Shown piece after piece: positions 1-56,787 of a stretch of DNA of 56,787 nt. The stretch is from positions 1 to 56,787 of the forward strand of contig JASGMG010000001.1 in the NCBI GenBank assembly GCA_030156575.1. The letters are read 5' to 3'. The notes under the pieces are model-generated. The model was not told where the DNA came from and did not search any database. It was given only the letters and a program-made list of their open reading frames with translations. The DNA is from Patescibacteria group bacterium (GTDB taxonomy: Bacteria; Patescibacteriota; Saccharimonadia; Saccharimonadales; Saccharimonadaceae). The translations under genes and the position numbers were made by a program. Position 1 is the stretch's first letter; each line of letters starts with the position of its first letter.

Positions 1-112
1 CATTGTTTGCAATAACAAGTCAGTTATAATGTGAGCCATACTAGGGGCTATTTCTATTATACTCAGTATAGCTTTGCTGTACTGATGTATCTATTTAAGA
101 TATAATAGTCTT

Positions 113-838
113 ATGAGTTCAAATAAACAGACATCTTTAGATTATGAGAAGCCAGTTGCTTATGATGCCAATGGTCAGCCGTTATATTTGCATCCACCTA
201 TAAAAAAGAATAGCTCAAAGGAGTCTCGTTCTTCGACTGGCAAGAAATCAACTATTAGTGACACGATTAAATTAAAACACGATAGATCGGTTGAGTTATA
301 TCCTGATATAAACTTAAGTGAAGGTGAATACGTTATTAGTGCAGTTAAACGTCACCCAATAGGTATGTTTATACCACTTTCGATTGGGGTGTTTCTAATA
401 TCTTTAGCGTTTATAGTATTATTCAACTTTGATTTAATTATTCAGGCTTTTCGATTAAATATTGGAATTACTGGATTTTCATTAATAGCTATATCTATGG
501 TCTTATTCATCATATTGATAGTTATAGGTACATATATATTTTATTATGTATACTCTAACAATAGATTCTATCTTACTAATGAGAGTGTTATTCAAGAAAT
601 TCAGACTGGAATATTTTCTAAATTAGAACAAACAGTTAGTTTATCTAATATAGAGGACGCAAGTTTCACTCAGATTGGAATAGCTCAGCAGATGTTTAAT
701 TATGGGTCTATCAGACTTAGTACCGAAGGGGAAGAGACTACTTATAGGTTTTCTTATGTCGCTAATCCGAAGAGTCACATTGCTATTATAAATAATGCAA
801 TTGAAGATTTTCAGAATTGTCGTTCATCTGATAATTAA
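113..838 (+). CDS. Membrane protein with bacterial PH (bPH_2, YdbT/YdbS-like) domain
   Basis: 241-aa ORF. Hydrophobic helices in the middle (FIPLSIGVFLISLAFIVLF, ISMVLFIILIVIGTYIFYYV) are flanked by 'LSEGEYVISAVKRHP' and 'YLTNESVIQE...SLSNIEDASFTQ...GSIRLSTEG', the pattern I associate with YdbT-like PH domains. Confidence 0.5.
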   Translation: MSSNKQTSLDYEKPVAYDANGQPLYLHPPIKKNSSKESRSSTGKKSTISDTIKLKHDRSVELYPDINLSEGEYVISAVKRHPIGMFIPLSIGVFLISLAFIVLFNFDLIIQAFRLNIGITGFSLIAISMVLFIILIVIGTYIFYYVYSNNRFYLTNESVIQEIQTGIFSKLEQTVSLSNIEDASFTQIGIAQQMFNYGSIRLSTEGEETTYRFSYVANPKSHIAIINNAIEDFQNCRSSDN

Positions 839-1231
839 TTATCTTTTATTAGTCTTTATAAAATCACCTTCATTTTCTAAAGTCGCTTTTAGGGTATAGC
901 TTTTGCATTTTTCGTTTACACAATTAGCTGGAGTGTAAGTATATGAGCTACCTGATGTATTTATCATTATATCGGTTGGATCGGTAAATAAAGTTGGATC
1001 CATTGATTTTAAGTTATCACTGTTAATTGACTGAGGATAATATTCGTTAGCGGGGTAAAACACTTCTTCTAAGCTATAATACATAGCATTTATTGCTGTT
1101 TTTCTGGCATTATCACGAGCGGCGATTTCTAGACTATTCTTTTGTATAAAAAATAGTATGCTAGCCGTTGCGACTAATACTGTAACAAATAATATTTCAA
1201 TAACCGTGAATCCATTAGTGTGTTTTTTCAT
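839..1231 (-). CDS. Prepilin-type N-terminal cleavage/methylation domain protein (pilin or pseudopilin-like)
   Basis: N-terminus MKKHTNG|FTVIEILFVTVLVATASILF matches the class III signal peptide motif (G-F-T-x-x-E plus hydrophobic helix). Small 130-aa protein. Confidence 0.7.
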   Translation of the reverse strand: MKKHTNGFTVIEILFVTVLVATASILFFIQKNSLEIAARDNARKTAINAMYYSLEEVFYPANEYYPQSINSDNLKSMDPTLFTDPTDIMINTSGSSYTYTPANCVNEKCKSYTLKATLENEGDFIKTNKR

Positions 1232-1304
1232 GATGAATCTATTATAGCAAATTATAGACTATCAAAGTATAATTAATATTATTGGTAATAGAGAGGTGAT
1301 TTTT

Positions 1305-2345
1305 ATGACAGCTAAAAAAGCAAAGACTGAGAAAGAATTAGGAGAGAAACCTACAGCAAGTGAAGGTAAATTGAAAGCTTTAGGGTTAGCCCAAGAACAA
1401 ATTAATAAACAATTTGGCGATGGAGCGATTCGTCGATTAGGAGACACTACGACTGTTGACGTAGAGCTTTTTAGTAGTGGTTCTTTATCTATTGACTTAG
1501 CGCTTGGCGGTGGTTATCCAAGGGGACGTATAATTGAGATCTATGGTCCAGAATCATCTGGAAAAACAACGCTTGCTTTACATGCAATTGCTGAAATTCA
1601 AAGATGTGGTGGGACGGCAGCTTTTATAGATGCTGAACATGCACTTGACCCTGCTTATGCACGCAAACTTGGTGTTGATACTGATAACTTATTAGTGTCA
1701 CAGCCAGATAACGGAGAACAGGCCCTTGAAATTGCTGAAACGTTAGTACGTTCAAATGCTGTTGATATGGTAGTAGTCGATTCTGTGGCGGCATTAGTAC
1801 CTCAAGCTGAAATTGACGGTGACATGGGTGATAGCCATATGGGGCTTCAGGCGCGATTAATGAGCCAAGCTTTACGTAAATTAACAGGTATTATAAATAA
1901 AAGTAAAACGACTGTACTCTTTATAAATCAAATTCGTATGAAAATTGGTGTTATGTTTGGTAACCCAGAGACGACGACTGGCGGAAACGCATTGAAGTTT
2001 TATGCGTCTGTTAGGATTGATATTCGCCGAATTGGACAGATAAAATCAGGTGAGGATATTATTGGTAATCGAACGAAGGTTAAAATCGTTAAGAATAAGA
2101 TTGCTCCACCTTTTCGCATTGCTGAATTTGATATTATGTACAATGAAGGAATTAGTAAGACTGGTGATGTTCTTGATTTGGCCGTTCAACACGAGATTGT
2201 TGGTAAGGCTGGAGCTTGGTTCGATTATGCCGATGCTAAGATTGGCCAAGGTCGCGAAGCTAGCAAACTTTATTTAAAGGAAAATCCAAAGGTTTTGGCT
2301 GAAATTGAGGCTAAGGTTCGTGCAAAGGTTGCTGAACAAAGTTAG
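1305..2345 (+). CDS. recA: Recombinase RecA
   Basis: Walker A '[12 protein letters not shown]', '[12 protein letters not shown]', 'VVVDSVAAL' and '[33 protein letters not shown]' are canonical RecA blocks. ATG at 1305 follows GAGAGGTG. The track's GTG at 1296 lies inside that RBS, so the ATG is preferred. Confidence 0.97.
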
Positions 2346-2368
2346 GGTTAAGAGTTCAAAATAGGCTT

Positions 2369-3004
2369 ATGATAATTTCATCTATTACTCCTCAAACACG
2401 TAATAAAAATCGTGTAAATATTTCAGTGGATGGGGTTTATCGATTTAGCTTGGATGTTTATCAATTAGTAGATTTGAATATTAAAATTGGGCGTGAATGT
2501 AATGAAGCTGAGTTAGTTGCATTAGAACAAGAAAGTGAGTTTGGTAAGGCGTATAGTCGAGCTCTTGAATATTGTTTAATGCGTCCTCACAGTGTTGGTG
2601 AGATTAAGGACTATTTATATCGCAAAACTAAATCAACTAGAAATAAAAAAGGTGAAATTAAAGCTGGTTTGTCGTCTGAAATAACCGTCCGTATACTTGC
2701 TCGTTTGACTGAAAAAGGTTATGTTAGTGATGAAAAATTTGCTAGATATTGGGTAGAGAATAGAAGTTTAACTAAAGGCTCTAGCCGGCGTAAATTAATT
2801 TCAGAGTTACGTTCCAAAGGCGTTAGTAGCATAATTATTGAGCAAGTACTAAAGGACACTGAACGTGATGATAGTCAAGAAATTCAAAAAATAATCCTTA
2901 AGAAAAGACAACGTTACTCGGATGAAAAGAAGTTAATAGCATATCTGGCAAGGTTAGGCTTTGATTACGATACTATTAAACAGGCTTTGTCGAAAGAATT
3001 ATAA
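2369..3004 (+). CDS. recX: Regulatory protein RecX
   Basis: Lies immediately downstream of recA on the same strand. Repeated helical 'ALEYCLMRPHSVGEIKDYLYRK', 'ILARLTEKGYVSDEKFARYWVENR' and 'LARLGFDYDTIKQAL' modules are typical of RecX. Confidence 0.8.
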   Translation: MIISSITPQTRNKNRVNISVDGVYRFSLDVYQLVDLNIKIGRECNEAELVALEQESEFGKAYSRALEYCLMRPHSVGEIKDYLYRKTKSTRNKKGEIKAGLSSEITVRILARLTEKGYVSDEKFARYWVENRSLTKGSSRRKLISELRSKGVSSIIIEQVLKDTERDDSQEIQKIILKKRQRYSDEKKLIAYLARLGFDYDTIKQALSKEL

Positions 3005-3574
3005 TTCAGTACTGTCTGTTTGTGGCGATTGTGACCTAAATGGGTTCATATAGGTAAGTTTAGTAGGTTTTTCTATCGGGCTAAGTTTTTTAGCAGTTGT
3101 CTTGACAATTATTTTGTAATCATTTATTTCGATAATTTGAGAACGGTGTATGAGCAACGTTGTTTCGGTCAAACTTCTTATAATTCCTCGATTTGCATTT
3201 ATTTGTTGAATAACGAAACTATCAGTGTCAATGCTGTAATCGGCCACTTTACCGAGTTTATGTTTCATTTCATCAACAACACCTATTCCGATTAAATTGA
3301 AATTTAATTCATATATTTTTTGAATCGAGATAACGTCTTTAATGCCTACAAATTCATCACTGCTATCTATAATTAGCCCAATGTCACTTAGTTCACGAAC
3401 ATCAGCAATTCTTATAAAAGAGGGGCGCTCGGATAAAAGTGGTCCATCAACTTCATAAGCAATAACTGTTAAGTTACTAGGATCTATAATTGGTCTTTTT
3501 GTGACTGCTAGCTTTGAGCCGGTTTGTAGGCCCATGACTGGTATATTTATTAATCGAGATCCAAGTATTAGCAT
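2999..3574 (-). CDS. PRC-barrel domain protein (two tandem copies)
   Basis: 'LINIPVMGLQTGSKLAVTKRPIIDPSNLTVIAYEVDG' and a second 'VVDEMKHKLGKVADYSIDTDSFVIQQINA' segment resemble PRC-barrel (YlmC/YmxH-like) repeats. Its 3' end overlaps recX convergently by 6 nt. Confidence 0.45.
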   Translation of the reverse strand: MLILGSRLINIPVMGLQTGSKLAVTKRPIIDPSNLTVIAYEVDGPLLSERPSFIRIADVRELSDIGLIIDSSDEFVGIKDVISIQKIYELNFNLIGIGVVDEMKHKLGKVADYSIDTDSFVIQQINANRGIIRSLTETTLLIHRSQIIEINDYKIIVKTTAKKLSPIEKPTKLTYMNPFRSQSPQTDSTEL

Positions 3575-3610
3575 AGTACCATTATAATTGTTTTTTCCAT
3601 TTGTTGCTAA

Positions 3611-3931
3611 TTATTCAGAAAATGGGTTTATTCTACCCGAAGGTAGTGTTTGACCTTCTGTGTTCTCTTCAACTGTTTTTAGGTTGTTTATACTATTGAG
3701 CGTTGCTTGGTCAACTATTGTATCTTCAATAACTATTTGCTTAGTATTGTCGACAGTTTGATTTACGATCTTCGTTAGTGTCATTACGGCGAATATTAAT
3801 CCTACTGATATTATCACTATAAATATAACTAAGTTATATCTTTTAATGAGGTTTTTAATAACCTTTATAATATTAAAATTACTAGTCTCAGTTTTATTTT
3901 TTTTCTTATTGTCTTTGTTCATGTTATTCAT
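3611..3931 (-). CDS. Small single-pass membrane protein, last gene of the pil operon
   Basis: 106 aa. Basic N-terminus, then one TM helix (LVIFIVIISVGLIFAVMTL). Its start overlaps the upstream pilO-like stop (ATGA-type overlap), which implies co-translation. Confidence 0.4.
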   Translation of the reverse strand: MNNMNKDNKKKNKTETSNFNIIKVIKNLIKRYNLVIFIVIISVGLIFAVMTLTKIVNQTVDNTKQIVIEDTIVDQATLNSINNLKTVEENTEGQTLPSGRINPFSE

Positions 3932-4470
3932 CGTGTATATATCTCTATAGTTAATGGTTCGACTTCAACGTAGCCTTGAATGCCTGTGGTTGGTTTAATA
4001 TTAATTCCAGTTAGTTGCATTTTTGGTATACTAGTTTCGATTGCTTTTAAGAAATTTATCATATCTGTGAATTTAATTGAATCATTTAATGTTATTGTTA
4101 TGGAGCTTGATGTCGTGTTGAATGTCTGTTGATTAAAACTATAACCTTTAATACTTATATTATTTATCGAAGCATATTTTTCTAGATTATCTATGGTTTG
4201 ATTTTGATAGTTTTGGGATGGTGTAAATAATAAGTTTGCTTTAGTGGCAGGTGTTTGGTATATTGTTATCTCATTTTGTAGCTTTAGAATAGACGCACTA
4301 TTCTTTATTGCCGTAGCTGAAGTATTTGTTGATTTATTATTCTCGATAATCTGGGCATTCAGCCAATTTTGTGTAAAATAAAATCCAAGTGTTAGCACAG
4401 TTATTAATAATAGGATACTAACAATCATAAATTTTTGTAGTGAGGTTGCTTTCATTTGATGTTTTTTCAT
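3928..4470 (-). CDS. PilO-like type IV pilus assembly protein
   Basis: 180 aa. N-terminal TM helix followed by a periplasm-type domain. Sits directly after the pilM and pilN-like genes with overlapping stop/start. Called from position and topology only. Confidence 0.5.
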   Translation of the reverse strand: MKKHQMKATSLQKFMIVSILLLITVLTLGFYFTQNWLNAQIIENNKSTNTSATAIKNSASILKLQNEITIYQTPATKANLLFTPSQNYQNQTIDNLEKYASINNISIKGYSFNQQTFNTTSSSITITLNDSIKFTDMINFLKAIETSIPKMQLTGINIKPTTGIQGYVEVEPLTIEIYTR

Positions 4471-5027
4471 TGCAAAGCCCCCTTATTTATAGATAAGTTT
4501 ATAACAACAGATACTGGATACCCTGACGAGTCTCCTGCTATAGTCTCAATTGATTGGACATTAGAATTTTTTAATAGAGCTGAGCTTTTAAGATTATCTT
4601 TTATCTTTTGGGCGTCGTTAGTTGACTGAGCTTTTACTTGCAATGACGTTGGCGAATTGATTCCGTCATTAGTTAGAGCTAATGATTCCAATACCGTACC
4701 TGATGGTAATATAGCTCCTAATTCTGTTATTATTTTGCTGTATGGTATTTGTTTATCAAGTATTTTTTTAGCATTTGAAAAACTTAACTTAAAGTTATCG
4801 AGTTGGGCTTTATTTGAGTCGTAAGCCACAATTTCTCCTTGAGTGCTCGATGAGTTAGCTTTCGTGCTTTCACTGTTCATCGCTATCATATAAGCCACTC
4901 CACAAGCCAATATTAAGAAGACACTAGCACAGCCTAATAGAAATAAATATTTAATTAATGTTACGTTCGTATGGGCGGCATGAAGCTGTTTCTTTGTCTC
5001 GTCAGGTAATAAATTTATCATTTCCAA
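4467..5027 (-). CDS. PilN-like type IV pilus assembly protein
   Basis: N-terminal 'INLLPDE' motif followed by a single TM helix (YLFLLGCASVFLILACGVAYMI), the hallmark PilN arrangement. Overlaps the pilM stop. Confidence 0.6.
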   Translation of the reverse strand: MEMINLLPDETKKQLHAAHTNVTLIKYLFLLGCASVFLILACGVAYMIAMNSESTKANSSSTQGEIVAYDSNKAQLDNFKLSFSNAKKILDKQIPYSKIITELGAILPSGTVLESLALTNDGINSPTSLQVKAQSTNDAQKIKDNLKSSALLKNSNVQSIETIAGDSSGYPVSVVINLSINKGALQ

Positions 5028-6073
5028 ATTTCCTTTGGTGGTATTATGGATAACCCAGCAACTGTTATGTATCTTGATCGAAGTTGTCTAACAGGTTCTG
5101 GTAATTTGCCAAAATCTAGTTTTTGCCATGGACTGGCTACTCGGGCGGGCATTATTAGTTCGTTTGTAAAATATTCTCCTATACCAGGTACGTTACTACC
5201 ACTACCAACGACTAATAGTTGTTCTAGCTTACGGTCGTCACTTATACGTTCATTGTAATAACGTATAACCTTACGAGTTTCTGTAATTATTTGTTTCAAA
5301 CTTGGTTCTATAGCACCTTTAATTTTTGCTTGTCGAGGTCCAGCATTAAGACCATTTAATACTTTTAGTTGATGCGCATTTTCTAATGTGATTTCGAGCT
5401 TTTTCGCAATATCTAGAGTAAATGTGTTACCTCCAAGCGGAATACTGCTAGTTACACGGATTGCATTTCTATCAAGTATTGCAATATCGGTACTAGCTGG
5501 TCCAATATCTACAATAACGCTCGGTAGATTGCCGTCTTCAGTCTTTGTTAGTAGACGCGCAACAGCACTCATACTAGGCTCTACCAGGCTTACTCTTAGC
5601 CCCGCATCTTCAGCTGCACATATACATTTATCAATTATTGTTTTGGCTACTGCGCTCATTAGGATTGTTATTTCTTTTTTATTGCGCTCTACTATTTCAT
5701 AGTCAATATATAATGTTGAGGCTGGCAATGGTATGTACTGGTCTACTTCTAAACCAACTGCATCTTTTAGCTTTTTTTCAACAGAGATAGGTAAATTAAA
5801 TGTTCTAGAAAAACTTCGAGCTGTTGGGATGCTTATTGCAACGTGGTTACTTGGTAGTGAGCCAATTATCTTTTCTTTTATGAGCAGTTTTACATTATCT
5901 GCTAAATAAGTGCTGGTTCCCTCTAGTGATTCTTTCATTTTTTGTGGATTTAGATCCATCGATCCATAACCAAGAACTAACCATCTTTTATTGTCGATAG
6001 CCATAATTTTAATACCAGTACTACTGATATCAAGACCGATTATTTGTTTATCTGTATATATTAATTTCGTCAT
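5018..6073 (-). CDS. pilM: Type IV pilus assembly protein PilM (actin-like ATPase fold)
   Basis: 351 aa. 'IIGLDISSTGIKIMAI' and 'VIVDIGPASTDIAIL' are phosphate-binding motifs of the actin/Hsp70 fold. Operon context with pilN, pilO, pilC and pilB. Confidence 0.8.
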   Translation of the reverse strand: MTKLIYTDKQIIGLDISSTGIKIMAIDNKRWLVLGYGSMDLNPQKMKESLEGTSTYLADNVKLLIKEKIIGSLPSNHVAISIPTARSFSRTFNLPISVEKKLKDAVGLEVDQYIPLPASTLYIDYEIVERNKKEITILMSAVAKTIIDKCICAAEDAGLRVSLVEPSMSAVARLLTKTEDGNLPSVIVDIGPASTDIAILDRNAIRVTSSIPLGGNTFTLDIAKKLEITLENAHQLKVLNGLNAGPRQAKIKGAIEPSLKQIITETRKVIRYYNERISDDRKLEQLLVVGSGSNVPGIGEYFTNELIMPARVASPWQKLDFGKLPEPVRQLRSRYITVAGLSIIPPKEIWK

Positions 6074-6133
6074 TTATGCCCACTGATGTTTGCTAACTAT
6101 TATTATAACATGAGCGTATTGGTTTCATAGCTA

Positions 6134-7363
6134 TTATTTAATGTTTTGAGATAAACTAGCGATTGGCAACATAACACTGGCCGCGATCAAGCCAACCATG
6201 CCACCCATTATTACAATCATAATTGGTTCTATGATTGAACTTATACTTCCAATTGCAGTATCTACTTCTTCTTCATAAAAATCAGCCACCTTTACAAAGA
6301 CTTTTTCTGTTTGACCTGTTTCTTCGCCGACTAAAAGCATTTGAGATACAATAGGTGGAAATAGTGGATTAGCTTCAATAACAGAAGATAGCGATTTGCC
6401 GTTTTTCACTTCTATCTCTGCTTCTAGTAGAGCTTTTTCATAAACAGCGTTGCCAACAGCTCTCGATGTTACACTTAGGGTTTCTAATACAGCGACTCCA
6501 GCTTCTATTAATGCTGAGAATGTTCTTGCGAAATGCGCTACGGCAACTTTCATTACAATTACTCTTATGATCGGTATTTTCAGTAGTAAGCTATGAAATT
6601 GGAATTTGCCTCTCTCTGTTTTAATGTACCTTATAATTACATAAGTTACGCCAAAAAAAACTCCAATTATTATATACCAATAATTTATAATGATGCTACT
6701 AATTTTTAACATTACTAATGTTATTCCTGGCAGTTTAGCATCTGGTCCACCTAAGTCTGTTAATATCTTACCAATTTGTGGAATAACAAAAAGCATCAAT
6801 CCGAAAAAAGCTAATATTGTTATGGTTATTAGGACTATTGGGTAGGCCATAGAACTTCTAATCTTTTTTCGCATTGCCATGCTTTTTTCTTGTTGAATCG
6901 CTAGTCTTTTTAGAATATCATCTAGAATTCCAGCCGCTTCACCAGCGCGTACCATATTTACATACACATCGTTAAATGTGTTAGGGTATTTTGCCATAGC
7001 ATCTCCAAGGTTTGCTCCGGCTTCAACATCATGAATTATATCTACTAATATTTTTTTTAATGTTGGGCTCTCAGCAATATGTTCAGATAGGGCAGTTAGG
7101 GCTCGTAATATTGGCACACCTGCACTGACCATAGCACTTAATTGTCTAGTAAACATAACTAGTTGATCTGATTTTACTTTGTTCCCACCCAGCAAGCTTT
7201 TTAGATTAAAGCTTTTTGTCTTTTGTTTGGCTTCAGTTACACTAACTGGTCGTAGACCTTGTTTTATTAGCGCCTCAATTGCAGCTGCACGCGTTAATTG
7301 ATCAATTTCACTATTAATTGCTTTACCATCGTTATTGATTGCTATGTATGAGAATATTGGCAT
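6134..7363 (-). CDS. pilC: Type IV pilus platform protein PilC (T2SS F family)
   Basis: 409 aa. Duplicated T2SSF domains ('LVMFTRQLSAMVSAGVPILRAL' and 'VAHFARTFSALIEAGVAVLETL') with 3 TM segments. Adjacent to pilB. Confidence 0.85.
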   Translation of the reverse strand: MPIFSYIAINNDGKAINSEIDQLTRAAAIEALIKQGLRPVSVTEAKQKTKSFNLKSLLGGNKVKSDQLVMFTRQLSAMVSAGVPILRALTALSEHIAESPTLKKILVDIIHDVEAGANLGDAMAKYPNTFNDVYVNMVRAGEAAGILDDILKRLAIQQEKSMAMRKKIRSSMAYPIVLITITILAFFGLMLFVIPQIGKILTDLGGPDAKLPGITLVMLKISSIIINYWYIIIGVFFGVTYVIIRYIKTERGKFQFHSLLLKIPIIRVIVMKVAVAHFARTFSALIEAGVAVLETLSVTSRAVGNAVYEKALLEAEIEVKNGKSLSSVIEANPLFPPIVSQMLLVGEETGQTEKVFVKVADFYEEEVDTAIGSISSIIEPIMIVIMGGMVGLIAASVMLPIASLSQNIK

Positions 7364-7364
7364 A

Positions 7365-9146
7365 TTAGTTTTTAGTTACCCTAATTACTTCTTCTATGGT
7401 TGTTTCACCACGAAGTGCTTTTATAAGTCCATCGATTTGCATTTTTACCATTCCATCAATAACTGACTGTTCTTGTATTTGATTACTAGTAGCATTAGTT
7501 ACTATTAGCTTCTGTATTGAAATTGAATTAGTTAAAACCTCATATATGCCAACACGACCTTTATATCCATTTAATGTGCCATCTTTGTTGTCGTTAGGAT
7601 CGGCTTTCCACAATGTATTTATACCATTTTCATCAGTACTTAGTGGCGTATCACCTCCAACGCCTTCTGCGGCGGCTTGTTTTTCTAGTTGGTGGATGTA
7701 GCTAAAATGTTGGTCTGTTTTTAATCCAAATAGATCGATTATCATCTTTTTTTCTTCTTCACTCGGTGTATAACTTTTTCTGGTTTCTTTGTTTATTTTA
7801 CGGACGAGTCTTTGTCCAACAACTGCTCGTATAGTACTAGCTATTAAGAATGGTTCTATGCCCATATCAAGAAGTCGAGGTAGGCATGTTGCAGCATCGT
7901 TTGTGTGTAACGTGCTGAAAACTAAGTGACCAGTTAATGCAGATTGAACGCTTAAATCTGCGGTTTCACTGTCCCTGATCTCACCAATCATTATAATATT
8001 TGGGTCTTGACGCAATAATGCCCTTAACCCATTGGCGAATGTCATGCCCGCTTTAGAATTAGTTTGAGTTTGGTTAACGCCTGGAATCTTATATTCAACT
8101 GGATCTTCTATAGTTGATATATTTACGTTAGGTGTGTTAAGTATCGTTAAAATACTAAATAAGCTGGTAGACTTACCACTTCCAGTCGGCCCTGTTACCA
8201 ATATCATGCCATTCGCTTCTTTTAAAGCTTCTTTAATGTCTACTAGAGATTTCCCCCAATATCCTAGTGATTCGAGTGAAACTGCTTGATTTGATTCATC
8301 TAATATACGCATCACAACCTTTTCGCCATCAGATACTGGTAACGTACTAACACGTAATGCATATTGTTTACCGCCAACTTTTATTTTGAAACGTCCATCT
8401 TGAGGTATACGATGTTCGTCAATCTTTAAGTTGCTTAAGATTTTTATGCGACTAACTAGAGAATTCACTACGTTACGAGGTAATCGGTTTACTTCTTTTA
8501 AAACACCGTCTATTCGATATCGTATCTGAACAAAACCTTCGCGAGGTTCGATGTGAATATCGCTAGCATGCGAACGAATAGCATATTCTAGTAATAAATT
8601 TATAGTTTGGGCTATTGGCGAATTCTCAGCCACTTCTTGTTCACTAATTGGCTCATTTTCTGTGTCATCTGTGCGTTGAATGTCAATAACTTCGTTTAAC
8701 TCTTGATTAACATCACCTCGATAGGCTTCTAGAGCGGATATAATATTATCGTGTGGCGCAATATATACGATCGTATTAGTGCCGATTTGTTTTTCAATAA
8801 AGTTAACAGCCTGAACATCATCTGGATCATCCATGGCTAAATGAGAGGTGCCATTTTCGTCAATCTTAAATAAAATTGCATTGTATTGGCGTGCGATTCT
8901 TTCGGGGATCTTGTTTAGTACGTCAGATGGTATGTCTGATGAATTGATCTCTATGTATGGGATTTGTGTATAATCGGCAAATAATTTAGTTAATGTTTTA
9001 TCTTTGATTATTTGGTTTTGTAAGGCGACTTCTTGAAGTGAGCGATTCGAACTACCACTCTCTTTTTTAAGAGAGTTAATTTGCTCAGTAGTGGCTATTC
9101 CACTGCGTAGGAGCAACTTTTCCATCGTGGTGTCTGAAATACGCAT
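7365..9146 (-). CDS. pilB: Type IV pilus assembly ATPase PilB (GspE family)
   Basis: 593 aa. Walker A 'GPTGSGKST', Walker B/Asp box 'IIMIGEIRDSETA' and His box 'GHLVFSTLHTNDA', with an N-terminal GspE_N-like domain. Confidence 0.9.
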   Translation of the reverse strand: MRISDTTMEKLLLRSGIATTEQINSLKKESGSSNRSLQEVALQNQIIKDKTLTKLFADYTQIPYIEINSSDIPSDVLNKIPERIARQYNAILFKIDENGTSHLAMDDPDDVQAVNFIEKQIGTNTIVYIAPHDNIISALEAYRGDVNQELNEVIDIQRTDDTENEPISEQEVAENSPIAQTINLLLEYAIRSHASDIHIEPREGFVQIRYRIDGVLKEVNRLPRNVVNSLVSRIKILSNLKIDEHRIPQDGRFKIKVGGKQYALRVSTLPVSDGEKVVMRILDESNQAVSLESLGYWGKSLVDIKEALKEANGMILVTGPTGSGKSTSLFSILTILNTPNVNISTIEDPVEYKIPGVNQTQTNSKAGMTFANGLRALLRQDPNIIMIGEIRDSETADLSVQSALTGHLVFSTLHTNDAATCLPRLLDMGIEPFLIASTIRAVVGQRLVRKINKETRKSYTPSEEEKKMIIDLFGLKTDQHFSYIHQLEKQAAAEGVGGDTPLSTDENGINTLWKADPNDNKDGTLNGYKGRVGIYEVLTNSISIQKLIVTNATSNQIQEQSVIDGMVKMQIDGLIKALRGETTIEEVIRVTKN

Positions 9147-9203
9147 ATTGCTTGTGTCTATTGTAGCTGACGATAAGAAAAAGTGCTAGATGCTATAATA
9201 ATT

Positions 9204-9671
9204 ATGATGATTTTTATAAAAATTGATAACGAAGATGATATGAAAACTTTTGGTGAAAGTCTTGGCAAATTATTGCAAGGTGGAGAATTTATAGAATTAA
9301 TTGGTGATGTCGGCGCAGGTAAAACAACGCTTGTTAAAGGTATTGCTGTTGGATTAGGCGTAGAGGAACAAGTTCAAAGCCCTAGTTTTACTATTAGTCG
9401 TGTCTACAATGGAAGAAATAACATAGTATTAGCTCATTATGATTTCTATCGGTTAAAAGACGCTGGAATTATGGAGAATGAACTGAAAGAGACAATTGGT
9501 GATTCTAATACGATCACTATTGTTGAATGGTCAGGAGCTGTAGTGAAAACTTTGCCAATTGACCGATTGTCTGTTAACATAACTTCACCGACAGAAGACT
9601 CTCGAGAGATTGTTATTGATCATGGTGGAGATTTAAGTGATAAATTAGAAAAACAACTTGGACTATTATGA
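9204..9671 (+). CDS. tsaE: tRNA t6A37 biosynthesis ATPase TsaE
   Basis: 'ELIGDVGAGKTTLVKG' P-loop, 'SPSFTI' and 'HYDFYRL' motifs. ATG at 9204 is preferred over the track's GTG at 9183. Confidence 0.8.
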   Translation: MMIFIKIDNEDDMKTFGESLGKLLQGGEFIELIGDVGAGKTTLVKGIAVGLGVEEQVQSPSFTISRVYNGRNNIVLAHYDFYRLKDAGIMENELKETIGDSNTITIVEWSGAVVKTLPIDRLSVNITSPTEDSREIVIDHGGDLSDKLEKQLGLL

Positions 9672-10072
9672 TTATATTGTTAGACACTAGCACTTCTTTA
9701 TGTAAATTGACTTTTATTGATGGTGATAAAATCCATAATAGTGAATGGCAAGCAGGTAGAGGTCTTGCCAAGGGGTTGTTAAGTTATATAGATAAAGAAC
9801 TCTTTTTATTTGACAAGAAATGGTCAGAAATAACTGCTATTTGTGTGTTTAAAGGTCCTGGTAGCTTTACTGGATTGAGAATTGGTATTACTGTTATGAA
9901 CACTATTGCTGATGCTAATAACATTCCTATCGTTGGTGGTAGTGGTGAAAATTGGCAGAATGAAACTATATCTAAATTGGCGGATGGTAAAAATGATAAA
10001 ATAGTTATACCATTATATGGTAGTGAGCCAAATATTACTTGCGCCAATAGTACAAAAAAGGTTACTATATAG
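9668..10072 (+). CDS. tsaB: TsaB-like protein (short form)
   Basis: 'ILLDTST' and 'GPGSFTGLRIGITVMNTIA' are the conserved TsaB/YeaZ N-terminal motifs. Only 134 aa. 4-nt overlap with tsaE. Confidence 0.65.
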   Translation: MIILLDTSTSLCKLTFIDGDKIHNSEWQAGRGLAKGLLSYIDKELFLFDKKWSEITAICVFKGPGSFTGLRIGITVMNTIADANNIPIVGGSGENWQNETISKLADGKNDKIVIPLYGSEPNITCANSTKKVTI

Positions 10073-10200
10073 GTAGTTCTTATTTAGAACTCTGAATAAT
10101 TTTTTGAAGATAACGCATTAGACCAATTGATTCTTTAGTACAAGCATATACTTTATACTGGTAATAAAGTTTAGAGGCCTAGGCGAAGAAAGGTACAACT

Positions 10201-11691
10201 ATGATAGAAGTGATAGTCGCTATTTTAATTGGCGCAATTACTGGGGCATTTGGCACTATTACGTATGAGAAACGTCGCCAAACAAATGGAAAATTAAAGG
10301 TTGAAAAAGAGATTGCGAATGCCAAAATTAAGGCTAGCGATATTATATTAAAGGCAAAAGATGAGGCCTTGCATTTAGAAAATGAACGTCGTAATGAATG
10401 GAAAAAGACAGAAAATCGTCTAGCTGATCGTGAGACGACTCTTGATAAAAAAATTGACGAGCTCGATAAACGTTCGGAAAAACTTCGTACTCAAGAGCGA
10501 GATGTAGAAGAATTAAAAGATGAAATTCGCGAAATTCGCACTAAACAACAGGATAAGCTTGAAAAGGTGGCAAAATTAACTAAAGCTGATGCTGCTGAAA
10601 AACTAATGCAAATGACTGAACGTGATATCAAGCAAGATTTAATCGGATTAGTTAACAAGTTACAAAATGATGCTAAGCAGGATGCTGATGAGTTAGCTCA
10701 AACTATTTTAGTTACGGCAATGGAACGTATGTCATCTGAAGTTACAGCTGAACGTACTGTAACGGCGCTTAAGCTGACTGATGATGAGATGAAGGGTCGC
10801 ATTATTGGTAAAGAGGGACGTAATATCCAAGCGCTTCAACGTGCTACAGGCGTTGATATTTTAGTAGATGATACGCCTGGAATGATTGTTCTTAGCTCAT
10901 TTGATCCAGTTCGTCGTCAAGTTGCTAGAATGAGTCTTGAACTATTAATGAAGGACGGGAGAATTCATCCGGGCCGCATTGAAGAAGTTGTTGCTAAAGC
11001 AGAATCTGAAATTAATAAAGAAGTTAATCGTGCAGGTGAAGATGCAGCTAGGGAAGTTGGAGTAGTTGGTATACCTAAAGAAATGCTACGACTTTTAGGA
11101 GAACTAAAATTCCGTACGAGTTATGGACAGAATGTTTTAATGCATAGCGTTGAGATGGCTCATTTGTCTGGTCTAATTGCAGAAGAAATCGGTGCAGATG
11201 TTCGTATCACTAAGATAGCGACTTTATTGCATGATACTGGCAAGGCTGTCACTCATAAAATGGAAGGTAAACATCATCATATTGCAGCTGAACTAGCTCG
11301 TAAATATGGTATGGATGAACGAATTGCACACGCAATTGATGCACATCATGACGACATAGAAGCTACAACTCCAGAAGCTTTGATTGTTCGAGTTTGTGAT
11401 GCATTGTCAACAGCTCGACCAGGTGCTCGTAATATTAGCGCTGAAAACTTCGTTGAACGTATGCGTGATTTAGAAAATATTGCGCTTGGATTTAATGGTA
11501 TTGATAAGGCTTATGCTATTAGTGCTGGGCGAGAAGTTCGTGTGATCGTTAGCCCTAAAACTATTGACGATTTAAGTGCTATTAAGCTTGCTAGAGATAT
11601 AGCGGTTAAGATTGAAAGTACTATGCAATATCCCGGTACTATCAAAGTTAATGTAATTCGTGAAACTCGTGCAATTGAGTTTGCTAAATAA
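10201..11691 (+). CDS. rny: Ribonuclease Y
   Basis: N-terminal TM helix, long coiled-coil, KH domain ('GRIIGKEGRNIQAL') and HD domain ('LLHDTGKA...HH'). Confidence 0.93.
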   Translation: MIEVIVAILIGAITGAFGTITYEKRRQTNGKLKVEKEIANAKIKASDIILKAKDEALHLENERRNEWKKTENRLADRETTLDKKIDELDKRSEKLRTQERDVEELKDEIREIRTKQQDKLEKVAKLTKADAAEKLMQMTERDIKQDLIGLVNKLQNDAKQDADELAQTILVTAMERMSSEVTAERTVTALKLTDDEMKGRIIGKEGRNIQALQRATGVDILVDDTPGMIVLSSFDPVRRQVARMSLELLMKDGRIHPGRIEEVVAKAESEINKEVNRAGEDAAREVGVVGIPKEMLRLLGELKFRTSYGQNVLMHSVEMAHLSGLIAEEIGADVRITKIATLLHDTGKAVTHKMEGKHHHIAAELARKYGMDERIAHAIDAHHDDIEATTPEALIVRVCDALSTARPGARNISAENFVERMRDLENIALGFNGIDKAYAISAGREVRVIVSPKTIDDLSAIKLARDIAVKIESTMQYPGTIKVNVIRETRAIEFAK

Positions 11692-11702
11692 GATTAAAAT
11701 AT

Positions 11703-13391
11703 TTACTTGGTACCTATATAATATGGACTTGATTCGTAATCGCCTTGGATGGCTTTAATTTGCCAATAGCCATCAGGTATTATCGTTCCGTTCCAAGTCC
11801 AACCAGCAAGATTCTGCTGGTTGGACTGTTTATATGGTAAATAACGATTACGTTCGTTATGGTCGTCACGAAGCCAAATAGCACAATAATTTCCACCAGT
11901 TAGATTACAACCACTTCCCAATGAGTCACTGGATGTGTATCTATGTTCTGAAATTGCTCCACCGGTCTGTAGTAATATTGGTGATTCAGTGGTGCTATTT
12001 AGAGCAGTAGCGACCGTTAACGCCATGTTGGCATTTATAATGCCGTGTCCTAGTTCGTTAGTATAGGTTATTCCGTTCATAGCAGGCAATTTTGTAGTGG
12101 TCGCTGATATTAACGCAGTTATGTCGTTCACTGACGAATTTGGCCTAATTGACTTTATTAGCGACACTAAGCTAGCAACTTGAGGTGAAGCGAAAGAAGT
12201 GCCATATAATGAAGCAGTGTATAATGATGTGCTATTGCTAGATGTCCAAGTAGGCGAGTTGATAGTTCCTGATCCGGGAGCTACGACATCAAGATCTGGT
12301 CCATAACTACTAAAGCTAGCGCGTTGATCTTCTGATGTAGTAGCGCCAACTGATATAACATGGTCATTTAAGGCTGGATATCCCATAGCTCCGGCTGGTA
12401 AATTTAAACAACCTTGTTCGGTGCCAGAACCACAGTTACCCGCGGCTGCAACTACTACTACATTATGTGAGAATGCGTAATTGGTGGCTGTTTCTAATTC
12501 TGGATCAGATTCGTTTCCGCCCAAACTCATATTAATTACATCAGCGCCATTATCGACAGCATAATAAATAGCTGCTACGATGTCACTTGTATAGCCTGGA
12601 CCATCGTCACTGAGTGCTTGTAAGGGCATTATTTTTGTATTCCAGTTAATTGTAGTTATGCCTGTATTGTTGTTACCAGATGCTCCTGCCAATCCTGCTG
12701 TTTCTGTGCCATGAGCTACTCCTTCTCCATTTATATTTGTACGACCAGCTGATGGGTCGTTGTCTCCAATAGAGAAGTTCCAACCACGCCAATCATCCAT
12801 GTAGCCATTATTGTCATCATCACAGTTATTAACGCTTTTATCTTTGGTTGTTCCGGTCCAACATAGATCGCCAACTTTTGTATTACCTGTTTCATTAGTG
12901 TTGATTAGCCAATTGTTCTTTAAATCATCATGATTCAACGCAAATCCTGTGTCAATTATAGCTATAACGGTTTGGTTGTTTCCAGTTGATATATCCCATG
13001 CGGCTGGTGCATTTACCTTTTGAATAGCCCAATTGTTAGCATAACCAGGGTCATTAGCTGTAAGTAATGGATAATATATATTTTCTTTGGGAGTGGATTG
13101 GCGGATTTCGTTTTGTTTTTTAGACTTTGTAGTTGGAGTTAATGGACTGATAGTGGTTTCGGTGCGGGGAACGTTTATAACTGTTTCTTCTATATCATCG
13201 ACAGTTGTACTTTGTTCTGATGTTTTAGATGCAAGTTCTTTGTCTGTATAGGTAGTCTTAGACGTTATGGTATTAGGCTTCGTATTCTTAGATATAGGAC
13301 GAATTTGGACATAACGAAGCCAGATAGTAATAATAATTGCAATTACGATTAGGCAAAATAATGTTGCTATGATAATTTTTTTATGTTTCAT
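11703..13391 (-). CDS. Membrane-anchored subtilisin-like (S8) serine peptidase
   Basis: Catalytic triad contexts 'VIAIIDTGF' (Asp), 'HGTETAG' (His) and 'GTSFASPQVA' (Ser). N-terminal TM anchor (IIIATLFCLIVIAIIITIW). Confidence 0.85.
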   Translation of the reverse strand: MKHKKIIIATLFCLIVIAIIITIWLRYVQIRPISKNTKPNTITSKTTYTDKELASKTSEQSTTVDDIEETVINVPRTETTISPLTPTTKSKKQNEIRQSTPKENIYYPLLTANDPGYANNWAIQKVNAPAAWDISTGNNQTVIAIIDTGFALNHDDLKNNWLINTNETGNTKVGDLCWTGTTKDKSVNNCDDDNNGYMDDWRGWNFSIGDNDPSAGRTNINGEGVAHGTETAGLAGASGNNNTGITTINWNTKIMPLQALSDDGPGYTSDIVAAIYYAVDNGADVINMSLGGNESDPELETATNYAFSHNVVVVAAAGNCGSGTEQGCLNLPAGAMGYPALNDHVISVGATTSEDQRASFSSYGPDLDVVAPGSGTINSPTWTSSNSTSLYTASLYGTSFASPQVASLVSLIKSIRPNSSVNDITALISATTTKLPAMNGITYTNELGHGIINANMALTVATALNSTTESPILLQTGGAISEHRYTSSDSLGSGCNLTGGNYCAIWLRDDHNERNRYLPYKQSNQQNLAGWTWNGTIIPDGYWQIKAIQGDYESSPYYIGTK

Positions 13392-13481
13392 AAATTTAAA
13401 TTAGTTACATATTAAATATAACATGTGGTAATCAAAAGCACATTAGTATTGGTGGTGTGGTGCATGCTAAAATATTTAGAT

Positions 13482-15965
13482 ATGGATATGCAACAAATTA
13501 AAGGTCTTTCAACTCGCGATGTGGATAATAGACTTAAAAAATTTGGATATAATGAACTTCCAAATAAGAATAAGAAAAATTTTTTCAAGATTGTTGTTGG
13601 TTTAATAACGGAGCCGATGATATTTTTATTGTTGGTGACTGTTTGTATTTATTTTATATTGGGTGACAAGAACGAGGCAGTGTTGTTGTTGATATCATTT
13701 TTTGGAATTATTAGCATAGAATTATATCAAGAATCTAAAACAGAAAAATCATTAGAAGCTCTTAGGAATTTATCGAGTCCAACTTGTGATGTAATTAGAA
13801 ATAGTAAGCAGATAACTATTCCTGGCCGTGAGGTTGTAGTAGGTGATATTGTTATATTGTCAGAGGGTAGTAGGGTTTCGGCTGATGCAAGATTAATATC
13901 TGCAGAAAGCTTAGAGATTGACGAATCTTTATTAACAGGAGAGTCGGTGGCAGTCGAAAAGCACATTAACAATGATGATAATAAAGCTAATCTTGTGTTC
14001 TCTGGGACGTTAGTAATAAAAGGTCATGGAATTGCTGAAGTAACTAATATTGGACAAAATACAGAAATTGGTGAGATTGGTAAATCGTTGAAGTCAATTA
14101 ATATTGAAAAAACACTATTACAAAGAGACGTTAATAAGGTTGTAAAATTGGTTGCTATATTGGCGATACTTTCATCTTTATTCTTAGTCTTTATCTATTG
14201 GCTTCAAAGTGGAAATTTTATCAAAGGGATGTTGGCTGGTTTAACGCTAGCTATTGCTATATTGCCAGAAGAGTTTCCCGTTGTTCTGGCAATATTCTTG
14301 ACTTTAGGCGCTTGGAGATTGGCTAAGATTAATGTCTTAGCTCGTAAATCTCAAACAATTGAAACTCTTGGTAGTACGACAGTTTTGTGTGTTGATAAAA
14401 CTGGAACATTAACTGAAAATCGAATGAAGATTATTAATGTTATTGATGCAAATGGTGTGTTTTATAGTGATTTTAATGAGACGTCCGAGTTAATAGAGTA
14501 TGGCGTATTAGCATCTCAAAAGAACCCATTTGACCCAATGGAAGAAGCTTTTATTGAGGCTGGTCAGCAGGTTTTTAATGACATTGGAGATATATATAAG
14601 CGCAGAGTTATTGTGAAAGAATATCCATTAGAAGAGGATGCTCTATCGGTTGTGCACGCTTGGGGTAATGGAACTCATATTAAGGTAGTCGCTTTAAAAG
14701 GTGCTCCAGAAGCGGTTTTTAAATTGTGCAACTTAGATAATGATAGGCGACATAAATTAAAGACAGAAATCAAAAGATTAGCGACAAAAGGCCTGCGAGT
14801 AATTGCGGTGGCAAAAGGCAAAGCCACAAACTTTATTCCAGATAGTCGTGAGGAGTTTGAATTTGAATTTTTAGGTTTAGTCGGATTGGCTGATCCTATT
14901 CGAAAAGAAGTCCCATCGGCAATAAAACTATGTAAAGAGGCTGGTGTTAGAGTAGTTATGATAACGGGTGATTATCCAGAAACTGCAATGTCGATTGCCG
15001 AAAGTATAGGTTTGAGTTGTGATAATGCTATTACTGGTGCTGAATTCGGACGATTATCCAAAAGAAAAGAAAAAGAAATTATTAAAAATATCTCAGTATT
15101 TAGTCGTGTGACTCCTTCGGATAAGTTGACTATTGTTGATGCGTTTAAAAAAGCTGGTGAAGTTGTTGCTATGACTGGTGATGGAGTGAATGACGCTCCG
15201 GCGTTAAAAGCAGCTAATGTCGGCGTTGCTATGGGCAAAAGGGGTACGGACGTTGCTAGAGAGGCGGCTAGTATAGTTTTGCTTGACGATAACTTTACCT
15301 CAATTGTAAATGGTATTAGCTTAGGTCGTCGAATATATGATAATTTACAAAAAGCGATGTCCTATATTATTTCAATTCATATCCCAATTGCCTTATTGTC
15401 GTTGTTACCTGTGATATTTAAATGGCCATTAGTTTTAACCCCTATACATATTGTATTCTTAGAGCTAGTGATTGACCCTAGTTGTACTATAATCTTTGAA
15501 AATGAAAAAGCAAGTTCGGATATTATGAAAAGACAACCTAGGGGGTTGAACTCTTCTATTTTTAATAGAAAAATGGTTATAAGTAGTCTTATGCAAGGGT
15601 TAATGATGGCCGTATTTGTAGTTTTCTCATTTGGGTTGTTACTCGATATAGGTTGGGAAAATGACAAGGCTAGAGGGATGACATTCTTGATATTAATCAT
15701 TGCTAATATATTATTAGTTTTATCTATTTCTGGAAAACAGGCATTAGCTAATATAATCCACCATGAAAATATAGCAATGTTAGCTATACTATCAATAACT
15801 TCAATATCATTGCTAATTGTATTTAACTTGCCAATGTTGCGTGATTTATTCCAATTTGGACAGCTATCTCTTACTGAAGTATTAGTAGGTGTTTTAGTAG
15901 GGGCTATATCTGTAGTTGGAACAATTCCTTTTAGAGCTTTAATTAAAAGAACTGTTAAAAGTTAA
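13482..15965 (+). CDS. Cation-transporting P-type ATPase (type II, Ca2+/Mg2+-like)
   Basis: 'TGESVAV', phosphorylation motif 'DKTGTLTEN', 'MITGD' and hinge 'TGDGVNDAPALK', with about 10 TM segments. ATG at 13482 or 13488 is preferred to the track's GTG at 13425. Confidence 0.9.
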   Translation: MDMQQIKGLSTRDVDNRLKKFGYNELPNKNKKNFFKIVVGLITEPMIFLLLVTVCIYFILGDKNEAVLLLISFFGIISIELYQESKTEKSLEALRNLSSPTCDVIRNSKQITIPGREVVVGDIVILSEGSRVSADARLISAESLEIDESLLTGESVAVEKHINNDDNKANLVFSGTLVIKGHGIAEVTNIGQNTEIGEIGKSLKSINIEKTLLQRDVNKVVKLVAILAILSSLFLVFIYWLQSGNFIKGMLAGLTLAIAILPEEFPVVLAIFLTLGAWRLAKINVLARKSQTIETLGSTTVLCVDKTGTLTENRMKIINVIDANGVFYSDFNETSELIEYGVLASQKNPFDPMEEAFIEAGQQVFNDIGDIYKRRVIVKEYPLEEDALSVVHAWGNGTHIKVVALKGAPEAVFKLCNLDNDRRHKLKTEIKRLATKGLRVIAVAKGKATNFIPDSREEFEFEFLGLVGLADPIRKEVPSAIKLCKEAGVRVVMITGDYPETAMSIAESIGLSCDNAITGAEFGRLSKRKEKEIIKNISVFSRVTPSDKLTIVDAFKKAGEVVAMTGDGVNDAPALKAANVGVAMGKRGTDVAREAASIVLLDDNFTSIVNGISLGRRIYDNLQKAMSYIISIHIPIALLSLLPVIFKWPLVLTPIHIVFLELVIDPSCTIIFENEKASSDIMKRQPRGLNSSIFNRKMVISSLMQGLMMAVFVVFSFGLLLDIGWENDKARGMTFLILIIANILLVLSISGKQALANIIHHENIAMLAILSITSISLLIVFNLPMLRDLFQFGQLSLTEVLVGVLVGAISVVGTIPFRALIKRTVKS

Positions 15966-16051
15966 TAAAAGAGTATCGTTTAATGTAAGGTTGTCGAAGT
16001 TAGGCCTGATCTTAAAGAAATAGCAAGACTATTTATATTTACTATAAAGTT

Positions 16052-16081
16052 AAATCCACCATACGATATGATGGTGGATTT
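16052..16081. terminator. Hairpin between the convergent P-type ATPase gene and tRNA-Pro
   Basis: 11-bp perfect stem AAATCCACCAT / ATGGTGGATTT with an 8-nt loop. A/T runs are built into both stem ends. Confidence 0.4.
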
Positions 16082-16096
16082 AGCGAAAATTCTTCT

Positions 16097-16172
16097 TGGT
16101 CGGGGTGAAAGGACTCAAACCTTCGACCTCTCGGTCCCAAACCGAGCGCGCTATCAACTGCGCCACACCCCG
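16097..16172 (-). tRNA. tRNA-Pro (anticodon TGG), CCA encoded
   Basis: The reverse complement folds as CGGGGTG / CACCCCG acceptor, GCGC D-stem, CTCGG-TTTGGGA-CCGAG anticodon arm, GGTTTGAGTCC T-arm, then A-CCA. Confidence 0.9.
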
Positions 16173-16278
16173 ATGATGTTACTAGATGAATTATAACGCA
16201 ATTCTAATTTGAATTCTAGTCTTATAATCTATTACTTGTCGATTATGTAATAACAAGCTAATATAGTAATAATAAAAT

Positions 16279-17838
16279 ATGTTTAAATCAAAAAAACGAA
16301 TTTTAAGTTTACAAACGAAGGACTGGATAATTATCTTGATTAGTCTAATAGTTTTTGCGTTCATAACATTTTTAACTATTTCTAAATTTTCAATTTGGTT
16401 TGATGAGGCGTTTGGAGCCTATTTGTCCCATTTCAGTTTTTTGGATATTGCTAAGTATACAGCGAGCGATGTACATCCACCCCTTTATTATTGGTTATTG
16501 AAGCTTTGGAGCGCGATATTTGGTAATAATGAAATAGCTATTCGTTCAATGAGTGCATTTTTTGGTGGGGTTTCAATTGTTATTGGTTATTTGCTGATTA
16601 ATAGGCTTTTTGATAAAAAGGTTGCACGGATTAGCTTGATATTCATGGTTCTTTCACCGATGCTAGTGCGTTATAGCCAAGAGGCTAGAATGTATACAAT
16701 GGTTACGGCTATAGCTTTAGCTGCGACTTATACTCTAACTTTTGCGATTACAACAAAAAAGAAGTTACCTTGGATTATTTATGGAATACTAATTAGTCTA
16801 GGTATGTGGACACATTATTTTTCAGCGCTTGTCTGGATATCTCATTGGATTTGGCGGGCCGATATTATCCGACGAGTTTCTCGAAAAGGCGAATTTATCA
16901 AAAGCTTCTTTACGAGGGAATGGATTATGGCTCATGTTGTAGCAATTGCTCTTTTTGTTCCTTGGGTGCCATCTTTTATATATCAAGTCTTAAATGTGCA
17001 AGTTAATGGATTCTGGATACCGGCAGTAACGCCAGATACTATTTTAAACTTTATTACTAATATTATATATTATCAAGAAGTAGGCAGAGTAACCGGTTGG
17101 TTAGCTCTTGCGTTATTATTGGCTGTTGTCTTACTAATAACTTTGGCATTTAAAATTTATAAATTACAAAACGAAGGACAACGCCAAGGCTATAGGTTAA
17201 TAGCTATATTGGCTTTTATACCTGTCATCTTATTATTCGTTTTGTCTATGCCACCTCTTCGTTCATCCTTCGTCGATCGGTATTTAATTCCTTCAACATT
17301 TTTCATTGCATTATTCATAGGAGTAACCTTAGCCTTTAGCTATAAACTTATTGGGTTTAAGCGCCAATTAATAATTATTATATTTACAATTATTCTTGTT
17401 ATAGTCGGTATTAATAATGTTTGGCAATTGGGTAATTATAATAAGACTTCGAATACTTCAAACAATGCTAGACATATCATTGAAACAATTATTAGTAGTT
17501 CGAACGATAACTTGCCTATAATAGCTGATTCACCGTGGTTATTTTATGAAACTATTTTTTATTCAACTAATGAACATCCAGTATATTTTATAGATGAGAA
17601 GACCTCCTATGACTATGGTTCTCTTGATATGCTCAAATATAATAATCAACATAAGATTATGGACATAAATGCTTTTACTAAAATCAATCCAGTTGTTTGG
17701 TATATTGGATGTCCAGGTGAAAATAACTTTGACGCACCATACTCAAGTTGGAAAGCTATAAGAAGTATAACTGTCAATGACGCCCTTACAGGTAAGCCGT
17801 CGTATAAAGCCATACAGTATACAACTGTAAACAACTAA
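16279..17838 (+). CDS. GT-C fold glycosyltransferase (family 39 / ArnT-PMT-like)
   Basis: 519 aa and polytopic (more than 10 TM). First-loop 'FDEAFGAY' acidic motif, 'HPPLYYWLLKLW' and 'RYSQEARMY' are typical of ArnT/PMT_2-type enzymes. Confidence 0.6.
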   Translation: MFKSKKRILSLQTKDWIIILISLIVFAFITFLTISKFSIWFDEAFGAYLSHFSFLDIAKYTASDVHPPLYYWLLKLWSAIFGNNEIAIRSMSAFFGGVSIVIGYLLINRLFDKKVARISLIFMVLSPMLVRYSQEARMYTMVTAIALAATYTLTFAITTKKKLPWIIYGILISLGMWTHYFSALVWISHWIWRADIIRRVSRKGEFIKSFFTREWIMAHVVAIALFVPWVPSFIYQVLNVQVNGFWIPAVTPDTILNFITNIIYYQEVGRVTGWLALALLLAVVLLITLAFKIYKLQNEGQRQGYRLIAILAFIPVILLFVLSMPPLRSSFVDRYLIPSTFFIALFIGVTLAFSYKLIGFKRQLIIIIFTIILVIVGINNVWQLGNYNKTSNTSNNARHIIETIISSSNDNLPIIADSPWLFYETIFYSTNEHPVYFIDEKTSYDYGSLDMLKYNNQHKIMDINAFTKINPVVWYIGCPGENNFDAPYSSWKAIRSITVNDALTGKPSYKAIQYTTVNN

Positions 17839-17847
17839 CTATTTTAT

Positions 17848-18573
17848 TTATCTAGGTCGTTTTAAAGCAGTCTTACGCGCTGATTCTACAAGACTATCAT
17901 CGATCACTTTATTCTTTTTGAATTCACCATATTTGTTAATTATTGCTTTTTCAATTAGGAAATCAGTAATTTCAGGGTTCTTCGGTAATAATGAGCCATG
18001 TAGATAACTACCTATAACGTTTTTATAGCGTGCGCCTTCGCTGATGTCTTCAGAATTATTACCTGCGCCTAAACGAACGGCTCCAAGCGCCAAAACGTTG
18101 TGACCTAGAAAAGTTTGGCCACTATGATTTTCATAACCAATTATGTCACCAAATTGTTTACTATTAACAATAATATTACCAATTAGACGTTCTGATTTGG
18201 CGTATGTTTCGATATCAAAAATTTCGATGCCTTTTATAATTTTATTATCGTTAGTTTTGAAGAAATTACCAAATAACTGATACAAACCGCAAATTACTAG
18301 CATAGGGGCACCATTGTCTGCCATCTTTTGTAGATGGTGTTTTATCCTTAATAAATCTGATTGGATTTTATCCTGTCCACTATCTTGACCGCCACCTCCG
18401 ACAATGATGTCAACCTCATCTGGAAACTTATCACCTTGGTTGTACTCTATTACTTTAGGCGTATACCCATACCATTCTAATCGTCTTTTTAATGTAAGAA
18501 CATTACCGTAATCGCCGTAAATGTTCATATCATTTGAGTATAAGTGTAATATTTTAATAGTCTTGTTGTTCAT
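17848..18573 (-). CDS. gatD: Lipid II isoglutaminyl synthase, glutaminase subunit GatD (CobQ-type GATase)
   Basis: 'ILHLYSNDMNIYGDYGNVLTL', nucleophile context 'VICGLYQLFG', 'GYENHSG' and 'SYLHG'. Start overlaps the murT stop by 4 nt. Confidence 0.8.
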   Translation of the reverse strand: MNNKTIKILHLYSNDMNIYGDYGNVLTLKRRLEWYGYTPKVIEYNQGDKFPDEVDIIVGGGGQDSGQDKIQSDLLRIKHHLQKMADNGAPMLVICGLYQLFGNFFKTNDNKIIKGIEIFDIETYAKSERLIGNIIVNSKQFGDIIGYENHSGQTFLGHNVLALGAVRLGAGNNSEDISEGARYKNVIGSYLHGSLLPKNPEITDFLIEKAIINKYGEFKKNKVIDDSLVESARKTALKRPR

Positions 18574-19841
18574 TTTATAGCCTCTACGTTTGTGAATTTA
18601 TTTAGAATACGACGAATAGTAATCATAGCAGTATAAGTACAATATATCCGTTTGGGCTGATTAGGCGAGACTGCGATAAAATGTTTAATAGCTTTTTTTA
18701 AATTAGGGTTTATATATTTAATTGGAACCTCGTCATACTGTAATCTTAAAGCCATGTCGTATGCTCTAATGCCAGATATTTGAGTTACGCCTAATTTTTT
18801 TAGACTACTAAAATCAACATCCCATAGCCATGACATATCCCTTCCATCGGCATAGTTATCATTAATTGCTATCATAGTCGAATAACCTAGTGGGTTGAAT
18901 GACTTGAGGCCTAACCGAAAACCTGATGGATTCTTAACTAATACTAATTCGATGGGTTGTTTGTCTAATATTAATATCTCACCTCGTCCAAAAGCTGGCG
19001 TGATTTGAGATAATGTTTCAATAAGCTTTGATTGATCTAATTTATTACCAAGAATAACTTTAACTAATGTTAATGCCGCCGCTGCATTGAAAACATTATA
19101 TATTCCAGTTAATTTAAGATCGGTTTTAACTTCTTTACCGTCGATTAGAAAAGTAGCTGAGTTGGTTTTGAACTTTGACAATATAACATCTGCCTTAGTA
19201 ACTATTCGTTTTTTTATTACTTTTGTGTGTAGATTGTCGTCACTAGGGAAAACTGACAGTAGTTTGTCATCAAGTCCAAATAAATGTACTTTTTTATCGT
19301 CTAACGATAGAGCTATTCCTGCGACTCTAGGATCTTCACGATTTAAAACTACTTTTTCAGTTGTGGAATTAGCTATGTGACGAAGAAGATTAGTTGTATG
19401 ATTTATTTCACCAAAGCGATCAAGTTGATCTCGCATTACATTTAATATAAGGCTAAAGCGTGGAGGTATTCTATCAACAAAATTTATTGCATGAGCTTCA
19501 TCTAGCTCTAATACTGCAATATCAGCATGTAATCGGCCATGTATATCGATATCACCAAGCAGAGCGGCTGCAACACCGCGACTAAAATTACTGCCAGTTT
19601 TATTTGTGAATACTTTTAAACCTTGATCTTGTAATAATTCAACAACCATTTTTGTAGTAGTGGTCTTGCCATTTGTGCCACTAATTACTACTACCCCAAG
19701 AGGCAATGTGGCCAATGTATGCTTTATAAAGTTAGGATCAAGATGCTCAACAACTAATCCAGGTAAGGCAGAACCACCTCCACGTAATTTGGCGATATTT
19801 TTGACTGATTTTCCTAAAATTGTAATTAGTTGCTTTGACAT
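18570..19841 (-). CDS. murT: Lipid II isoglutaminyl synthase, Mur-ligase-like subunit MurT
   Basis: Mur ligase P-loop 'ISGTNGKTTTTKM', 'LELDEA' and a C-terminal DUF1727-like 'DGRDMSWLWDVDF' block. Paired with gatD. Confidence 0.85.
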   Translation of the reverse strand: MSKQLITILGKSVKNIAKLRGGGSALPGLVVEHLDPNFIKHTLATLPLGVVVISGTNGKTTTTKMVVELLQDQGLKVFTNKTGSNFSRGVAAALLGDIDIHGRLHADIAVLELDEAHAINFVDRIPPRFSLILNVMRDQLDRFGEINHTTNLLRHIANSTTEKVVLNREDPRVAGIALSLDDKKVHLFGLDDKLLSVFPSDDNLHTKVIKKRIVTKADVILSKFKTNSATFLIDGKEVKTDLKLTGIYNVFNAAAALTLVKVILGNKLDQSKLIETLSQITPAFGRGEILILDKQPIELVLVKNPSGFRLGLKSFNPLGYSTMIAINDNYADGRDMSWLWDVDFSSLKKLGVTQISGIRAYDMALRLQYDEVPIKYINPNLKKAIKHFIAVSPNQPKRIYCTYTAMITIRRILNKFTNVEAIK

Positions 19842-19877
19842 ATGGTCTATTATAACGTAAGCAGTTATAATAGTAAC

Positions 19878-20264
19878 ATGTTTTTAATGGGTATGTTATC
19901 CTGGTGGTATAGTAATGGTTTGTTAGGCCGTGTTCGCACCATGAAAGACAGACTAATAACTTCAGTTGATTTTTTCTCGATAAATTTATTAATCTCAACA
20001 CTATTTGCACCATATAAACAAATTTCGGCAGGTGCTGTTGTTGGATCTTTAACTAATCAAATGCATGCATTTTTTGACAGATTAGTTTCTCGTTTTATTG
20101 GCGCATTCGTACGTGGTTTTATGATATTACTTGGTTCGTTTACTATACTTCTACAGGTTGTATTCGGAGTTACTGTTTTGATATTTTGGCTAATTTTACC
20201 GTTGCTTCCAATAATTGGACTAATTTTGACAGTGGTTGATTGGATTCCTATATGGAAGATCTAA
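19878..20264 (+). CDS. Small polytopic membrane protein, coupled to the downstream Clp-like ATPase
   Basis: Hydrophobic segments (FFSINLLISTLFAP, FMILLGSFTILLQVVFGVTVLIFWLILPLLPIIGLILTVV). The 3' end overlaps the next gene's ATG by 13 nt. The internal ATG at 19878 was chosen because the track start at 19842 abuts the divergent murT start codon. Confidence 0.4.
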   Translation: MFLMGMLSWWYSNGLLGRVRTMKDRLITSVDFFSINLLISTLFAPYKQISAGAVVGSLTNQMHAFFDRLVSRFIGAFVRGFMILLGSFTILLQVVFGVTVLIFWLILPLLPIIGLILTVVDWIPIWKI

Positions 20265-22687
20265 AATTTAATTACCATAGTTTTCGTAGCGAGAAGGCGC
20301 GAATAAGTATTAAATTTAATAAGACATTATTAACTATATTATTTATTACAGCTTTATCATTAGTTATTTCTGGATTTATATTTATTGTTCTTGAGATGTC
20401 TTTTGGTTGGACATTAATAGGTTTCTCATTTGTGCCTGCTATGATGATTGAATGGTATAATGGGGAGCTTCATCACCTAAGTGCCTTAAAAGAGTCAAAG
20501 CAAATTGATGATTTGTTGTCTGGTGAAGTATTAGGCTATATGTCAAAGAGTCCAACGCCACGACAGGTTGCTGGATTATTAGCTAGAACTCCTGGTGGTA
20601 GGTTTTTTGCAGTTAGATTTGGTATTGCCTCTAACTTTTTGCAAGATTTATCGTCAGACAATAAAGATGATATGCAGATGGTTTGGCAAGAAGCGGTGGC
20701 TTTACGTAAAATAACTGATAGTAGAAACTTATCAGCAGCTATATTGGTAGTTGCACTTTTAAAATGTTCTGCTAATTATCAAGTCTTAATTAGCCATTTA
20801 CAATTGGATATTGATGACTTAATCCGTGGAATAGAATGGTATGATCATTTGCGAGGTTTAATCGAACAGGGTCACAGTCCTAGAAGAACTGGCGGAATAG
20901 CTCGGGATTGGTCATTCGGCTGGACTCCATTACTTAGTCGTTTTGGACAAAACATTAGTCAACAAATAGGCAATAGTGGAACGCTTTTTACTAGTTTAGC
21001 TACTCATTCTGAATCGCTCGATCAAGTTATAAATATATTTAGAAAAAATGGACGTCAAAATGCAGTATTAGTTGGTCCTTCTGGCGCTGGAAAAACTGAA
21101 ATTATTCATGCATTTGCTTCAAGGTTACTTGATGGATCAGCAGACATACCACCTAATTTAAGGTTTAATCAGGTGTTTATACTAGATTCGTCGGCATTGA
21201 TCGCAGCTGCGCCTGGACGTGGAGAGTTAGAGCAATTAATACCACGTATCTTAGTTGAAGCTTATAAAGCTAAAAATATAATAATATGTTTAGATAATGC
21301 ACAATTATTTTTTGAAGATGGCGTGGGATCTGTAGACATAACTAATACACTTCTACCAATTATTGAGGCTGGTAATCTACGAATATTATTAACAATGGAT
21401 GAGCAACGTTATTTAAGAATAAGTAGACGAAGCCCCGAACTTATTAATGCATTGAATCGAATTTCTATCAATCCGGTTGATCGGGCAGAAACTATAGCAG
21501 TTATACAAGACAAGTCTATATTAATTGAATTTCAACATCATGTAACATTTATGTATCAGTCGTTTGTTGAGGCTTATTGTTTAGGTGATCGTTATGTTCA
21601 CGAGCTTGCTATGCCTGGGAAAGCTATAAAATTATTAGAATCAGCAGCTAATTATAGTGAAGGCGGTTTAGTTACTGCTGAATCAGTTAGACAGTCCATT
21701 GAGAAGACGCTTGGTATAAAAGTTAGTGTAGCAACAGGCAACGATGAGCGTGAGAAGCTACTTAATTTGGAGAGCCTAATTCATAAACGTATGATTAACC
21801 AGACTAGAGCAGTAAAGGTCGTATCTGATGCCCTTAGAAGGGCTCGTACTGGTGTTCGTAATCAAAGCCGACCTATTGGTACTTTCTTGTTTTTGGGCCC
21901 AACTGGTGTTGGTAAGTCAGAACTTGCTAAAGCATTAGCTGATGTTTATTTTGGAGGTGAAGATAGGATTATACGTCTTGATATGAATGAATACACTAGC
22001 AATAATGATGTTGCTCGTTTAATTGCTGATGGTGCTGACAATACACATAGTTTGACTGCACGTGTTATGAAGCAACCGTTTAGTGTTATTTTGCTTGATG
22101 AGATAGAGAAAGCTCATCCGAATATTTTATCTACTTTTTTACAAATGCTTGATGAAGGAGTTTTACGTGATGTAAAGAACCGTGAGATAAGTTTTCGTGA
22201 TGCAATAGTTATTGCAACTAGTAACGCTGGTGCTGATAGGATTCGTGAATATATTGAACGAGGTTATGACGTCGAGCAATTTGAAAGTCAATTTGTGGAT
22301 GAACTAATTAATAGTAATCAATTTCGTCCTGAATTCTTGAATCGTTTTGATGAGATTGTTATGTTTAGGCCTCTTAACAAGCCGGAATTATTGCAAGTTG
22401 TTGATTTGATGCTAAATAGTGTAAATAAAACTTTGGCGTCTCAAAAAATTAGTGTTAATGTTGCGAGCGATGCAAAAGAATATCTAGTTGAAGCTGGTTA
22501 CGACCCGAGATTAGGCGCTCGTCCGATGAGGCGCGTTATCCAGCGTGCAGTTGAGAATACAGTTGCCAAACAAATGCTAAGTGGTGATGTTACTCCAGGC
22601 AGTGTAATTGAAGTATCTCTTACTCAAGTAAGACAATTGTTAGATTCAAAATCTAAAGCGCAAACTTTAATTAATGAAAAACGATAA
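20252..22687 (+). CDS. Membrane-anchored two-ring AAA+ Clp/Hsp100-family ATPase
   Basis: Two N-terminal TM helices, then Clp_N-like repeats. D1 has Walker A 'GPSGAGKTE'. D2 has 'GPTGVGKSELAKALA', Walker B 'VILLDEIEKAH' and sensor 'GARPMRR'. No long ClpB-type middle domain. Confidence 0.8.
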   Translation: MEDLKFNYHSFRSEKARISIKFNKTLLTILFITALSLVISGFIFIVLEMSFGWTLIGFSFVPAMMIEWYNGELHHLSALKESKQIDDLLSGEVLGYMSKSPTPRQVAGLLARTPGGRFFAVRFGIASNFLQDLSSDNKDDMQMVWQEAVALRKITDSRNLSAAILVVALLKCSANYQVLISHLQLDIDDLIRGIEWYDHLRGLIEQGHSPRRTGGIARDWSFGWTPLLSRFGQNISQQIGNSGTLFTSLATHSESLDQVINIFRKNGRQNAVLVGPSGAGKTEIIHAFASRLLDGSADIPPNLRFNQVFILDSSALIAAAPGRGELEQLIPRILVEAYKAKNIIICLDNAQLFFEDGVGSVDITNTLLPIIEAGNLRILLTMDEQRYLRISRRSPELINALNRISINPVDRAETIAVIQDKSILIEFQHHVTFMYQSFVEAYCLGDRYVHELAMPGKAIKLLESAANYSEGGLVTAESVRQSIEKTLGIKVSVATGNDEREKLLNLESLIHKRMINQTRAVKVVSDALRRARTGVRNQSRPIGTFLFLGPTGVGKSELAKALADVYFGGEDRIIRLDMNEYTSNNDVARLIADGADNTHSLTARVMKQPFSVILLDEIEKAHPNILSTFLQMLDEGVLRDVKNREISFRDAIVIATSNAGADRIREYIERGYDVEQFESQFVDELINSNQFRPEFLNRFDEIVMFRPLNKPELLQVVDLMLNSVNKTLASQKISVNVASDAKEYLVEAGYDPRLGARPMRRVIQRAVENTVAKQMLSGDVTPGSVIEVSLTQVRQLLDSKSKAQTLINEKR

Positions 22688-22786
22688 AGTTAGACATTAG
22701 CCTATCTTGACATGTGATGTTCTCGGATTTATTCTAGATATAGAGGAAATTAATTTTCTCGGTAGAATTTAAAAAAGGAGGTTATT

Positions 22787-23212
22787 ATGAGTGACTTAAT
22801 TAAATTTGATCCATTTGCAGAGATGCAAGCACTTCAACGGCAGTTTCTTTCGGATGATTGGATTATGCCAATGAAGAATTTACGAATGCCAACAACAGAC
22901 GTGTATACCGAAGAAGGTAAGCAGTTAACAGTTGAAGCACATTTACCGAATTTTGAAGAAAAAGATGTTAATATCCAAGTAGATAAAGGTGCTCTTGTTA
23001 TACAGGCCGAGAAGCACGAAAAAGAGAAAGACAAAACTAAAAAGTATGTAGTTCGAGAAAGTAGTAGTAGTTTCTATCGTAGGATTCGTTTACCAGAAAT
23101 AGCTGACGAAGACAAGATTGAGGCGAGTATGAAAGACGGCGTCTTAAAAGTCACTGTTCAATTTAAGGAACTACCAGAACCAAAGAAAATTACAATTAAA
23201 AGTGGCAAATAA
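22787..23212 (+). CDS. Small heat-shock protein (Hsp20 / alpha-crystallin family)
   Basis: 141 aa. 'PTTDVYTEEGKQLTVEAHLPNFEEKDVNIQVDKGALVIQAE', 'FYRRIRLPE' and 'ASMKDGVLKVTV' are canonical ACD blocks. AAGGAGG RBS lies 7 nt upstream. Confidence 0.9.
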   Translation: MSDLIKFDPFAEMQALQRQFLSDDWIMPMKNLRMPTTDVYTEEGKQLTVEAHLPNFEEKDVNIQVDKGALVIQAEKHEKEKDKTKKYVVRESSSSFYRRIRLPEIADEDKIEASMKDGVLKVTVQFKELPEPKKITIKSGK

Positions 23213-23431
23213 GATTTCTTTAGCGGGGTCTTGTAGACGTTGCTTATATAGATAATTAAATCGTTTCGATAAGTTATTTGTATCCGTATCGAGCTTTTTA
23301 ACACTAACTCGCTTATAAGAAGGGTAAAAGCGAGTTAGTGTCATTGGAAGTAATTTACTGGGAAAAGCCCTTTAGATAAGTAAGTTTTGATTGATGGATT
23401 TAATTATCTATCGGTTGTATAATGTGTTCTC

Positions 23432-23989
23432 ATGAATGTATGTATATTTTGTTCGTCGAATAATCTTGAAAATAAATATCTAGAACCAGCTAAAAAGTTA
23501 GCCAATATGTTTATAAGTGCTAAATATAACATGGTTTATGGTGGGTCTGACTATGGACTTATGCAATTTATGGCAGATATTATGCAAGAGGGCGGTAGGA
23601 AAATAATTGGCGTGACTATCCCTGTTTATGCAGAAGACCTTCGCGAGAAGGCTGACGAGAAGATAATTGCAAAAGATTTAAGTGATCGAAAAAGAATTAT
23701 TCTTGATCGATCTGATGCGATAGTAGTTTTAATTGGTGGAATTGGCACGATTGATGAGTTGTTTGAAGTTATGGAGCTGAAGAGACAAGGTTGTCACGAC
23801 AAGCCAATTATCGTATTAAATACCGACGGTTTCTATGACGGATTAATTATGCAACTTAATAGAATTGAAAAAGAGAATTTGTTTAAGGCAGGTGATGATA
23901 GAAATAAGAAAATCAGTACTTTAAGCAAATTTATTCAGTTTGTTGATACACCAGAACAGGCTATGGAAATAATAAATAGACATTTATAA
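23432..23989 (+). CDS. LOG-family (TIGR00730-type) nucleotide phosphoribohydrolase
   Basis: 'VYGGSDYGLMQFMA' and 'IGGIGTIDELFE' correspond to the GGGxGxM and PGGxGTxxE LOG signatures. Confidence 0.8.
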   Translation: MNVCIFCSSNNLENKYLEPAKKLANMFISAKYNMVYGGSDYGLMQFMADIMQEGGRKIIGVTIPVYAEDLREKADEKIIAKDLSDRKRIILDRSDAIVVLIGGIGTIDELFEVMELKRQGCHDKPIIVLNTDGFYDGLIMQLNRIEKENLFKAGDDRNKKISTLSKFIQFVDTPEQAMEIINRHL

Positions 23990-24117
23990 TAGATATTTTA
24001 TTCTGATCATAATATTAGTGAGCCTAATACAATAAAACTAGCTTCCATCCATTAACTAGAATGGGTTGATAATATTTATTGAATAGCCTCACTAACATAA
24101 GATTACTTATTCTAAAT

Positions 24118-25326
24118 TTAGTGCTTTTGAAATACTTTTTTTAATGAAATGCGATTTGTATATTCGAGTGCTCCATATTGAAAAAGGCGAATAGCTATCG
24201 TTAGTATAACGATAGCACTAATTGCTAATATAGTTATTCCTGTGATTGTTTCGAACGTAGTTAAATTACCAATGGCATTTCTGAGTAACATAGGTATTGG
24301 CGCTGTAAGAGGGAATAATGTTAAGAACTTTACGATATTCGAAGTTGGTGCTGACACAAAAAGACTTACTGCATATAATGGGCCGAACATCATTATCATT
24401 ACAACCCCAAAGAACCCGTTTGCTTCTTTTGCAGTAGGTACGGCAGAGCCGATTGCGACTAGTAAACCTGTGATCATCAAAAAACTTAGTATGAATATAA
24501 TCGCGGCTATTGCTATGCGCGTAGGATCTAGCGGGATGTTGCTTAAATCGAAATTTGGTAATGACAGCGCGTTATGGAAAAGTACGTAGGCAATAATAGT
24601 TGGAATTAGAATTATAGCTACCTGGAAAAATGCAAGAATAATTAATGATATGATCTTACCCATTATCAGTGTTCTAGCTTTGATTGTCGTTAGTATTATT
24701 TCGATTACTCTATTTTCTTTCTCTTCTGTCGTACTTGATAACATTTGATTTCCAAAAGTCACAATTAATATATAGAATAATACAAGAAATATTCCTGGTG
24801 CTATTATTTCTTTATATCCATCGAATTGGAGGCCGTTTTTATATAGTATAGAATTAAAGCCTATGGAATCTTTTAATACGGCTGTTGTTTGTGTGTCAGT
24901 TACGCTCTCGACAGATTGTTGTAGAATAGTTTTAGCTACACCTTCGTAACGACCATTATCAAAAATACCTGCCTCAGCTGCATAAATTTCAACTTTGTTA
25001 TTAACCAAATCATCTGGGTAGTAAAAATAAGCATCTATTTTGCCATCAGAAACATCTTTTATGGCTGCTTGTTTATTATCCGACTCCGTTGCTTTGTGTT
25101 GTTTTATTAATTCTTTATTAATTAGGCCACTATCGTCTGTTATCATAAATGAGAATTTTTGATTTATTGTGTTTTCTGCCGCGTTTTTTGTTGAAATATT
25201 AGAGAAATATATAATTGCGAAGATTAGTCCAATACCTATAGGGAAAGCGACTGCCGTTATCCAAAAGGATTTTCTCTTAAGCGTACGCATTATTTCAAAC
25301 CACAATACAGTTCCTAGATTATACAT
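24118..25326 (-). CDS. ABC-2 type transporter permease (NatB-like)
   Basis: N-terminal TM, large extracytoplasmic loop, then 5 C-terminal TM helices. The ATG at 25326 overlaps the ATPase stop (ATGTATAA), so the longer track N-terminus was rejected. Confidence 0.75.
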   Translation of the reverse strand: MYNLGTVLWFEIMRTLKRKSFWITAVAFPIGIGLIFAIIYFSNISTKNAAENTINQKFSFMITDDSGLINKELIKQHKATESDNKQAAIKDVSDGKIDAYFYYPDDLVNNKVEIYAAEAGIFDNGRYEGVAKTILQQSVESVTDTQTTAVLKDSIGFNSILYKNGLQFDGYKEIIAPGIFLVLFYILIVTFGNQMLSSTTEEKENRVIEIILTTIKARTLIMGKIISLIILAFFQVAIILIPTIIAYVLFHNALSLPNFDLSNIPLDPTRIAIAAIIFILSFLMITGLLVAIGSAVPTAKEANGFFGVVMIMMFGPLYAVSLFVSAPTSNIVKFLTLFPLTAPIPMLLRNAIGNLTTFETITGITILAISAIVILTIAIRLFQYGALEYTNRISLKKVFQKH

Positions 25327-26104
25327 TGTTATTCCTTTCGATTTCTTCGTTCTCGTCTCCATATACTTTGATGAATATATCATCAAGTGATAGATTATTA
25401 AATTCTCGTTTAACGTCTTTGACCGTACCGTAAGCTCGTGCTACTCCATCTTTTAACAATATTATTCTATCGCAAAGTTGTTCAACTTCTTCCATTTGAT
25501 GTGTGATGAACATAATCGTAGCTCCAGCTTTGTTATGTTCCTGAATAATATCCATTAAAAGACGACGATTCACAGGATCGAACCCTTTTGTTGGCTCATC
25601 TAATATTAATAATTCAGGATCGTCTATAATGGTGATACCTAATTGAATCTTTTGTTGTTGTCCTCCAGATAGCTTATCTATTTTAACTGACGCCATATCT
25701 ATTAGTTTGACTCTTCTTAGATAAGTTTCTGCTCTATCTTTTGCTTCAGCTTTTTGAAGCCCTTTTAACTGACCAAAATATGTCATTACGTCTATGACGG
25801 TTTCTTTTCTATAAAAGCCTCTTTCTTCTGGTAAATATCCAAGTTTTATATCAGATGGTATAGAAAATGGTTTATTTCCGATATTTAAAATGCCTGATGT
25901 TGGTTTATATATACCGAGTAGGGCGCGAATTGTAGTGGTTTTGCCTGAACCATTACTACCTAAAAATCCAAACACTTCCCCTTTATACACATCGAATGAC
26001 AAGTCTTTAATGACGGTTTTATTACCAAAGTTCATTTTGAAATGATTAATATTAATTATGGGTTCTGGAGTTGTTGAAGTTATTTTCGTTTGTTTAGCGT
26101 TCAT
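25319..26104 (-). CDS. ABC transporter ATP-binding protein (NatA-like)
   Basis: Walker A 'GSNGSGKTT', signature 'LSGGQQQK', Walker B 'LLILDEPT' and H-loop 'FITHQ'. Confidence 0.9.
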   Translation of the reverse strand: MNAKQTKITSTTPEPIININHFKMNFGNKTVIKDLSFDVYKGEVFGFLGSNGSGKTTTIRALLGIYKPTSGILNIGNKPFSIPSDIKLGYLPEERGFYRKETVIDVMTYFGQLKGLQKAEAKDRAETYLRRVKLIDMASVKIDKLSGGQQQKIQLGITIIDDPELLILDEPTKGFDPVNRRLLMDIIQEHNKAGATIMFITHQMEEVEQLCDRIILLKDGVARAYGTVKDVKREFNNLSLDDIFIKVYGDENEEIERNNNV

Positions 26105-26177
26105 ATGATAATTATACCAGGTTAAGATAATGCATAATCAATTTACATAATTCAAGTTTTCGATTTTTGATTATGTA

Positions 26178-26597
26178 ATGTGCTTACTAGAACTGATGAA
26201 ATATTCAAGCGAATTTAAAGGAACGTCTTATTGGGAAATACTTGAAAATATGTTCCGATTGGATGAATACCAACAAGCGATTAATTCTCTCAAAATGAGC
26301 TCGACTGCTAATTTTTATCCGTATTCCAGAGAGACTGGTAAAATAAATTTAGTTCCGCGCAAAATTGTGCCAACTGATTTTATAATATTCAACACAAGTA
26401 TTATGCTTGGACGAATGGATTATATAATTATGGTTGATATGACACAAGATAATATTATCAAGAGAAAGTTGTTGCGGGATAAAGATATCAGAACACCTGA
26501 CCAAATAGTTGAAATGCATAGGGGTATTATTGGACTAATAGGGGTAGGCCAGACAATCCTGATGTTATTATTGATAATAATGATTTTGATAACGTAA
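26178..26597 (+). pseudogene. Possible 5'-truncated uridine kinase/PRK-family remnant with an aberrant hydrophobic tail
   Basis: 'FYPYSRETG...VPTDFIIFNTSIMLG...DYIIMVDMTQDNIIKRKLLRDKDIR' parallels the central and C-terminal Udk/PRK pattern (P-Y-D...R, VIIxEG, D-x-KIFVD-x-D-x-R-x-x-RR-x-x-RD). No P-loop is present in the ORF, and none fits in the 73 nt upstream. Confidence 0.3.
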
Positions 26598-26652
26598 AAA
26601 TTATCGATAGCGCTATATAAACTATTAGTAAATAATTTATACATAAGCGTCT

Positions 26653-26728
26653 TGGTACCCCGGGTTGGGATCGAACCAACGACCTTAGGCTTAGAAGTCC
26701 TCTGCTCTATCCACTGAGCTACCGGGGC
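26653..26728 (-). tRNA. tRNA-Arg (anticodon TCT), CCA encoded
   Basis: The reverse complement gives GCCCCGG/CCGGGGT acceptor, GCTC/GAGC D-arm, loop CTTCTAA and GTTGG-TTCGATC-CCAAC T-arm, 76 nt in standard register. The anticodon stem has only 3 Watson-Crick pairs. Confidence 0.8.
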
Positions 26729-26824
26729 GTGTTTTTATGTACCATAGTTATTATATCAAAATTATGGATATATCTTAAAGCAAATATAGGGTATAATTGG
26801 TTCTATCAAGAAGGAGGGTAAAAT

Positions 26825-27235
26825 ATGACAAATATAATTGATAATGGTCCAAACCCATTTGTATCAAATATTGAAACATTGACGTTGGAAAATGATAACT
26901 ACAGAACAACTTTGTGGACTGGGGCGAATCTTCAAATTACGTTGATGTCGATCTTACCAGGACATGATATCGGATTAGAAGTACACATGGATCATGACCA
27001 ATTCTTACGCATAGAACAAGGTCAAGCAACAGTCCAAATGGGAACAGACAAGAATAATCTAGAGACATGGCAGGCTAGTGATAACGATGCAATAATTGTG
27101 CCGGCTAGCACATGGCATAATGTTATAAACAACGGAGAAGAATTACTAAAAGTATATTCAATTTATGCACCACCAGAGCATCCACATGGAACAATCCACG
27201 TTACCAAAGAAGACGCTGACAAGAGTGAGCAGTAA
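26825..27235 (+). CDS. Cupin-domain protein
   Basis: 136 aa. 'GHDIGLEVHMDHDQFLRIEQG' and 'VPASTWHNVIN' fit the two cupin motifs (G-x5-H-x-H...E, then P-x-G-x2-H-x3-N). AGGAGGG RBS upstream. Confidence 0.7.
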   Translation: MTNIIDNGPNPFVSNIETLTLENDNYRTTLWTGANLQITLMSILPGHDIGLEVHMDHDQFLRIEQGQATVQMGTDKNNLETWQASDNDAIIVPASTWHNVINNGEELLKVYSIYAPPEHPHGTIHVTKEDADKSEQ

Positions 27236-27465
27236 AACAATAAATTGATTTCGACAAATTTAATTATTTTAACGGCAGATATATAATGTTAACGCTCGGA
27301 TAGATTAAGCATTGGATTATTTGTGGGTTATAATAGTATTTTAGACTATTAATGTCTAAACCTTTCTCGTATTTGTTTTGATATAACAAATAAGACATCT
27401 CTCTATATATGTTTATAATAATGAAAGACGCCAGAATGGCTCTGGCGTCTTAGGTGCTTCATCTG

Positions 27466-27540
27466 TGGTGCGGGCGGAGAGAATCGAACTCTCATCGTTT
27501 GCTTGGAAGGCAGACATATTAGCCGTTATACGACGCCCGC
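27466..27540 (-). tRNA. tRNA-Gly (anticodon TCC), CCA encoded
   Basis: The reverse complement gives GCGGGCG/CGCCCGC acceptor, loop CTTCCAA and GAGAG-TTCGATT-CTCTC T-arm. One C-A mismatch in the anticodon stem. A 9-bp hairpin (27426..27450, AGACGCCAG/CTGGCGTCT) follows it on the minus strand. Confidence 0.85.
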
Positions 27541-27646
27541 ATGTTTCGTTAGTTATTATATCAGTAATTACATTACTATAAAAGTTTAATATATATTTTA
27601 ATATTAACTTTAATCTGTTACAATTGCTATTGTCACAAATGATTAT

Positions 27647-27724
27647 GGCGAATGTAGCTCATCTGGTTAGAGCGCCGGGTTGTGGTTCCGGAGGTAGTGG
27701 GTTCGATCCCCATCGTTCGCCCCA
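27647..27724 (+). tRNA. tRNA-His (anticodon GTG) with encoded G-1 and CCA
   Basis: An extra 5' G pairs with C73, which is the bacterial tRNA-His identity element. Anticodon loop TTGTGGT. T-arm GTGGG-TTCGATC-CCCAT. Confidence 0.9.
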
Positions 27725-27730
27725 ATAAAA

Positions 27731-27758
27731 AACAAGACTAAAAGAGTCTTGTTTTTTA
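27731..27758 (+). terminator. Rho-independent terminator after tRNA-His
   Basis: 9-bp stem AACAAGACT / AGTCTTGTT, 5-nt loop, followed by a T-run. Confidence 0.7.
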
Positions 27759-27815
27759 TTAAATGACGAGTTGACTAATCTATCGTATTGATTATAATCA
27801 TAAGTATAATAAATT

Positions 27816-28133
27816 ATGGATTTAAATAAATACGTAGTTAATAATGATAGTAGTAAATCATTTCATAGCAATGGCTTTGCTAAAGTTGCTAATGGAGATC
27901 GAATAGGGTCAGCTACACCGGAGTCGTTTAAGCAACGACGTCAGATTGACAATAATCGTCGGATTATTGGTGCTTATAGTCGTTCATCTATTGGAAATAT
28001 GCGTAGTGTTGTGAGACCTATGCCAGTTATCGCTTCACGGGCTAGATTTGTAAAAACTACAAACATTAGGCCGGCTGCGCAACAACATAATATCGTTGCC
28101 CAGGCTAGGCGCACTTATAATCCTTACGCTTAA
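27816..28133 (+). CDS. Hypothetical arginine-rich basic protein
   Basis: 105-aa ORF with no recognisable motif and no TM segment. Many Arg residues (QRRQIDNNRRI, ASRARF, QARRTYN). Its stop overlaps the convergent murA stop by 4 nt. Confidence 0.3.
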   Translation: MDLNKYVVNNDSSKSFHSNGFAKVANGDRIGSATPESFKQRRQIDNNRRIIGAYSRSSIGNMRSVVRPMPVIASRARFVKTTNIRPAAQQHNIVAQARRTYNPYA

Positions 28134-29659
28134 ATCTCGCGTAAAGTTTCAATATCTGCTCCAAGTGTATTTAGTCTGTTAGCAAAATCTTCGTAGCCAC
28201 GATTAATTGAATATACGTCACGCAAAATAGAGCGTCCAGGAGCGGCTAGCATAGCTAACATAATAACAACGGATGGTCTTAGTGCTGGTGGTGATATAAC
28301 GTCGGCTGATTTCCATTTCGTTGGGCCCGTTATGTAAACTCGATGTGGATCGACAAGTTCTATTTTTGCATTTAGTTTACTTAACTCTGTAAAATATATT
28401 GCTCGATTCTCATATGACCAATCATGAAGCAATGTCCGCCCGTTTGCTACAGTTGCAATTAGACCTAAGAATGGTAGGTTATCCATGTTTACACCTGGAA
28501 ATGGCATACTATGTAGCTTATCTTTAGGAGCTTGTAATTTAGATCGTAAAATTTTAATATCAACCAGACGTGTTTCACCGTTATTGGCTTTATATTCTTC
28601 ACTTATCTCACTTTGTAGCCCCATATTCTTTAATATAGAAAGTTCAATTTCTATAAATTCAATTGGTGCGCGTTTGATTGTGACCTCAGAGTCTGTAACC
28701 AAGCTGGCTGCTATTAAGCTCATAGCTTCGATAGGATCCTCGCTAGGGAAGTAATCAACATTTTTATTTATATCACGAACACCATGGATTTTAAGAGTAG
28801 TTGTCCCAATCCCATCAATTTTTATTCCTAATTTTTGTAAGAAAAAGCATAAATCTTGAACCATATAATTAGGACTAGCGTTTCGAATTGTAACCTCGCC
28901 ATCGTAAAGAGCTGATGCCATAATTACATTTTCAGTTGCAGTATCGCCACGTTCTGTTAACAATATAGCATTGGTAATTGGTTTTTTTTGAACGGTAGCA
29001 TGATAACAATTTCCATTCGTATCTACATTTAGTCCAAATGGAGCTAGTCCCATCATATGAGGCTCGATTGTACGCACTCCAAGATTACATCCGCCTGCGA
29101 ATGGTAGCTTGAATTCTTTATATTGATGTAGTAACGGCCCTAAGAGCATAATGACAGTGCGTGTTCGTTTAGCTGCTTCAACATCCATATTTTCGAGTTT
29201 TAGCCGTGCTGGTGGTGTAATTTCAAGATCATTTTTTTCATTTAACCAACGTATTTTTACTCCTATACTTTGGAGTACGTCTATGATGCGATTCACTTCT
29301 TCGATCCGTGCTACGCGTCTAATTGTAGTTGTGCCACGATTCAAAAGACTAGCACAAAGTAATGCAACCGCTGCATTTTTGCTAGTTTTGATTTCAATTT
29401 CTCCAGATAATTTCTTACCACCATTTATTCTGAAATTGATTTTACCAGATTGATTTAAACTGACTATTTCACTTGATAGAACCTCACTAATGCGAGCTAA
29501 CATCTCAAGGCTGATATTTTGCCCACCTTTCTCTATGCGATTAATAGCACTTTGGCTAGTGTTTAATGCTTTGGCTAGTTGAGTTTGAGTTAATCCTCGA
29601 GATTGTCTCGTTTCTTGGATTAATGTTCCAATTTTAGATTTATAATCATCATTTGTCAT
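28130..29659 (-). CDS. murA: UDP-N-acetylglucosamine 1-carboxyvinyltransferase (MurA) with an N-terminal XRE-type HTH domain
   Basis: Residues ~9-66 ('IGTLIQETRQSRGLTQTQLAKALNTSQSAINRIEKGGQNISLEMLARISEVL') form a classic HTH_3/XRE domain. The rest is EPSP-synthase-fold MurA ('GEIEIKTSKNAAVALLCASLL', active-site loop 'FAGGCNLGVRTIEPH' with Cys, 'DTATENVIMASAL', 'PGVNMDNLPFL'). Confidence 0.85.
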   Translation of the reverse strand: MTNDDYKSKIGTLIQETRQSRGLTQTQLAKALNTSQSAINRIEKGGQNISLEMLARISEVLSSEIVSLNQSGKINFRINGGKKLSGEIEIKTSKNAAVALLCASLLNRGTTTIRRVARIEEVNRIIDVLQSIGVKIRWLNEKNDLEITPPARLKLENMDVEAAKRTRTVIMLLGPLLHQYKEFKLPFAGGCNLGVRTIEPHMMGLAPFGLNVDTNGNCYHATVQKKPITNAILLTERGDTATENVIMASALYDGEVTIRNASPNYMVQDLCFFLQKLGIKIDGIGTTTLKIHGVRDINKNVDYFPSEDPIEAMSLIAASLVTDSEVTIKRAPIEFIEIELSILKNMGLQSEISEEYKANNGETRLVDIKILRSKLQAPKDKLHSMPFPGVNMDNLPFLGLIATVANGRTLLHDWSYENRAIYFTELSKLNAKIELVDPHRVYITGPTKWKSADVISPPALRPSVVIMLAMLAAPGRSILRDVYSINRGYEDFANRLNTLGADIETLREI

Positions 29660-29736
29660 ATTACTTATGATATATCACTAATGGTATATCGTCAATTGGT
29701 GTATAATTAAACAAAAGTAGGAGGAAAACAATAATT

Positions 29737-31014
29737 ATGAATGATAAAGAGATCGCTAAATTTATCGCTGGAGAAGAGCTCAGACAACGAGAAGGTCTAG
29801 AGTTGATACCTAGCGAAAATTATGTAAGTCGTGACGTATTAACAGCCCTTGGTAGTGTTTTTACTAATAAATATGCAGAGGGCTATCCAGGTAGGCGTTA
29901 TTATAGTGGGCAAGAATTTACTGATAGAGTAGAGCAGTTGGCGATTGATCGTATTAAGAAGCTATTTAAAGCAGATCATGCTAACGTGCAACCACATTCT
30001 GGTGCGCCTGCTAATGAGGCCGTATATAGTGCTTGGCTAAACCCAGGTGATACAGTACTTGCTATGGATTTGAGTCATGGAGGACATTTAACACACGGTG
30101 CACCTGTTACTAGAAGTGCCAAATTATATAATTTTATTCGTTACAAAATGAAAGACATATCAACAGGCGAGATTGATTATGATAATTTACGTGAGTTAGC
30201 ACTAAAACACAAACCAAAGATAATTTTAGCTGGATTTAGTGCTTATCCGCGTGAGCTTGACTATGCTAAATTTGCCGCAATTGGTAATGAAGTCGGAGCG
30301 TTATTAATGGCTGATATGGCGCATATTGCTGGTCTAATTGCTGGTGGAGTCGCTTCAAACCCATTCGATTATGGGTTTCATGTTATTACAACTACAACAC
30401 ATAAAACACTCCGTGGGCCACGTGGTGGAGTTATATTGAGTAAGGGCAATGTGGGTAATCCATTAACTGCACCTGAAAAAACGATAGAAAACATCCCAAC
30501 TCTTATAGATCGTGCTGTTTTCCCTGGTATGCAAGGCGGTCCACATATAAATACGATTGCGGCTAAGGCTGTTGCTTTTGGAGAGGCTTTGAAGCCAGAG
30601 TTCAGACAATATGCTCAGTGTGTTATAGACAACGCATCTGCATTAGCTGATGAAATGCAAAAGCGAGGTTTTCAACTTGTAACTGGTGGAACGAGCAATC
30701 ATTTGATTTTAGCTGATATAAATAAAAGCTTTGGCATTGACGGTAAGACAGCAGAGCAAGCTTTAAATTCTATTGGACTAACCGTAAATGCGAATGTCAT
30801 ACCTGATGATGAACTACCGTATTATAGGCCTAGCGGCATAAGATTAGGTACTCCAGCTATTACTACAAGGGGACTTAAGGTAGAAGATATGCCGAAGATT
30901 GCTGAGTGGATGAAACTATCGATTGAGAATCGTGATGATATGAATAAATTAAAAGCTTTAAAAGAAGACGTTCGTCTATTTTCCAGCTCTTTTTCTTTGC
31001 CTAGCGATGTCTAG
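29737..31014 (+). CDS. glyA: Serine hydroxymethyltransferase
   Basis: 'LELIPSENYVS', 'NKYAEGYPGRRYY', 'VQPHSGAPAN' and the PLP-lysine block 'VITTTTHKTLRGPRGG'. AGGAGG RBS upstream. Confidence 0.95.
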   Translation: MNDKEIAKFIAGEELRQREGLELIPSENYVSRDVLTALGSVFTNKYAEGYPGRRYYSGQEFTDRVEQLAIDRIKKLFKADHANVQPHSGAPANEAVYSAWLNPGDTVLAMDLSHGGHLTHGAPVTRSAKLYNFIRYKMKDISTGEIDYDNLRELALKHKPKIILAGFSAYPRELDYAKFAAIGNEVGALLMADMAHIAGLIAGGVASNPFDYGFHVITTTTHKTLRGPRGGVILSKGNVGNPLTAPEKTIENIPTLIDRAVFPGMQGGPHINTIAAKAVAFGEALKPEFRQYAQCVIDNASALADEMQKRGFQLVTGGTSNHLILADINKSFGIDGKTAEQALNSIGLTVNANVIPDDELPYYRPSGIRLGTPAITTRGLKVEDMPKIAEWMKLSIENRDDMNKLKALKEDVRLFSSSFSLPSDV

Positions 31015-31037
31015 GCCGTATTGTTTCAGTATCCTTA

Positions 31038-31070
31038 TAAAATATCCGCCATTATTTGGCGGATATTTTA
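31038..31070. terminator. Bidirectional intrinsic terminator between glyA and the convergent pilin gene
   Basis: 13-bp stem TAAAATATCCGCC / GGCGGATATTTTA with a 7-nt loop. A/T tracts on both sides give a U-run in either direction. Confidence 0.7.
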
Positions 31071-31091
31071 TAACATTATAGATTTTTATTA

Positions 31092-31523
31092 TTATGAGCA
31101 GACTGCACCGCCAACTGATATGTATTTGACGCTACCTGACCCTGAATAATCCCAATAACCAACACAAACGCCAGGTGATGTTGTTATGTAAGATATATTT
31201 TTCGTTGCAGTTGTGAGTGCAGAATTTACTAAAGTAATGGATGCGGGTAATTTTGCAACGCCGGCATTAAGTGCTGTTATTGTTCCGGCTGAATCTGTAG
31301 TCCATACTGGATATGCATTATTTTCTGCATAAACTGCTTCAGCGGCGCTTGCTACTGATGATGCGTTTGATTGATTTGTTGCAGTATTAGCTCTCGAAGT
31401 TATGCCCGTATAGGAAACTATAGTGATGGATGCTAATATACCAATAACTACGATAACGACTAAAAGCTCAACGATAGTAAAACCGCTATCTTTTCGTTTA
31501 TTTTTTATATTATTTAGAATCAT
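31092..31523 (-). CDS. Type IV pilin (candidate major pilin)
   Basis: Leader MILNNIKNKRKDSG|FTIVELLVVIVVIGILASI (G-1, F+1, E+5). 143 aa. C-terminal Cys pair (PGVCVGY...GGAVCS) fits a D-region disulfide loop. Last gene of the pilin cluster, followed by a strong terminator. Confidence 0.8.
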   Translation of the reverse strand: MILNNIKNKRKDSGFTIVELLVVIVVIGILASITIVSYTGITSRANTATNQSNASSVASAAEAVYAENNAYPVWTTDSAGTITALNAGVAKLPASITLVNSALTTATKNISYITTSPGVCVGYWDYSGSGSVKYISVGGAVCS

Positions 31524-31609
31524 TTCTTGATTGCCCCCTGCTTAATAATTGTACTTACTATAAACAATATACTATACTGCTTTGACTAGCACAAGCAGTA
31601 TTATTAATT

Positions 31610-32422
31610 TTATTTAGGAATTGTTGCTCTGACTGTGTTAGATCGGCTAATGTCATTTCCGGCTATGAAATTGGTTGCTGTTATAGTTACACTAATTGTA
31701 GTTGCAGTGTCGCTTGCAGTAGTGTTTATATCGGTAGCGCTAGGATCGGTGTAATAATTTACGTTGAGACCATTAGTACCAACTCCGTTTACTAAATTCA
31801 TGTCTTTAGTTTTGCAAAAAGATAATGTATCGGAAGCTGTTGCTGAACAACTTGGTTGTTGCCATGGGGTAATTGCGGTTTTATTTATTGGATCACAGCC
31901 GTTTATGTAGTTAGATGGCATTATGGTGCGTCTCCATAATGTGTTATTTTTTATAAAGTAGACAATATTTATTGGAATTGTATCATTATTGTCGACCTGT
32001 TGGCTAGTACATGCATTCGGTGAATCTGCGAGATAAACCACACTACGATTTGATGATAATGGACTACCAGTAGTAGCGTAGCTACTTATAATTAGTACAG
32101 TATTGTCTTCTGTGTTCTGAAATTTAGTAGTATCGTCGTTATATCCTTGTGGTGAGCTTATATCAAAGCTATTAGTTGTTAAGAAGCCGTTACTAGATTT
32201 TACATCTTGTTCTATGAGGTTTAATGCATTTTGTACGTTGTATGTTAAGGAATCAGCCGCTTTGGTTATTAGAACTTGATTTGTCATATTAACAATTAAG
32301 GTAATAAAGATGCCAATTACTAAGACCACTATTGGTGCTATAATTAATATTTCAACAGCAGTGAAACCGTCGTTTTTTGGTTGATTAATCGAATTATTAT
32401 TGCACTGTGACATATGTCGCAT
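31610..32422 (-). CDS. Prepilin-type minor pilin-like protein
   Basis: 'NDG|FTAVEILIIAPIVVLVIGIFITLIV' class III signal. 270 aa. The start (32422, or the ATG at 32413) overlaps the upstream gene's end. Confidence 0.65.
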   Translation of the reverse strand: MRHMSQCNNNSINQPKNDGFTAVEILIIAPIVVLVIGIFITLIVNMTNQVLITKAADSLTYNVQNALNLIEQDVKSSNGFLTTNSFDISSPQGYNDDTTKFQNTEDNTVLIISSYATTGSPLSSNRSVVYLADSPNACTSQQVDNNDTIPINIVYFIKNNTLWRRTIMPSNYINGCDPINKTAITPWQQPSCSATASDTLSFCKTKDMNLVNGVGTNGLNVNYYTDPSATDINTTASDTATTISVTITATNFIAGNDISRSNTVRATIPK

Positions 32423-32804
32423 TGCTCACTGATTTTTGTGGACTATTACCATATTTCATAGTAACAAGTATTTTAGATACAGTGTCTAAGTTTGAAGAAT
32501 AAGGGCAGGAAATAATTATAGATATTGTTGTATTGGCTAGGTTATCTACTGTAATAGGTGAATCAGTTAATGGGGTCTGGGGTGTGCAAGGGTTTGTGGC
32601 ACTTGCTTTATATCTTTGTAAATAATCACGGGTCACATCGTTAGCTTGCGCTTGTGCTCGAACTTCGCCACCATCTTTCGTAATTAAGGAATATAGTTGG
32701 TATCCCGATGTAATAAACGCCACTGCAATGAATAAGGTTACTAACAATTCAACGGTAGTGAATCCTTTTGATGGGTTTATTTTATTTTCGTTGATTATTT
32801 TCAT
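32397..32804 (-). CDS. Prepilin-type minor pilin-like protein
   Basis: 'PSKG|FTTVELLVTLFIAVAFITSG'. 135 aa. 4-nt overlap with the upstream pilin-like gene. Confidence 0.7.
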   Translation of the reverse strand: MKIINENKINPSKGFTTVELLVTLFIAVAFITSGYQLYSLITKDGGEVRAQAQANDVTRDYLQRYKASATNPCTPQTPLTDSPITVDNLANTTISIIISCPYSSNLDTVSKILVTMKYGNSPQKSVSNATYVTVQ

Positions 32805-33349
32805 TGATTTTTACTCGTTATCATACAAACATAACCTGGAGATGGGCAACTATCACTTACATTAGCTACCTCTAACTTATAGTATATATTAAATTTACGA
32901 CAATCTTGAGTTTCAGAGGTGCATAATGTACCGTCACTCTTAATTGGTTGATATATATATTGATTAATTTCAGGTTGAGGTGTCACGGTTGTTGTTGTTT
33001 GCAATTGATTCGTAGCAGGTTTAAAAGTTACAGTCGAGTCGGTTTCATTGGGGGCTGTTATTACCTTAGTGTCGATATCTCTTAACATCAATTTTGTGGT
33101 CTCTAAGTCTTGGGTTACTACTGTGGATGGATATCTACCTAATGTTGAGCTATTATCTGACCCTGAGTTATAAAAGGTGTCAAGATATAACGCTATTGAT
33201 TCTACATCAGTCTTTCGTTCGGTATCACGAGAATTTGCTTGTGAGCTACTTAAATTCACAACAGCAAGTGTCATTAAAATTCCCATTGCTGTGATGATTA
33301 TAATTAGTTCTGTGATTGTAAACCCACGATGATTCATATCTATAATCAT
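32801..33349 (-). CDS. Prepilin-type pilin-like protein
   Basis: 'NHRG|FTITELIIIITAMGILMTLAVV'. 182 aa. Lies directly downstream of murB on the same strand. Confidence 0.7.
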   Translation of the reverse strand: MIIDMNHRGFTITELIIIITAMGILMTLAVVNLSSSQANSRDTERKTDVESIALYLDTFYNSGSDNSSTLGRYPSTVVTQDLETTKLMLRDIDTKVITAPNETDSTVTFKPATNQLQTTTTVTPQPEINQYIYQPIKSDGTLCTSETQDCRKFNIYYKLEVANVSDSCPSPGYVCMITSKNQ

Positions 33350-33378
33350 AAACGTTTTAAATATAAATCACAAGTATC

Positions 33379-34398
33379 TTATATTTCTAATGGTTCTTGT
33401 TGAATTTGGATGCGAAAAGTATCACGAATCTTTCCAATTATTTCATCCCGAGCATCAGCAAGGTCTTTATATGATTTTGCTGATTCGTTGATTAATACTA
33501 AGGCATTCTTGTCGTGAACTCGCATGCCATGTAACACTTTACCCTTTAAACCTATTTGTTCGATTAGCCATCCTGTTGGTATCTTATAGTGACCATTTCC
33601 CATGTCATAAGTTGGGATGTCTGGATTTATTTTTTTTAAATCATTAAGTTGCCAAGATTCAATGATAGCATTCTTAAAGAAGGATCCGGTATTTGGTAAA
33701 ATCTTTGGATCAGGGAGTTTATTTTTTCGAATTTCGATTATTGAGTTTCTGATTATTTTTGAAGTAAAAATTTTTATATTATTATCATCGAGGTATTTTT
33801 GTAGTGCGTCGTAAAATGGTGGTTGAGGCTGATTCTTTGATAATTTTATAGTTATAGATGTTATTATATAACGTCCCATTGCTTCACCACGAAAGATGCT
33901 GTCTCTATAAGAAAAGCCACAATCTGAATTTTGCATTGTAATAAACTTATCTATTTTAGTGTCATACGCCTCTAGTGATTGTAACGTATCGGCAATCTCT
34001 TGACCGTAAGCGCCAACATTTTGGACTGGCGAGGCACCGGCGGTTCCAGGTATAGCAGACATTGCTTCAATTCCGCTAAGATTCATGTCTACTGTGCGCT
34101 TAACTATAGCGTCCCAATTTTCGCCACCACCTAGTTTTATAGTAGTCGAGTTTAGACTATCGTTTATTACGCTAAATCCAGAAATTCGCATACGTACTAT
34201 AATTCCGTTAAAGCCTTTGTCGGTTGCTATTACATTACTACCACCACCGAGTATGAATATTGGCAATGATTTGCTTTTAGCATTTTGACATATTTCTGCA
34301 ACTTCCTCTTTGCTATAAACATCTGTCATGAATCGTGCATTACCACCGATCTTCATGGTTGTAAAGTTTTTTAATGGTATATTTGTATGAATCTCCAT
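33379..34398 (-). CDS. murB: UDP-N-acetylenolpyruvoylglucosamine reductase
   Basis: 'LKNFTTMKIGGNARF', 'ILGGGSNV', FAD-binding 'AIPGTAGASPVQNVGAYG', 'FSYRDSIF' and 'GSFFKN'. Confidence 0.9.
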   Translation of the reverse strand: MEIHTNIPLKNFTTMKIGGNARFMTDVYSKEEVAEICQNAKSKSLPIFILGGGSNVIATDKGFNGIIVRMRISGFSVINDSLNSTTIKLGGGENWDAIVKRTVDMNLSGIEAMSAIPGTAGASPVQNVGAYGQEIADTLQSLEAYDTKIDKFITMQNSDCGFSYRDSIFRGEAMGRYIITSITIKLSKNQPQPPFYDALQKYLDDNNIKIFTSKIIRNSIIEIRKNKLPDPKILPNTGSFFKNAIIESWQLNDLKKINPDIPTYDMGNGHYKIPTGWLIEQIGLKGKVLHGMRVHDKNALVLINESAKSYKDLADARDEIIGKIRDTFRIQIQQEPLEI

Positions 34399-34454
34399 AT
34401 TTAATATTATAGCCTATGATTATTATTTATGATATAATTAACAGTAGTAAGTAT

Positions 34455-34531
34455 GCACCCGTAGCTCAGCTGGATAGAGTACTTGGCTTCGAACCAAGGG
34501 GTCGTAGGTTCAAATCCTGCCGGGTGTACCA
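34455..34531 (+). tRNA. tRNA-Arg (anticodon TCG), CCA encoded
   Basis: GCACCCG/CGGGTGT acceptor, GCTC/GAGT D-arm, CTTGG-CTTCGAA-CCAAG anticodon arm and GTAGG-TTCAAAT-CCTGC T-arm. Confidence 0.9.
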
Positions 34532-34545
34532 AGTATGGATATAAT

Positions 34546-34572
34546 AAATAGAGGCAGCTAGGCCTCTATTTT
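34546..34572. terminator. Bidirectional hairpin terminator between tRNA-Arg and the convergent ORF
   Basis: 10-bp stem AAATAGAGGC / GCCTCTATTT, 6-nt loop, with A- and T-tracts flanking. Confidence 0.5.
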
Positions 34573-34577
34573 GTTAC

Positions 34578-34883
34578 TTATTTGATAAATGATAAATTGT
34601 CAGATTCCTTGGGTTTTTGTTCAGTTGTATCTTTGTTAGGAACGACAGCAAGAATTACTTTATCGACAGCTGTTTTAATTTGGATTCTGTAGGGTAATTC
34701 TGATATCGCATTATCAAATTTGGCTTTCGAAAGATCACGTCTAATTGTAAGATGCGGAATGAAGTTGTCCTCGTAACTTTTGTGCGTGATATCGCAGAAA
34801 TTATTGTTTTTGCTTACAAAATTAAGTATTTTACTCTGTAGCTTTGACAATTCATTCTTGTCTATCGAATCGATCATAAGCAA
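34578..34883 (-). pseudogene. Possible C-terminal half of a 2H-phosphoesterase (LigT/2'-5' RNA ligase-like)
   Basis: The 101-aa ORF carries a single 'PHLTIRR' H-x-T-x motif, whereas 2H enzymes need two. It uses a TTG or internal ATG start. The 250 nt upstream (34884..35132) has stops in all minus-strand frames. Confidence 0.3.
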
Positions 34884-35132
34884 CCATTATTGGTAATATC
34901 TTGTCTGCCAAAATGAAGCTTAGAAAACTCAACGTTGATTTTACTTGAATAACTATCAAAAAACGGTATCTACGTGATATTCCAGATCATATCTACTTCT
35001 AAAGTTATCTATCCAATTCGGTTTTTCTATTATATTAAAGACCTATGTACATTGCAAAAAATCTCATTATTTTTATAAGTGTAACGAATAGGTTTTATTT
35101 CATTATTTTGTTGATCTTGCTAATATAGACTA

Positions 35133-35930
35133 ATGTCTATCATCAATGCGATTATATTAGGATTAGTCCAAGGAATCACGGAGTTCATACCAGTCAGTAG
35201 CTCTGGTCATCTTGCTATCGCTAGTCGTCTATTAGGGGTGGATGGTGCCTTTGCTTTTGATGTGTTATTAAATTTTGGAACTTTACTTGCTTTAATTATT
35301 TTTTATCGGAGGCGTCTTCTTTTTATAACAAAAAACATATTTATTAATAAAAGATGGGGTCTGTTATTGAAGATTATAGTTGCGACAATACCTGCAGTTT
35401 TGTTTGGAATTCTATTAAAAGATAACATTGAAAAACTTAATGAAATGATATGGGTTATTATCGCTACCTTAGCAGTTGTTGGGGTTTTAATGATTATTTA
35501 TGGCAGAGAAAGTTTCGGTGCTGATGATAGAGAGATTGAGTCTTCTGTTGGCTGGAAAGGCGCTATGAGAATTGGTATATCACAAACTTTGGCATTAATA
35601 CCTGGAGTGTCGCGCTCTGGTATTACTATTTTAGCTGGGTTAAGATCGAATTTAAGTGCTTCAAAGGCAGCTGAATTTAGTTTTTTGCTTGCTATTCCTG
35701 TTATTGCTGGAGCTAGCTTAAAAACATTATTTTCTCATGATGGACTTAGCTTTTTCCAGAATAATATAAGTGTTGTTCTTATTGGTAATATCGCATCATT
35801 TACAGCTGGTATATTGGCTGTGAACTTTTTGATAAAATTAATTTCAAAACGAGGGTTAAAAGATTTTGGCTGGTATAGAGTCGGCTTAGCTAGTTTGTTA
35901 ATCATTCTAGTAATTTTTAGAGTTATTTGA
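35133..35930 (+). CDS. uppP: Undecaprenyl-diphosphate phosphatase (BacA/UppP)
   Basis: 'GLVQGITEFIPVSSSGHL' and 'LALIPGVSRSGITI' are the two conserved BacA motifs. 8 TM, 265 aa. Confidence 0.9.
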   Translation: MSIINAIILGLVQGITEFIPVSSSGHLAIASRLLGVDGAFAFDVLLNFGTLLALIIFYRRRLLFITKNIFINKRWGLLLKIIVATIPAVLFGILLKDNIEKLNEMIWVIIATLAVVGVLMIIYGRESFGADDREIESSVGWKGAMRIGISQTLALIPGVSRSGITILAGLRSNLSASKAAEFSFLLAIPVIAGASLKTLFSHDGLSFFQNNISVVLIGNIASFTAGILAVNFLIKLISKRGLKDFGWYRVGLASLLIILVIFRVI

Positions 35931-35987
35931 CCATATGATTTTATATTGCACCAACAGAGGCAATGGTGTACAATAAATTTCTGTAAT

Positions 35988-36064
35988 GGGCCAGTAACTC
36001 AGCTGGTTAGAGTGTCTGCCTCTTAAGCAGAATGTCGTGGGTTCAAGTCCCACCTGGCCCTCCA
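35988..36064 (+). tRNA. tRNA-Lys (anticodon CTT), CCA encoded
   Basis: GGGCCAG/CTGGCCC acceptor, TCTGC-CTCTTAA-GCAGA anticodon arm and GTGGG-TTCAAGT-CCCAC T-arm. Confidence 0.9.
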
Positions 36065-36078
36065 GATGTATTATTATA

Positions 36079-36107
36079 AAACAGAGACATATTGTCTCTG
36101 TTTTTTG
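36079..36107 (+). terminator. Rho-independent terminator after tRNA-Lys
   Basis: 9-bp stem ACAGAGACA / TGTCTCTGT with a 3-nt loop, followed by TTTTTTG. Confidence 0.7.
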
Positions 36108-36121
36108 TTATAATAATTGCT

Positions 36122-36253
36122 ATGAATAAAGCAATTATTATTTCGGGTATGCCCTCAAAAAAAAGATATTACAATCCGAATGCTAATTCTCAATCTAATG
36201 AGCATTGGATACCTTGGTTGCAGAATCAATTATTAAAAAAGCGGTTAAATTAA
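36122..36253 (+). pseudogene. N-terminal fragment (43 codons) of a YdeN/RBBP9-type serine hydrolase
   Basis: My own translation (below the ORF-track cutoff): MNKAIIISGMPSKKRYYNPNANSQSNEHWIPWLQNQLLKKRLN*. The 'IIISG...EHWIPWLQNQL' pattern matches the start of YdeN-like alpha/beta hydrolases, but it stops before the nucleophile elbow. Confidence 0.4.
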
Positions 36254-36312
36254 TTTCGGTGGCTATACTAGTTTAATAGAGAAGATAATCTTTTATATAG
36301 GAGCGTGAAATT

Positions 36313-36909
36313 ATGCAAACAGAGATAGAGGCTAAGTGGCTAAGTATAGACCTAAATAAGGTAAGAGCTAGATTACGTGACATTGGAGCGATTTTAATAG
36401 CTCCAGAAAGATTAATGACTCGTCGTACATATGATTACGATAATCATAGACTATGTAAAGTCAACGGTTGGATTAGAGTTCGTGATGAAGGTAACAAGGT
36501 TACGCTCAGCTATAAACAGTTAAACGACAGAACATTGCATGGCACAAAAGAAGTATGCGTTGAGGTTGATAGCTTTAGCAAAACTTGTGACTTTTTAAAT
36601 GCTATTGGTATGAAATCAAAGTCTTATCAAGAAACTAGACGCGAGAGTTGGAAACTTGGTAACGCTGAGATTGAATTAGATACTTGGCCGTGGATTCCGA
36701 GCTTTGTAGAGATTGAAGCTAGTGACGAGGGCGAGTTAAAATCTGTTGCAGAAAAGCTAGATTTTGATTATTCAAAAGCATTACATGGTAGTGTAGAGCT
36801 TGCTTATCAAGCTATTTATGATGTAACAGAGGAAGAGATTGATAGTTGGGAAGAAATATTATTTATTGATACACCTGATTGGTTGTTGTCAAGATTATTG
36901 ATTGTTTGA
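36313..36909 (+). CDS. CYTH-domain protein (CyaB/ThTPase-like triphosphate tunnel enzyme)
   Basis: N-terminal 'EIEAKW' is the ExExK CYTH signature. 'IRVRDEG', 'LSYKQ' and 'ELDTWPW...VEIE' beta-strand acidic/basic pattern. 198 aa. Confidence 0.75.
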   Translation: MQTEIEAKWLSIDLNKVRARLRDIGAILIAPERLMTRRTYDYDNHRLCKVNGWIRVRDEGNKVTLSYKQLNDRTLHGTKEVCVEVDSFSKTCDFLNAIGMKSKSYQETRRESWKLGNAEIELDTWPWIPSFVEIEASDEGELKSVAEKLDFDYSKALHGSVELAYQAIYDVTEEEIDSWEEILFIDTPDWLLSRLLIV

Positions 36910-36926
36910 TTTGTTATAATGGTCTT

Positions 36927-37772
36927 ATGATTATCAAATCTATAAAAGATTTTTTTAAATATTTAAAACCAATTAAACTTCTGAATGTCGGATTTGATTC
37001 TGGTAGTACACATAAGCCAGTCATTGTTATGTTACATGGCATAGGTGCAACTCATAAAACCTGGGACGTATTAATTAAAGAATTTGACGTTAAAGAATAT
37101 CGATTAATAGCGATAGATTTATTGGGTTTTGGTAAGTCACCAATGCCTATAAATTGTGAATATAATGTGGACGACCATGTAAGATATTTACGTAAAACTA
37201 TTAAAAGTTTAGAAGTCAATCGACAATTTACACTAGTAGGTCATTCAATGGGCTCTATTATCGCAGCTCGTTATTGTCATCTTTATCCTAAGAGTATAAA
37301 TCGAGTGTATATGCTAAGCTTACCTTTGTATTTAAAAAATATTAAGGGCACAAATTTCTTTTCAAATAAACAAACTGATCTTTATTTAAACGCTTATAAA
37401 CTAATTAGCAAGAAGAAGGATTTTGCAATAAAATATTCAAAGCGTCTTCGTAATATACTTCGTATAAATGATGGATTGAATGTAGACGAGAGGACTTGGC
37501 ATAGTTTTAGCCTTTCGTTGAAAAATACAATAATCAAACAAAATACCTATAACGACATAAAGAGTATTAAATTACCGATTTATATAATATACGGTATGTT
37601 AGATGAGTTTTTGGTCCAGGACAATATTAAGCAATTAAAACATTTTGATAATATTAAGATAACTAGGTTGGTGGGGGTTAATCATTCGATTGGCGCAAAG
37701 TTTGCAAAATATGTAGCTAATCAAATAATTGTATCGACAGATAATGAAATTATACCTACTAAGGAGCAATAA
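36927..37772 (+). CDS. Alpha/beta-fold hydrolase
   Basis: 'PVIVMLHGIGATHKTW' oxyanion region, nucleophile elbow 'VGHSMGS' and a late 'VNHS' His. The internal ATG at 36927 was chosen, because the track start overlaps the CYTH gene by 31 nt. Confidence 0.75.
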   Translation: MIIKSIKDFFKYLKPIKLLNVGFDSGSTHKPVIVMLHGIGATHKTWDVLIKEFDVKEYRLIAIDLLGFGKSPMPINCEYNVDDHVRYLRKTIKSLEVNRQFTLVGHSMGSIIAARYCHLYPKSINRVYMLSLPLYLKNIKGTNFFSNKQTDLYLNAYKLISKKKDFAIKYSKRLRNILRINDGLNVDERTWHSFSLSLKNTIIKQNTYNDIKSIKLPIYIIYGMLDEFLVQDNIKQLKHFDNIKITRLVGVNHSIGAKFAKYVANQIIVSTDNEIIPTKEQ

Positions 37773-38669
37773 ATGATTAGTAATCAAGCTAAAATTGTCA
37801 AAAAGTTATTAATCGCTTCAAATAATAAGAAAAGATATGATCTTGATTATGTTTACAGAAAACGTAAGAAATACGATAAGAGTCTGGGTGCTATTAATTT
37901 ATTATCTAGAAGATCAAAAATTGAATGGATTGACATTGAAGGCATAAGAATCGTTTCAGTTGCTCCATTGCATGACACAGAAAGGACAATAATATATTTG
38001 CATGGTGGCGGGTTTGTTTTTGGAATGTCGGCAATACATGTAGCTTATGCAGAGCGTTTGGCAAAATCGTGTAATGCAAAGGTTCTACTAATTAATTATA
38101 GTTTATCACCAGAGGCAAAGTTTCCTGTGGCTTTAAATGAAATTCAACTTGTATGGAAAAGGTTAATTAAAGATGGACTTGATCCTACAAAAACGGTAAT
38201 CATGGGTGACTCGGCTGGTGCTAGTTTAGCGATATCTTCTGCTATAAAATTTAAAAACGATAATTTACCACAACCGTCTTGTATGGTATTATTTTCACCT
38301 TCTGTGGACTCAACATTTAGTGGTAAGAGCTATACTACAAATAGCGATAAAGATATAATATTAAGTATTTATATTATGGATTTCTTTATAAGTTCTTACG
38401 TTGAAGATAATTATAAGACAGATCCATTAGTTTCTCCATTATTTGCAAATTTACGCGGGTTACCTCCCTTTTTATTACAGGTTGGCTCGGATGAAATATT
38501 GCTTAGTGAGTGTAAAGCATTTGTCAAACATGCCAAGAAGAGTAAGGTTAAGACAGCTCTATATATAGGTAAGGGTATGTGGCATAATTGGCATTTGTCA
38601 GCAAATTACGTACCGGAATCTAGTAGGTCAATAAAAACAGTTACTGATTATATTATCAGTAACTGTTAG
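37773..38669 (+). CDS. Alpha/beta hydrolase fold-3 esterase/lipase (HSL family)
   Basis: 'YLHGGGFVFG' (HGGG oxyanion motif), 'GDSAGASLA' (GDSAG nucleophile), and late 'DEIL' and 'WHNWH' acid/His candidates. ATG immediately follows the upstream TAA. Confidence 0.8.
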   Translation: MISNQAKIVKKLLIASNNKKRYDLDYVYRKRKKYDKSLGAINLLSRRSKIEWIDIEGIRIVSVAPLHDTERTIIYLHGGGFVFGMSAIHVAYAERLAKSCNAKVLLINYSLSPEAKFPVALNEIQLVWKRLIKDGLDPTKTVIMGDSAGASLAISSAIKFKNDNLPQPSCMVLFSPSVDSTFSGKSYTTNSDKDIILSIYIMDFFISSYVEDNYKTDPLVSPLFANLRGLPPFLLQVGSDEILLSECKAFVKHAKKSKVKTALYIGKGMWHNWHLSANYVPESSRSIKTVTDYIISNC

Positions 38670-38673
38670 TTTT

Positions 38674-41007
38674 TTATTTAGACCATTGCCAATTTTCTAT
38701 TTCATCCATATCAACGCCAAATTCTTTAATATATTCAGTATTGGCTTCTATTTTCTGTTGATATCTTGTTGTAATCTCCAAAGCCTGTTCCGTAGCTATG
38801 CGACCAGATCTTGCCATATTATCAAATATCGCTATTACTAAATGGTAGCGACTAGTTTTGTTGCGAACATGCATATCAAATGGAGTTGTTGTACTTCCAC
38901 ATTCTATATAGCCTCGAACATCAAAGCGCTCTGCATTATCTACATAGTTAAATAGTATTGCTTTCAAAGTTTCTGGATAACCATGGAAATTACAGATAAC
39001 AGGTTTATCAGTAGTAAATTGTCGGTCAAATTCAGCTTCATTGATAAAGTTTTTACCTTGTCCAAACCCTCGGCTAGTAAGTGAGCTTACATTGACACAT
39101 CGAAGTCTGATGTTAGGCCATTCTTTTTTAGCAATATCGATTGCAGCAAGAACTTCTTTCGTTGGATAATCACCGATACCAGCGAGAACTACATCTGGGT
39201 TGTCGTCGCTTGCAAACTCCCAGGTCATAATACCAGTTTGTAATTGTTTACGTGCGAGTTCTGGTGTCAACCATCGTGGCTCGATGGTCTTTCCTGCAAC
39301 TACTATGTTGATCTTCTTAGTTGACTGCAATATTTTCTCAAGTACAACTAACGTACTATTGGCATCTGCTGGAAAATAGACATCCATATAATCACCGTGT
39401 CGACGTAAAGCGTCATCTATAAATCCAGGATTTTGGTGACTAAACCCGTTATGGTCTTGTCTCCAGCCAGAGCTGGTCAAAATATAATTGAGTGATGGAA
39501 AAGTTTCGCGCCATTCAAAATCAAATGAGTGCTTAAGAAATTTTGCATATTGGTCCATCATACTTACAACTACTTGTACAAAAGCTTCGTAACTTGCAAA
39601 GATTGAATGTCTACCGGTTAATGTATATCCTTGGGCTAGACCCTGTAGGTTATGTTCACTCAGCATCTCCATAACACGACCGTTGGGTGACATGTCTTTA
39701 TCCCAACTTTCAATTGGCCATACCCAAGCGCGAGAAGTTTCTTTAAATATAGCGTCTAGTTTGTTTGAATACGTTTCATCGGGTGACATAAATCGGAAAT
39801 TTTTATTTTCTTCGTTAAGCTTAAAGACTTCTTTTAAATACATGCCAGATTGAATCATACTGCTTGAGCCCAATGTGCCAGGTATAGTAGAATCTTCAGC
39901 AAAGTCTTCTAGTAACGGTAAATTTAATGGCTTGTAGACTGTTTCTCCACCATGTGCATGTGGTGTCATACCCATTCGTTGCTTGCGCTCTGGCACTATG
40001 TTTTTTACGAAATCACCAAATCCATTTTCGGCGTCAAATAACTCATCAAATCTGTATGATCTTAGCCATTCTTCTAATAATTTTAATTGCTCTGGGTCAG
40101 TTTTAGCTTCTGTTAATACAACTTGGTGAGATAAACAGTTGCCTTCGATTTTATTACCATTTAATTCTTTAACACCAGTCCAGCCTTTTAATGTACGCAT
40201 GATAATCATTGGCATTCGAGGTGAGACTATGTCTTGTGGGGCTTCTTTGATACTCCAGATAAGCTTATGGGCCCAATCCAGTGTTTCTTCCATTTGTCTA
40301 TCTAAATCATCTCCAGAGACAATACGAGGCTCGTACCCATAACCCCAAAACAGTGACATCAGTTCATCATCACTCATCCGACCAAATATAGTTGGAGCTG
40401 ATATTTTATATCCATTGAGATGCAATATTGGTAAAACTGTGCCATTGGTCTTTGGGTCAACTAATTTATTTAGATGCCAAGCTGCTGCCGCCGGACCAGT
40501 TTCAGCTTCGCCATCGCCAACTAGACATGCCACTATCATATTTGGATTATCAAGAGCAGCACCATAAGATGTCGAGAGAGAGTATCCTAATTCGCCACCT
40601 TCTAAAATAACACCAGGCGTGCCGGGGTTACTGTGGCTAGGAAAGCCATAAGGCCAGCTAAAGTTGCGACAAATATAGCTAATACCGTCATAATCTTGAG
40701 TTGCTTTAGGGTAAAATTCGCTTAAAGTACCTTCGATAAATAAGTTTGCTTGCAAAGCAGGGAAAGCATGTCCGGGGCCTAATACAAACATCATTTCTTG
40801 GCCATATTTTTTGATCAAGTTATTTAAATGTGAGTAAATAAGATTTACTCCAGGACCTGAGCCCCAATGCCCTAAAAGCCTAGATTTAATATCATCATGA
40901 GTTAGTGGTCTCTTTAGTAGAAAATTATCTTGCAGAAATATTTGCGCTGCAGTTAAATAGTTTGTTGCTCTTCTAAACTTTTCGAAATCTGTTGTTTTAT
41001 CATTCAT
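38674..41007 (-). CDS. xfp: Xylulose-5-phosphate/fructose-6-phosphate phosphoketolase
   Basis: 777 aa. 'RLLGHWGSGPG', 'EGGELGYSLS', 'GDGEAETGP', 'ILHLNGYKI' and 'QDHNGFSHQNPGF' are characteristic XFP blocks. Confidence 0.93.
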   Translation of the reverse strand: MNDKTTDFEKFRRATNYLTAAQIFLQDNFLLKRPLTHDDIKSRLLGHWGSGPGVNLIYSHLNNLIKKYGQEMMFVLGPGHAFPALQANLFIEGTLSEFYPKATQDYDGISYICRNFSWPYGFPSHSNPGTPGVILEGGELGYSLSTSYGAALDNPNMIVACLVGDGEAETGPAAAAWHLNKLVDPKTNGTVLPILHLNGYKISAPTIFGRMSDDELMSLFWGYGYEPRIVSGDDLDRQMEETLDWAHKLIWSIKEAPQDIVSPRMPMIIMRTLKGWTGVKELNGNKIEGNCLSHQVVLTEAKTDPEQLKLLEEWLRSYRFDELFDAENGFGDFVKNIVPERKQRMGMTPHAHGGETVYKPLNLPLLEDFAEDSTIPGTLGSSSMIQSGMYLKEVFKLNEENKNFRFMSPDETYSNKLDAIFKETSRAWVWPIESWDKDMSPNGRVMEMLSEHNLQGLAQGYTLTGRHSIFASYEAFVQVVVSMMDQYAKFLKHSFDFEWRETFPSLNYILTSSGWRQDHNGFSHQNPGFIDDALRRHGDYMDVYFPADANSTLVVLEKILQSTKKINIVVAGKTIEPRWLTPELARKQLQTGIMTWEFASDDNPDVVLAGIGDYPTKEVLAAIDIAKKEWPNIRLRCVNVSSLTSRGFGQGKNFINEAEFDRQFTTDKPVICNFHGYPETLKAILFNYVDNAERFDVRGYIECGSTTTPFDMHVRNKTSRYHLVIAIFDNMARSGRIATEQALEITTRYQQKIEANTEYIKEFGVDMDEIENWQWSK

Positions 41008-41068
41008 GGTTATGTTTTATTGTAGCAGATAATTGTACGTCAAGGCTACTATCTGTTAAGATAAAGAT

Positions 41069-41905
41069 ATGAAAATATTAGACGGACTAGAGTTATCTGG
41101 TTACATAAAAGAACGCCAACTTAAACAAGTTAGGGCACTTCGTCAATCTTGGCGAGTTTTTCCACGTTTGGCAATTGTTCATGCGGGTGATAATCCTATA
41201 ATCAACACTTATATGCGTTTAAAATGTGAATACGGTAAGGATATTATGATTGAAGTTGAAGTCTATAAGCCATCTAACGCAGAGTTATTAAATCAGATCA
41301 GAGCTTTAAATGATAACGATGATATTCATGGCATTATAGTGCAATTGCCACTTGCTGATACTTCACAAACAGAAATTGCCATTAATGCAATATCTAGTAT
41401 AAAAGATGTTGATGGACTAACTGCCGATTCTACGTTTACACCAGCAACAGCTTTAGCTATAAATTGGTTATTAGCAGGGTATAATATTAATTTATCTTCT
41501 AAGAAAGTTACTATTGTTGGAAAAGGGCGCTTAGTTGGAGCGCCACTTGCTAAATTATGGAAAGAATCAGAAATAGACGTAACATCTTGCGACATTAATA
41601 CAACAAATCTCAAAGACATTTTACAATCATCTGATGTAATTGTTACTGCAACTGGTGCTCCAGGTCTAATAACTAGCAGTATGGTTGCTCCAAATGCGAT
41701 ATTAGTTGATGCTGGAACGGCAACCGAAGGTGGCGAAATTGTTGGTGACTTGGCTGACGATATTCGTAGTAGAACAGATTTAACGGTTACACCAAAAAGG
41801 GGTGGGGTTGGGCCATTAACCGTATCAGCTTTATTTGATAATGTAATTTTAGCAGCTCGAAAAATAGCAGATCAAAAAGGACAACAGGATAATTTAAAAT
41901 TATGA
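41069..41905 (+). CDS. folD: Bifunctional methylenetetrahydrofolate dehydrogenase/cyclohydrolase
   Basis: 'YMRLKCEYGKDIMIEV', 'HGIIVQLPL', 'KDVDGL', 'VTIVGKGRLVGAPLA' and 'TPKRGGVGPLT'. Confidence 0.9.
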   Translation: MKILDGLELSGYIKERQLKQVRALRQSWRVFPRLAIVHAGDNPIINTYMRLKCEYGKDIMIEVEVYKPSNAELLNQIRALNDNDDIHGIIVQLPLADTSQTEIAINAISSIKDVDGLTADSTFTPATALAINWLLAGYNINLSSKKVTIVGKGRLVGAPLAKLWKESEIDVTSCDINTTNLKDILQSSDVIVTATGAPGLITSSMVAPNAILVDAGTATEGGEIVGDLADDIRSRTDLTVTPKRGGVGPLTVSALFDNVILAARKIADQKGQQDNLKL

Positions 41906-42504
41906 AAGAAATTATTTTCGCTACTGGTAATAAAGGTAAGGTATTTTCTTTGCAAAAGTATGCGAATAAGTTTGATCTTGATTTAGCCATAACTCAACAA
42001 TTTCTTGATCTTATAGAGCCACAGGCCGATACTTCATCTGAAGTTGCAAAGTCTAAGGCGCGACAGGCATATAAAGTATTTAATAAGCCAGTTTTAGCTG
42101 ACGATAGCTCTTTTCATATTTCGACTTTAGGAGGCTTCCCTGGGCCTTATATTAAATATATGATTACAACTCTTGGCATAAATGGAATATTATCTTTTAT
42201 GGAGGATAAATCTGATCGTAGCGCTTATTTTTTAAGCTCATTAGTACTTATTGATGAATATGGTAGGGATCATTTATTTGAAGACGAGCCTTATTGGGGT
42301 ACTATTGCGACAGAGATTGATGATTTTAAGTCTGAAAAGTCGTGGAGCGAGCTACATAAAATCTTTATTCCTAATGGTAGTGATAAAGTTTTAGCACGTA
42401 TGATAGAGTTTGAACGCGAGAAGGTCAACATAAGAACCAATTCCTATGAAAAATTATGTTTATGGCTCAAAGACAACCCACAAATGCTAAAAGATAGTTT
42501 ATAG
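41902..42504 (+). CDS. Non-canonical purine NTP pyrophosphatase (Ham1/RdgB family)
   Basis: 'IIFATGNKGK', 'EPQADT', 'VLADDSSFHISTLGGFPGPYIKY'. 4-nt overlap with folD. Confidence 0.8.
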   Translation: MKEIIFATGNKGKVFSLQKYANKFDLDLAITQQFLDLIEPQADTSSEVAKSKARQAYKVFNKPVLADDSSFHISTLGGFPGPYIKYMITTLGINGILSFMEDKSDRSAYFLSSLVLIDEYGRDHLFEDEPYWGTIATEIDDFKSEKSWSELHKIFIPNGSDKVLARMIEFEREKVNIRTNSYEKLCLWLKDNPQMLKDSL

Positions 42505-42867
42505 ATTTAAGGCTTCTTTAATTCGTTGAACAACTTGTCTTGGTGTTAAGTTGGCTTTTACTATATAACTATGTATTCCTAATGAACGAATTTCTTTAGG
42601 AGCTTCTTCTTCGCCTAGATTTGTTAAGATTATGACAGGAATATCCTTACCCCAGTTGTTTTTACGTATAATTTTAAGTACTTCAACTCCGTTCATCTCT
42701 GGCATCTGTAAGTCAAGCAAAATAATGTCTGGTAAAAAGGTCTCAACTAATTCAATTCCGTTTTTGCCATTTTTTGCTAATTGAACATCAAAACCGTCGG
42801 CTTCAAACTTCATTCTGTACATCTGGCTAATTACTTGGTCGTCTTCAATAATAGCTATCTTCGTCAT
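42499..42867 (-). CDS. Stand-alone response regulator receiver (CheY-like)
   Basis: 'KIAIIEDD', phospho-acceptor context 'DIILLDLQMPEMNG', 'PVIILTN' and 'YIVKA'. No output domain. ATG at 42867 chosen. Confidence 0.85.
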   Translation of the reverse strand: MTKIAIIEDDQVISQMYRMKFEADGFDVQLAKNGKNGIELVETFLPDIILLDLQMPEMNGVEVLKIIRKNNWGKDIPVIILTNLGEEEAPKEIRSLGIHSYIVKANLTPRQVVQRIKEALNL

Positions 42868-42965
42868 GAGCTTATAATACGGCATAAAACTCATACGTTC
42901 AAGTTTATGATATAATTACTGGTAATAATAAAATAAAATGATCCATTAAAACAGGGGATATTAGA

Positions 42966-43307
42966 ATGTTAGATCTAGCTCCGTCCATATGTAGACAACG
43001 TTTAGTCATTGAAGCCTACCCAAAAAAAGCAATTACCGATCAAGATATAAAGAAATATTTATCAGAATTATCTGTTGTTATTGATATGAAACAGCTTATT
43101 GAGCCAGTTACTCATAATTGTGAAAAGTTTGGTTGGGCTGGTTGGATACATTGGGAAACATCTGGTGCTCATTTTTATGCATGGGAGCGTCCAATTTTAT
43201 TTTATAGTGTAGATATTTATACATGCAAAGCGTTTGATCCTTTGGCCGCAGTTGAGTTTACTAAAAAGTTTTTTGATAGCGACAGTATAGAATACAAAGA
43301 GTTTTAA
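42966..43307 (+). CDS. Pyruvoyl-type S-adenosylmethionine decarboxylase-like protein (AdoMet_dc/SpeD-H family)
   Basis: 113 aa. 'GWAGWIHWETSGAHFYAWE....YSVDIYTCKAFDPLAAVEF' aligns by eye with the SpeD/SpeH core 'GVSGVVIISESHLxIHxxPE...xxIDVxTCGxxDPxxA'. Confidence 0.55.
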   Translation: MLDLAPSICRQRLVIEAYPKKAITDQDIKKYLSELSVVIDMKQLIEPVTHNCEKFGWAGWIHWETSGAHFYAWERPILFYSVDIYTCKAFDPLAAVEFTKKFFDSDSIEYKEF

Positions 43308-44128
43308 TGATGGAAACTCTAGGTAGTGATAGTTTTGAAAAAAAAGATTTAACCCCTAGTTATGAGCTATCACCGCGGAATGTCGAGCTTTTAATATATG
43401 ACTTGCTAGACAAAAATAAAGAACTTACACCAGAAAACTCTAGTGAAGTTATCATTAGAGTTGATGGTAATAGCGAATATGCAGATATTGCAAGGTATAT
43501 TGAAGAAACCGTATTTATGCGTGAGTTTGGTAATAGCCCACAAGAGATGGAACGAGAATATAACCCATACGAAAAATATAGTGATTTTTATATTGCTATA
43601 GATTGTGAAGCTAATAAACCAATAGCTGCTCTAAGAGTAATTAAGAATTCAGAAAATGGTCTAAAAACATTAAACGATGCCACAAAAGAGCCATTTAATG
43701 TTAATAGTAAAAATATAGAACAACACAATAAAGGCATGGAAGATCTCAACAAAGTATGGGATATTGGAACGGTGGCTAAAATGCCTGGATATACAAGGTC
43801 TTCAGCTACTGTTGAATTATACCGCGCTGTATATGTAGCTTCCCTTAATTCTAGTATTGAGGATTGGGTGACTATTATAGACGATGCTGTCCATAATATG
43901 ACGACAAAACACTTCGGTATACCATTTGAGCCTCTTGGAGATTCAGAACCTGGCCCATATCTAGGATCCGATAAAAGTCATGTTGTATGCGCACATGTAC
44001 CGGATTTTAGAGAAACTATGGGTGATCATATGAGCAAGGCTAAAGGACGCCTTGCTAATAAGATATTCGGGATTCTTGTAAATGGTGACAGTGATAATAG
44101 GATTATTCTTAGCCCAATAGACAATTAG
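43307..44128 (+). CDS. GNAT-fold N-acyltransferase-like protein (Acetyltransf_5 / OlsB / N-acyl amino acid synthase-like)
   Basis: 'IARYIEETVFMREFGNSPQEMEREYNPYEKYSDFYIAID...KPIAALRVI' and 'GTVAKMPGY...LYRAVYVASL...FGIPFEPLGDSEPGPYLGS' follow the pattern of N-acyl synthase-type GNAT domains. TAATG overlap with the upstream gene. Motif-level call only. Confidence 0.4.
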   Translation: MMETLGSDSFEKKDLTPSYELSPRNVELLIYDLLDKNKELTPENSSEVIIRVDGNSEYADIARYIEETVFMREFGNSPQEMEREYNPYEKYSDFYIAIDCEANKPIAALRVIKNSENGLKTLNDATKEPFNVNSKNIEQHNKGMEDLNKVWDIGTVAKMPGYTRSSATVELYRAVYVASLNSSIEDWVTIIDDAVHNMTTKHFGIPFEPLGDSEPGPYLGSDKSHVVCAHVPDFRETMGDHMSKAKGRLANKIFGILVNGDSDNRIILSPIDN

Positions 44129-44167
44129 ACTATAAAAAACATAATACTTAAGCTAAACTTGTTGTAT

Positions 44168-46309
44168 ATGGATATAATTATCTTTTTTGCATGTTTTATA
44201 AATTTACTCCTAGGGGCGTTTGTGTTATTGCATGATCCTAAGTCTATTCATTCTCGTTTATTTATGTTTATGAGTGTTTCTATTTGCATCTGGATAATAT
44301 CAAGTTACATTACTGACATGAGGATGTCTAGTATTGTCATTAATATTATATCTAATAGACTAGCTTATGTAAGCGGATATTTAGTTATATTAAGTGGAAC
44401 CATATTTACTTATTTCTTTCCAGTAAAGCGTAAAATTAGTCTAAAACGATTATTATTGTTTTCTGTATTTAATATTCTGGTCTTGTGTCTAGCGGCTTCA
44501 AAATTAGTATCTGGTTATGTGAATATTAATTCTTTGGGTAATTTAGAATTCTCTATTGGGCCTTTGTTGTGGTCTTATATAGTTGGTATTTTAGTCTTGA
44601 TTATTTTAATAATAAAGAACTTATTAAGACCATCTTTACATATAGATAAAAATAATAAAATACAGGCTCATCTTGTACTTTTATCTTTTTGTTTTGGAGC
44701 CTTGTCGGGGCTACTATTAAATGTTATTATCCCGATTTTAATTGGTAATTGGCATACCGCTCAATTTGGATCATTATCGACAATTGTTTTTATCAGTATA
44801 ATCGTTTATGCAATTACAAGACATGGGCTTTTTGATATTAGGTTGGCACTAGTTAGGACTTCTGCTTATGTGCTTTCGTTGAGTACTTTCATTGTTGTAT
44901 ATTATTTATTAGCTTATACTTTATCTATATTAATACTTGGTAGCGAAACTGCCTTCAATAAACAGAATGGACTAAGCATTATAATAGCTCTTGTATTGGC
45001 TTCGTTCTTTCAACCTGTTAAAAAATTGTTTGATCGCTTAACTAGTGCTGTTTTTTATAGAGACAATTACGATAGTGACATTTTCTTTTCTAATATTAAT
45101 AGGATAGCAACTTTAACAACAAATATTGGTGATCTACTAAAAAGCTCAACTAATGAAATTGCTGAAACTGTTAAAATAGAACAAGTATTCTTTGTCGTTT
45201 TAAGAGACGAAGGTGGATTTATATCAACAGGCACGTCTCATCATAGTAGATTACCTGCGTCTGACATAAAAGTTCTTGGTAATTATACTAGGAACAATGG
45301 AAACAGACTGTTAGATAGAAGGACGTTATCTGATGATGATAATATTTTTCGAAGGCTTATGATAAGTCACAAAATAGAGTTGGTATTACCGCTCGTTATA
45401 TCGGATAAGCTAATTGGGTATTTATGCCTAGGTGATAAAAAGAGCGGTAGGTTTACTTCGCGTGATATAAATGTTTTAAAAACTGCTTCAGATGAATTAG
45501 CTATCGCTATTCAGAATGCATTAGCTGTACAAGAAATACGTGAGCTAAACGAGACCTTGCAACAAAAAGTATCTAATGCTACTAAAGAGCTTCGTGCTAG
45601 TAACGCTATTTTGCGCCAATTGGATAAAAATAAGGATGAATTTGTGAGTATGGCTAGTCATCAGCTTCGAACACCACTAACGAGCGTTAAAGGCTATATC
45701 AGCATGGTTCTAGAGGGTGATGCTGGTAAAATATCAGAATCTCAACGAAATCTGTTAAGTGAAGCGTTTATAAGTAGTGAACGTATGGTTCGTTTGATTA
45801 ACGATTTTTTGAACGTGTCTAGACTACAAACTGGTAAATTTGTGATAGACAAACATCCAGTTGATTTATCAAAACTTGTGGAGCAGGAAATTGATAGCTT
45901 AAAATCTAATGCAACTGTTCGTAATATGAAATTTAATTATCGAAAACCTAAAGATTTTCCAATAATTAAAGTTGACGAAGATAAAATTCGCCAAGTTGTT
46001 ATGAATTTTGCAGATAATGCAATATATTATTCCCATGACGGTACCGCTATTGATATTAATTTAGTTGTGAAGGGTAACGAGGTTATATTTACAGTCAAAG
46101 ACACTGGGATAGGTGTTCCATCTAAAGAACAAGAGCAATTGTTTAGTAAGTTTTATCGCGCTAGCAATGCTCGGAAGCAACGTCCTGATGGTACCGGAGT
46201 TGGTTTATTTTTGGCAAAAAAGGTAGTGTCTGTACATGGCGGTAAGGTAATATTCAAATCAGTTGAAAACAAAGGCAGTACGTTTGGGTTTAGTTTGCCA
46301 ATTGAATAA
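44168..46309 (+). CDS. Sensor histidine kinase (multi-TM sensor, GAF-like, HisKA, HATPase_c)
   Basis: About 7-8 N-terminal TM helices, a central GAF-like region, H-box 'FVSMASHQLRTPLTSVKGY', N-box 'NFADNAIYYS', and G-boxes 'VKDTGIGV' and 'GTGVGL'. Confidence 0.85.
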   Translation: MDIIIFFACFINLLLGAFVLLHDPKSIHSRLFMFMSVSICIWIISSYITDMRMSSIVINIISNRLAYVSGYLVILSGTIFTYFFPVKRKISLKRLLLFSVFNILVLCLAASKLVSGYVNINSLGNLEFSIGPLLWSYIVGILVLIILIIKNLLRPSLHIDKNNKIQAHLVLLSFCFGALSGLLLNVIIPILIGNWHTAQFGSLSTIVFISIIVYAITRHGLFDIRLALVRTSAYVLSLSTFIVVYYLLAYTLSILILGSETAFNKQNGLSIIIALVLASFFQPVKKLFDRLTSAVFYRDNYDSDIFFSNINRIATLTTNIGDLLKSSTNEIAETVKIEQVFFVVLRDEGGFISTGTSHHSRLPASDIKVLGNYTRNNGNRLLDRRTLSDDDNIFRRLMISHKIELVLPLVISDKLIGYLCLGDKKSGRFTSRDINVLKTASDELAIAIQNALAVQEIRELNETLQQKVSNATKELRASNAILRQLDKNKDEFVSMASHQLRTPLTSVKGYISMVLEGDAGKISESQRNLLSEAFISSERMVRLINDFLNVSRLQTGKFVIDKHPVDLSKLVEQEIDSLKSNATVRNMKFNYRKPKDFPIIKVDEDKIRQVVMNFADNAIYYSHDGTAIDINLVVKGNEVIFTVKDTGIGVPSKEQEQLFSKFYRASNARKQRPDGTGVGLFLAKKVVSVHGGKVIFKSVENKGSTFGFSLPIE

Positions 46310-46505
46310 TTTCGATAATCATTATAATTATAAAGATTACAACGCCAGAGGTTATTAAGATTGGTTTAAGGATCTTTTTACGTTCAAACCACCATTGCCC
46401 AATTTTTGAACGATTAGTAGCTGATATTTTAGTGATAACTGGATGAGTCATTGCCGCATCAACGCCAGTATACGTTTTATTACGTTTTTTCTTATTCTTT
46501 GCCAT
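46290..46505 (-). CDS. Small tail-anchored membrane protein (hypothetical)
   Basis: 71 aa from the ATG at 46505. Lys-rich N-terminus (MAKNKKKRNK) and a C-terminal TM (PILITSGVVIFIIIMIIEII). A TATAAT hexamer lies 9 nt upstream of the ATG on the minus strand. The track's longer N-terminus would run through a terminator hairpin. Confidence 0.35.
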   Translation of the reverse strand: MAKNKKKRNKTYTGVDAAMTHPVITKISATNRSKIGQWWFERKKILKPILITSGVVIFIIIMIIEIIQLAN

Positions 46506-46520
46506 AGTAATTTTATTATA

Positions 46521-46553
46521 ACAAAATTGCCCCCGCTGTAATAGCGGGGGCAA
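46521..46553 (-). terminator. Rho-independent terminator downstream of the LPXTG protein gene
   Basis: 11-bp GC-rich stem TTGCCCCCGCT / AGCGGGGGCAA with a 5-nt loop, followed on the minus strand by TTTTGTT. Confidence 0.75.
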
Positions 46554-46600
46554 TTAGTTTGGTCTGAATCGCTTCAGAAAGAGGAGCGGTCAGACTCTGA

Positions 46601-48103
46601 TTAAAGTGCTCGGCGACTATTTATATAGTAGCCTAAACTTGTAATCAATGTACCTAATCCAATGACGGAAGCTAATACTGTAGCACCTGTCTTTGGAAGT
46701 TCGGTCGGAGTTGTTGGCTCTTCGCCAGTAATCTCAAAAGCGGCTTTACAACCAGTGCTTGTTGCTGTGGCATCTTTGCCGTCAGCTTCAACTGTAATAG
46801 TTGCTTGCACTGTATACTTACCAACAGTACTTTGATCATAATCAAAAGTCGTATCAGTACTTGTCTTAGTATCAATTATTTTGTCGTCTGCATCACGGAT
46901 AACATATGTAACACTTTTGAACGTTGCATTGTCAACCGAGTAAGCAAGCTTAAACCGAGTAGATGTCTTTGAAAGACGAATTATACTTAACGCGTCGCAT
47001 GTATAAGCAACGGTTGGAGCTTCACACTCTTTAGTAACGACAACGTTAGCAGTGTCTTCTTTGGCTCCGCCACTTGTTATTGCCTTGGCTGTGTTTATTA
47101 ATGTATTTGGTCCACAAGCTGGTAAAGCATCGTTATTAGGTATTTCGGCAGTAAATTTAATATAAGCATCACCTTCGGGCATATATCCACCGATTACTAT
47201 GCCACCAGCTGTGATTCCGTCAGCAACCTGTTTTGTGCCATCAGAGTTGTGTAGGTATGTGCTTCCTGCGACGTATTTAGCGCCAGCAGGTAGAGTGTCT
47301 TTTATAACAACGTCTTTTAGTTGTGTACCGCCAGTGTTTTTAAAGTAAATCTGGTAATCAACTTTGTCACCGGGTTTTACATTAACACTTTCTTTGAAGG
47401 TCTTATCGGTTGCGCTATTTGCGCGAACGGTTTTTTGAACGTCAAAACTTGCGGTTGTGGCTTTGACCTTAAATATGACAAGACCGTCGTACTTGTAACA
47501 TCCAGGGATTTTTCCATCTAACTTGTCGTATCCAAGTGTAGCGCCTGAGCTTACGACGGTGTCGGGTAGCGCAGTACCAGCAGTAAACACATTATTAGTA
47601 TAAGTTGCTGAACCTGCAACATAGGTCATATTAAAGTCTGAATCGCTACTAAAAACAGCTTGATCCCAGATTTTGTCTGGTTTAGCGTTGCTTGATGAAA
47701 TGTATCCATCGATTTGAATTCGCTTTGCAGTTTGCGTTGGAACGTTAAAGTTTGCAACAACATTTTCAGCAACTAAATTTAAATTAGCAGCTGCGTTGTT
47801 ATGTACGTACATACGAACGTAATATTCTTTGCCATTCTGAATTGTAATGTCGTCAGTCCAGCCGCCCTTGGCTGTATTGTCTGCATCTTTGATAGTTACA
47901 AAATTGCGCTCATCACCATAATTTGGATTATTAGTTATTGAGTTAAATGTAACGTGATCGGCTGGCACTTCTATTGTATAAGTTGGCCGTTCTGGTCCCC
48001 ATGCGAATAATACTGCTGGTACGATAACTGCGGTTGCAATCATTAGTAGGGCAGCGCTAGTGCGCTTGGGAGCTTTACGCACGAGTGATAATAGTTTTCT
48101 CAT
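46601..48103 (-). CDS. LPXTG-anchored cell-surface protein
   Basis: N-terminal signal/TM (SAALLMIATAVIVPAVLFAWG). Beta-rich repeats, including a DUF11-like 'KPGDKVDYQIYFKNTGGTQLKDVVIKDTLPAGAKYV' segment. C-terminal 'LPKTG', a hydrophobic stretch and 'SRRAL', which is a sortase sorting signal. GGAG RBS upstream. Confidence 0.8.
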   Translation of the reverse strand: MRKLLSLVRKAPKRTSAALLMIATAVIVPAVLFAWGPERPTYTIEVPADHVTFNSITNNPNYGDERNFVTIKDADNTAKGGWTDDITIQNGKEYYVRMYVHNNAAANLNLVAENVVANFNVPTQTAKRIQIDGYISSSNAKPDKIWDQAVFSSDSDFNMTYVAGSATYTNNVFTAGTALPDTVVSSGATLGYDKLDGKIPGCYKYDGLVIFKVKATTASFDVQKTVRANSATDKTFKESVNVKPGDKVDYQIYFKNTGGTQLKDVVIKDTLPAGAKYVAGSTYLHNSDGTKQVADGITAGGIVIGGYMPEGDAYIKFTAEIPNNDALPACGPNTLINTAKAITSGGAKEDTANVVVTKECEAPTVAYTCDALSIIRLSKTSTRFKLAYSVDNATFKSVTYVIRDADDKIIDTKTSTDTTFDYDQSTVGKYTVQATITVEADGKDATATSTGCKAAFEITGEEPTTPTELPKTGATVLASVIGLGTLITSLGYYINSRRAL

Positions 48104-48185
48104 GATTGTTTCTCCTTTGTTTGGTTTTCTCTCTTAAAAACCAAACGTTAATTAGTTATATCTCTTTGATATTTTTTGCTGAGTT

Positions 48186-48250
48186 GTTAAAGTTTCAAAT
48201 CAGATCATTACAATGTGCATGTCGAACCTAAAAGGTTCACAGGTGAATTT
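48186..48250. repeat. Left copy of a ~65-bp inverted repeat (core 48196..48223)
   Basis: CAAATCAGATCATTACA-AT-GTGCATGTC. Its reverse complement recurs at 49622..49647 (17/17 and 9/9 matches with a 2-nt indel). Flanking GTTAA and ACAGGTGAATT sub-blocks are also shared. Confidence 0.8.
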
Positions 48251-48316
48251 ACTCAATTGCTAGCAAAGCTCTAACAAGAATAAACTACTTGGATTGATAT
48301 GTATTTTATAAAGCAA

Positions 48317-48350
48317 GGAATTAGATGTCTTTTGTGAGTCATCTAATTCC
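48317..48350 (-). terminator. Hairpin downstream of the 348-aa membrane protein gene
   Basis: 11-bp stem GGAATTAGATG / CATCTAATTCC with a 12-nt loop, 17 nt after the stop. The trailing sequence on the minus strand is only moderately T-rich. Confidence 0.45.
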
Positions 48351-48366
48351 AAGCTTGTGATAAGCC

Positions 48367-49413
48367 TTACCAGTCTGTTGGTGGTGTCGATATTGTGTGG
48401 CTTTGGTTGTCGTCGACAACTCCGCCAACAGCTTCTTCTACCGCTGCCTCGTGAGCTACGGTATTTTCGGCTGCTGCGGCTTCGGCATCGGCTGCTGCTG
48501 CAGCTGCGTCTGCTTCTGGATTGTTTTGCAATCCATTCGAGACAGACGCACCATCTTCAGTGGATACTGTATGTTCAATTACATCGTCTTTTTTCCAGTC
48601 GTCAACCGCGGGGTTGACGACTGTACTTTCAGACGAATTTTTGGGTGTCAGGGGGGTGTCGGGGGTCGGAGTCGGGATTGGGGGATTATCGGTCTTACCC
48701 GGAGGTAAGTTAGATGATCCTCTTGTCACAATGTTTCCACATCGTGCCATTACCCAGAAAGTACTTCCGTCGTCAAGTGTAACCTCTATGGCGGTTCTGT
48801 CTCCGCCAATTTGACCATCAGACGATACTACCGTGTCGTTTTCGACACCTGTATTTGTTCCGTCTTCAGGTGCTTGTCCTACTTTAAATCTGGCAGTTGC
48901 AAGTTCAGTTCGTAGCTCTGCTACCAGAGCTACAGTGTCTAAAGTCGCCATGTCGTTTTCATCGAACATTTTTGTCCGATCTACATCTCTCTTCAGGATT
49001 GACTTAGTCGCTCCTGATAAAAGTACAGGGTCTGTCTTTACTCTTTCAAGCCAAACAGAAGCAGCATCTCGGGCTTCTTCGGGTGTTTTAGCCGCATAAA
49101 TTTCGGCCAATCCATCGCCAAACCACCGATTATTTGCATAATCAGATAGTTTGATGTGCCAGGTTTTGCCACTAACAACTGATGTTTCTGGGGTAGACGT
49201 GGAAACAAAATTTAGATAATTATAGCTAGCAATTACAGCTATTGAGATTATTAAAATAATCGCAATAACATGTTTTTGACAATAAGCTCTGATTGAGTCG
49301 AGCTTAGTGCGAATTGCTATTTCATTATCTCCCGGTCTATAATTCTTTTTGGCTTGCGCCATTGCCATTTCTTTTTTCCTCTTCTCGAGGAGATTGTCTT
49401 CATACTTTTTCAT
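48367..49413 (-). CDS. Single-pass membrane protein with Pro/Thr linker and Ala/Glu-rich acidic C-terminus (hypothetical)
   Basis: 348 aa. Cytoplasmic basic N-terminus, TM (VIAIILIISIAVIASYNY), a globular region, 'PPGKTDNPPIPTPTPDTPLTPK' and a low-complexity 'EADAAAAAADAEAAAAE' tail. GGAGAGA RBS-like purine run upstream. Visibly GC-richer than neighbouring genes. Confidence 0.6.
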   Translation of the reverse strand: MKKYEDNLLEKRKKEMAMAQAKKNYRPGDNEIAIRTKLDSIRAYCQKHVIAIILIISIAVIASYNYLNFVSTSTPETSVVSGKTWHIKLSDYANNRWFGDGLAEIYAAKTPEEARDAASVWLERVKTDPVLLSGATKSILKRDVDRTKMFDENDMATLDTVALVAELRTELATARFKVGQAPEDGTNTGVENDTVVSSDGQIGGDRTAIEVTLDDGSTFWVMARCGNIVTRGSSNLPPGKTDNPPIPTPTPDTPLTPKNSSESTVVNPAVDDWKKDDVIEHTVSTEDGASVSNGLQNNPEADAAAAAADAEAAAAENTVAHEAAVEEAVGGVVDDNQSHTISTPPTDW

Positions 49414-49590
49414 TTCTTTCTCTCCTTTCTATCTTTTTATTTTTTGGAACAATTTATATAAAAGCGTTATACGCATTAAAAAATTAAGCTACCCAATAAA
49501 TAAATTTAAATATCAGGAGCAGCCGTCAGCTAACCTAAAATAGGCGAGCTAGCGTGCCACTTCTGAACAGAGAAGAAGATATGAAAAATC

Positions 49591-49652
49591 GAATTTACCT
49601 GTACAAATACATATCTTTACAGACATGCACTGTAATGATCTGATTTGTTAAC
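49591..49652. repeat. Right copy of the ~65-bp inverted repeat (core 49622..49647)
   Basis: GACATGCAC-TGTAATGATCTGATTTG is the reverse complement of the 48196..48223 core. GAATTTACCTGT (49591..49602) and TTAAC (49648..49652) mirror the flanks of the left copy. Confidence 0.8.
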
Positions 49653-49865
49653 GATCCTCCGCTATCTCGGGTCCTCACACCTTGGACAACTGATAACCCA
49701 AATGTATCACAAAATAGATAAAATGTCAATATATAGCATAATAAGTTTAGTATAAACGCAAGCGCTTTTAGTCAATTATGTCGGGTATCTTACGACTAAA
49801 GGCTAATAACTACTAGTCAAAAGGTATTTTTTTTGTTACAATCATCTGGAAATTGCAACTATTTT

Positions 49866-49940
49866 GGTCTCATCGTCTAATGGTTAGGACACCAGGTTTT
49901 CATCCTGGCAATCCGGGTTCAATTCCCGGTGAGATCACCA
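49866..49940 (+). tRNA. tRNA-Glu (anticodon TTC), CCA encoded
   Basis: GGTCTCA/TGAGATC acceptor, CCAGG-TTTTCAT-CCTGG anticodon arm and CCGGG-TTCAATT-CCCGG T-arm. Confidence 0.9.
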
Positions 49941-49950
49941 AATTAAGGAA

Positions 49951-49978
49951 CTCATCTGTTGATGAGATTTTCTTTTTT
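49951..49978 (+). terminator. Rho-independent terminator after tRNA-Glu
   Basis: CTCATC-TGTT-GATGAG hairpin followed by ATTTTCTTTTTT. Confidence 0.6.
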
Positions 49979-50031
49979 CTAAACATTATTTCATAATAGC
50001 CTTTCAAAATAACTATGTTACAATGTTAATT

Positions 50032-51444
50032 ATGAGTGTTATCTTTAAACGAACGAAAATATTGGCGACATTGGGGCCAAAAACCAATTCCAGTGAAATG
50101 ATTGAGAAGTTGTTAGTTGCTGGTGTAAATGGTCTTCGTATGAATTTTAGCCATGGAAATTATGAAGAACGTGACAAACAAATTGAGTGGATTCGTAATG
50201 CTACTAAAAAGACAGGCAAACCAGTTGCTATTTTTCAAGACTTACAAGGTCCAAAAATTCGCTTAGGTAATCTAAAGCAAGATATGGAAGTTAAAGTAGG
50301 TGATGAGCTAATTCTTGATTTTGAGTCCGAGCATAACGGATTTACAATTCCAATCCAATACAATCTAGCCGAAAAAGTTAAATTAGGTGAAAAGATCTAT
50401 ATCTTTGATGGTACGGTCCGTACGTCTGTAATTGAGATTACTAGTGCAACTGCGATAAAAGTGCGAGTTGAAAATAACGGTATCTTAATGAGTCGCAAGG
50501 GTATTAATTTACCAGATACTGATTTTGGTGGTGATATTTTAACACCAAAAGATTTGGCAGATATTGAATTTGGTTCAACACGAGACATAGATTATGTAGC
50601 TCTTAGTTTTATCCAGAGTGCAGAAGATATTGATAACTTACGTCAAATACTATTATCTTATGGCTCAGATGCCCAAATTATAGCTAAAGTAGAAACAAAA
50701 GCCGCAGTGGTTGACGAAACGCTTGAGGCTATCGTTAAAGCAAGCGATGGAGTTATGGTAGCTCGTGGAGACCTTGCGATAGAGGCAGGTGCCGAAATTG
50801 TACCAATTGTCCAACGTCGAATTATTGAATTATGTCGAAAACATGGAAAACTTAGTATTGTTGCTACTCAAATGATGGCGAGTATGGTTGATGCACCAGA
50901 ACCTTCACGAGCAGAAGTCAGTGACGTATCTAATGCTGTAGTTCAAGGTGCCGATACTGTAATGCTTTCAGATGAGACAGCTAATGGTAGTTATGCTATC
51001 GAAACTGTTATGGCTATGAAAAAGGTGATTATTTACACTCAAGATCATGAGCCGGTTCAATCTGTTAGACCTAATATCGTACAAAAAGAGAAACGACGAG
51101 ATTCAATTAGTTCTGCTGCTGTGCATCTAGCTGAAAAATTAGGTGCTATTGCAATTGTTGTTGAAACTAAATCTGGTGCAACAGCTGCAAATATTGCAAA
51201 GCATCGTCCAAATTTGCCGATAATTAGCGTATCCAGTGAGATTAGAACTGCTCAGCAATTATCTTTAAGTTATGCAAATCGAAGTTATGTTCGTCCAGAT
51301 AGCGATAATGCTGGTTATGATATTGCCATGGAATTAAAAGAGCAAGGATATTTCGGTAAAGATCCTGTGACGGTTGTGATTGTTAGTGGTCAACACCCTG
51401 GTGTAGCTGACACTACTAACACAATTAAAGTGCAAAAGCTTTAA
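50032..51444 (+). CDS. pyk: Pyruvate kinase
   Basis: 'RTKILATLGP', 'GLRMNFSHG', 'DLQGPKIRLG', 'GINLPD', 'IIAKVE', 'MVARGDLAIE' and 'ATQMMASM'. The start could equally be the ATG at 50023. Confidence 0.92.
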   Translation: MSVIFKRTKILATLGPKTNSSEMIEKLLVAGVNGLRMNFSHGNYEERDKQIEWIRNATKKTGKPVAIFQDLQGPKIRLGNLKQDMEVKVGDELILDFESEHNGFTIPIQYNLAEKVKLGEKIYIFDGTVRTSVIEITSATAIKVRVENNGILMSRKGINLPDTDFGGDILTPKDLADIEFGSTRDIDYVALSFIQSAEDIDNLRQILLSYGSDAQIIAKVETKAAVVDETLEAIVKASDGVMVARGDLAIEAGAEIVPIVQRRIIELCRKHGKLSIVATQMMASMVDAPEPSRAEVSDVSNAVVQGADTVMLSDETANGSYAIETVMAMKKVIIYTQDHEPVQSVRPNIVQKEKRRDSISSAAVHLAEKLGAIAIVVETKSGATAANIAKHRPNLPIISVSSEIRTAQQLSLSYANRSYVRPDSDNAGYDIAMELKEQGYFGKDPVTVVIVSGQHPGVADTTNTIKVQKL

Positions 51445-51530
51445 TATTCACAATATTTTAAAAAGCTCACTAGACGTTAGAGCTTAATTAGAGTAAACTA
51501 AAAAATAATAAACATAAACGATATATTTGA

Positions 51531-52319
51531 ATGACAAACGACAAAAAGAAAATTATCATTGGCAATTGGAAAATGAATCTTAATATGCAAGATGCTAGTT
51601 TATACTTGCAACGGCTGTCAGAACTTATAAAAATTCGTCGTGATGTTGAGGTTATATTAGCGCCAACTACTTTAACTTTGCAATCATTAAGTTTACAAGT
51701 AAATTTACGACAGTTTAAATTAGCATCTCAAAATTTTTATTGGCGCGATCATGGTTCTTATACTGGTGAAGTGTCAGCAACTCAATTACGTGGTATTGTT
51801 CAGTATGGACTAGTTGGTCATTCAGAACGCCGGCATATTTTTTGTGAAAGTGATAAAGATATTTGTAACAAAGTTGCAGCTGCTATCCGTAATCATATTA
51901 GACCAGTTTTGTGTATTGGTGAAACTGCATGGGAACGTTCAAACGGTGAAACATACGATATTCTGCAAGACCAGTTAATTGGCGGTTTAGCTAATATAAC
52001 TAGTGATGAGTTGAGTCAGGTAGTAATTGCATACGAACCAGTGTGGGCTGTTGGTACAGGACAAAACGCTTTACCAACTTATGTTAGCGCTGCTGCTAAA
52101 GCCATCAGAGGTCAAATTGAGCATCTATATGGTTCAGCCGCCGCTAAGTCTATTCAAGTATTATATGGCGGTAGTGTAACGATAGACAGCGCAGCTGACT
52201 ATTTATCATTACCAGAGTTAGATGGTTTATTAATTGGAGGGGCAAGTTTAAATGCCCATTCATTTAGTGAAATAATAAAAAAGGCACATAAGGGTTCGTC
52301 AACAGGCGAAAAAGATTAG
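51531..52319 (+). CDS. tpiA: Triosephosphate isomerase
   Basis: 'IIGNWKMN', 'VGHSERR', 'CIGET', 'IAYEPVWAVGTG' and 'YGGSV'. Confidence 0.93.
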   Translation: MTNDKKKIIIGNWKMNLNMQDASLYLQRLSELIKIRRDVEVILAPTTLTLQSLSLQVNLRQFKLASQNFYWRDHGSYTGEVSATQLRGIVQYGLVGHSERRHIFCESDKDICNKVAAAIRNHIRPVLCIGETAWERSNGETYDILQDQLIGGLANITSDELSQVVIAYEPVWAVGTGQNALPTYVSAAAKAIRGQIEHLYGSAAAKSIQVLYGGSVTIDSAADYLSLPELDGLLIGGASLNAHSFSEIIKKAHKGSSTGEKD

Positions 52320-52329
52320 GGGTGGATAA

Positions 52330-53388
52330 GTGAAGGATCTTGATTTCGATGAACTAGACAAGGCTGTGAATTCGTTAGTTACTAACGACTCTGGCTCTAC
52401 TAATGGTAATAATACTAGAAAAAAAACGTTCGATGTTAGTGCTAGACCTTCACGAACTCCAATTAATAGTCATTTTTCATCGTCTACACCTCCTAGTAGG
52501 CCTAATATTAGCCCTATAGCAAATAATACACCCGTTAGCCCATTAGGTCCTTCATTGGCTGGTAGACGAAGTACGGGACGTTTTATGGATGTAGTTCATC
52601 CATCCTCTGACATGAGAACATCTTTGGTTATGCCAAATAGAGTGTCTGGTGAAGATTCAGCTCCTAAGCCTACGCCAATGACATCATCAATCTCAAGTGC
52701 CGTAAAACCAAATACTACATCAATGGATGATGTTTGGCCTGATCCAATTAGTCTTAACGACAATAATCCTAATAATCAACCAAAATTAGAGGCCGAAGAT
52801 AGTTATGATGACGCCGATATTGACAAGATTAGTGATGATATAGATAACACGTTAGATCAAATAGCTAATGAGCCTCAAGAATCGCCATTTTTATCTGGTA
52901 CAAAAGTAGAGAAACGACCGCTTGGTGCATTCTCAACTGAGCAAGTTGCGACAGCCTCCAATCCTGTACTTCCAGAATCTAAAGAACCTCCAGTAGCTAA
53001 TAAATCAACCGGAGACAGGCCTGTTCCGTATGGTCTTGCTGATGATGAAGCTCCACTTCAGGATGAACTGCAAGATGAATTATTGTTAATTGAGTCGGGC
53101 GGTGTAGCTGGTTCTGATCAGGAATCGTCAGATACTGTTGTAAATAAATCGGCAGATACTCCGAAAGTAGAGGCACCAACATCTATTTCTCAACAATACA
53201 AAGAGAAACCAAGTACAGGTGATCATGATTCTGCCGCAATTTATGATATAAATACTTATCATAAAGCTATCATAAAACCTACTAAGAAAAAATCTGGTTG
53301 GCTTTTAGTCCTCTGGATATTTATACTGTTAATCGTTGGTGCTGGTGCTGGTGCGGTTGTTTACTTGTGGGTATTACCACTTTTATAG
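52330..53388 (+). CDS. Low-complexity Ser/Pro/Asp-rich protein with a C-terminal TM anchor (hypothetical)
   Basis: GTG start preceded by AGGGGTGG. About 320 aa with no hydrophobic core (PSRTPINSHFSSSTPPSRPNISP..., acidic DDADIDKISDDIDN), ending in one TM (WLLVLWIFILLIVGAGAGAVVYLWVL). Confidence 0.5.
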   Translation: MKDLDFDELDKAVNSLVTNDSGSTNGNNTRKKTFDVSARPSRTPINSHFSSSTPPSRPNISPIANNTPVSPLGPSLAGRRSTGRFMDVVHPSSDMRTSLVMPNRVSGEDSAPKPTPMTSSISSAVKPNTTSMDDVWPDPISLNDNNPNNQPKLEAEDSYDDADIDKISDDIDNTLDQIANEPQESPFLSGTKVEKRPLGAFSTEQVATASNPVLPESKEPPVANKSTGDRPVPYGLADDEAPLQDELQDELLLIESGGVAGSDQESSDTVVNKSADTPKVEAPTSISQQYKEKPSTGDHDSAAIYDINTYHKAIIKPTKKKSGWLLVLWIFILLIVGAGAGAVVYLWVLPLL

Positions 53389-53414
53389 CTTGTTATAGTC
53401 TATAATAGATATTA

Positions 53415-56400
53415 ATGAATTTATTCGATGGCTTAAACTCGGCACAAATCGAAGCTGTGCAAACAACTTCTGGTCCACTTCTAATTCTGGCTGGAGCAGG
53501 TAGTGGTAAAACAAAGACATTAACACATAGAATCGCATACCTTATATCGCATGAGGTGATTTTTCCTAATGAAATTTTGGCTGTAACTTTTACTAATAAG
53601 GCGGCTCGTGAAATGCGTGATAGGTTGGGTGTTTTATTAGACCAAAATAGCAATAACCGTAATTTTATGCCTTGGATGGGGACTTTTCATGGTATTTGTG
53701 TAAGAATGCTCAGGCTTGACGGTGAGGCGATTGGAATCTCTAAAAATTTTGTTATTTATGATGAAGACGATAGGCAGGGATTGATTAAACAAGCTATGAA
53801 GCAGCTGTCAATCAGTGATGGAGAGATAAAAGCTAAAGCTGCTAGCGGTATAATATCGAGCTCTAAAAATGAGATGGTTAGCCCCGAGGATTACGAATCA
53901 ATTGCCCAATTACCTTATCAGAAAAACATTTCTAAAATATATAAGAAATATGAAGAACTTCGTAAGGCTGCAAAAGCACTTGATTTTGATGATTTATTGC
54001 TTGAAACTGTTCGTTTATTAAAGGATAAATCTGAAATTCGCAAAAAATGGCAAAAGAATTTCAAACATATCTTAATTGACGAATATCAGGATACTAACGC
54101 CGCTCAATATACGATTGTCAAATTATTAGTCAATGACCAACATAATATTTGTGTTGTTGGCGATGACTGGCAGTGTCTGGTTAAGGGGAGTCTTGTCGAG
54201 ACGCCTGTTGGGTTGAAAAAGATCGAAACTATAGAAAAAGGGGATATGGTTCGTTCGGCAAGTGGTTATGGATCTACCGGATATTTCAAGGTTCTAGATC
54301 GCAAGGAGTTCAATTTTAAAGAAGAAACGATAACCATTAAAACTGTTTCTGGAAGATCAATAACGTCTACTCCTAATCATTTATTTTTTGCTAAATGGGA
54401 TAAAACAACCGACTTATTTGTGTGTTTAATGTATTCACGAGTCAAGGGTTATAGAATTAGTATTCTAAAAGGTACAGAATTTGATGGCATGAAATTGAAA
54501 GTTCAAGCAAAACAGGAACAAGCAGATAGAACTTGGGTATTAAAGGTCTGCAGCGATCGACAAGAAGCGATGTATTATGAAGCGTTGTTTTCTTATAAAT
54601 ATGGTATACCGATGACGCCATTTAACACATCTAGTAATTTAACATCACATTTAAGCCAGTCCTATATTGATACTTTATATAAATCAGTTGACACAAAAGA
54701 GCGAGCAGAATCCTTAATGGGTGATTTTAAAATTATGTTTGATTATCCGCATTTCTTTTCGCAGGCAACTACCAGAGACTGTCTAAAACATGTTAACTTG
54801 AATGTTGTTTTGTTTGGTGATAAGCGTATTACAACTGCAAATCTATGGTCGGCTAGTAAATTATCTATCAATACAACAGATTCAAAGGATATGACTATTT
54901 TTGAGAATTTGGGCTATTCTGTCGAACCCGGTAGGGCAGGCACTCTTAAATCAGAGATTCATAACCTTGATTATGGAAAGATAGAGCAAGCTTTGCAAGA
55001 AATACAGTCAGTCACTGACAGTGATATGTTGTGTATACAAAAATATGGTTTTTTCACGAAGGATGATTCTTTTTTGTTTATGTCTGCTTCGCAAATACAT
55101 CCAGGTATGTTGCTGCCTGTTTTGGATGGTGATGAATTAATTCCGGATAAGGTAATAAGCGTTACAAAAGATGATTATAATGATAGTGTTTATGATTTAG
55201 ATATTGAAAAAGTACATAATTATATTGCAGACGGGGTAGCTGTTCATAACTCAATTTACTCATGGAGGGGTGCTGATTTTACTAACATTCTAAACTTTGA
55301 ACGAGATTTTAAAGGCACTAAAGTTATTAAATTAGAACAAAATTATCGTAGCACTGGAAATATTTTAGATGCCGCTAATAATGTAATAACTAAGAATGTT
55401 CAGCGTACTGATAAAAAGTTATGGACAGCTACTGGCCCTGGCAACCCTGTACAAGTACATTCGTTGTATGATGAAACAGAAGAAGCTAGTATGGTTGCCG
55501 AGCGGATTGCAACTCAGGTTAGAACAGGTGCTAGAAAGTATAAAGATTTTGCAATTTTATACCGTACCAATGCACAAAGTTATACTTTAGAACGCGCTTT
55601 CTTACGATTGCGAGTACCATATAAGATTGTTGGTGGTATTAGGTTTTATGATCGTAAAGAAATTAAAGACATTATTGCTTATTTGAGGTTGATTTATCAG
55701 CCACAAGATCGTATGAGTTTCAGTCGAATTGCCAATGTTCCAACTAGAGGTGTTGGCGCTATGAGTCTTGAGAAATTCTTAGTTTGGCAATCTGAAAGCG
55801 ATATGGATATTTTAACAGCTCTTAAGAATGTTGATCAGACTAGCACAATTACAACTAGGGCTAAGCTTGCTCTGTTTGATTTGGGTGAAAAATTACAAGA
55901 AGTTCATTCAATGGTCGAGACATCTAGTCCAACTGAATTAATTGAAAAGATTTTATTATTGACTAAATATAGAGACTTTATAATGGATGGTACCCCGCAA
56001 GCAGAAGAACGAGATGCTAACATTGGGTCATTATTATCTGATTCACAAAGTTTCTTGTCATTACCTGAGTTTCTAGAAGAGGTTGCTTTAATGTCGAGCG
56101 CTGATGTTAGTAATGATGATGAAAAGGTAACACTTATGACTTTACACGCCGCAAAAGGCCTTGAATTTCCTGTTGTATTTATTGTCGGCGTTGAAGAAGG
56201 AATATTACCTCATGCTAGGGTTTATGAAGCTGGCTTAGCTGAGTTAGAAGAAGAACGACGATTAGTATACGTTGGCATGACTCGTGCCTGTGAAGAGCTT
56301 TATATGACATGTGCTGAAAATCGTTTACAGTTTGGTCAACGTGGTTGTAATCCGATCTCACGATTTATTGCAGATATGGGTGATCAAATAACAATGTTTT

Positions 56401-56600
56401 CATCAGTAAGTCAATTCCAAACAGTTCATAAGCAGGAATTCTTTAGTGATGAGTTATTTAGTGTTGGTGAGAATGTTCGCTCATCGGCATTTGGCACCGG
56501 TCAAATAATCGAAGTTGATGGGTTAGCTGTGACAATTAAATTTGATGATGGATGCACTAAGAAGCTTAATGCTGAGTATGCTCATTTAGAGAAGATATAA
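53415..56600 (+). CDS. UvrD/PcrA-family ATP-dependent DNA helicase, interrupted by an intein
   Basis: Motif I 'ILAGAGSGKTKTLTHR', Ia 'ILAVTFTNKAAREM', II 'ILIDEYQDTN', split motif III 'VGDDWQ // SIYSWRGAD', 'LEQNYRS', 'ILYRTN', 'TLHAAKGLEFPVVF', 'RRLVYVGMTRA' and a C-terminal Tudor-like tail. 1061 aa including the 359-aa insert. Confidence 0.92.
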   Translation: MNLFDGLNSAQIEAVQTTSGPLLILAGAGSGKTKTLTHRIAYLISHEVIFPNEILAVTFTNKAAREMRDRLGVLLDQNSNNRNFMPWMGTFHGICVRMLRLDGEAIGISKNFVIYDEDDRQGLIKQAMKQLSISDGEIKAKAASGIISSSKNEMVSPEDYESIAQLPYQKNISKIYKKYEELRKAAKALDFDDLLLETVRLLKDKSEIRKKWQKNFKHILIDEYQDTNAAQYTIVKLLVNDQHNICVVGDDWQCLVKGSLVETPVGLKKIETIEKGDMVRSASGYGSTGYFKVLDRKEFNFKEETITIKTVSGRSITSTPNHLFFAKWDKTTDLFVCLMYSRVKGYRISILKGTEFDGMKLKVQAKQEQADRTWVLKVCSDRQEAMYYEALFSYKYGIPMTPFNTSSNLTSHLSQSYIDTLYKSVDTKERAESLMGDFKIMFDYPHFFSQATTRDCLKHVNLNVVLFGDKRITTANLWSASKLSINTTDSKDMTIFENLGYSVEPGRAGTLKSEIHNLDYGKIEQALQEIQSVTDSDMLCIQKYGFFTKDDSFLFMSASQIHPGMLLPVLDGDELIPDKVISVTKDDYNDSVYDLDIEKVHNYIADGVAVHNSIYSWRGADFTNILNFERDFKGTKVIKLEQNYRSTGNILDAANNVITKNVQRTDKKLWTATGPGNPVQVHSLYDETEEASMVAERIATQVRTGARKYKDFAILYRTNAQSYTLERAFLRLRVPYKIVGGIRFYDRKEIKDIIAYLRLIYQPQDRMSFSRIANVPTRGVGAMSLEKFLVWQSESDMDILTALKNVDQTSTITTRAKLALFDLGEKLQEVHSMVETSSPTELIEKILLLTKYRDFIMDGTPQAEERDANIGSLLSDSQSFLSLPEFLEEVALMSSADVSNDDEKVTLMTLHAAKGLEFPVVFIVGVEEGILPHARVYEAGLAELEEERRLVYVGMTRACEELYMTCAENRLQFGQRGCNPISRFIADMGDQITMFSSVSQFQTVHKQEFFSDELFSVGENVRSSAFGTGQIIEVDGLAVTIKFDDGCTKKLNAEYAHLEKI
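54174..55250 (+). mobile_element. Intein (359 aa) inserted in helicase motif III of UvrD/PcrA
   Basis: Starts with Cys ('CLVKGSLVETPVG', block A). Block B 'TSTPNHLFFA' (T-x-x-H). Blocks F/G 'VYDLDIEKVHNYIADGVAVHN' end in His-Asn, followed by +1 Ser. Removing the insert restores 'VGDDWQSIYSWRGA'. Confidence 0.85.
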
Positions 56601-56652
56601 GATATTCACTTAGCTTGAGTATCTAATCAAACTTATGCTAATATTATAAATA

Positions 56653-56733
56653 ATGCAAACAATTAATTCCAAGCTTAATTACTCATTGTCTCAAGCCTTC
56701 ACAATAGTCGAACTCCTAGACCTCATATATTAA
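56653..56733 (+). pseudogene. 26-codon prepilin N-terminal fragment
   Basis: My own translation: MQTINSKLNYSLSQA|FTIVELLDLIY*. It contains the FTIVELL core found in the 31092..31523 pilin, but stops 7 codons into the hydrophobic helix. Confidence 0.3.
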
Positions 56734-56787
56734 ATCAACTATTTTTAACACTGTATTCTTAATCTTTCATACTAACAAGCAATGGGT

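Follow-up and report, generated by a model that had tools for sequence, protein, structure and literature searches.

What might a decarboxylase-like gene and an acyltransferase-like gene be doing between the two halves of a two-component system? The locus that raises this question lies in a 56,787-nucleotide stretch of a Saccharimonadaceae genome (contig JASGMG010000001.1; hereafter, the window), for which the initial annotation had suggested an enzyme pair making an N-acyl amine whose production or perception is tied to the flanking kinase and regulator. With about as much doubt as confidence, we propose that the locus encodes a self-contained cassette for small-molecule signalling, comprising a two-enzyme N-acyl amine synthase and its sensor. 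The linkage of the genes as a cassette is well supported.

Organization of the locus

All four reading frames described in the initial annotation are present, in the order divergent response regulator, 113-aa gene, 273-aa gene and histidine kinase. The regulator (42499..42894, minus strand; 131 aa) is a single-domain, receiver-only protein (Response_reg, 84.4 bits over residues 13–125) in which Pfam search detects no output domain. It is separated from the enzyme genes by 71 bp of A+T-rich sequence (42895..42965), with promoter-like consensus matches on the plus (42907-42934) and minus (42902-42874) strands; because the match count in this region is not above that in shuffled sequence, its designation as a promoter region goes no further than plausible. 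An AGGGGA Shine–Dalgarno-like motif lies 8 nt 5′ of the ATG of the 113-aa gene (42966..43307, plus strand), whose stop codon overlaps the start codon of the 273-aa gene (43307..44128, plus strand) in TAATG (...GAGTTTTAATGATGGAA...). Read from the sequence, the two genes are translationally coupled, as had been claimed.

The co-directional kinase gene (44159..46309, plus strand) probably starts at ATG 44168 rather than TTG 44159. Its product has approximately 8–9 hydrophobic segments within the first 290 residues and matches HisKA_7TM (36.0 bits), GAF_2 (31.2), GAF (26.9), HisKA (62.1) and HATPase_c (89.5), all above cut-off, in a 7TM-GAF-HisKA-HATPase_c architecture. The earlier description of a receiver-only regulator and a kinase with a polytopic sensor domain and a GAF module thus holds. 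Beyond the kinase, two minus-strand genes are conserved neighbours that may or may not belong to the cassette. The first (46290..46553) encodes a small membrane protein, probably of 71 aa from MAKNKKK..., with one C-terminal hydrophobic segment, and a 71–73-aa gene occupies the equivalent site in four other loci (L004, L006, L007 and L096). The second (46601..48103) encodes a DUF11/CLIPPER-repeat surface protein (Pfam DUF11, 33.2 bits; weak Gram_pos_anchor (LPXTG) match) with homologues in the equivalent place in L004, L005, L007 and L096.

Folds of the two putative enzymes

The 113-aa protein matches Pfam AdoMet_dc (PF02675) at 40.9 bits (cut-off 25), and its AF2 model (pLDDT 95.1) finds T. 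maritima AdoMetDC as the top Foldseek match (1tmi/1vr7/1tlu; TM 0.79, rmsd 2.2 Å), with the spermine synthase N-domain and the T. brucei prozyme complex among further matches. The earlier description of the protein as AdoMetDC-like therefore holds; in fold and size the protein resembles class 1b SpeD and its derivatives SpeDA and SpeDC, making it a putative pyruvoyl enzyme or subunit. The residues S63, H68 and C83 are essential in T. maritima AdoMetDC (PMC10407285). Profile alignment of the 113-aa family with this enzyme places S66 at S63 and C87 at C83, and manual extension places the invariant E16 at E11, so the pyruvoyl Ser, Cys and Glu equivalents of class 1b SpeD are kept. Ser66, Cys87 and Glu16 are unvarying across Saccharibacteria and Actinobacteria homologues, and a GWAGWIHWETSGAHFYAW...SVDIYTCK motif is invariant in 32 homologues. 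Unlike SpeD, however, the protein carries T65 at the E62 position, for a Thr-Ser rather than Glu-Ser cleavage dipeptide, and an invariant tyrosine, Y71, at the H68 position; on this alignment, it departs from an ordinary AdoMetDC.

For the 273-aa protein, the GNAT pattern noted initially is borne out by structure and is weak at the sequence level. The AF2 model (pLDDT 93.5, pTM 0.90) retrieves BjaI (E 5.5e-8), LasI, FeeM, RpaI, MesI and TofI as top Foldseek matches. LuxI-type AHL synthases (PF00765; LasI, BjaI, RpaI, TofI and EsaI) are the best structural matches and FeeM the best covered (TMt 0.72–0.75, rmsd 3.5–3.9 Å); the list further contains generic GNATs, among them the polyamine acetyltransferases PaiA and SpeG. 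By sequence, the protein matches no Pfam family above threshold, PF00765 not at all, and nothing in the PDB. The sole, weak Pfam match, shared with FeeM, N-acyl amino acid synthases and OlsB, is to Acetyltransf_5 (PF13444), which we take to be the family that includes OlsB and FeeM; unlike theirs, the scores fall below the gathering threshold of 22.4 bits, at 15.9 here and 21.4 in a fusion homologue. TIGR03694 is likewise sub-threshold (E=3.5e-4). An hhalign comparison of the family with LuxI proteins reached a probability of only 30%, colinear over 213 columns. In this weak alignment, LuxI F28, D48, R70 and E101 correspond to invariant F70, E89, R110 and D152, and R24, W34, S103 and R104 correspond to E66, N76, G154 and T155; several residues of the LuxI SAM site are replaced. 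In length the protein exceeds LuxI by about 70 residues, and its AF2 model shows an additional helix at the N terminus and further helices at the C terminus. These comparisons suggest a new LuxI/FeeM-like GNAT-fold family of putative N-acyltransferases, with 802 representatives (50% identity clustering, E<=1e-3).

Recurrence across Saccharibacteria and Actinobacteria

Independent loci with this gene arrangement number in the dozens, in metagenomes and in genomes, which places it far beyond chance. In 56 of 60 non-redundant metagenome loci, the SpeD-like gene is followed immediately by a 273-aa-type gene; a kinase then follows in all 26 evaluable Saccharibacteria-type loci, and an orthologue of the divergent regulator (median 66% identity) is present in 32 of the 35 evaluable non-redundant loci of this type. 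The synteny check suggested with the initial annotation thus finds the four-gene block conserved in many Saccharibacteria, at a fixed chromosomal position adjoining folD.

Three observations go beyond that annotation. First, the enzyme–enzyme–kinase triad occurs in Mycobacterium sp. 155, beside transposases, with a kinase 45% identical to that of the window over its full length (716 aa); the triad is also present in L095, on a mobile-looking island. Second, the enzyme pair is fused into a single polypeptide in two lineages independently (P0376, found on nine contigs from separate samples, and P0308). Third, the kinase is exchanged for other ligand-sensing signal-transduction proteins: a polytopic GGDEF-EAL protein is the partner in five other high-GC (Actinobacteria-type) loci (L062, L076, L078, L084 and L088), and a PAS-PAS-GGDEF-EAL protein adjoins the enzyme fusion. 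No homology is detectable between the kinase and the GGDEF-EAL partners in their membrane domains. Elsewhere, the pair is accompanied by a SARP/BTAD or LysR regulator or by a LuxR-type two-component pair. Enzymes and a membrane sensor travelling together in Saccharibacteria and some Actinobacteria, and hence co-inherited across phyla, point to an undescribed small-molecule signalling system; we found no published description of such a cassette, and the initial annotation knew of none in an ultra-reduced episymbiont-type genome.

A candidate signalling cassette and its alternatives

In the proposed cassette, the 113-aa and 273-aa proteins would act as one two-subunit synthase. The former would provide a decarboxylated primary amine, derived from an amino acid or, as in its ancestors, from S-adenosylmethionine, probably using a pyruvoyl group that arises when the protein cleaves itself at Thr65–Ser66, and the latter would N-acylate this amine. 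The co-inherited 7TM-GAF histidine kinase would sense the N-acyl amine thus formed, or a small molecule closely related to it, and would in turn phosphorylate the divergently encoded receiver-only regulator. The original N-acyl amine or signal reading is partly supported, by the folds, the synteny and the linkage; from these we infer the product chemistry (decarboxylase activity, acyl donor and amine identity) and a sensor ligand that is the product of the pair, acting between cells or inside the cell. To our knowledge, Saccharibacteria lack fatty-acid synthesis, which counts against the cassette with respect to the acyl donor. Regulators beside biosynthetic genes often simply regulate those genes, so adjacency is no proof that the sensor ligand is the product.

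The pair might instead serve the envelope, making a lipid with an N-acylated amine, by analogy with OlsB-type synthesis of lyso-ornithine lipid, or modifying the surface in some other way, with the kinase and regulator sensing envelope stress and merely controlling expression of genes for a structural product. The weak PF13444 match would fit this reading, as would the small membrane protein and LPXTG-type surface protein of the Saccharibacteria neighbourhood, a homologue fused to a polytopic membrane domain (P0345) and a locus in which a weak LPG_synthase_C-like gene (lipid aminoacylation fold) replaces the GNAT-like gene (L091). We nevertheless consider it unlikely: the partner varies by lineage yet remains ligand-sensing (7TM-GAF kinase, membrane GGDEF-EAL, PAS-GGDEF-EAL or SARP), the triad transfers between phyla as a unit, which is more typical of synthase–receptor modules, no conserved second acyltransferase (OlsA-like) or lipid gene lies nearby in the inspected loci, and the ORF translation of the 273-aa gene has no membrane segment.

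Because Tyr replaces His68 and the dipeptide is Thr-Ser, the 113-aa protein could be non-catalytic, binding a ligand or scaffolding or activating an acyltransferase that alone does the chemistry. The trypanosomatid AdoMetDC prozyme and the AdoMetDC-like N-terminal domain of spermine synthase, both represented among its fold matches, are models for such a subunit, and the fusions indicate a physical complex. The protein, conserved at 60–85% identity among homologues, is also far more conserved than its partner across non-redundant loci (median 68–69% versus 35–36%), which fits many contact constraints. A dead scaffold is hard to reconcile, however, with invariant Ser66, Cys87 and Glu16, which matter for pyruvoyl formation and catalysis, or with invariant His62 and His69 on either side of Ser66, and we regard this possibility as distinctly unlikely.

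Ordinary polyamine metabolism, with a SpeD-type or neofunctionalised Arg/Orn decarboxylase and a SpeG/PaiA-like N-acetyltransferase setting polyamine levels, appears quite improbable. It draws on the above-threshold PF02675 match, the database name 'S-adenosylmethionine decarboxylase' for some homologues, the presence of PaiA and SpeG among the 273-aa fold matches and the wide neofunctionalisation of SpeD to Arg/Orn decarboxylases, including in the candidate phyla radiation (PMC10407285). Against it, the 113-aa protein scores only 20.3 bits with the NCBIfam SpeD equivalog (cut-off 75.65), its family profile retrieves no PDB SpeD at the sequence level, and His68 and Glu-Ser are replaced. The 273-aa protein has LuxI and FeeM rather than SpeG as top fold matches, and it exceeds SpeG/PaiA in length by about 100 residues. 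Genes of the speE, speY, hss or carboxyspermidine (CASDH/CASDC) type form clusters with the characterised SpeD derivatives (PMC10407285), whereas none of these lies near the pair here or in 15 inspected loci, and the gene adjoins a LuxI/FeeM-like gene instead. As the initial annotation had it, neither spermidine synthase nor any other polyamine gene is nearby: none was found in a scan of 27 of the 49 window ORFs of at least 120 aa, a set that includes all within ~10 kb either side. Constant linkage to sensor proteins is also not typical of polyamine operons. The SpeD-derivative survey itself does not mention Saccharibacteria, GNAT/acetyltransferase proteins or histidine kinases (PMC10407285).

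That a GNAT-type toxin–antitoxin or anti-phage defence pair sits by chance beside a two-component system is highly improbable: despite the TacAT-like overlap of a small upstream gene with a downstream GNAT gene and the mobile islands of some carriers, near TIR, Fic, CdiA_C or ThiF/JAB genes, neither protein is matched in PADLOC or found on viral contigs or plasmids, the 113-aa protein is a well-conserved enzyme fold with catalytic residues kept, unlike antitoxins, the Saccharibacteria block is chromosomally fixed beside folD, and the GNAT toxins known to us are about 100 residues shorter than the 273-aa protein.

Read as a signalling cassette, the locus resembles Vibrio CqsA/CqsS, Legionella LqsA/LqsS/LqsR and V. 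harveyi LuxM/LuxN, in which one or more genes for a small amphipathic signal, putative in the window, adjoin a polytopic sensor kinase and response regulator, and the synthase is inherited together with its sensor as one unit. At least one window enzyme also appears, from its predicted model, to be fold-related to SAM-using autoinducer synthases. It differs in its two-part synthase, unrelated to PLP-dependent CqsA or to LuxM, in a kinase that, unlike CqsS or LuxN, joins HisKA_7TM to a cytoplasmic GAF, in its receiver-only regulator and in the GGDEF-EAL sensors of other lineages. Whereas LuxI works with a LuxR receptor, members of the 273-aa family have a kinase or a GGDEF-EAL protein as partner and are coupled to an AdoMetDC-fold protein. 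Unlike in FeeM systems, no acyl carrier protein or acyl-activating gene adjoins the window pair, and what is presumably acylated is not a free amino acid but the compound made by a dedicated decarboxylase-like partner.

PF00765-type LuxI homologues beside kinases have been reported in a few candidate-phyla-radiation genomes, including two Saccharibacteria, and complete quorum-sensing systems were proposed from these in-silico matches (Bernard et al. 2020, PMC7567580). Those proteins pass PF00765 (for example, at 38.5 bits), with 36 of them in 2,503 genomes, and the word 'decarboxylase' is absent from the main text of that study (PMC7567580); the 273-aa family, by comparison, misses PF00765 and is far commoner in Saccharibacteria. 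In one locus (L001), a bona fide Autoind_synth protein is encoded after the enzyme pair, and this PF00765-type gene may be of the kind that Bernard et al. detected.

A coupled enzyme pair inside a two-component locus

Gene calling and Pfam searches bore out the arrangement proposed in the initial annotation, in which two small enzyme genes lie between a response regulator and a histidine kinase. The first encodes a 113-aa SpeD-like protein (42966–43307, +) that matches Pfam AdoMet_dc (PF02675) at 40.9 bits (cut-off 25) over residues 24–112. The second encodes a 273-aa GNAT-like protein (43307–44128, +) whose ATG overlaps the upstream stop; the last A of the SpeD-like TAA is the first A of the GNAT-like ATG (...GAGTTTTAATGATGGAA...), so that the TAATG coupling noted earlier can be seen directly in the sequence. 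On one side, transcribed divergently, is a 131-aa receiver-only response regulator (42499–42894, −) without an output domain, and on the other a co-directional histidine kinase (44159–46309, +) with HisKA_7TM, GAF, GAF_2, HisKA and HATPase_c matches, each above threshold. The scores for HisKA (62.1 bits), HATPase_c (89.5 bits) and Response_reg (84.4 bits) identify these flanking genes as a two-component system. The kinase translation, which probably begins at the ATG at 44168, includes the H-box SHQLRTPL and carries approximately 8–9 hydrophobic segments in its N-terminal 290 residues, in line with the polytopic sensor region first attributed to it. The claim that no polyamine gene lies nearby also held: none was found among 27 window ORFs of at least 120 aa, which cover around 10 kb on either side of the locus, and neither speE nor any other polyamine gene was present in 15 related loci inspected.

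The AlphaFold2 model of the 113-aa protein (pLDDT 95.1) has the small prokaryotic AdoMetDC fold. Its top Foldseek matches were 1tmi, 1vr7, 1tlu and 2iii (TM 0.74–0.79, r.m.s.d. 2.2–2.7 Å), with the best superposition on Thermotoga maritima AdoMetDC (TM 0.79, r.m.s.d. 2.2 Å) and the second best on the Aquifex enzyme. At the sequence level, the family profile retrieved no SpeD from the PDB, and the protein scores 20.3 bits against the NCBIfam equivalog TIGR03330 (SAM_DCase_Bsu), short of its cut-off of 75.65. Judged by sequence, then, the SpeD-like family is remote from canonical SpeD. In T. maritima AdoMetDC, S63, H68 and C83 are essential for processing and catalysis (PMC10407285). A family profile alignment to this enzyme, whose sequence was checked against PDB 1TLU, places S66 on S63, C87 on C83, W73 on W70, T65 on E62 and Y71 on H68, and its extension by eye places the invariant E16 on E11. 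Because S66 and C87 match S63 and C83 and Y71 occupies the H68 position, two of the three essential residues are kept and one is replaced. S66 and C87 are invariant among 32 homologues, Y71 is invariant in the family and the motif block GWAGWIHWETSGAHFYAWE.P.LF.SVDIYTCK is invariant from Saccharibacteria through Mycobacterium. The protein thus departs from SpeD in two defining features, a tyrosine in place of H68 and a cleavage dipeptide that is Thr-Ser, not Glu-Ser. Invariant H62 and H69 lie near S66 and Y71 and, on the alignment, might act as stand-ins for H68. A more divergent SpeD-like gene (HWESSGAHFYAW; 967–1326 of metagenome locus L090) has no GNAT-like neighbour; the genes on either side of it encode part of a PilT-like ATPase and an ABC substrate-binding protein.

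Profile scores for the 273-aa protein fell below the family thresholds that we applied: 15.9 bits against 22.4 for Acetyltransf_5 (PF13444), a sub-threshold E value of 3.5e-4 for TIGR03694 and no PF00765 match at E ≤ 1. Among distant GNAT-like homologues the PF13444 score reached a maximum of 21.4 bits, still below 22.4, and a fusion homologue, P0376, matched PF00765 at E = 0.07. Of the HMM searches proposed initially, that for AdoMet_dc gave a match above threshold and those for the two acyltransferase families did not. Structure prediction with Foldseek, also proposed there, agreed with the suggested fold of each protein. For the AlphaFold2 model of the 273-aa protein (pLDDT 93.5, pTM 0.90), the best PDB match in Foldseek was the CoA-dependent AHL synthase BjaI (E 5.5e-8 to 1.6e-7), followed by LasI (E 3.8e-7) and then by RpaI, MesI and TofI. 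Chains of the N-acyl amino acid synthase FeeM (2g0b) aligned with TMt 0.72–0.75, r.m.s.d. 3.5–3.9 Å and E 2.4e-6 to 4e-5; generic GNATs, including PaiA and SpeG, ranked below the AHL synthases and FeeM. The model therefore displays both the AHL-synthase variant of the GNAT fold and a FeeM-like fold, and its predicted shape places the protein in the GNAT superfamily, closest to LuxI and FeeM. Searches of PDB-chain sequences with both enzymes, whether by single sequence or by family profile, returned no meaningful match, and the placement of both came solely from structure prediction and Foldseek.

The protein belongs to a separate, unnamed GNAT-like family with 802 representatives at 50% identity (E ≤ 1e-3). 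Local hhalign of this family against a small LuxI-family alignment, with sequences verified from the PDB, gave a weak, colinear match over 213 columns (probability 30%, E 5e-4). In this weak alignment, LuxI F28, D48, R70 and E101 fall on the GNAT-like invariant residues F70, E89, R110 and D152, and LuxI R24, W34, D45, S103 and R104 fall on E66, N76, G/N86, G154 and T155. We take all of these LuxI positions (R24, F28, W34, D45, D48, R70, E101, S103 and R104) to be the conserved SAM/acyl-site residues. An hhalign comparison of the GNAT-like family with the single PF00765-type protein of metagenome locus L001 found nothing.

Linkage of the two enzymes and spread of their sensor partners

Close homologues of the SpeD-like protein number in the thousands. 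A word-based search found only 11 homologues of the GNAT-like protein, because the latter evolves faster; a profile search found 222, and genes of approximately 270 aa lying 3′ of SpeD-like genes in other genomes encode GNAT-like homologues of 36–44% identity. Scanning genome contigs with a 14-sequence alignment and one narrow pattern yielded three loci. For a broader survey, 80 metagenome loci carrying the SpeD-like protein were fetched, their ORFs called and HMM-scored and duplicates removed, and the loci were divided into a Saccharibacteria-type set below 55% G+C and a set at or above 55%. A GNAT-like gene lay directly downstream in 38 of 41 low-GC and 18 of 19 high-GC loci. The kinase followed the pair in all 26 evaluable low-GC loci and in none of 15 high-GC loci, and the divergent response regulator was present in 32/35 and 0/18, respectively. 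A GGDEF–EAL protein within 4 kb had the opposite distribution (0/49 low-GC, 5/25 high-GC). Median identities to the window proteins were 68–69% (SpeD-like), 66% (regulator), 48% (kinase) and 35–36% (GNAT-like). In the low-GC loci folD usually lies upstream, and across many Saccharibacteria the block shows almost invariable synteny, at one constant chromosomal location next to folD, the kind of neighbourhood conservation that had been put forward as a check. The synteny and the closest homologues mark the source of the window as a member of the Saccharibacteria.

Two independent natural fusions join the enzymes in one polypeptide: P0308 and P0376, the latter on nine contigs from separate samples (for example, 588–1733 of locus L097). 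These fusions indicate, at the level of sequence, that the SpeD-like and GNAT-like proteins would act together physically. In another homologue, P0345, an N-terminal polytopic membrane domain is fused to the GNAT-like domain. Locus L091 (1240–5138) has a SpeD-like gene followed by a convergent gene for a 301-aa protein in place of the usual GNAT-like gene, with a weak match to LPG_synthase_C (E = 1.8e-4; an aminoacyl-lipid synthase fold); its kinase is seemingly divided among a membrane protein of 280 aa, an ORF of 94 aa and a kinase core of 478 aa.

The pair with its 7TM-GAF kinase also occurs beyond Saccharibacteria. In Mycobacterium sp. 155 (locus L010, 7649–12489) this triad lies beside DDE transposase genes, and its kinase aligns with the window kinase along the full 716 residues, including the sensor region, at 45% identity. 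In L095 (803–14202) the triad sits on an island with a Y1 transposase, CdiA_C toxin domains, Fic/VbhA and a serine recombinase (resolvase). These settings suggest horizontal mobility; in both loci the G+C content of the cassette agrees with that of its flanks. The pair adjoins other two-component genes in Cryobacterium fucosi and Nocardia salmonicida. Elsewhere a polytopic-membrane GGDEF–EAL gene is convergent with the pair (L076, L078 and L084) or lies between the two enzyme genes (L062 and L088), and the gene for the fused enzyme P0376 precedes one for a PAS-PAS-GGDEF-EAL protein of 1162 aa. Other high-GC partners are a SARP/BTAD-ATPase regulator (L055) and a LysR regulator (L023). In L001 (9133–10837), as in L002 and L003, the genes after the pair encode a bona fide Autoind_synth protein (PF00765, 31.3 bits) and a ThiF-like protein; 5′ of the pair in this lineage are a LuxR-type regulator and two kinases, with a TIR-TPR protein upstream. 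The variety of partners implies that the output module is variable; in most cases there is a ligand-sensing signalling protein, next to which the biosynthetic genes lie and with which they are co-inherited. By BLASTP and hhalign, the membrane domains of the kinase and of the GGDEF–EAL partners showed no sensor domain in common, and the cytoplasmic GAF/PAS domains are plausibly as likely a ligand site as the membrane domains.

A candidate synthase and receptor

The best-supported reading of the block is a two-subunit synthase together with its receptor, on the basis of the fold of each protein, conservation of the Ser, Cys and Glu residues, translational coupling, fusion and co-inheritance with sensors. 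The SpeD-like protein would self-process at Thr65-Ser66 and decarboxylate SAM or an amino acid, the amine so formed would be N-acylated by the GNAT-like enzyme, and the predicted product would be the ligand of the adjacent sensor. LuxI R24 and R104 presumably contact the substrate carboxylate; in the weak alignment they are replaced by Glu and Thr, and if this Arg–carboxylate contact holds, an acceptor without a carboxylate fits. That the acceptor has lost its carboxylate is speculation from this alignment. To our knowledge Saccharibacteria have no fatty-acid synthesis, which makes the acyl donor problematic. The initial annotation had proposed an N-acyl amine, either aminolipid or signal, tied to the flanking kinase and regulator. 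That interpretation is supported in part: the architecture and the functional linkage of the genes have strong support, and the N-acyl amine product and its recognition by the sensor are putative.

One alternative is that the pair serves envelope or aminolipid synthesis and that the two-component system controls it. Another is ordinary polyamine decarboxylation followed by acetylation; an ordinary SpeD was rejected because of its low equivalog score, the replacement of His by Tyr and the gene context. The AdoMetDC-fold subunit may instead be non-catalytic, a reading on which the replaced histidine and the retained serine and cysteine bear in opposite directions. A toxin–antitoxin or defence pair has no support and was rejected, as neither enzyme matches PADLOC and the partner of the GNAT has an AdoMetDC fold; the pair was also absent from the viral-contig and plasmid collections in which it was sought.

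The synthase-and-receptor reading resembles in its logic the CqsA/CqsS, LqsA/LqsS/LqsR and LuxM/LuxN cassettes, from which the block differs in its enzymes and sensor. The window 273-aa protein stands outside the LuxI family as defined by PF00765 and does not pass PF13444, the Pfam family of FeeM and OlsB. LuxI systems have a cognate LuxR-type AHL receptor; in this locus no Autoind_bind domain was found, and the neighbours of the pair are a 7TM-GAF kinase and a receiver-only regulator. Bernard et al. 2020 (PMC7567580) described PF00765-type LuxI homologues adjacent to kinases in a small number of genomes of the candidate phyla radiation, two of them Saccharibacteria; the word 'decarboxylase' is absent from the main text of that study. 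A survey of SpeD neofunctionalization (PMC10407285) mentions neither Saccharibacteria nor GNAT/acetyltransferase proteins nor histidine kinases, and full-text literature searches turned up neither the cassette nor the enzyme pair.

Saccharibacteria are obligate episymbionts of Actinobacteria, the source of their known hosts, and have very small genomes. The block is common to Saccharibacteria and to Mycobacterium, Nocardia and Cryobacterium; as a compact syntenic unit at a fixed site that is shared with actinobacteria, it offers a concrete, testable candidate for chemical communication in Saccharibacteria. It would extend the AdoMetDC fold to a new use outside polyamine synthesis and add a new branch of LuxI/FeeM acyltransferases. 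A fuller version, which we hold to be possible and rather unlikely, is a new class of signal: an AdoMetDC-derived enzyme would remove a carboxyl group, possibly from SAM or an amino acid, to give an amine that a LuxI/FeeM-like enzyme N-acylates or cyclizes, and Saccharibacteria would sense density or host through the dedicated 7TM-GAF kinase; with actinobacterial copies shared horizontally, cross-talk between episymbiont and host could follow. Because carriers are culturable and the genes are small, the product should be identifiable by routine heterologous expression and LC–MS.

Genes surrounding the block

Neighbours of the locus encode MurB, BacA, a CYTH protein, two alpha/beta hydrolases, a phosphoketolase, FolD and Ham1, together with a DUF11/LPXTG surface protein, pyruvate kinase, TIM and UvrD; RecA/RecX, type IV pilus genes and MurT/GatD lie farther out in the window. 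The phosphoketolase gene (38674–41007, −) adjoins folD, and the type IV pilus set (4467–9146, −) comprises PilM, PilC and a probable PilB. Phosphoketolase, the pilus set and MurT/GatD, which is also in the window, are usual Saccharibacteria gene content. Between the DUF11 surface-protein gene and a small membrane-protein gene, a perfect 13–14-bp G+C-rich hairpin (AATTGCCCCCGC...GCGGGGGCAATT; 46525–46555) scores as terminator-like on both strands. The UvrD/PcrA-type helicase (1061 aa; 53415–56600, +) carries an intein within its helicase domain, with Intein_splicing and Hint matches between residues ~253 and 612.
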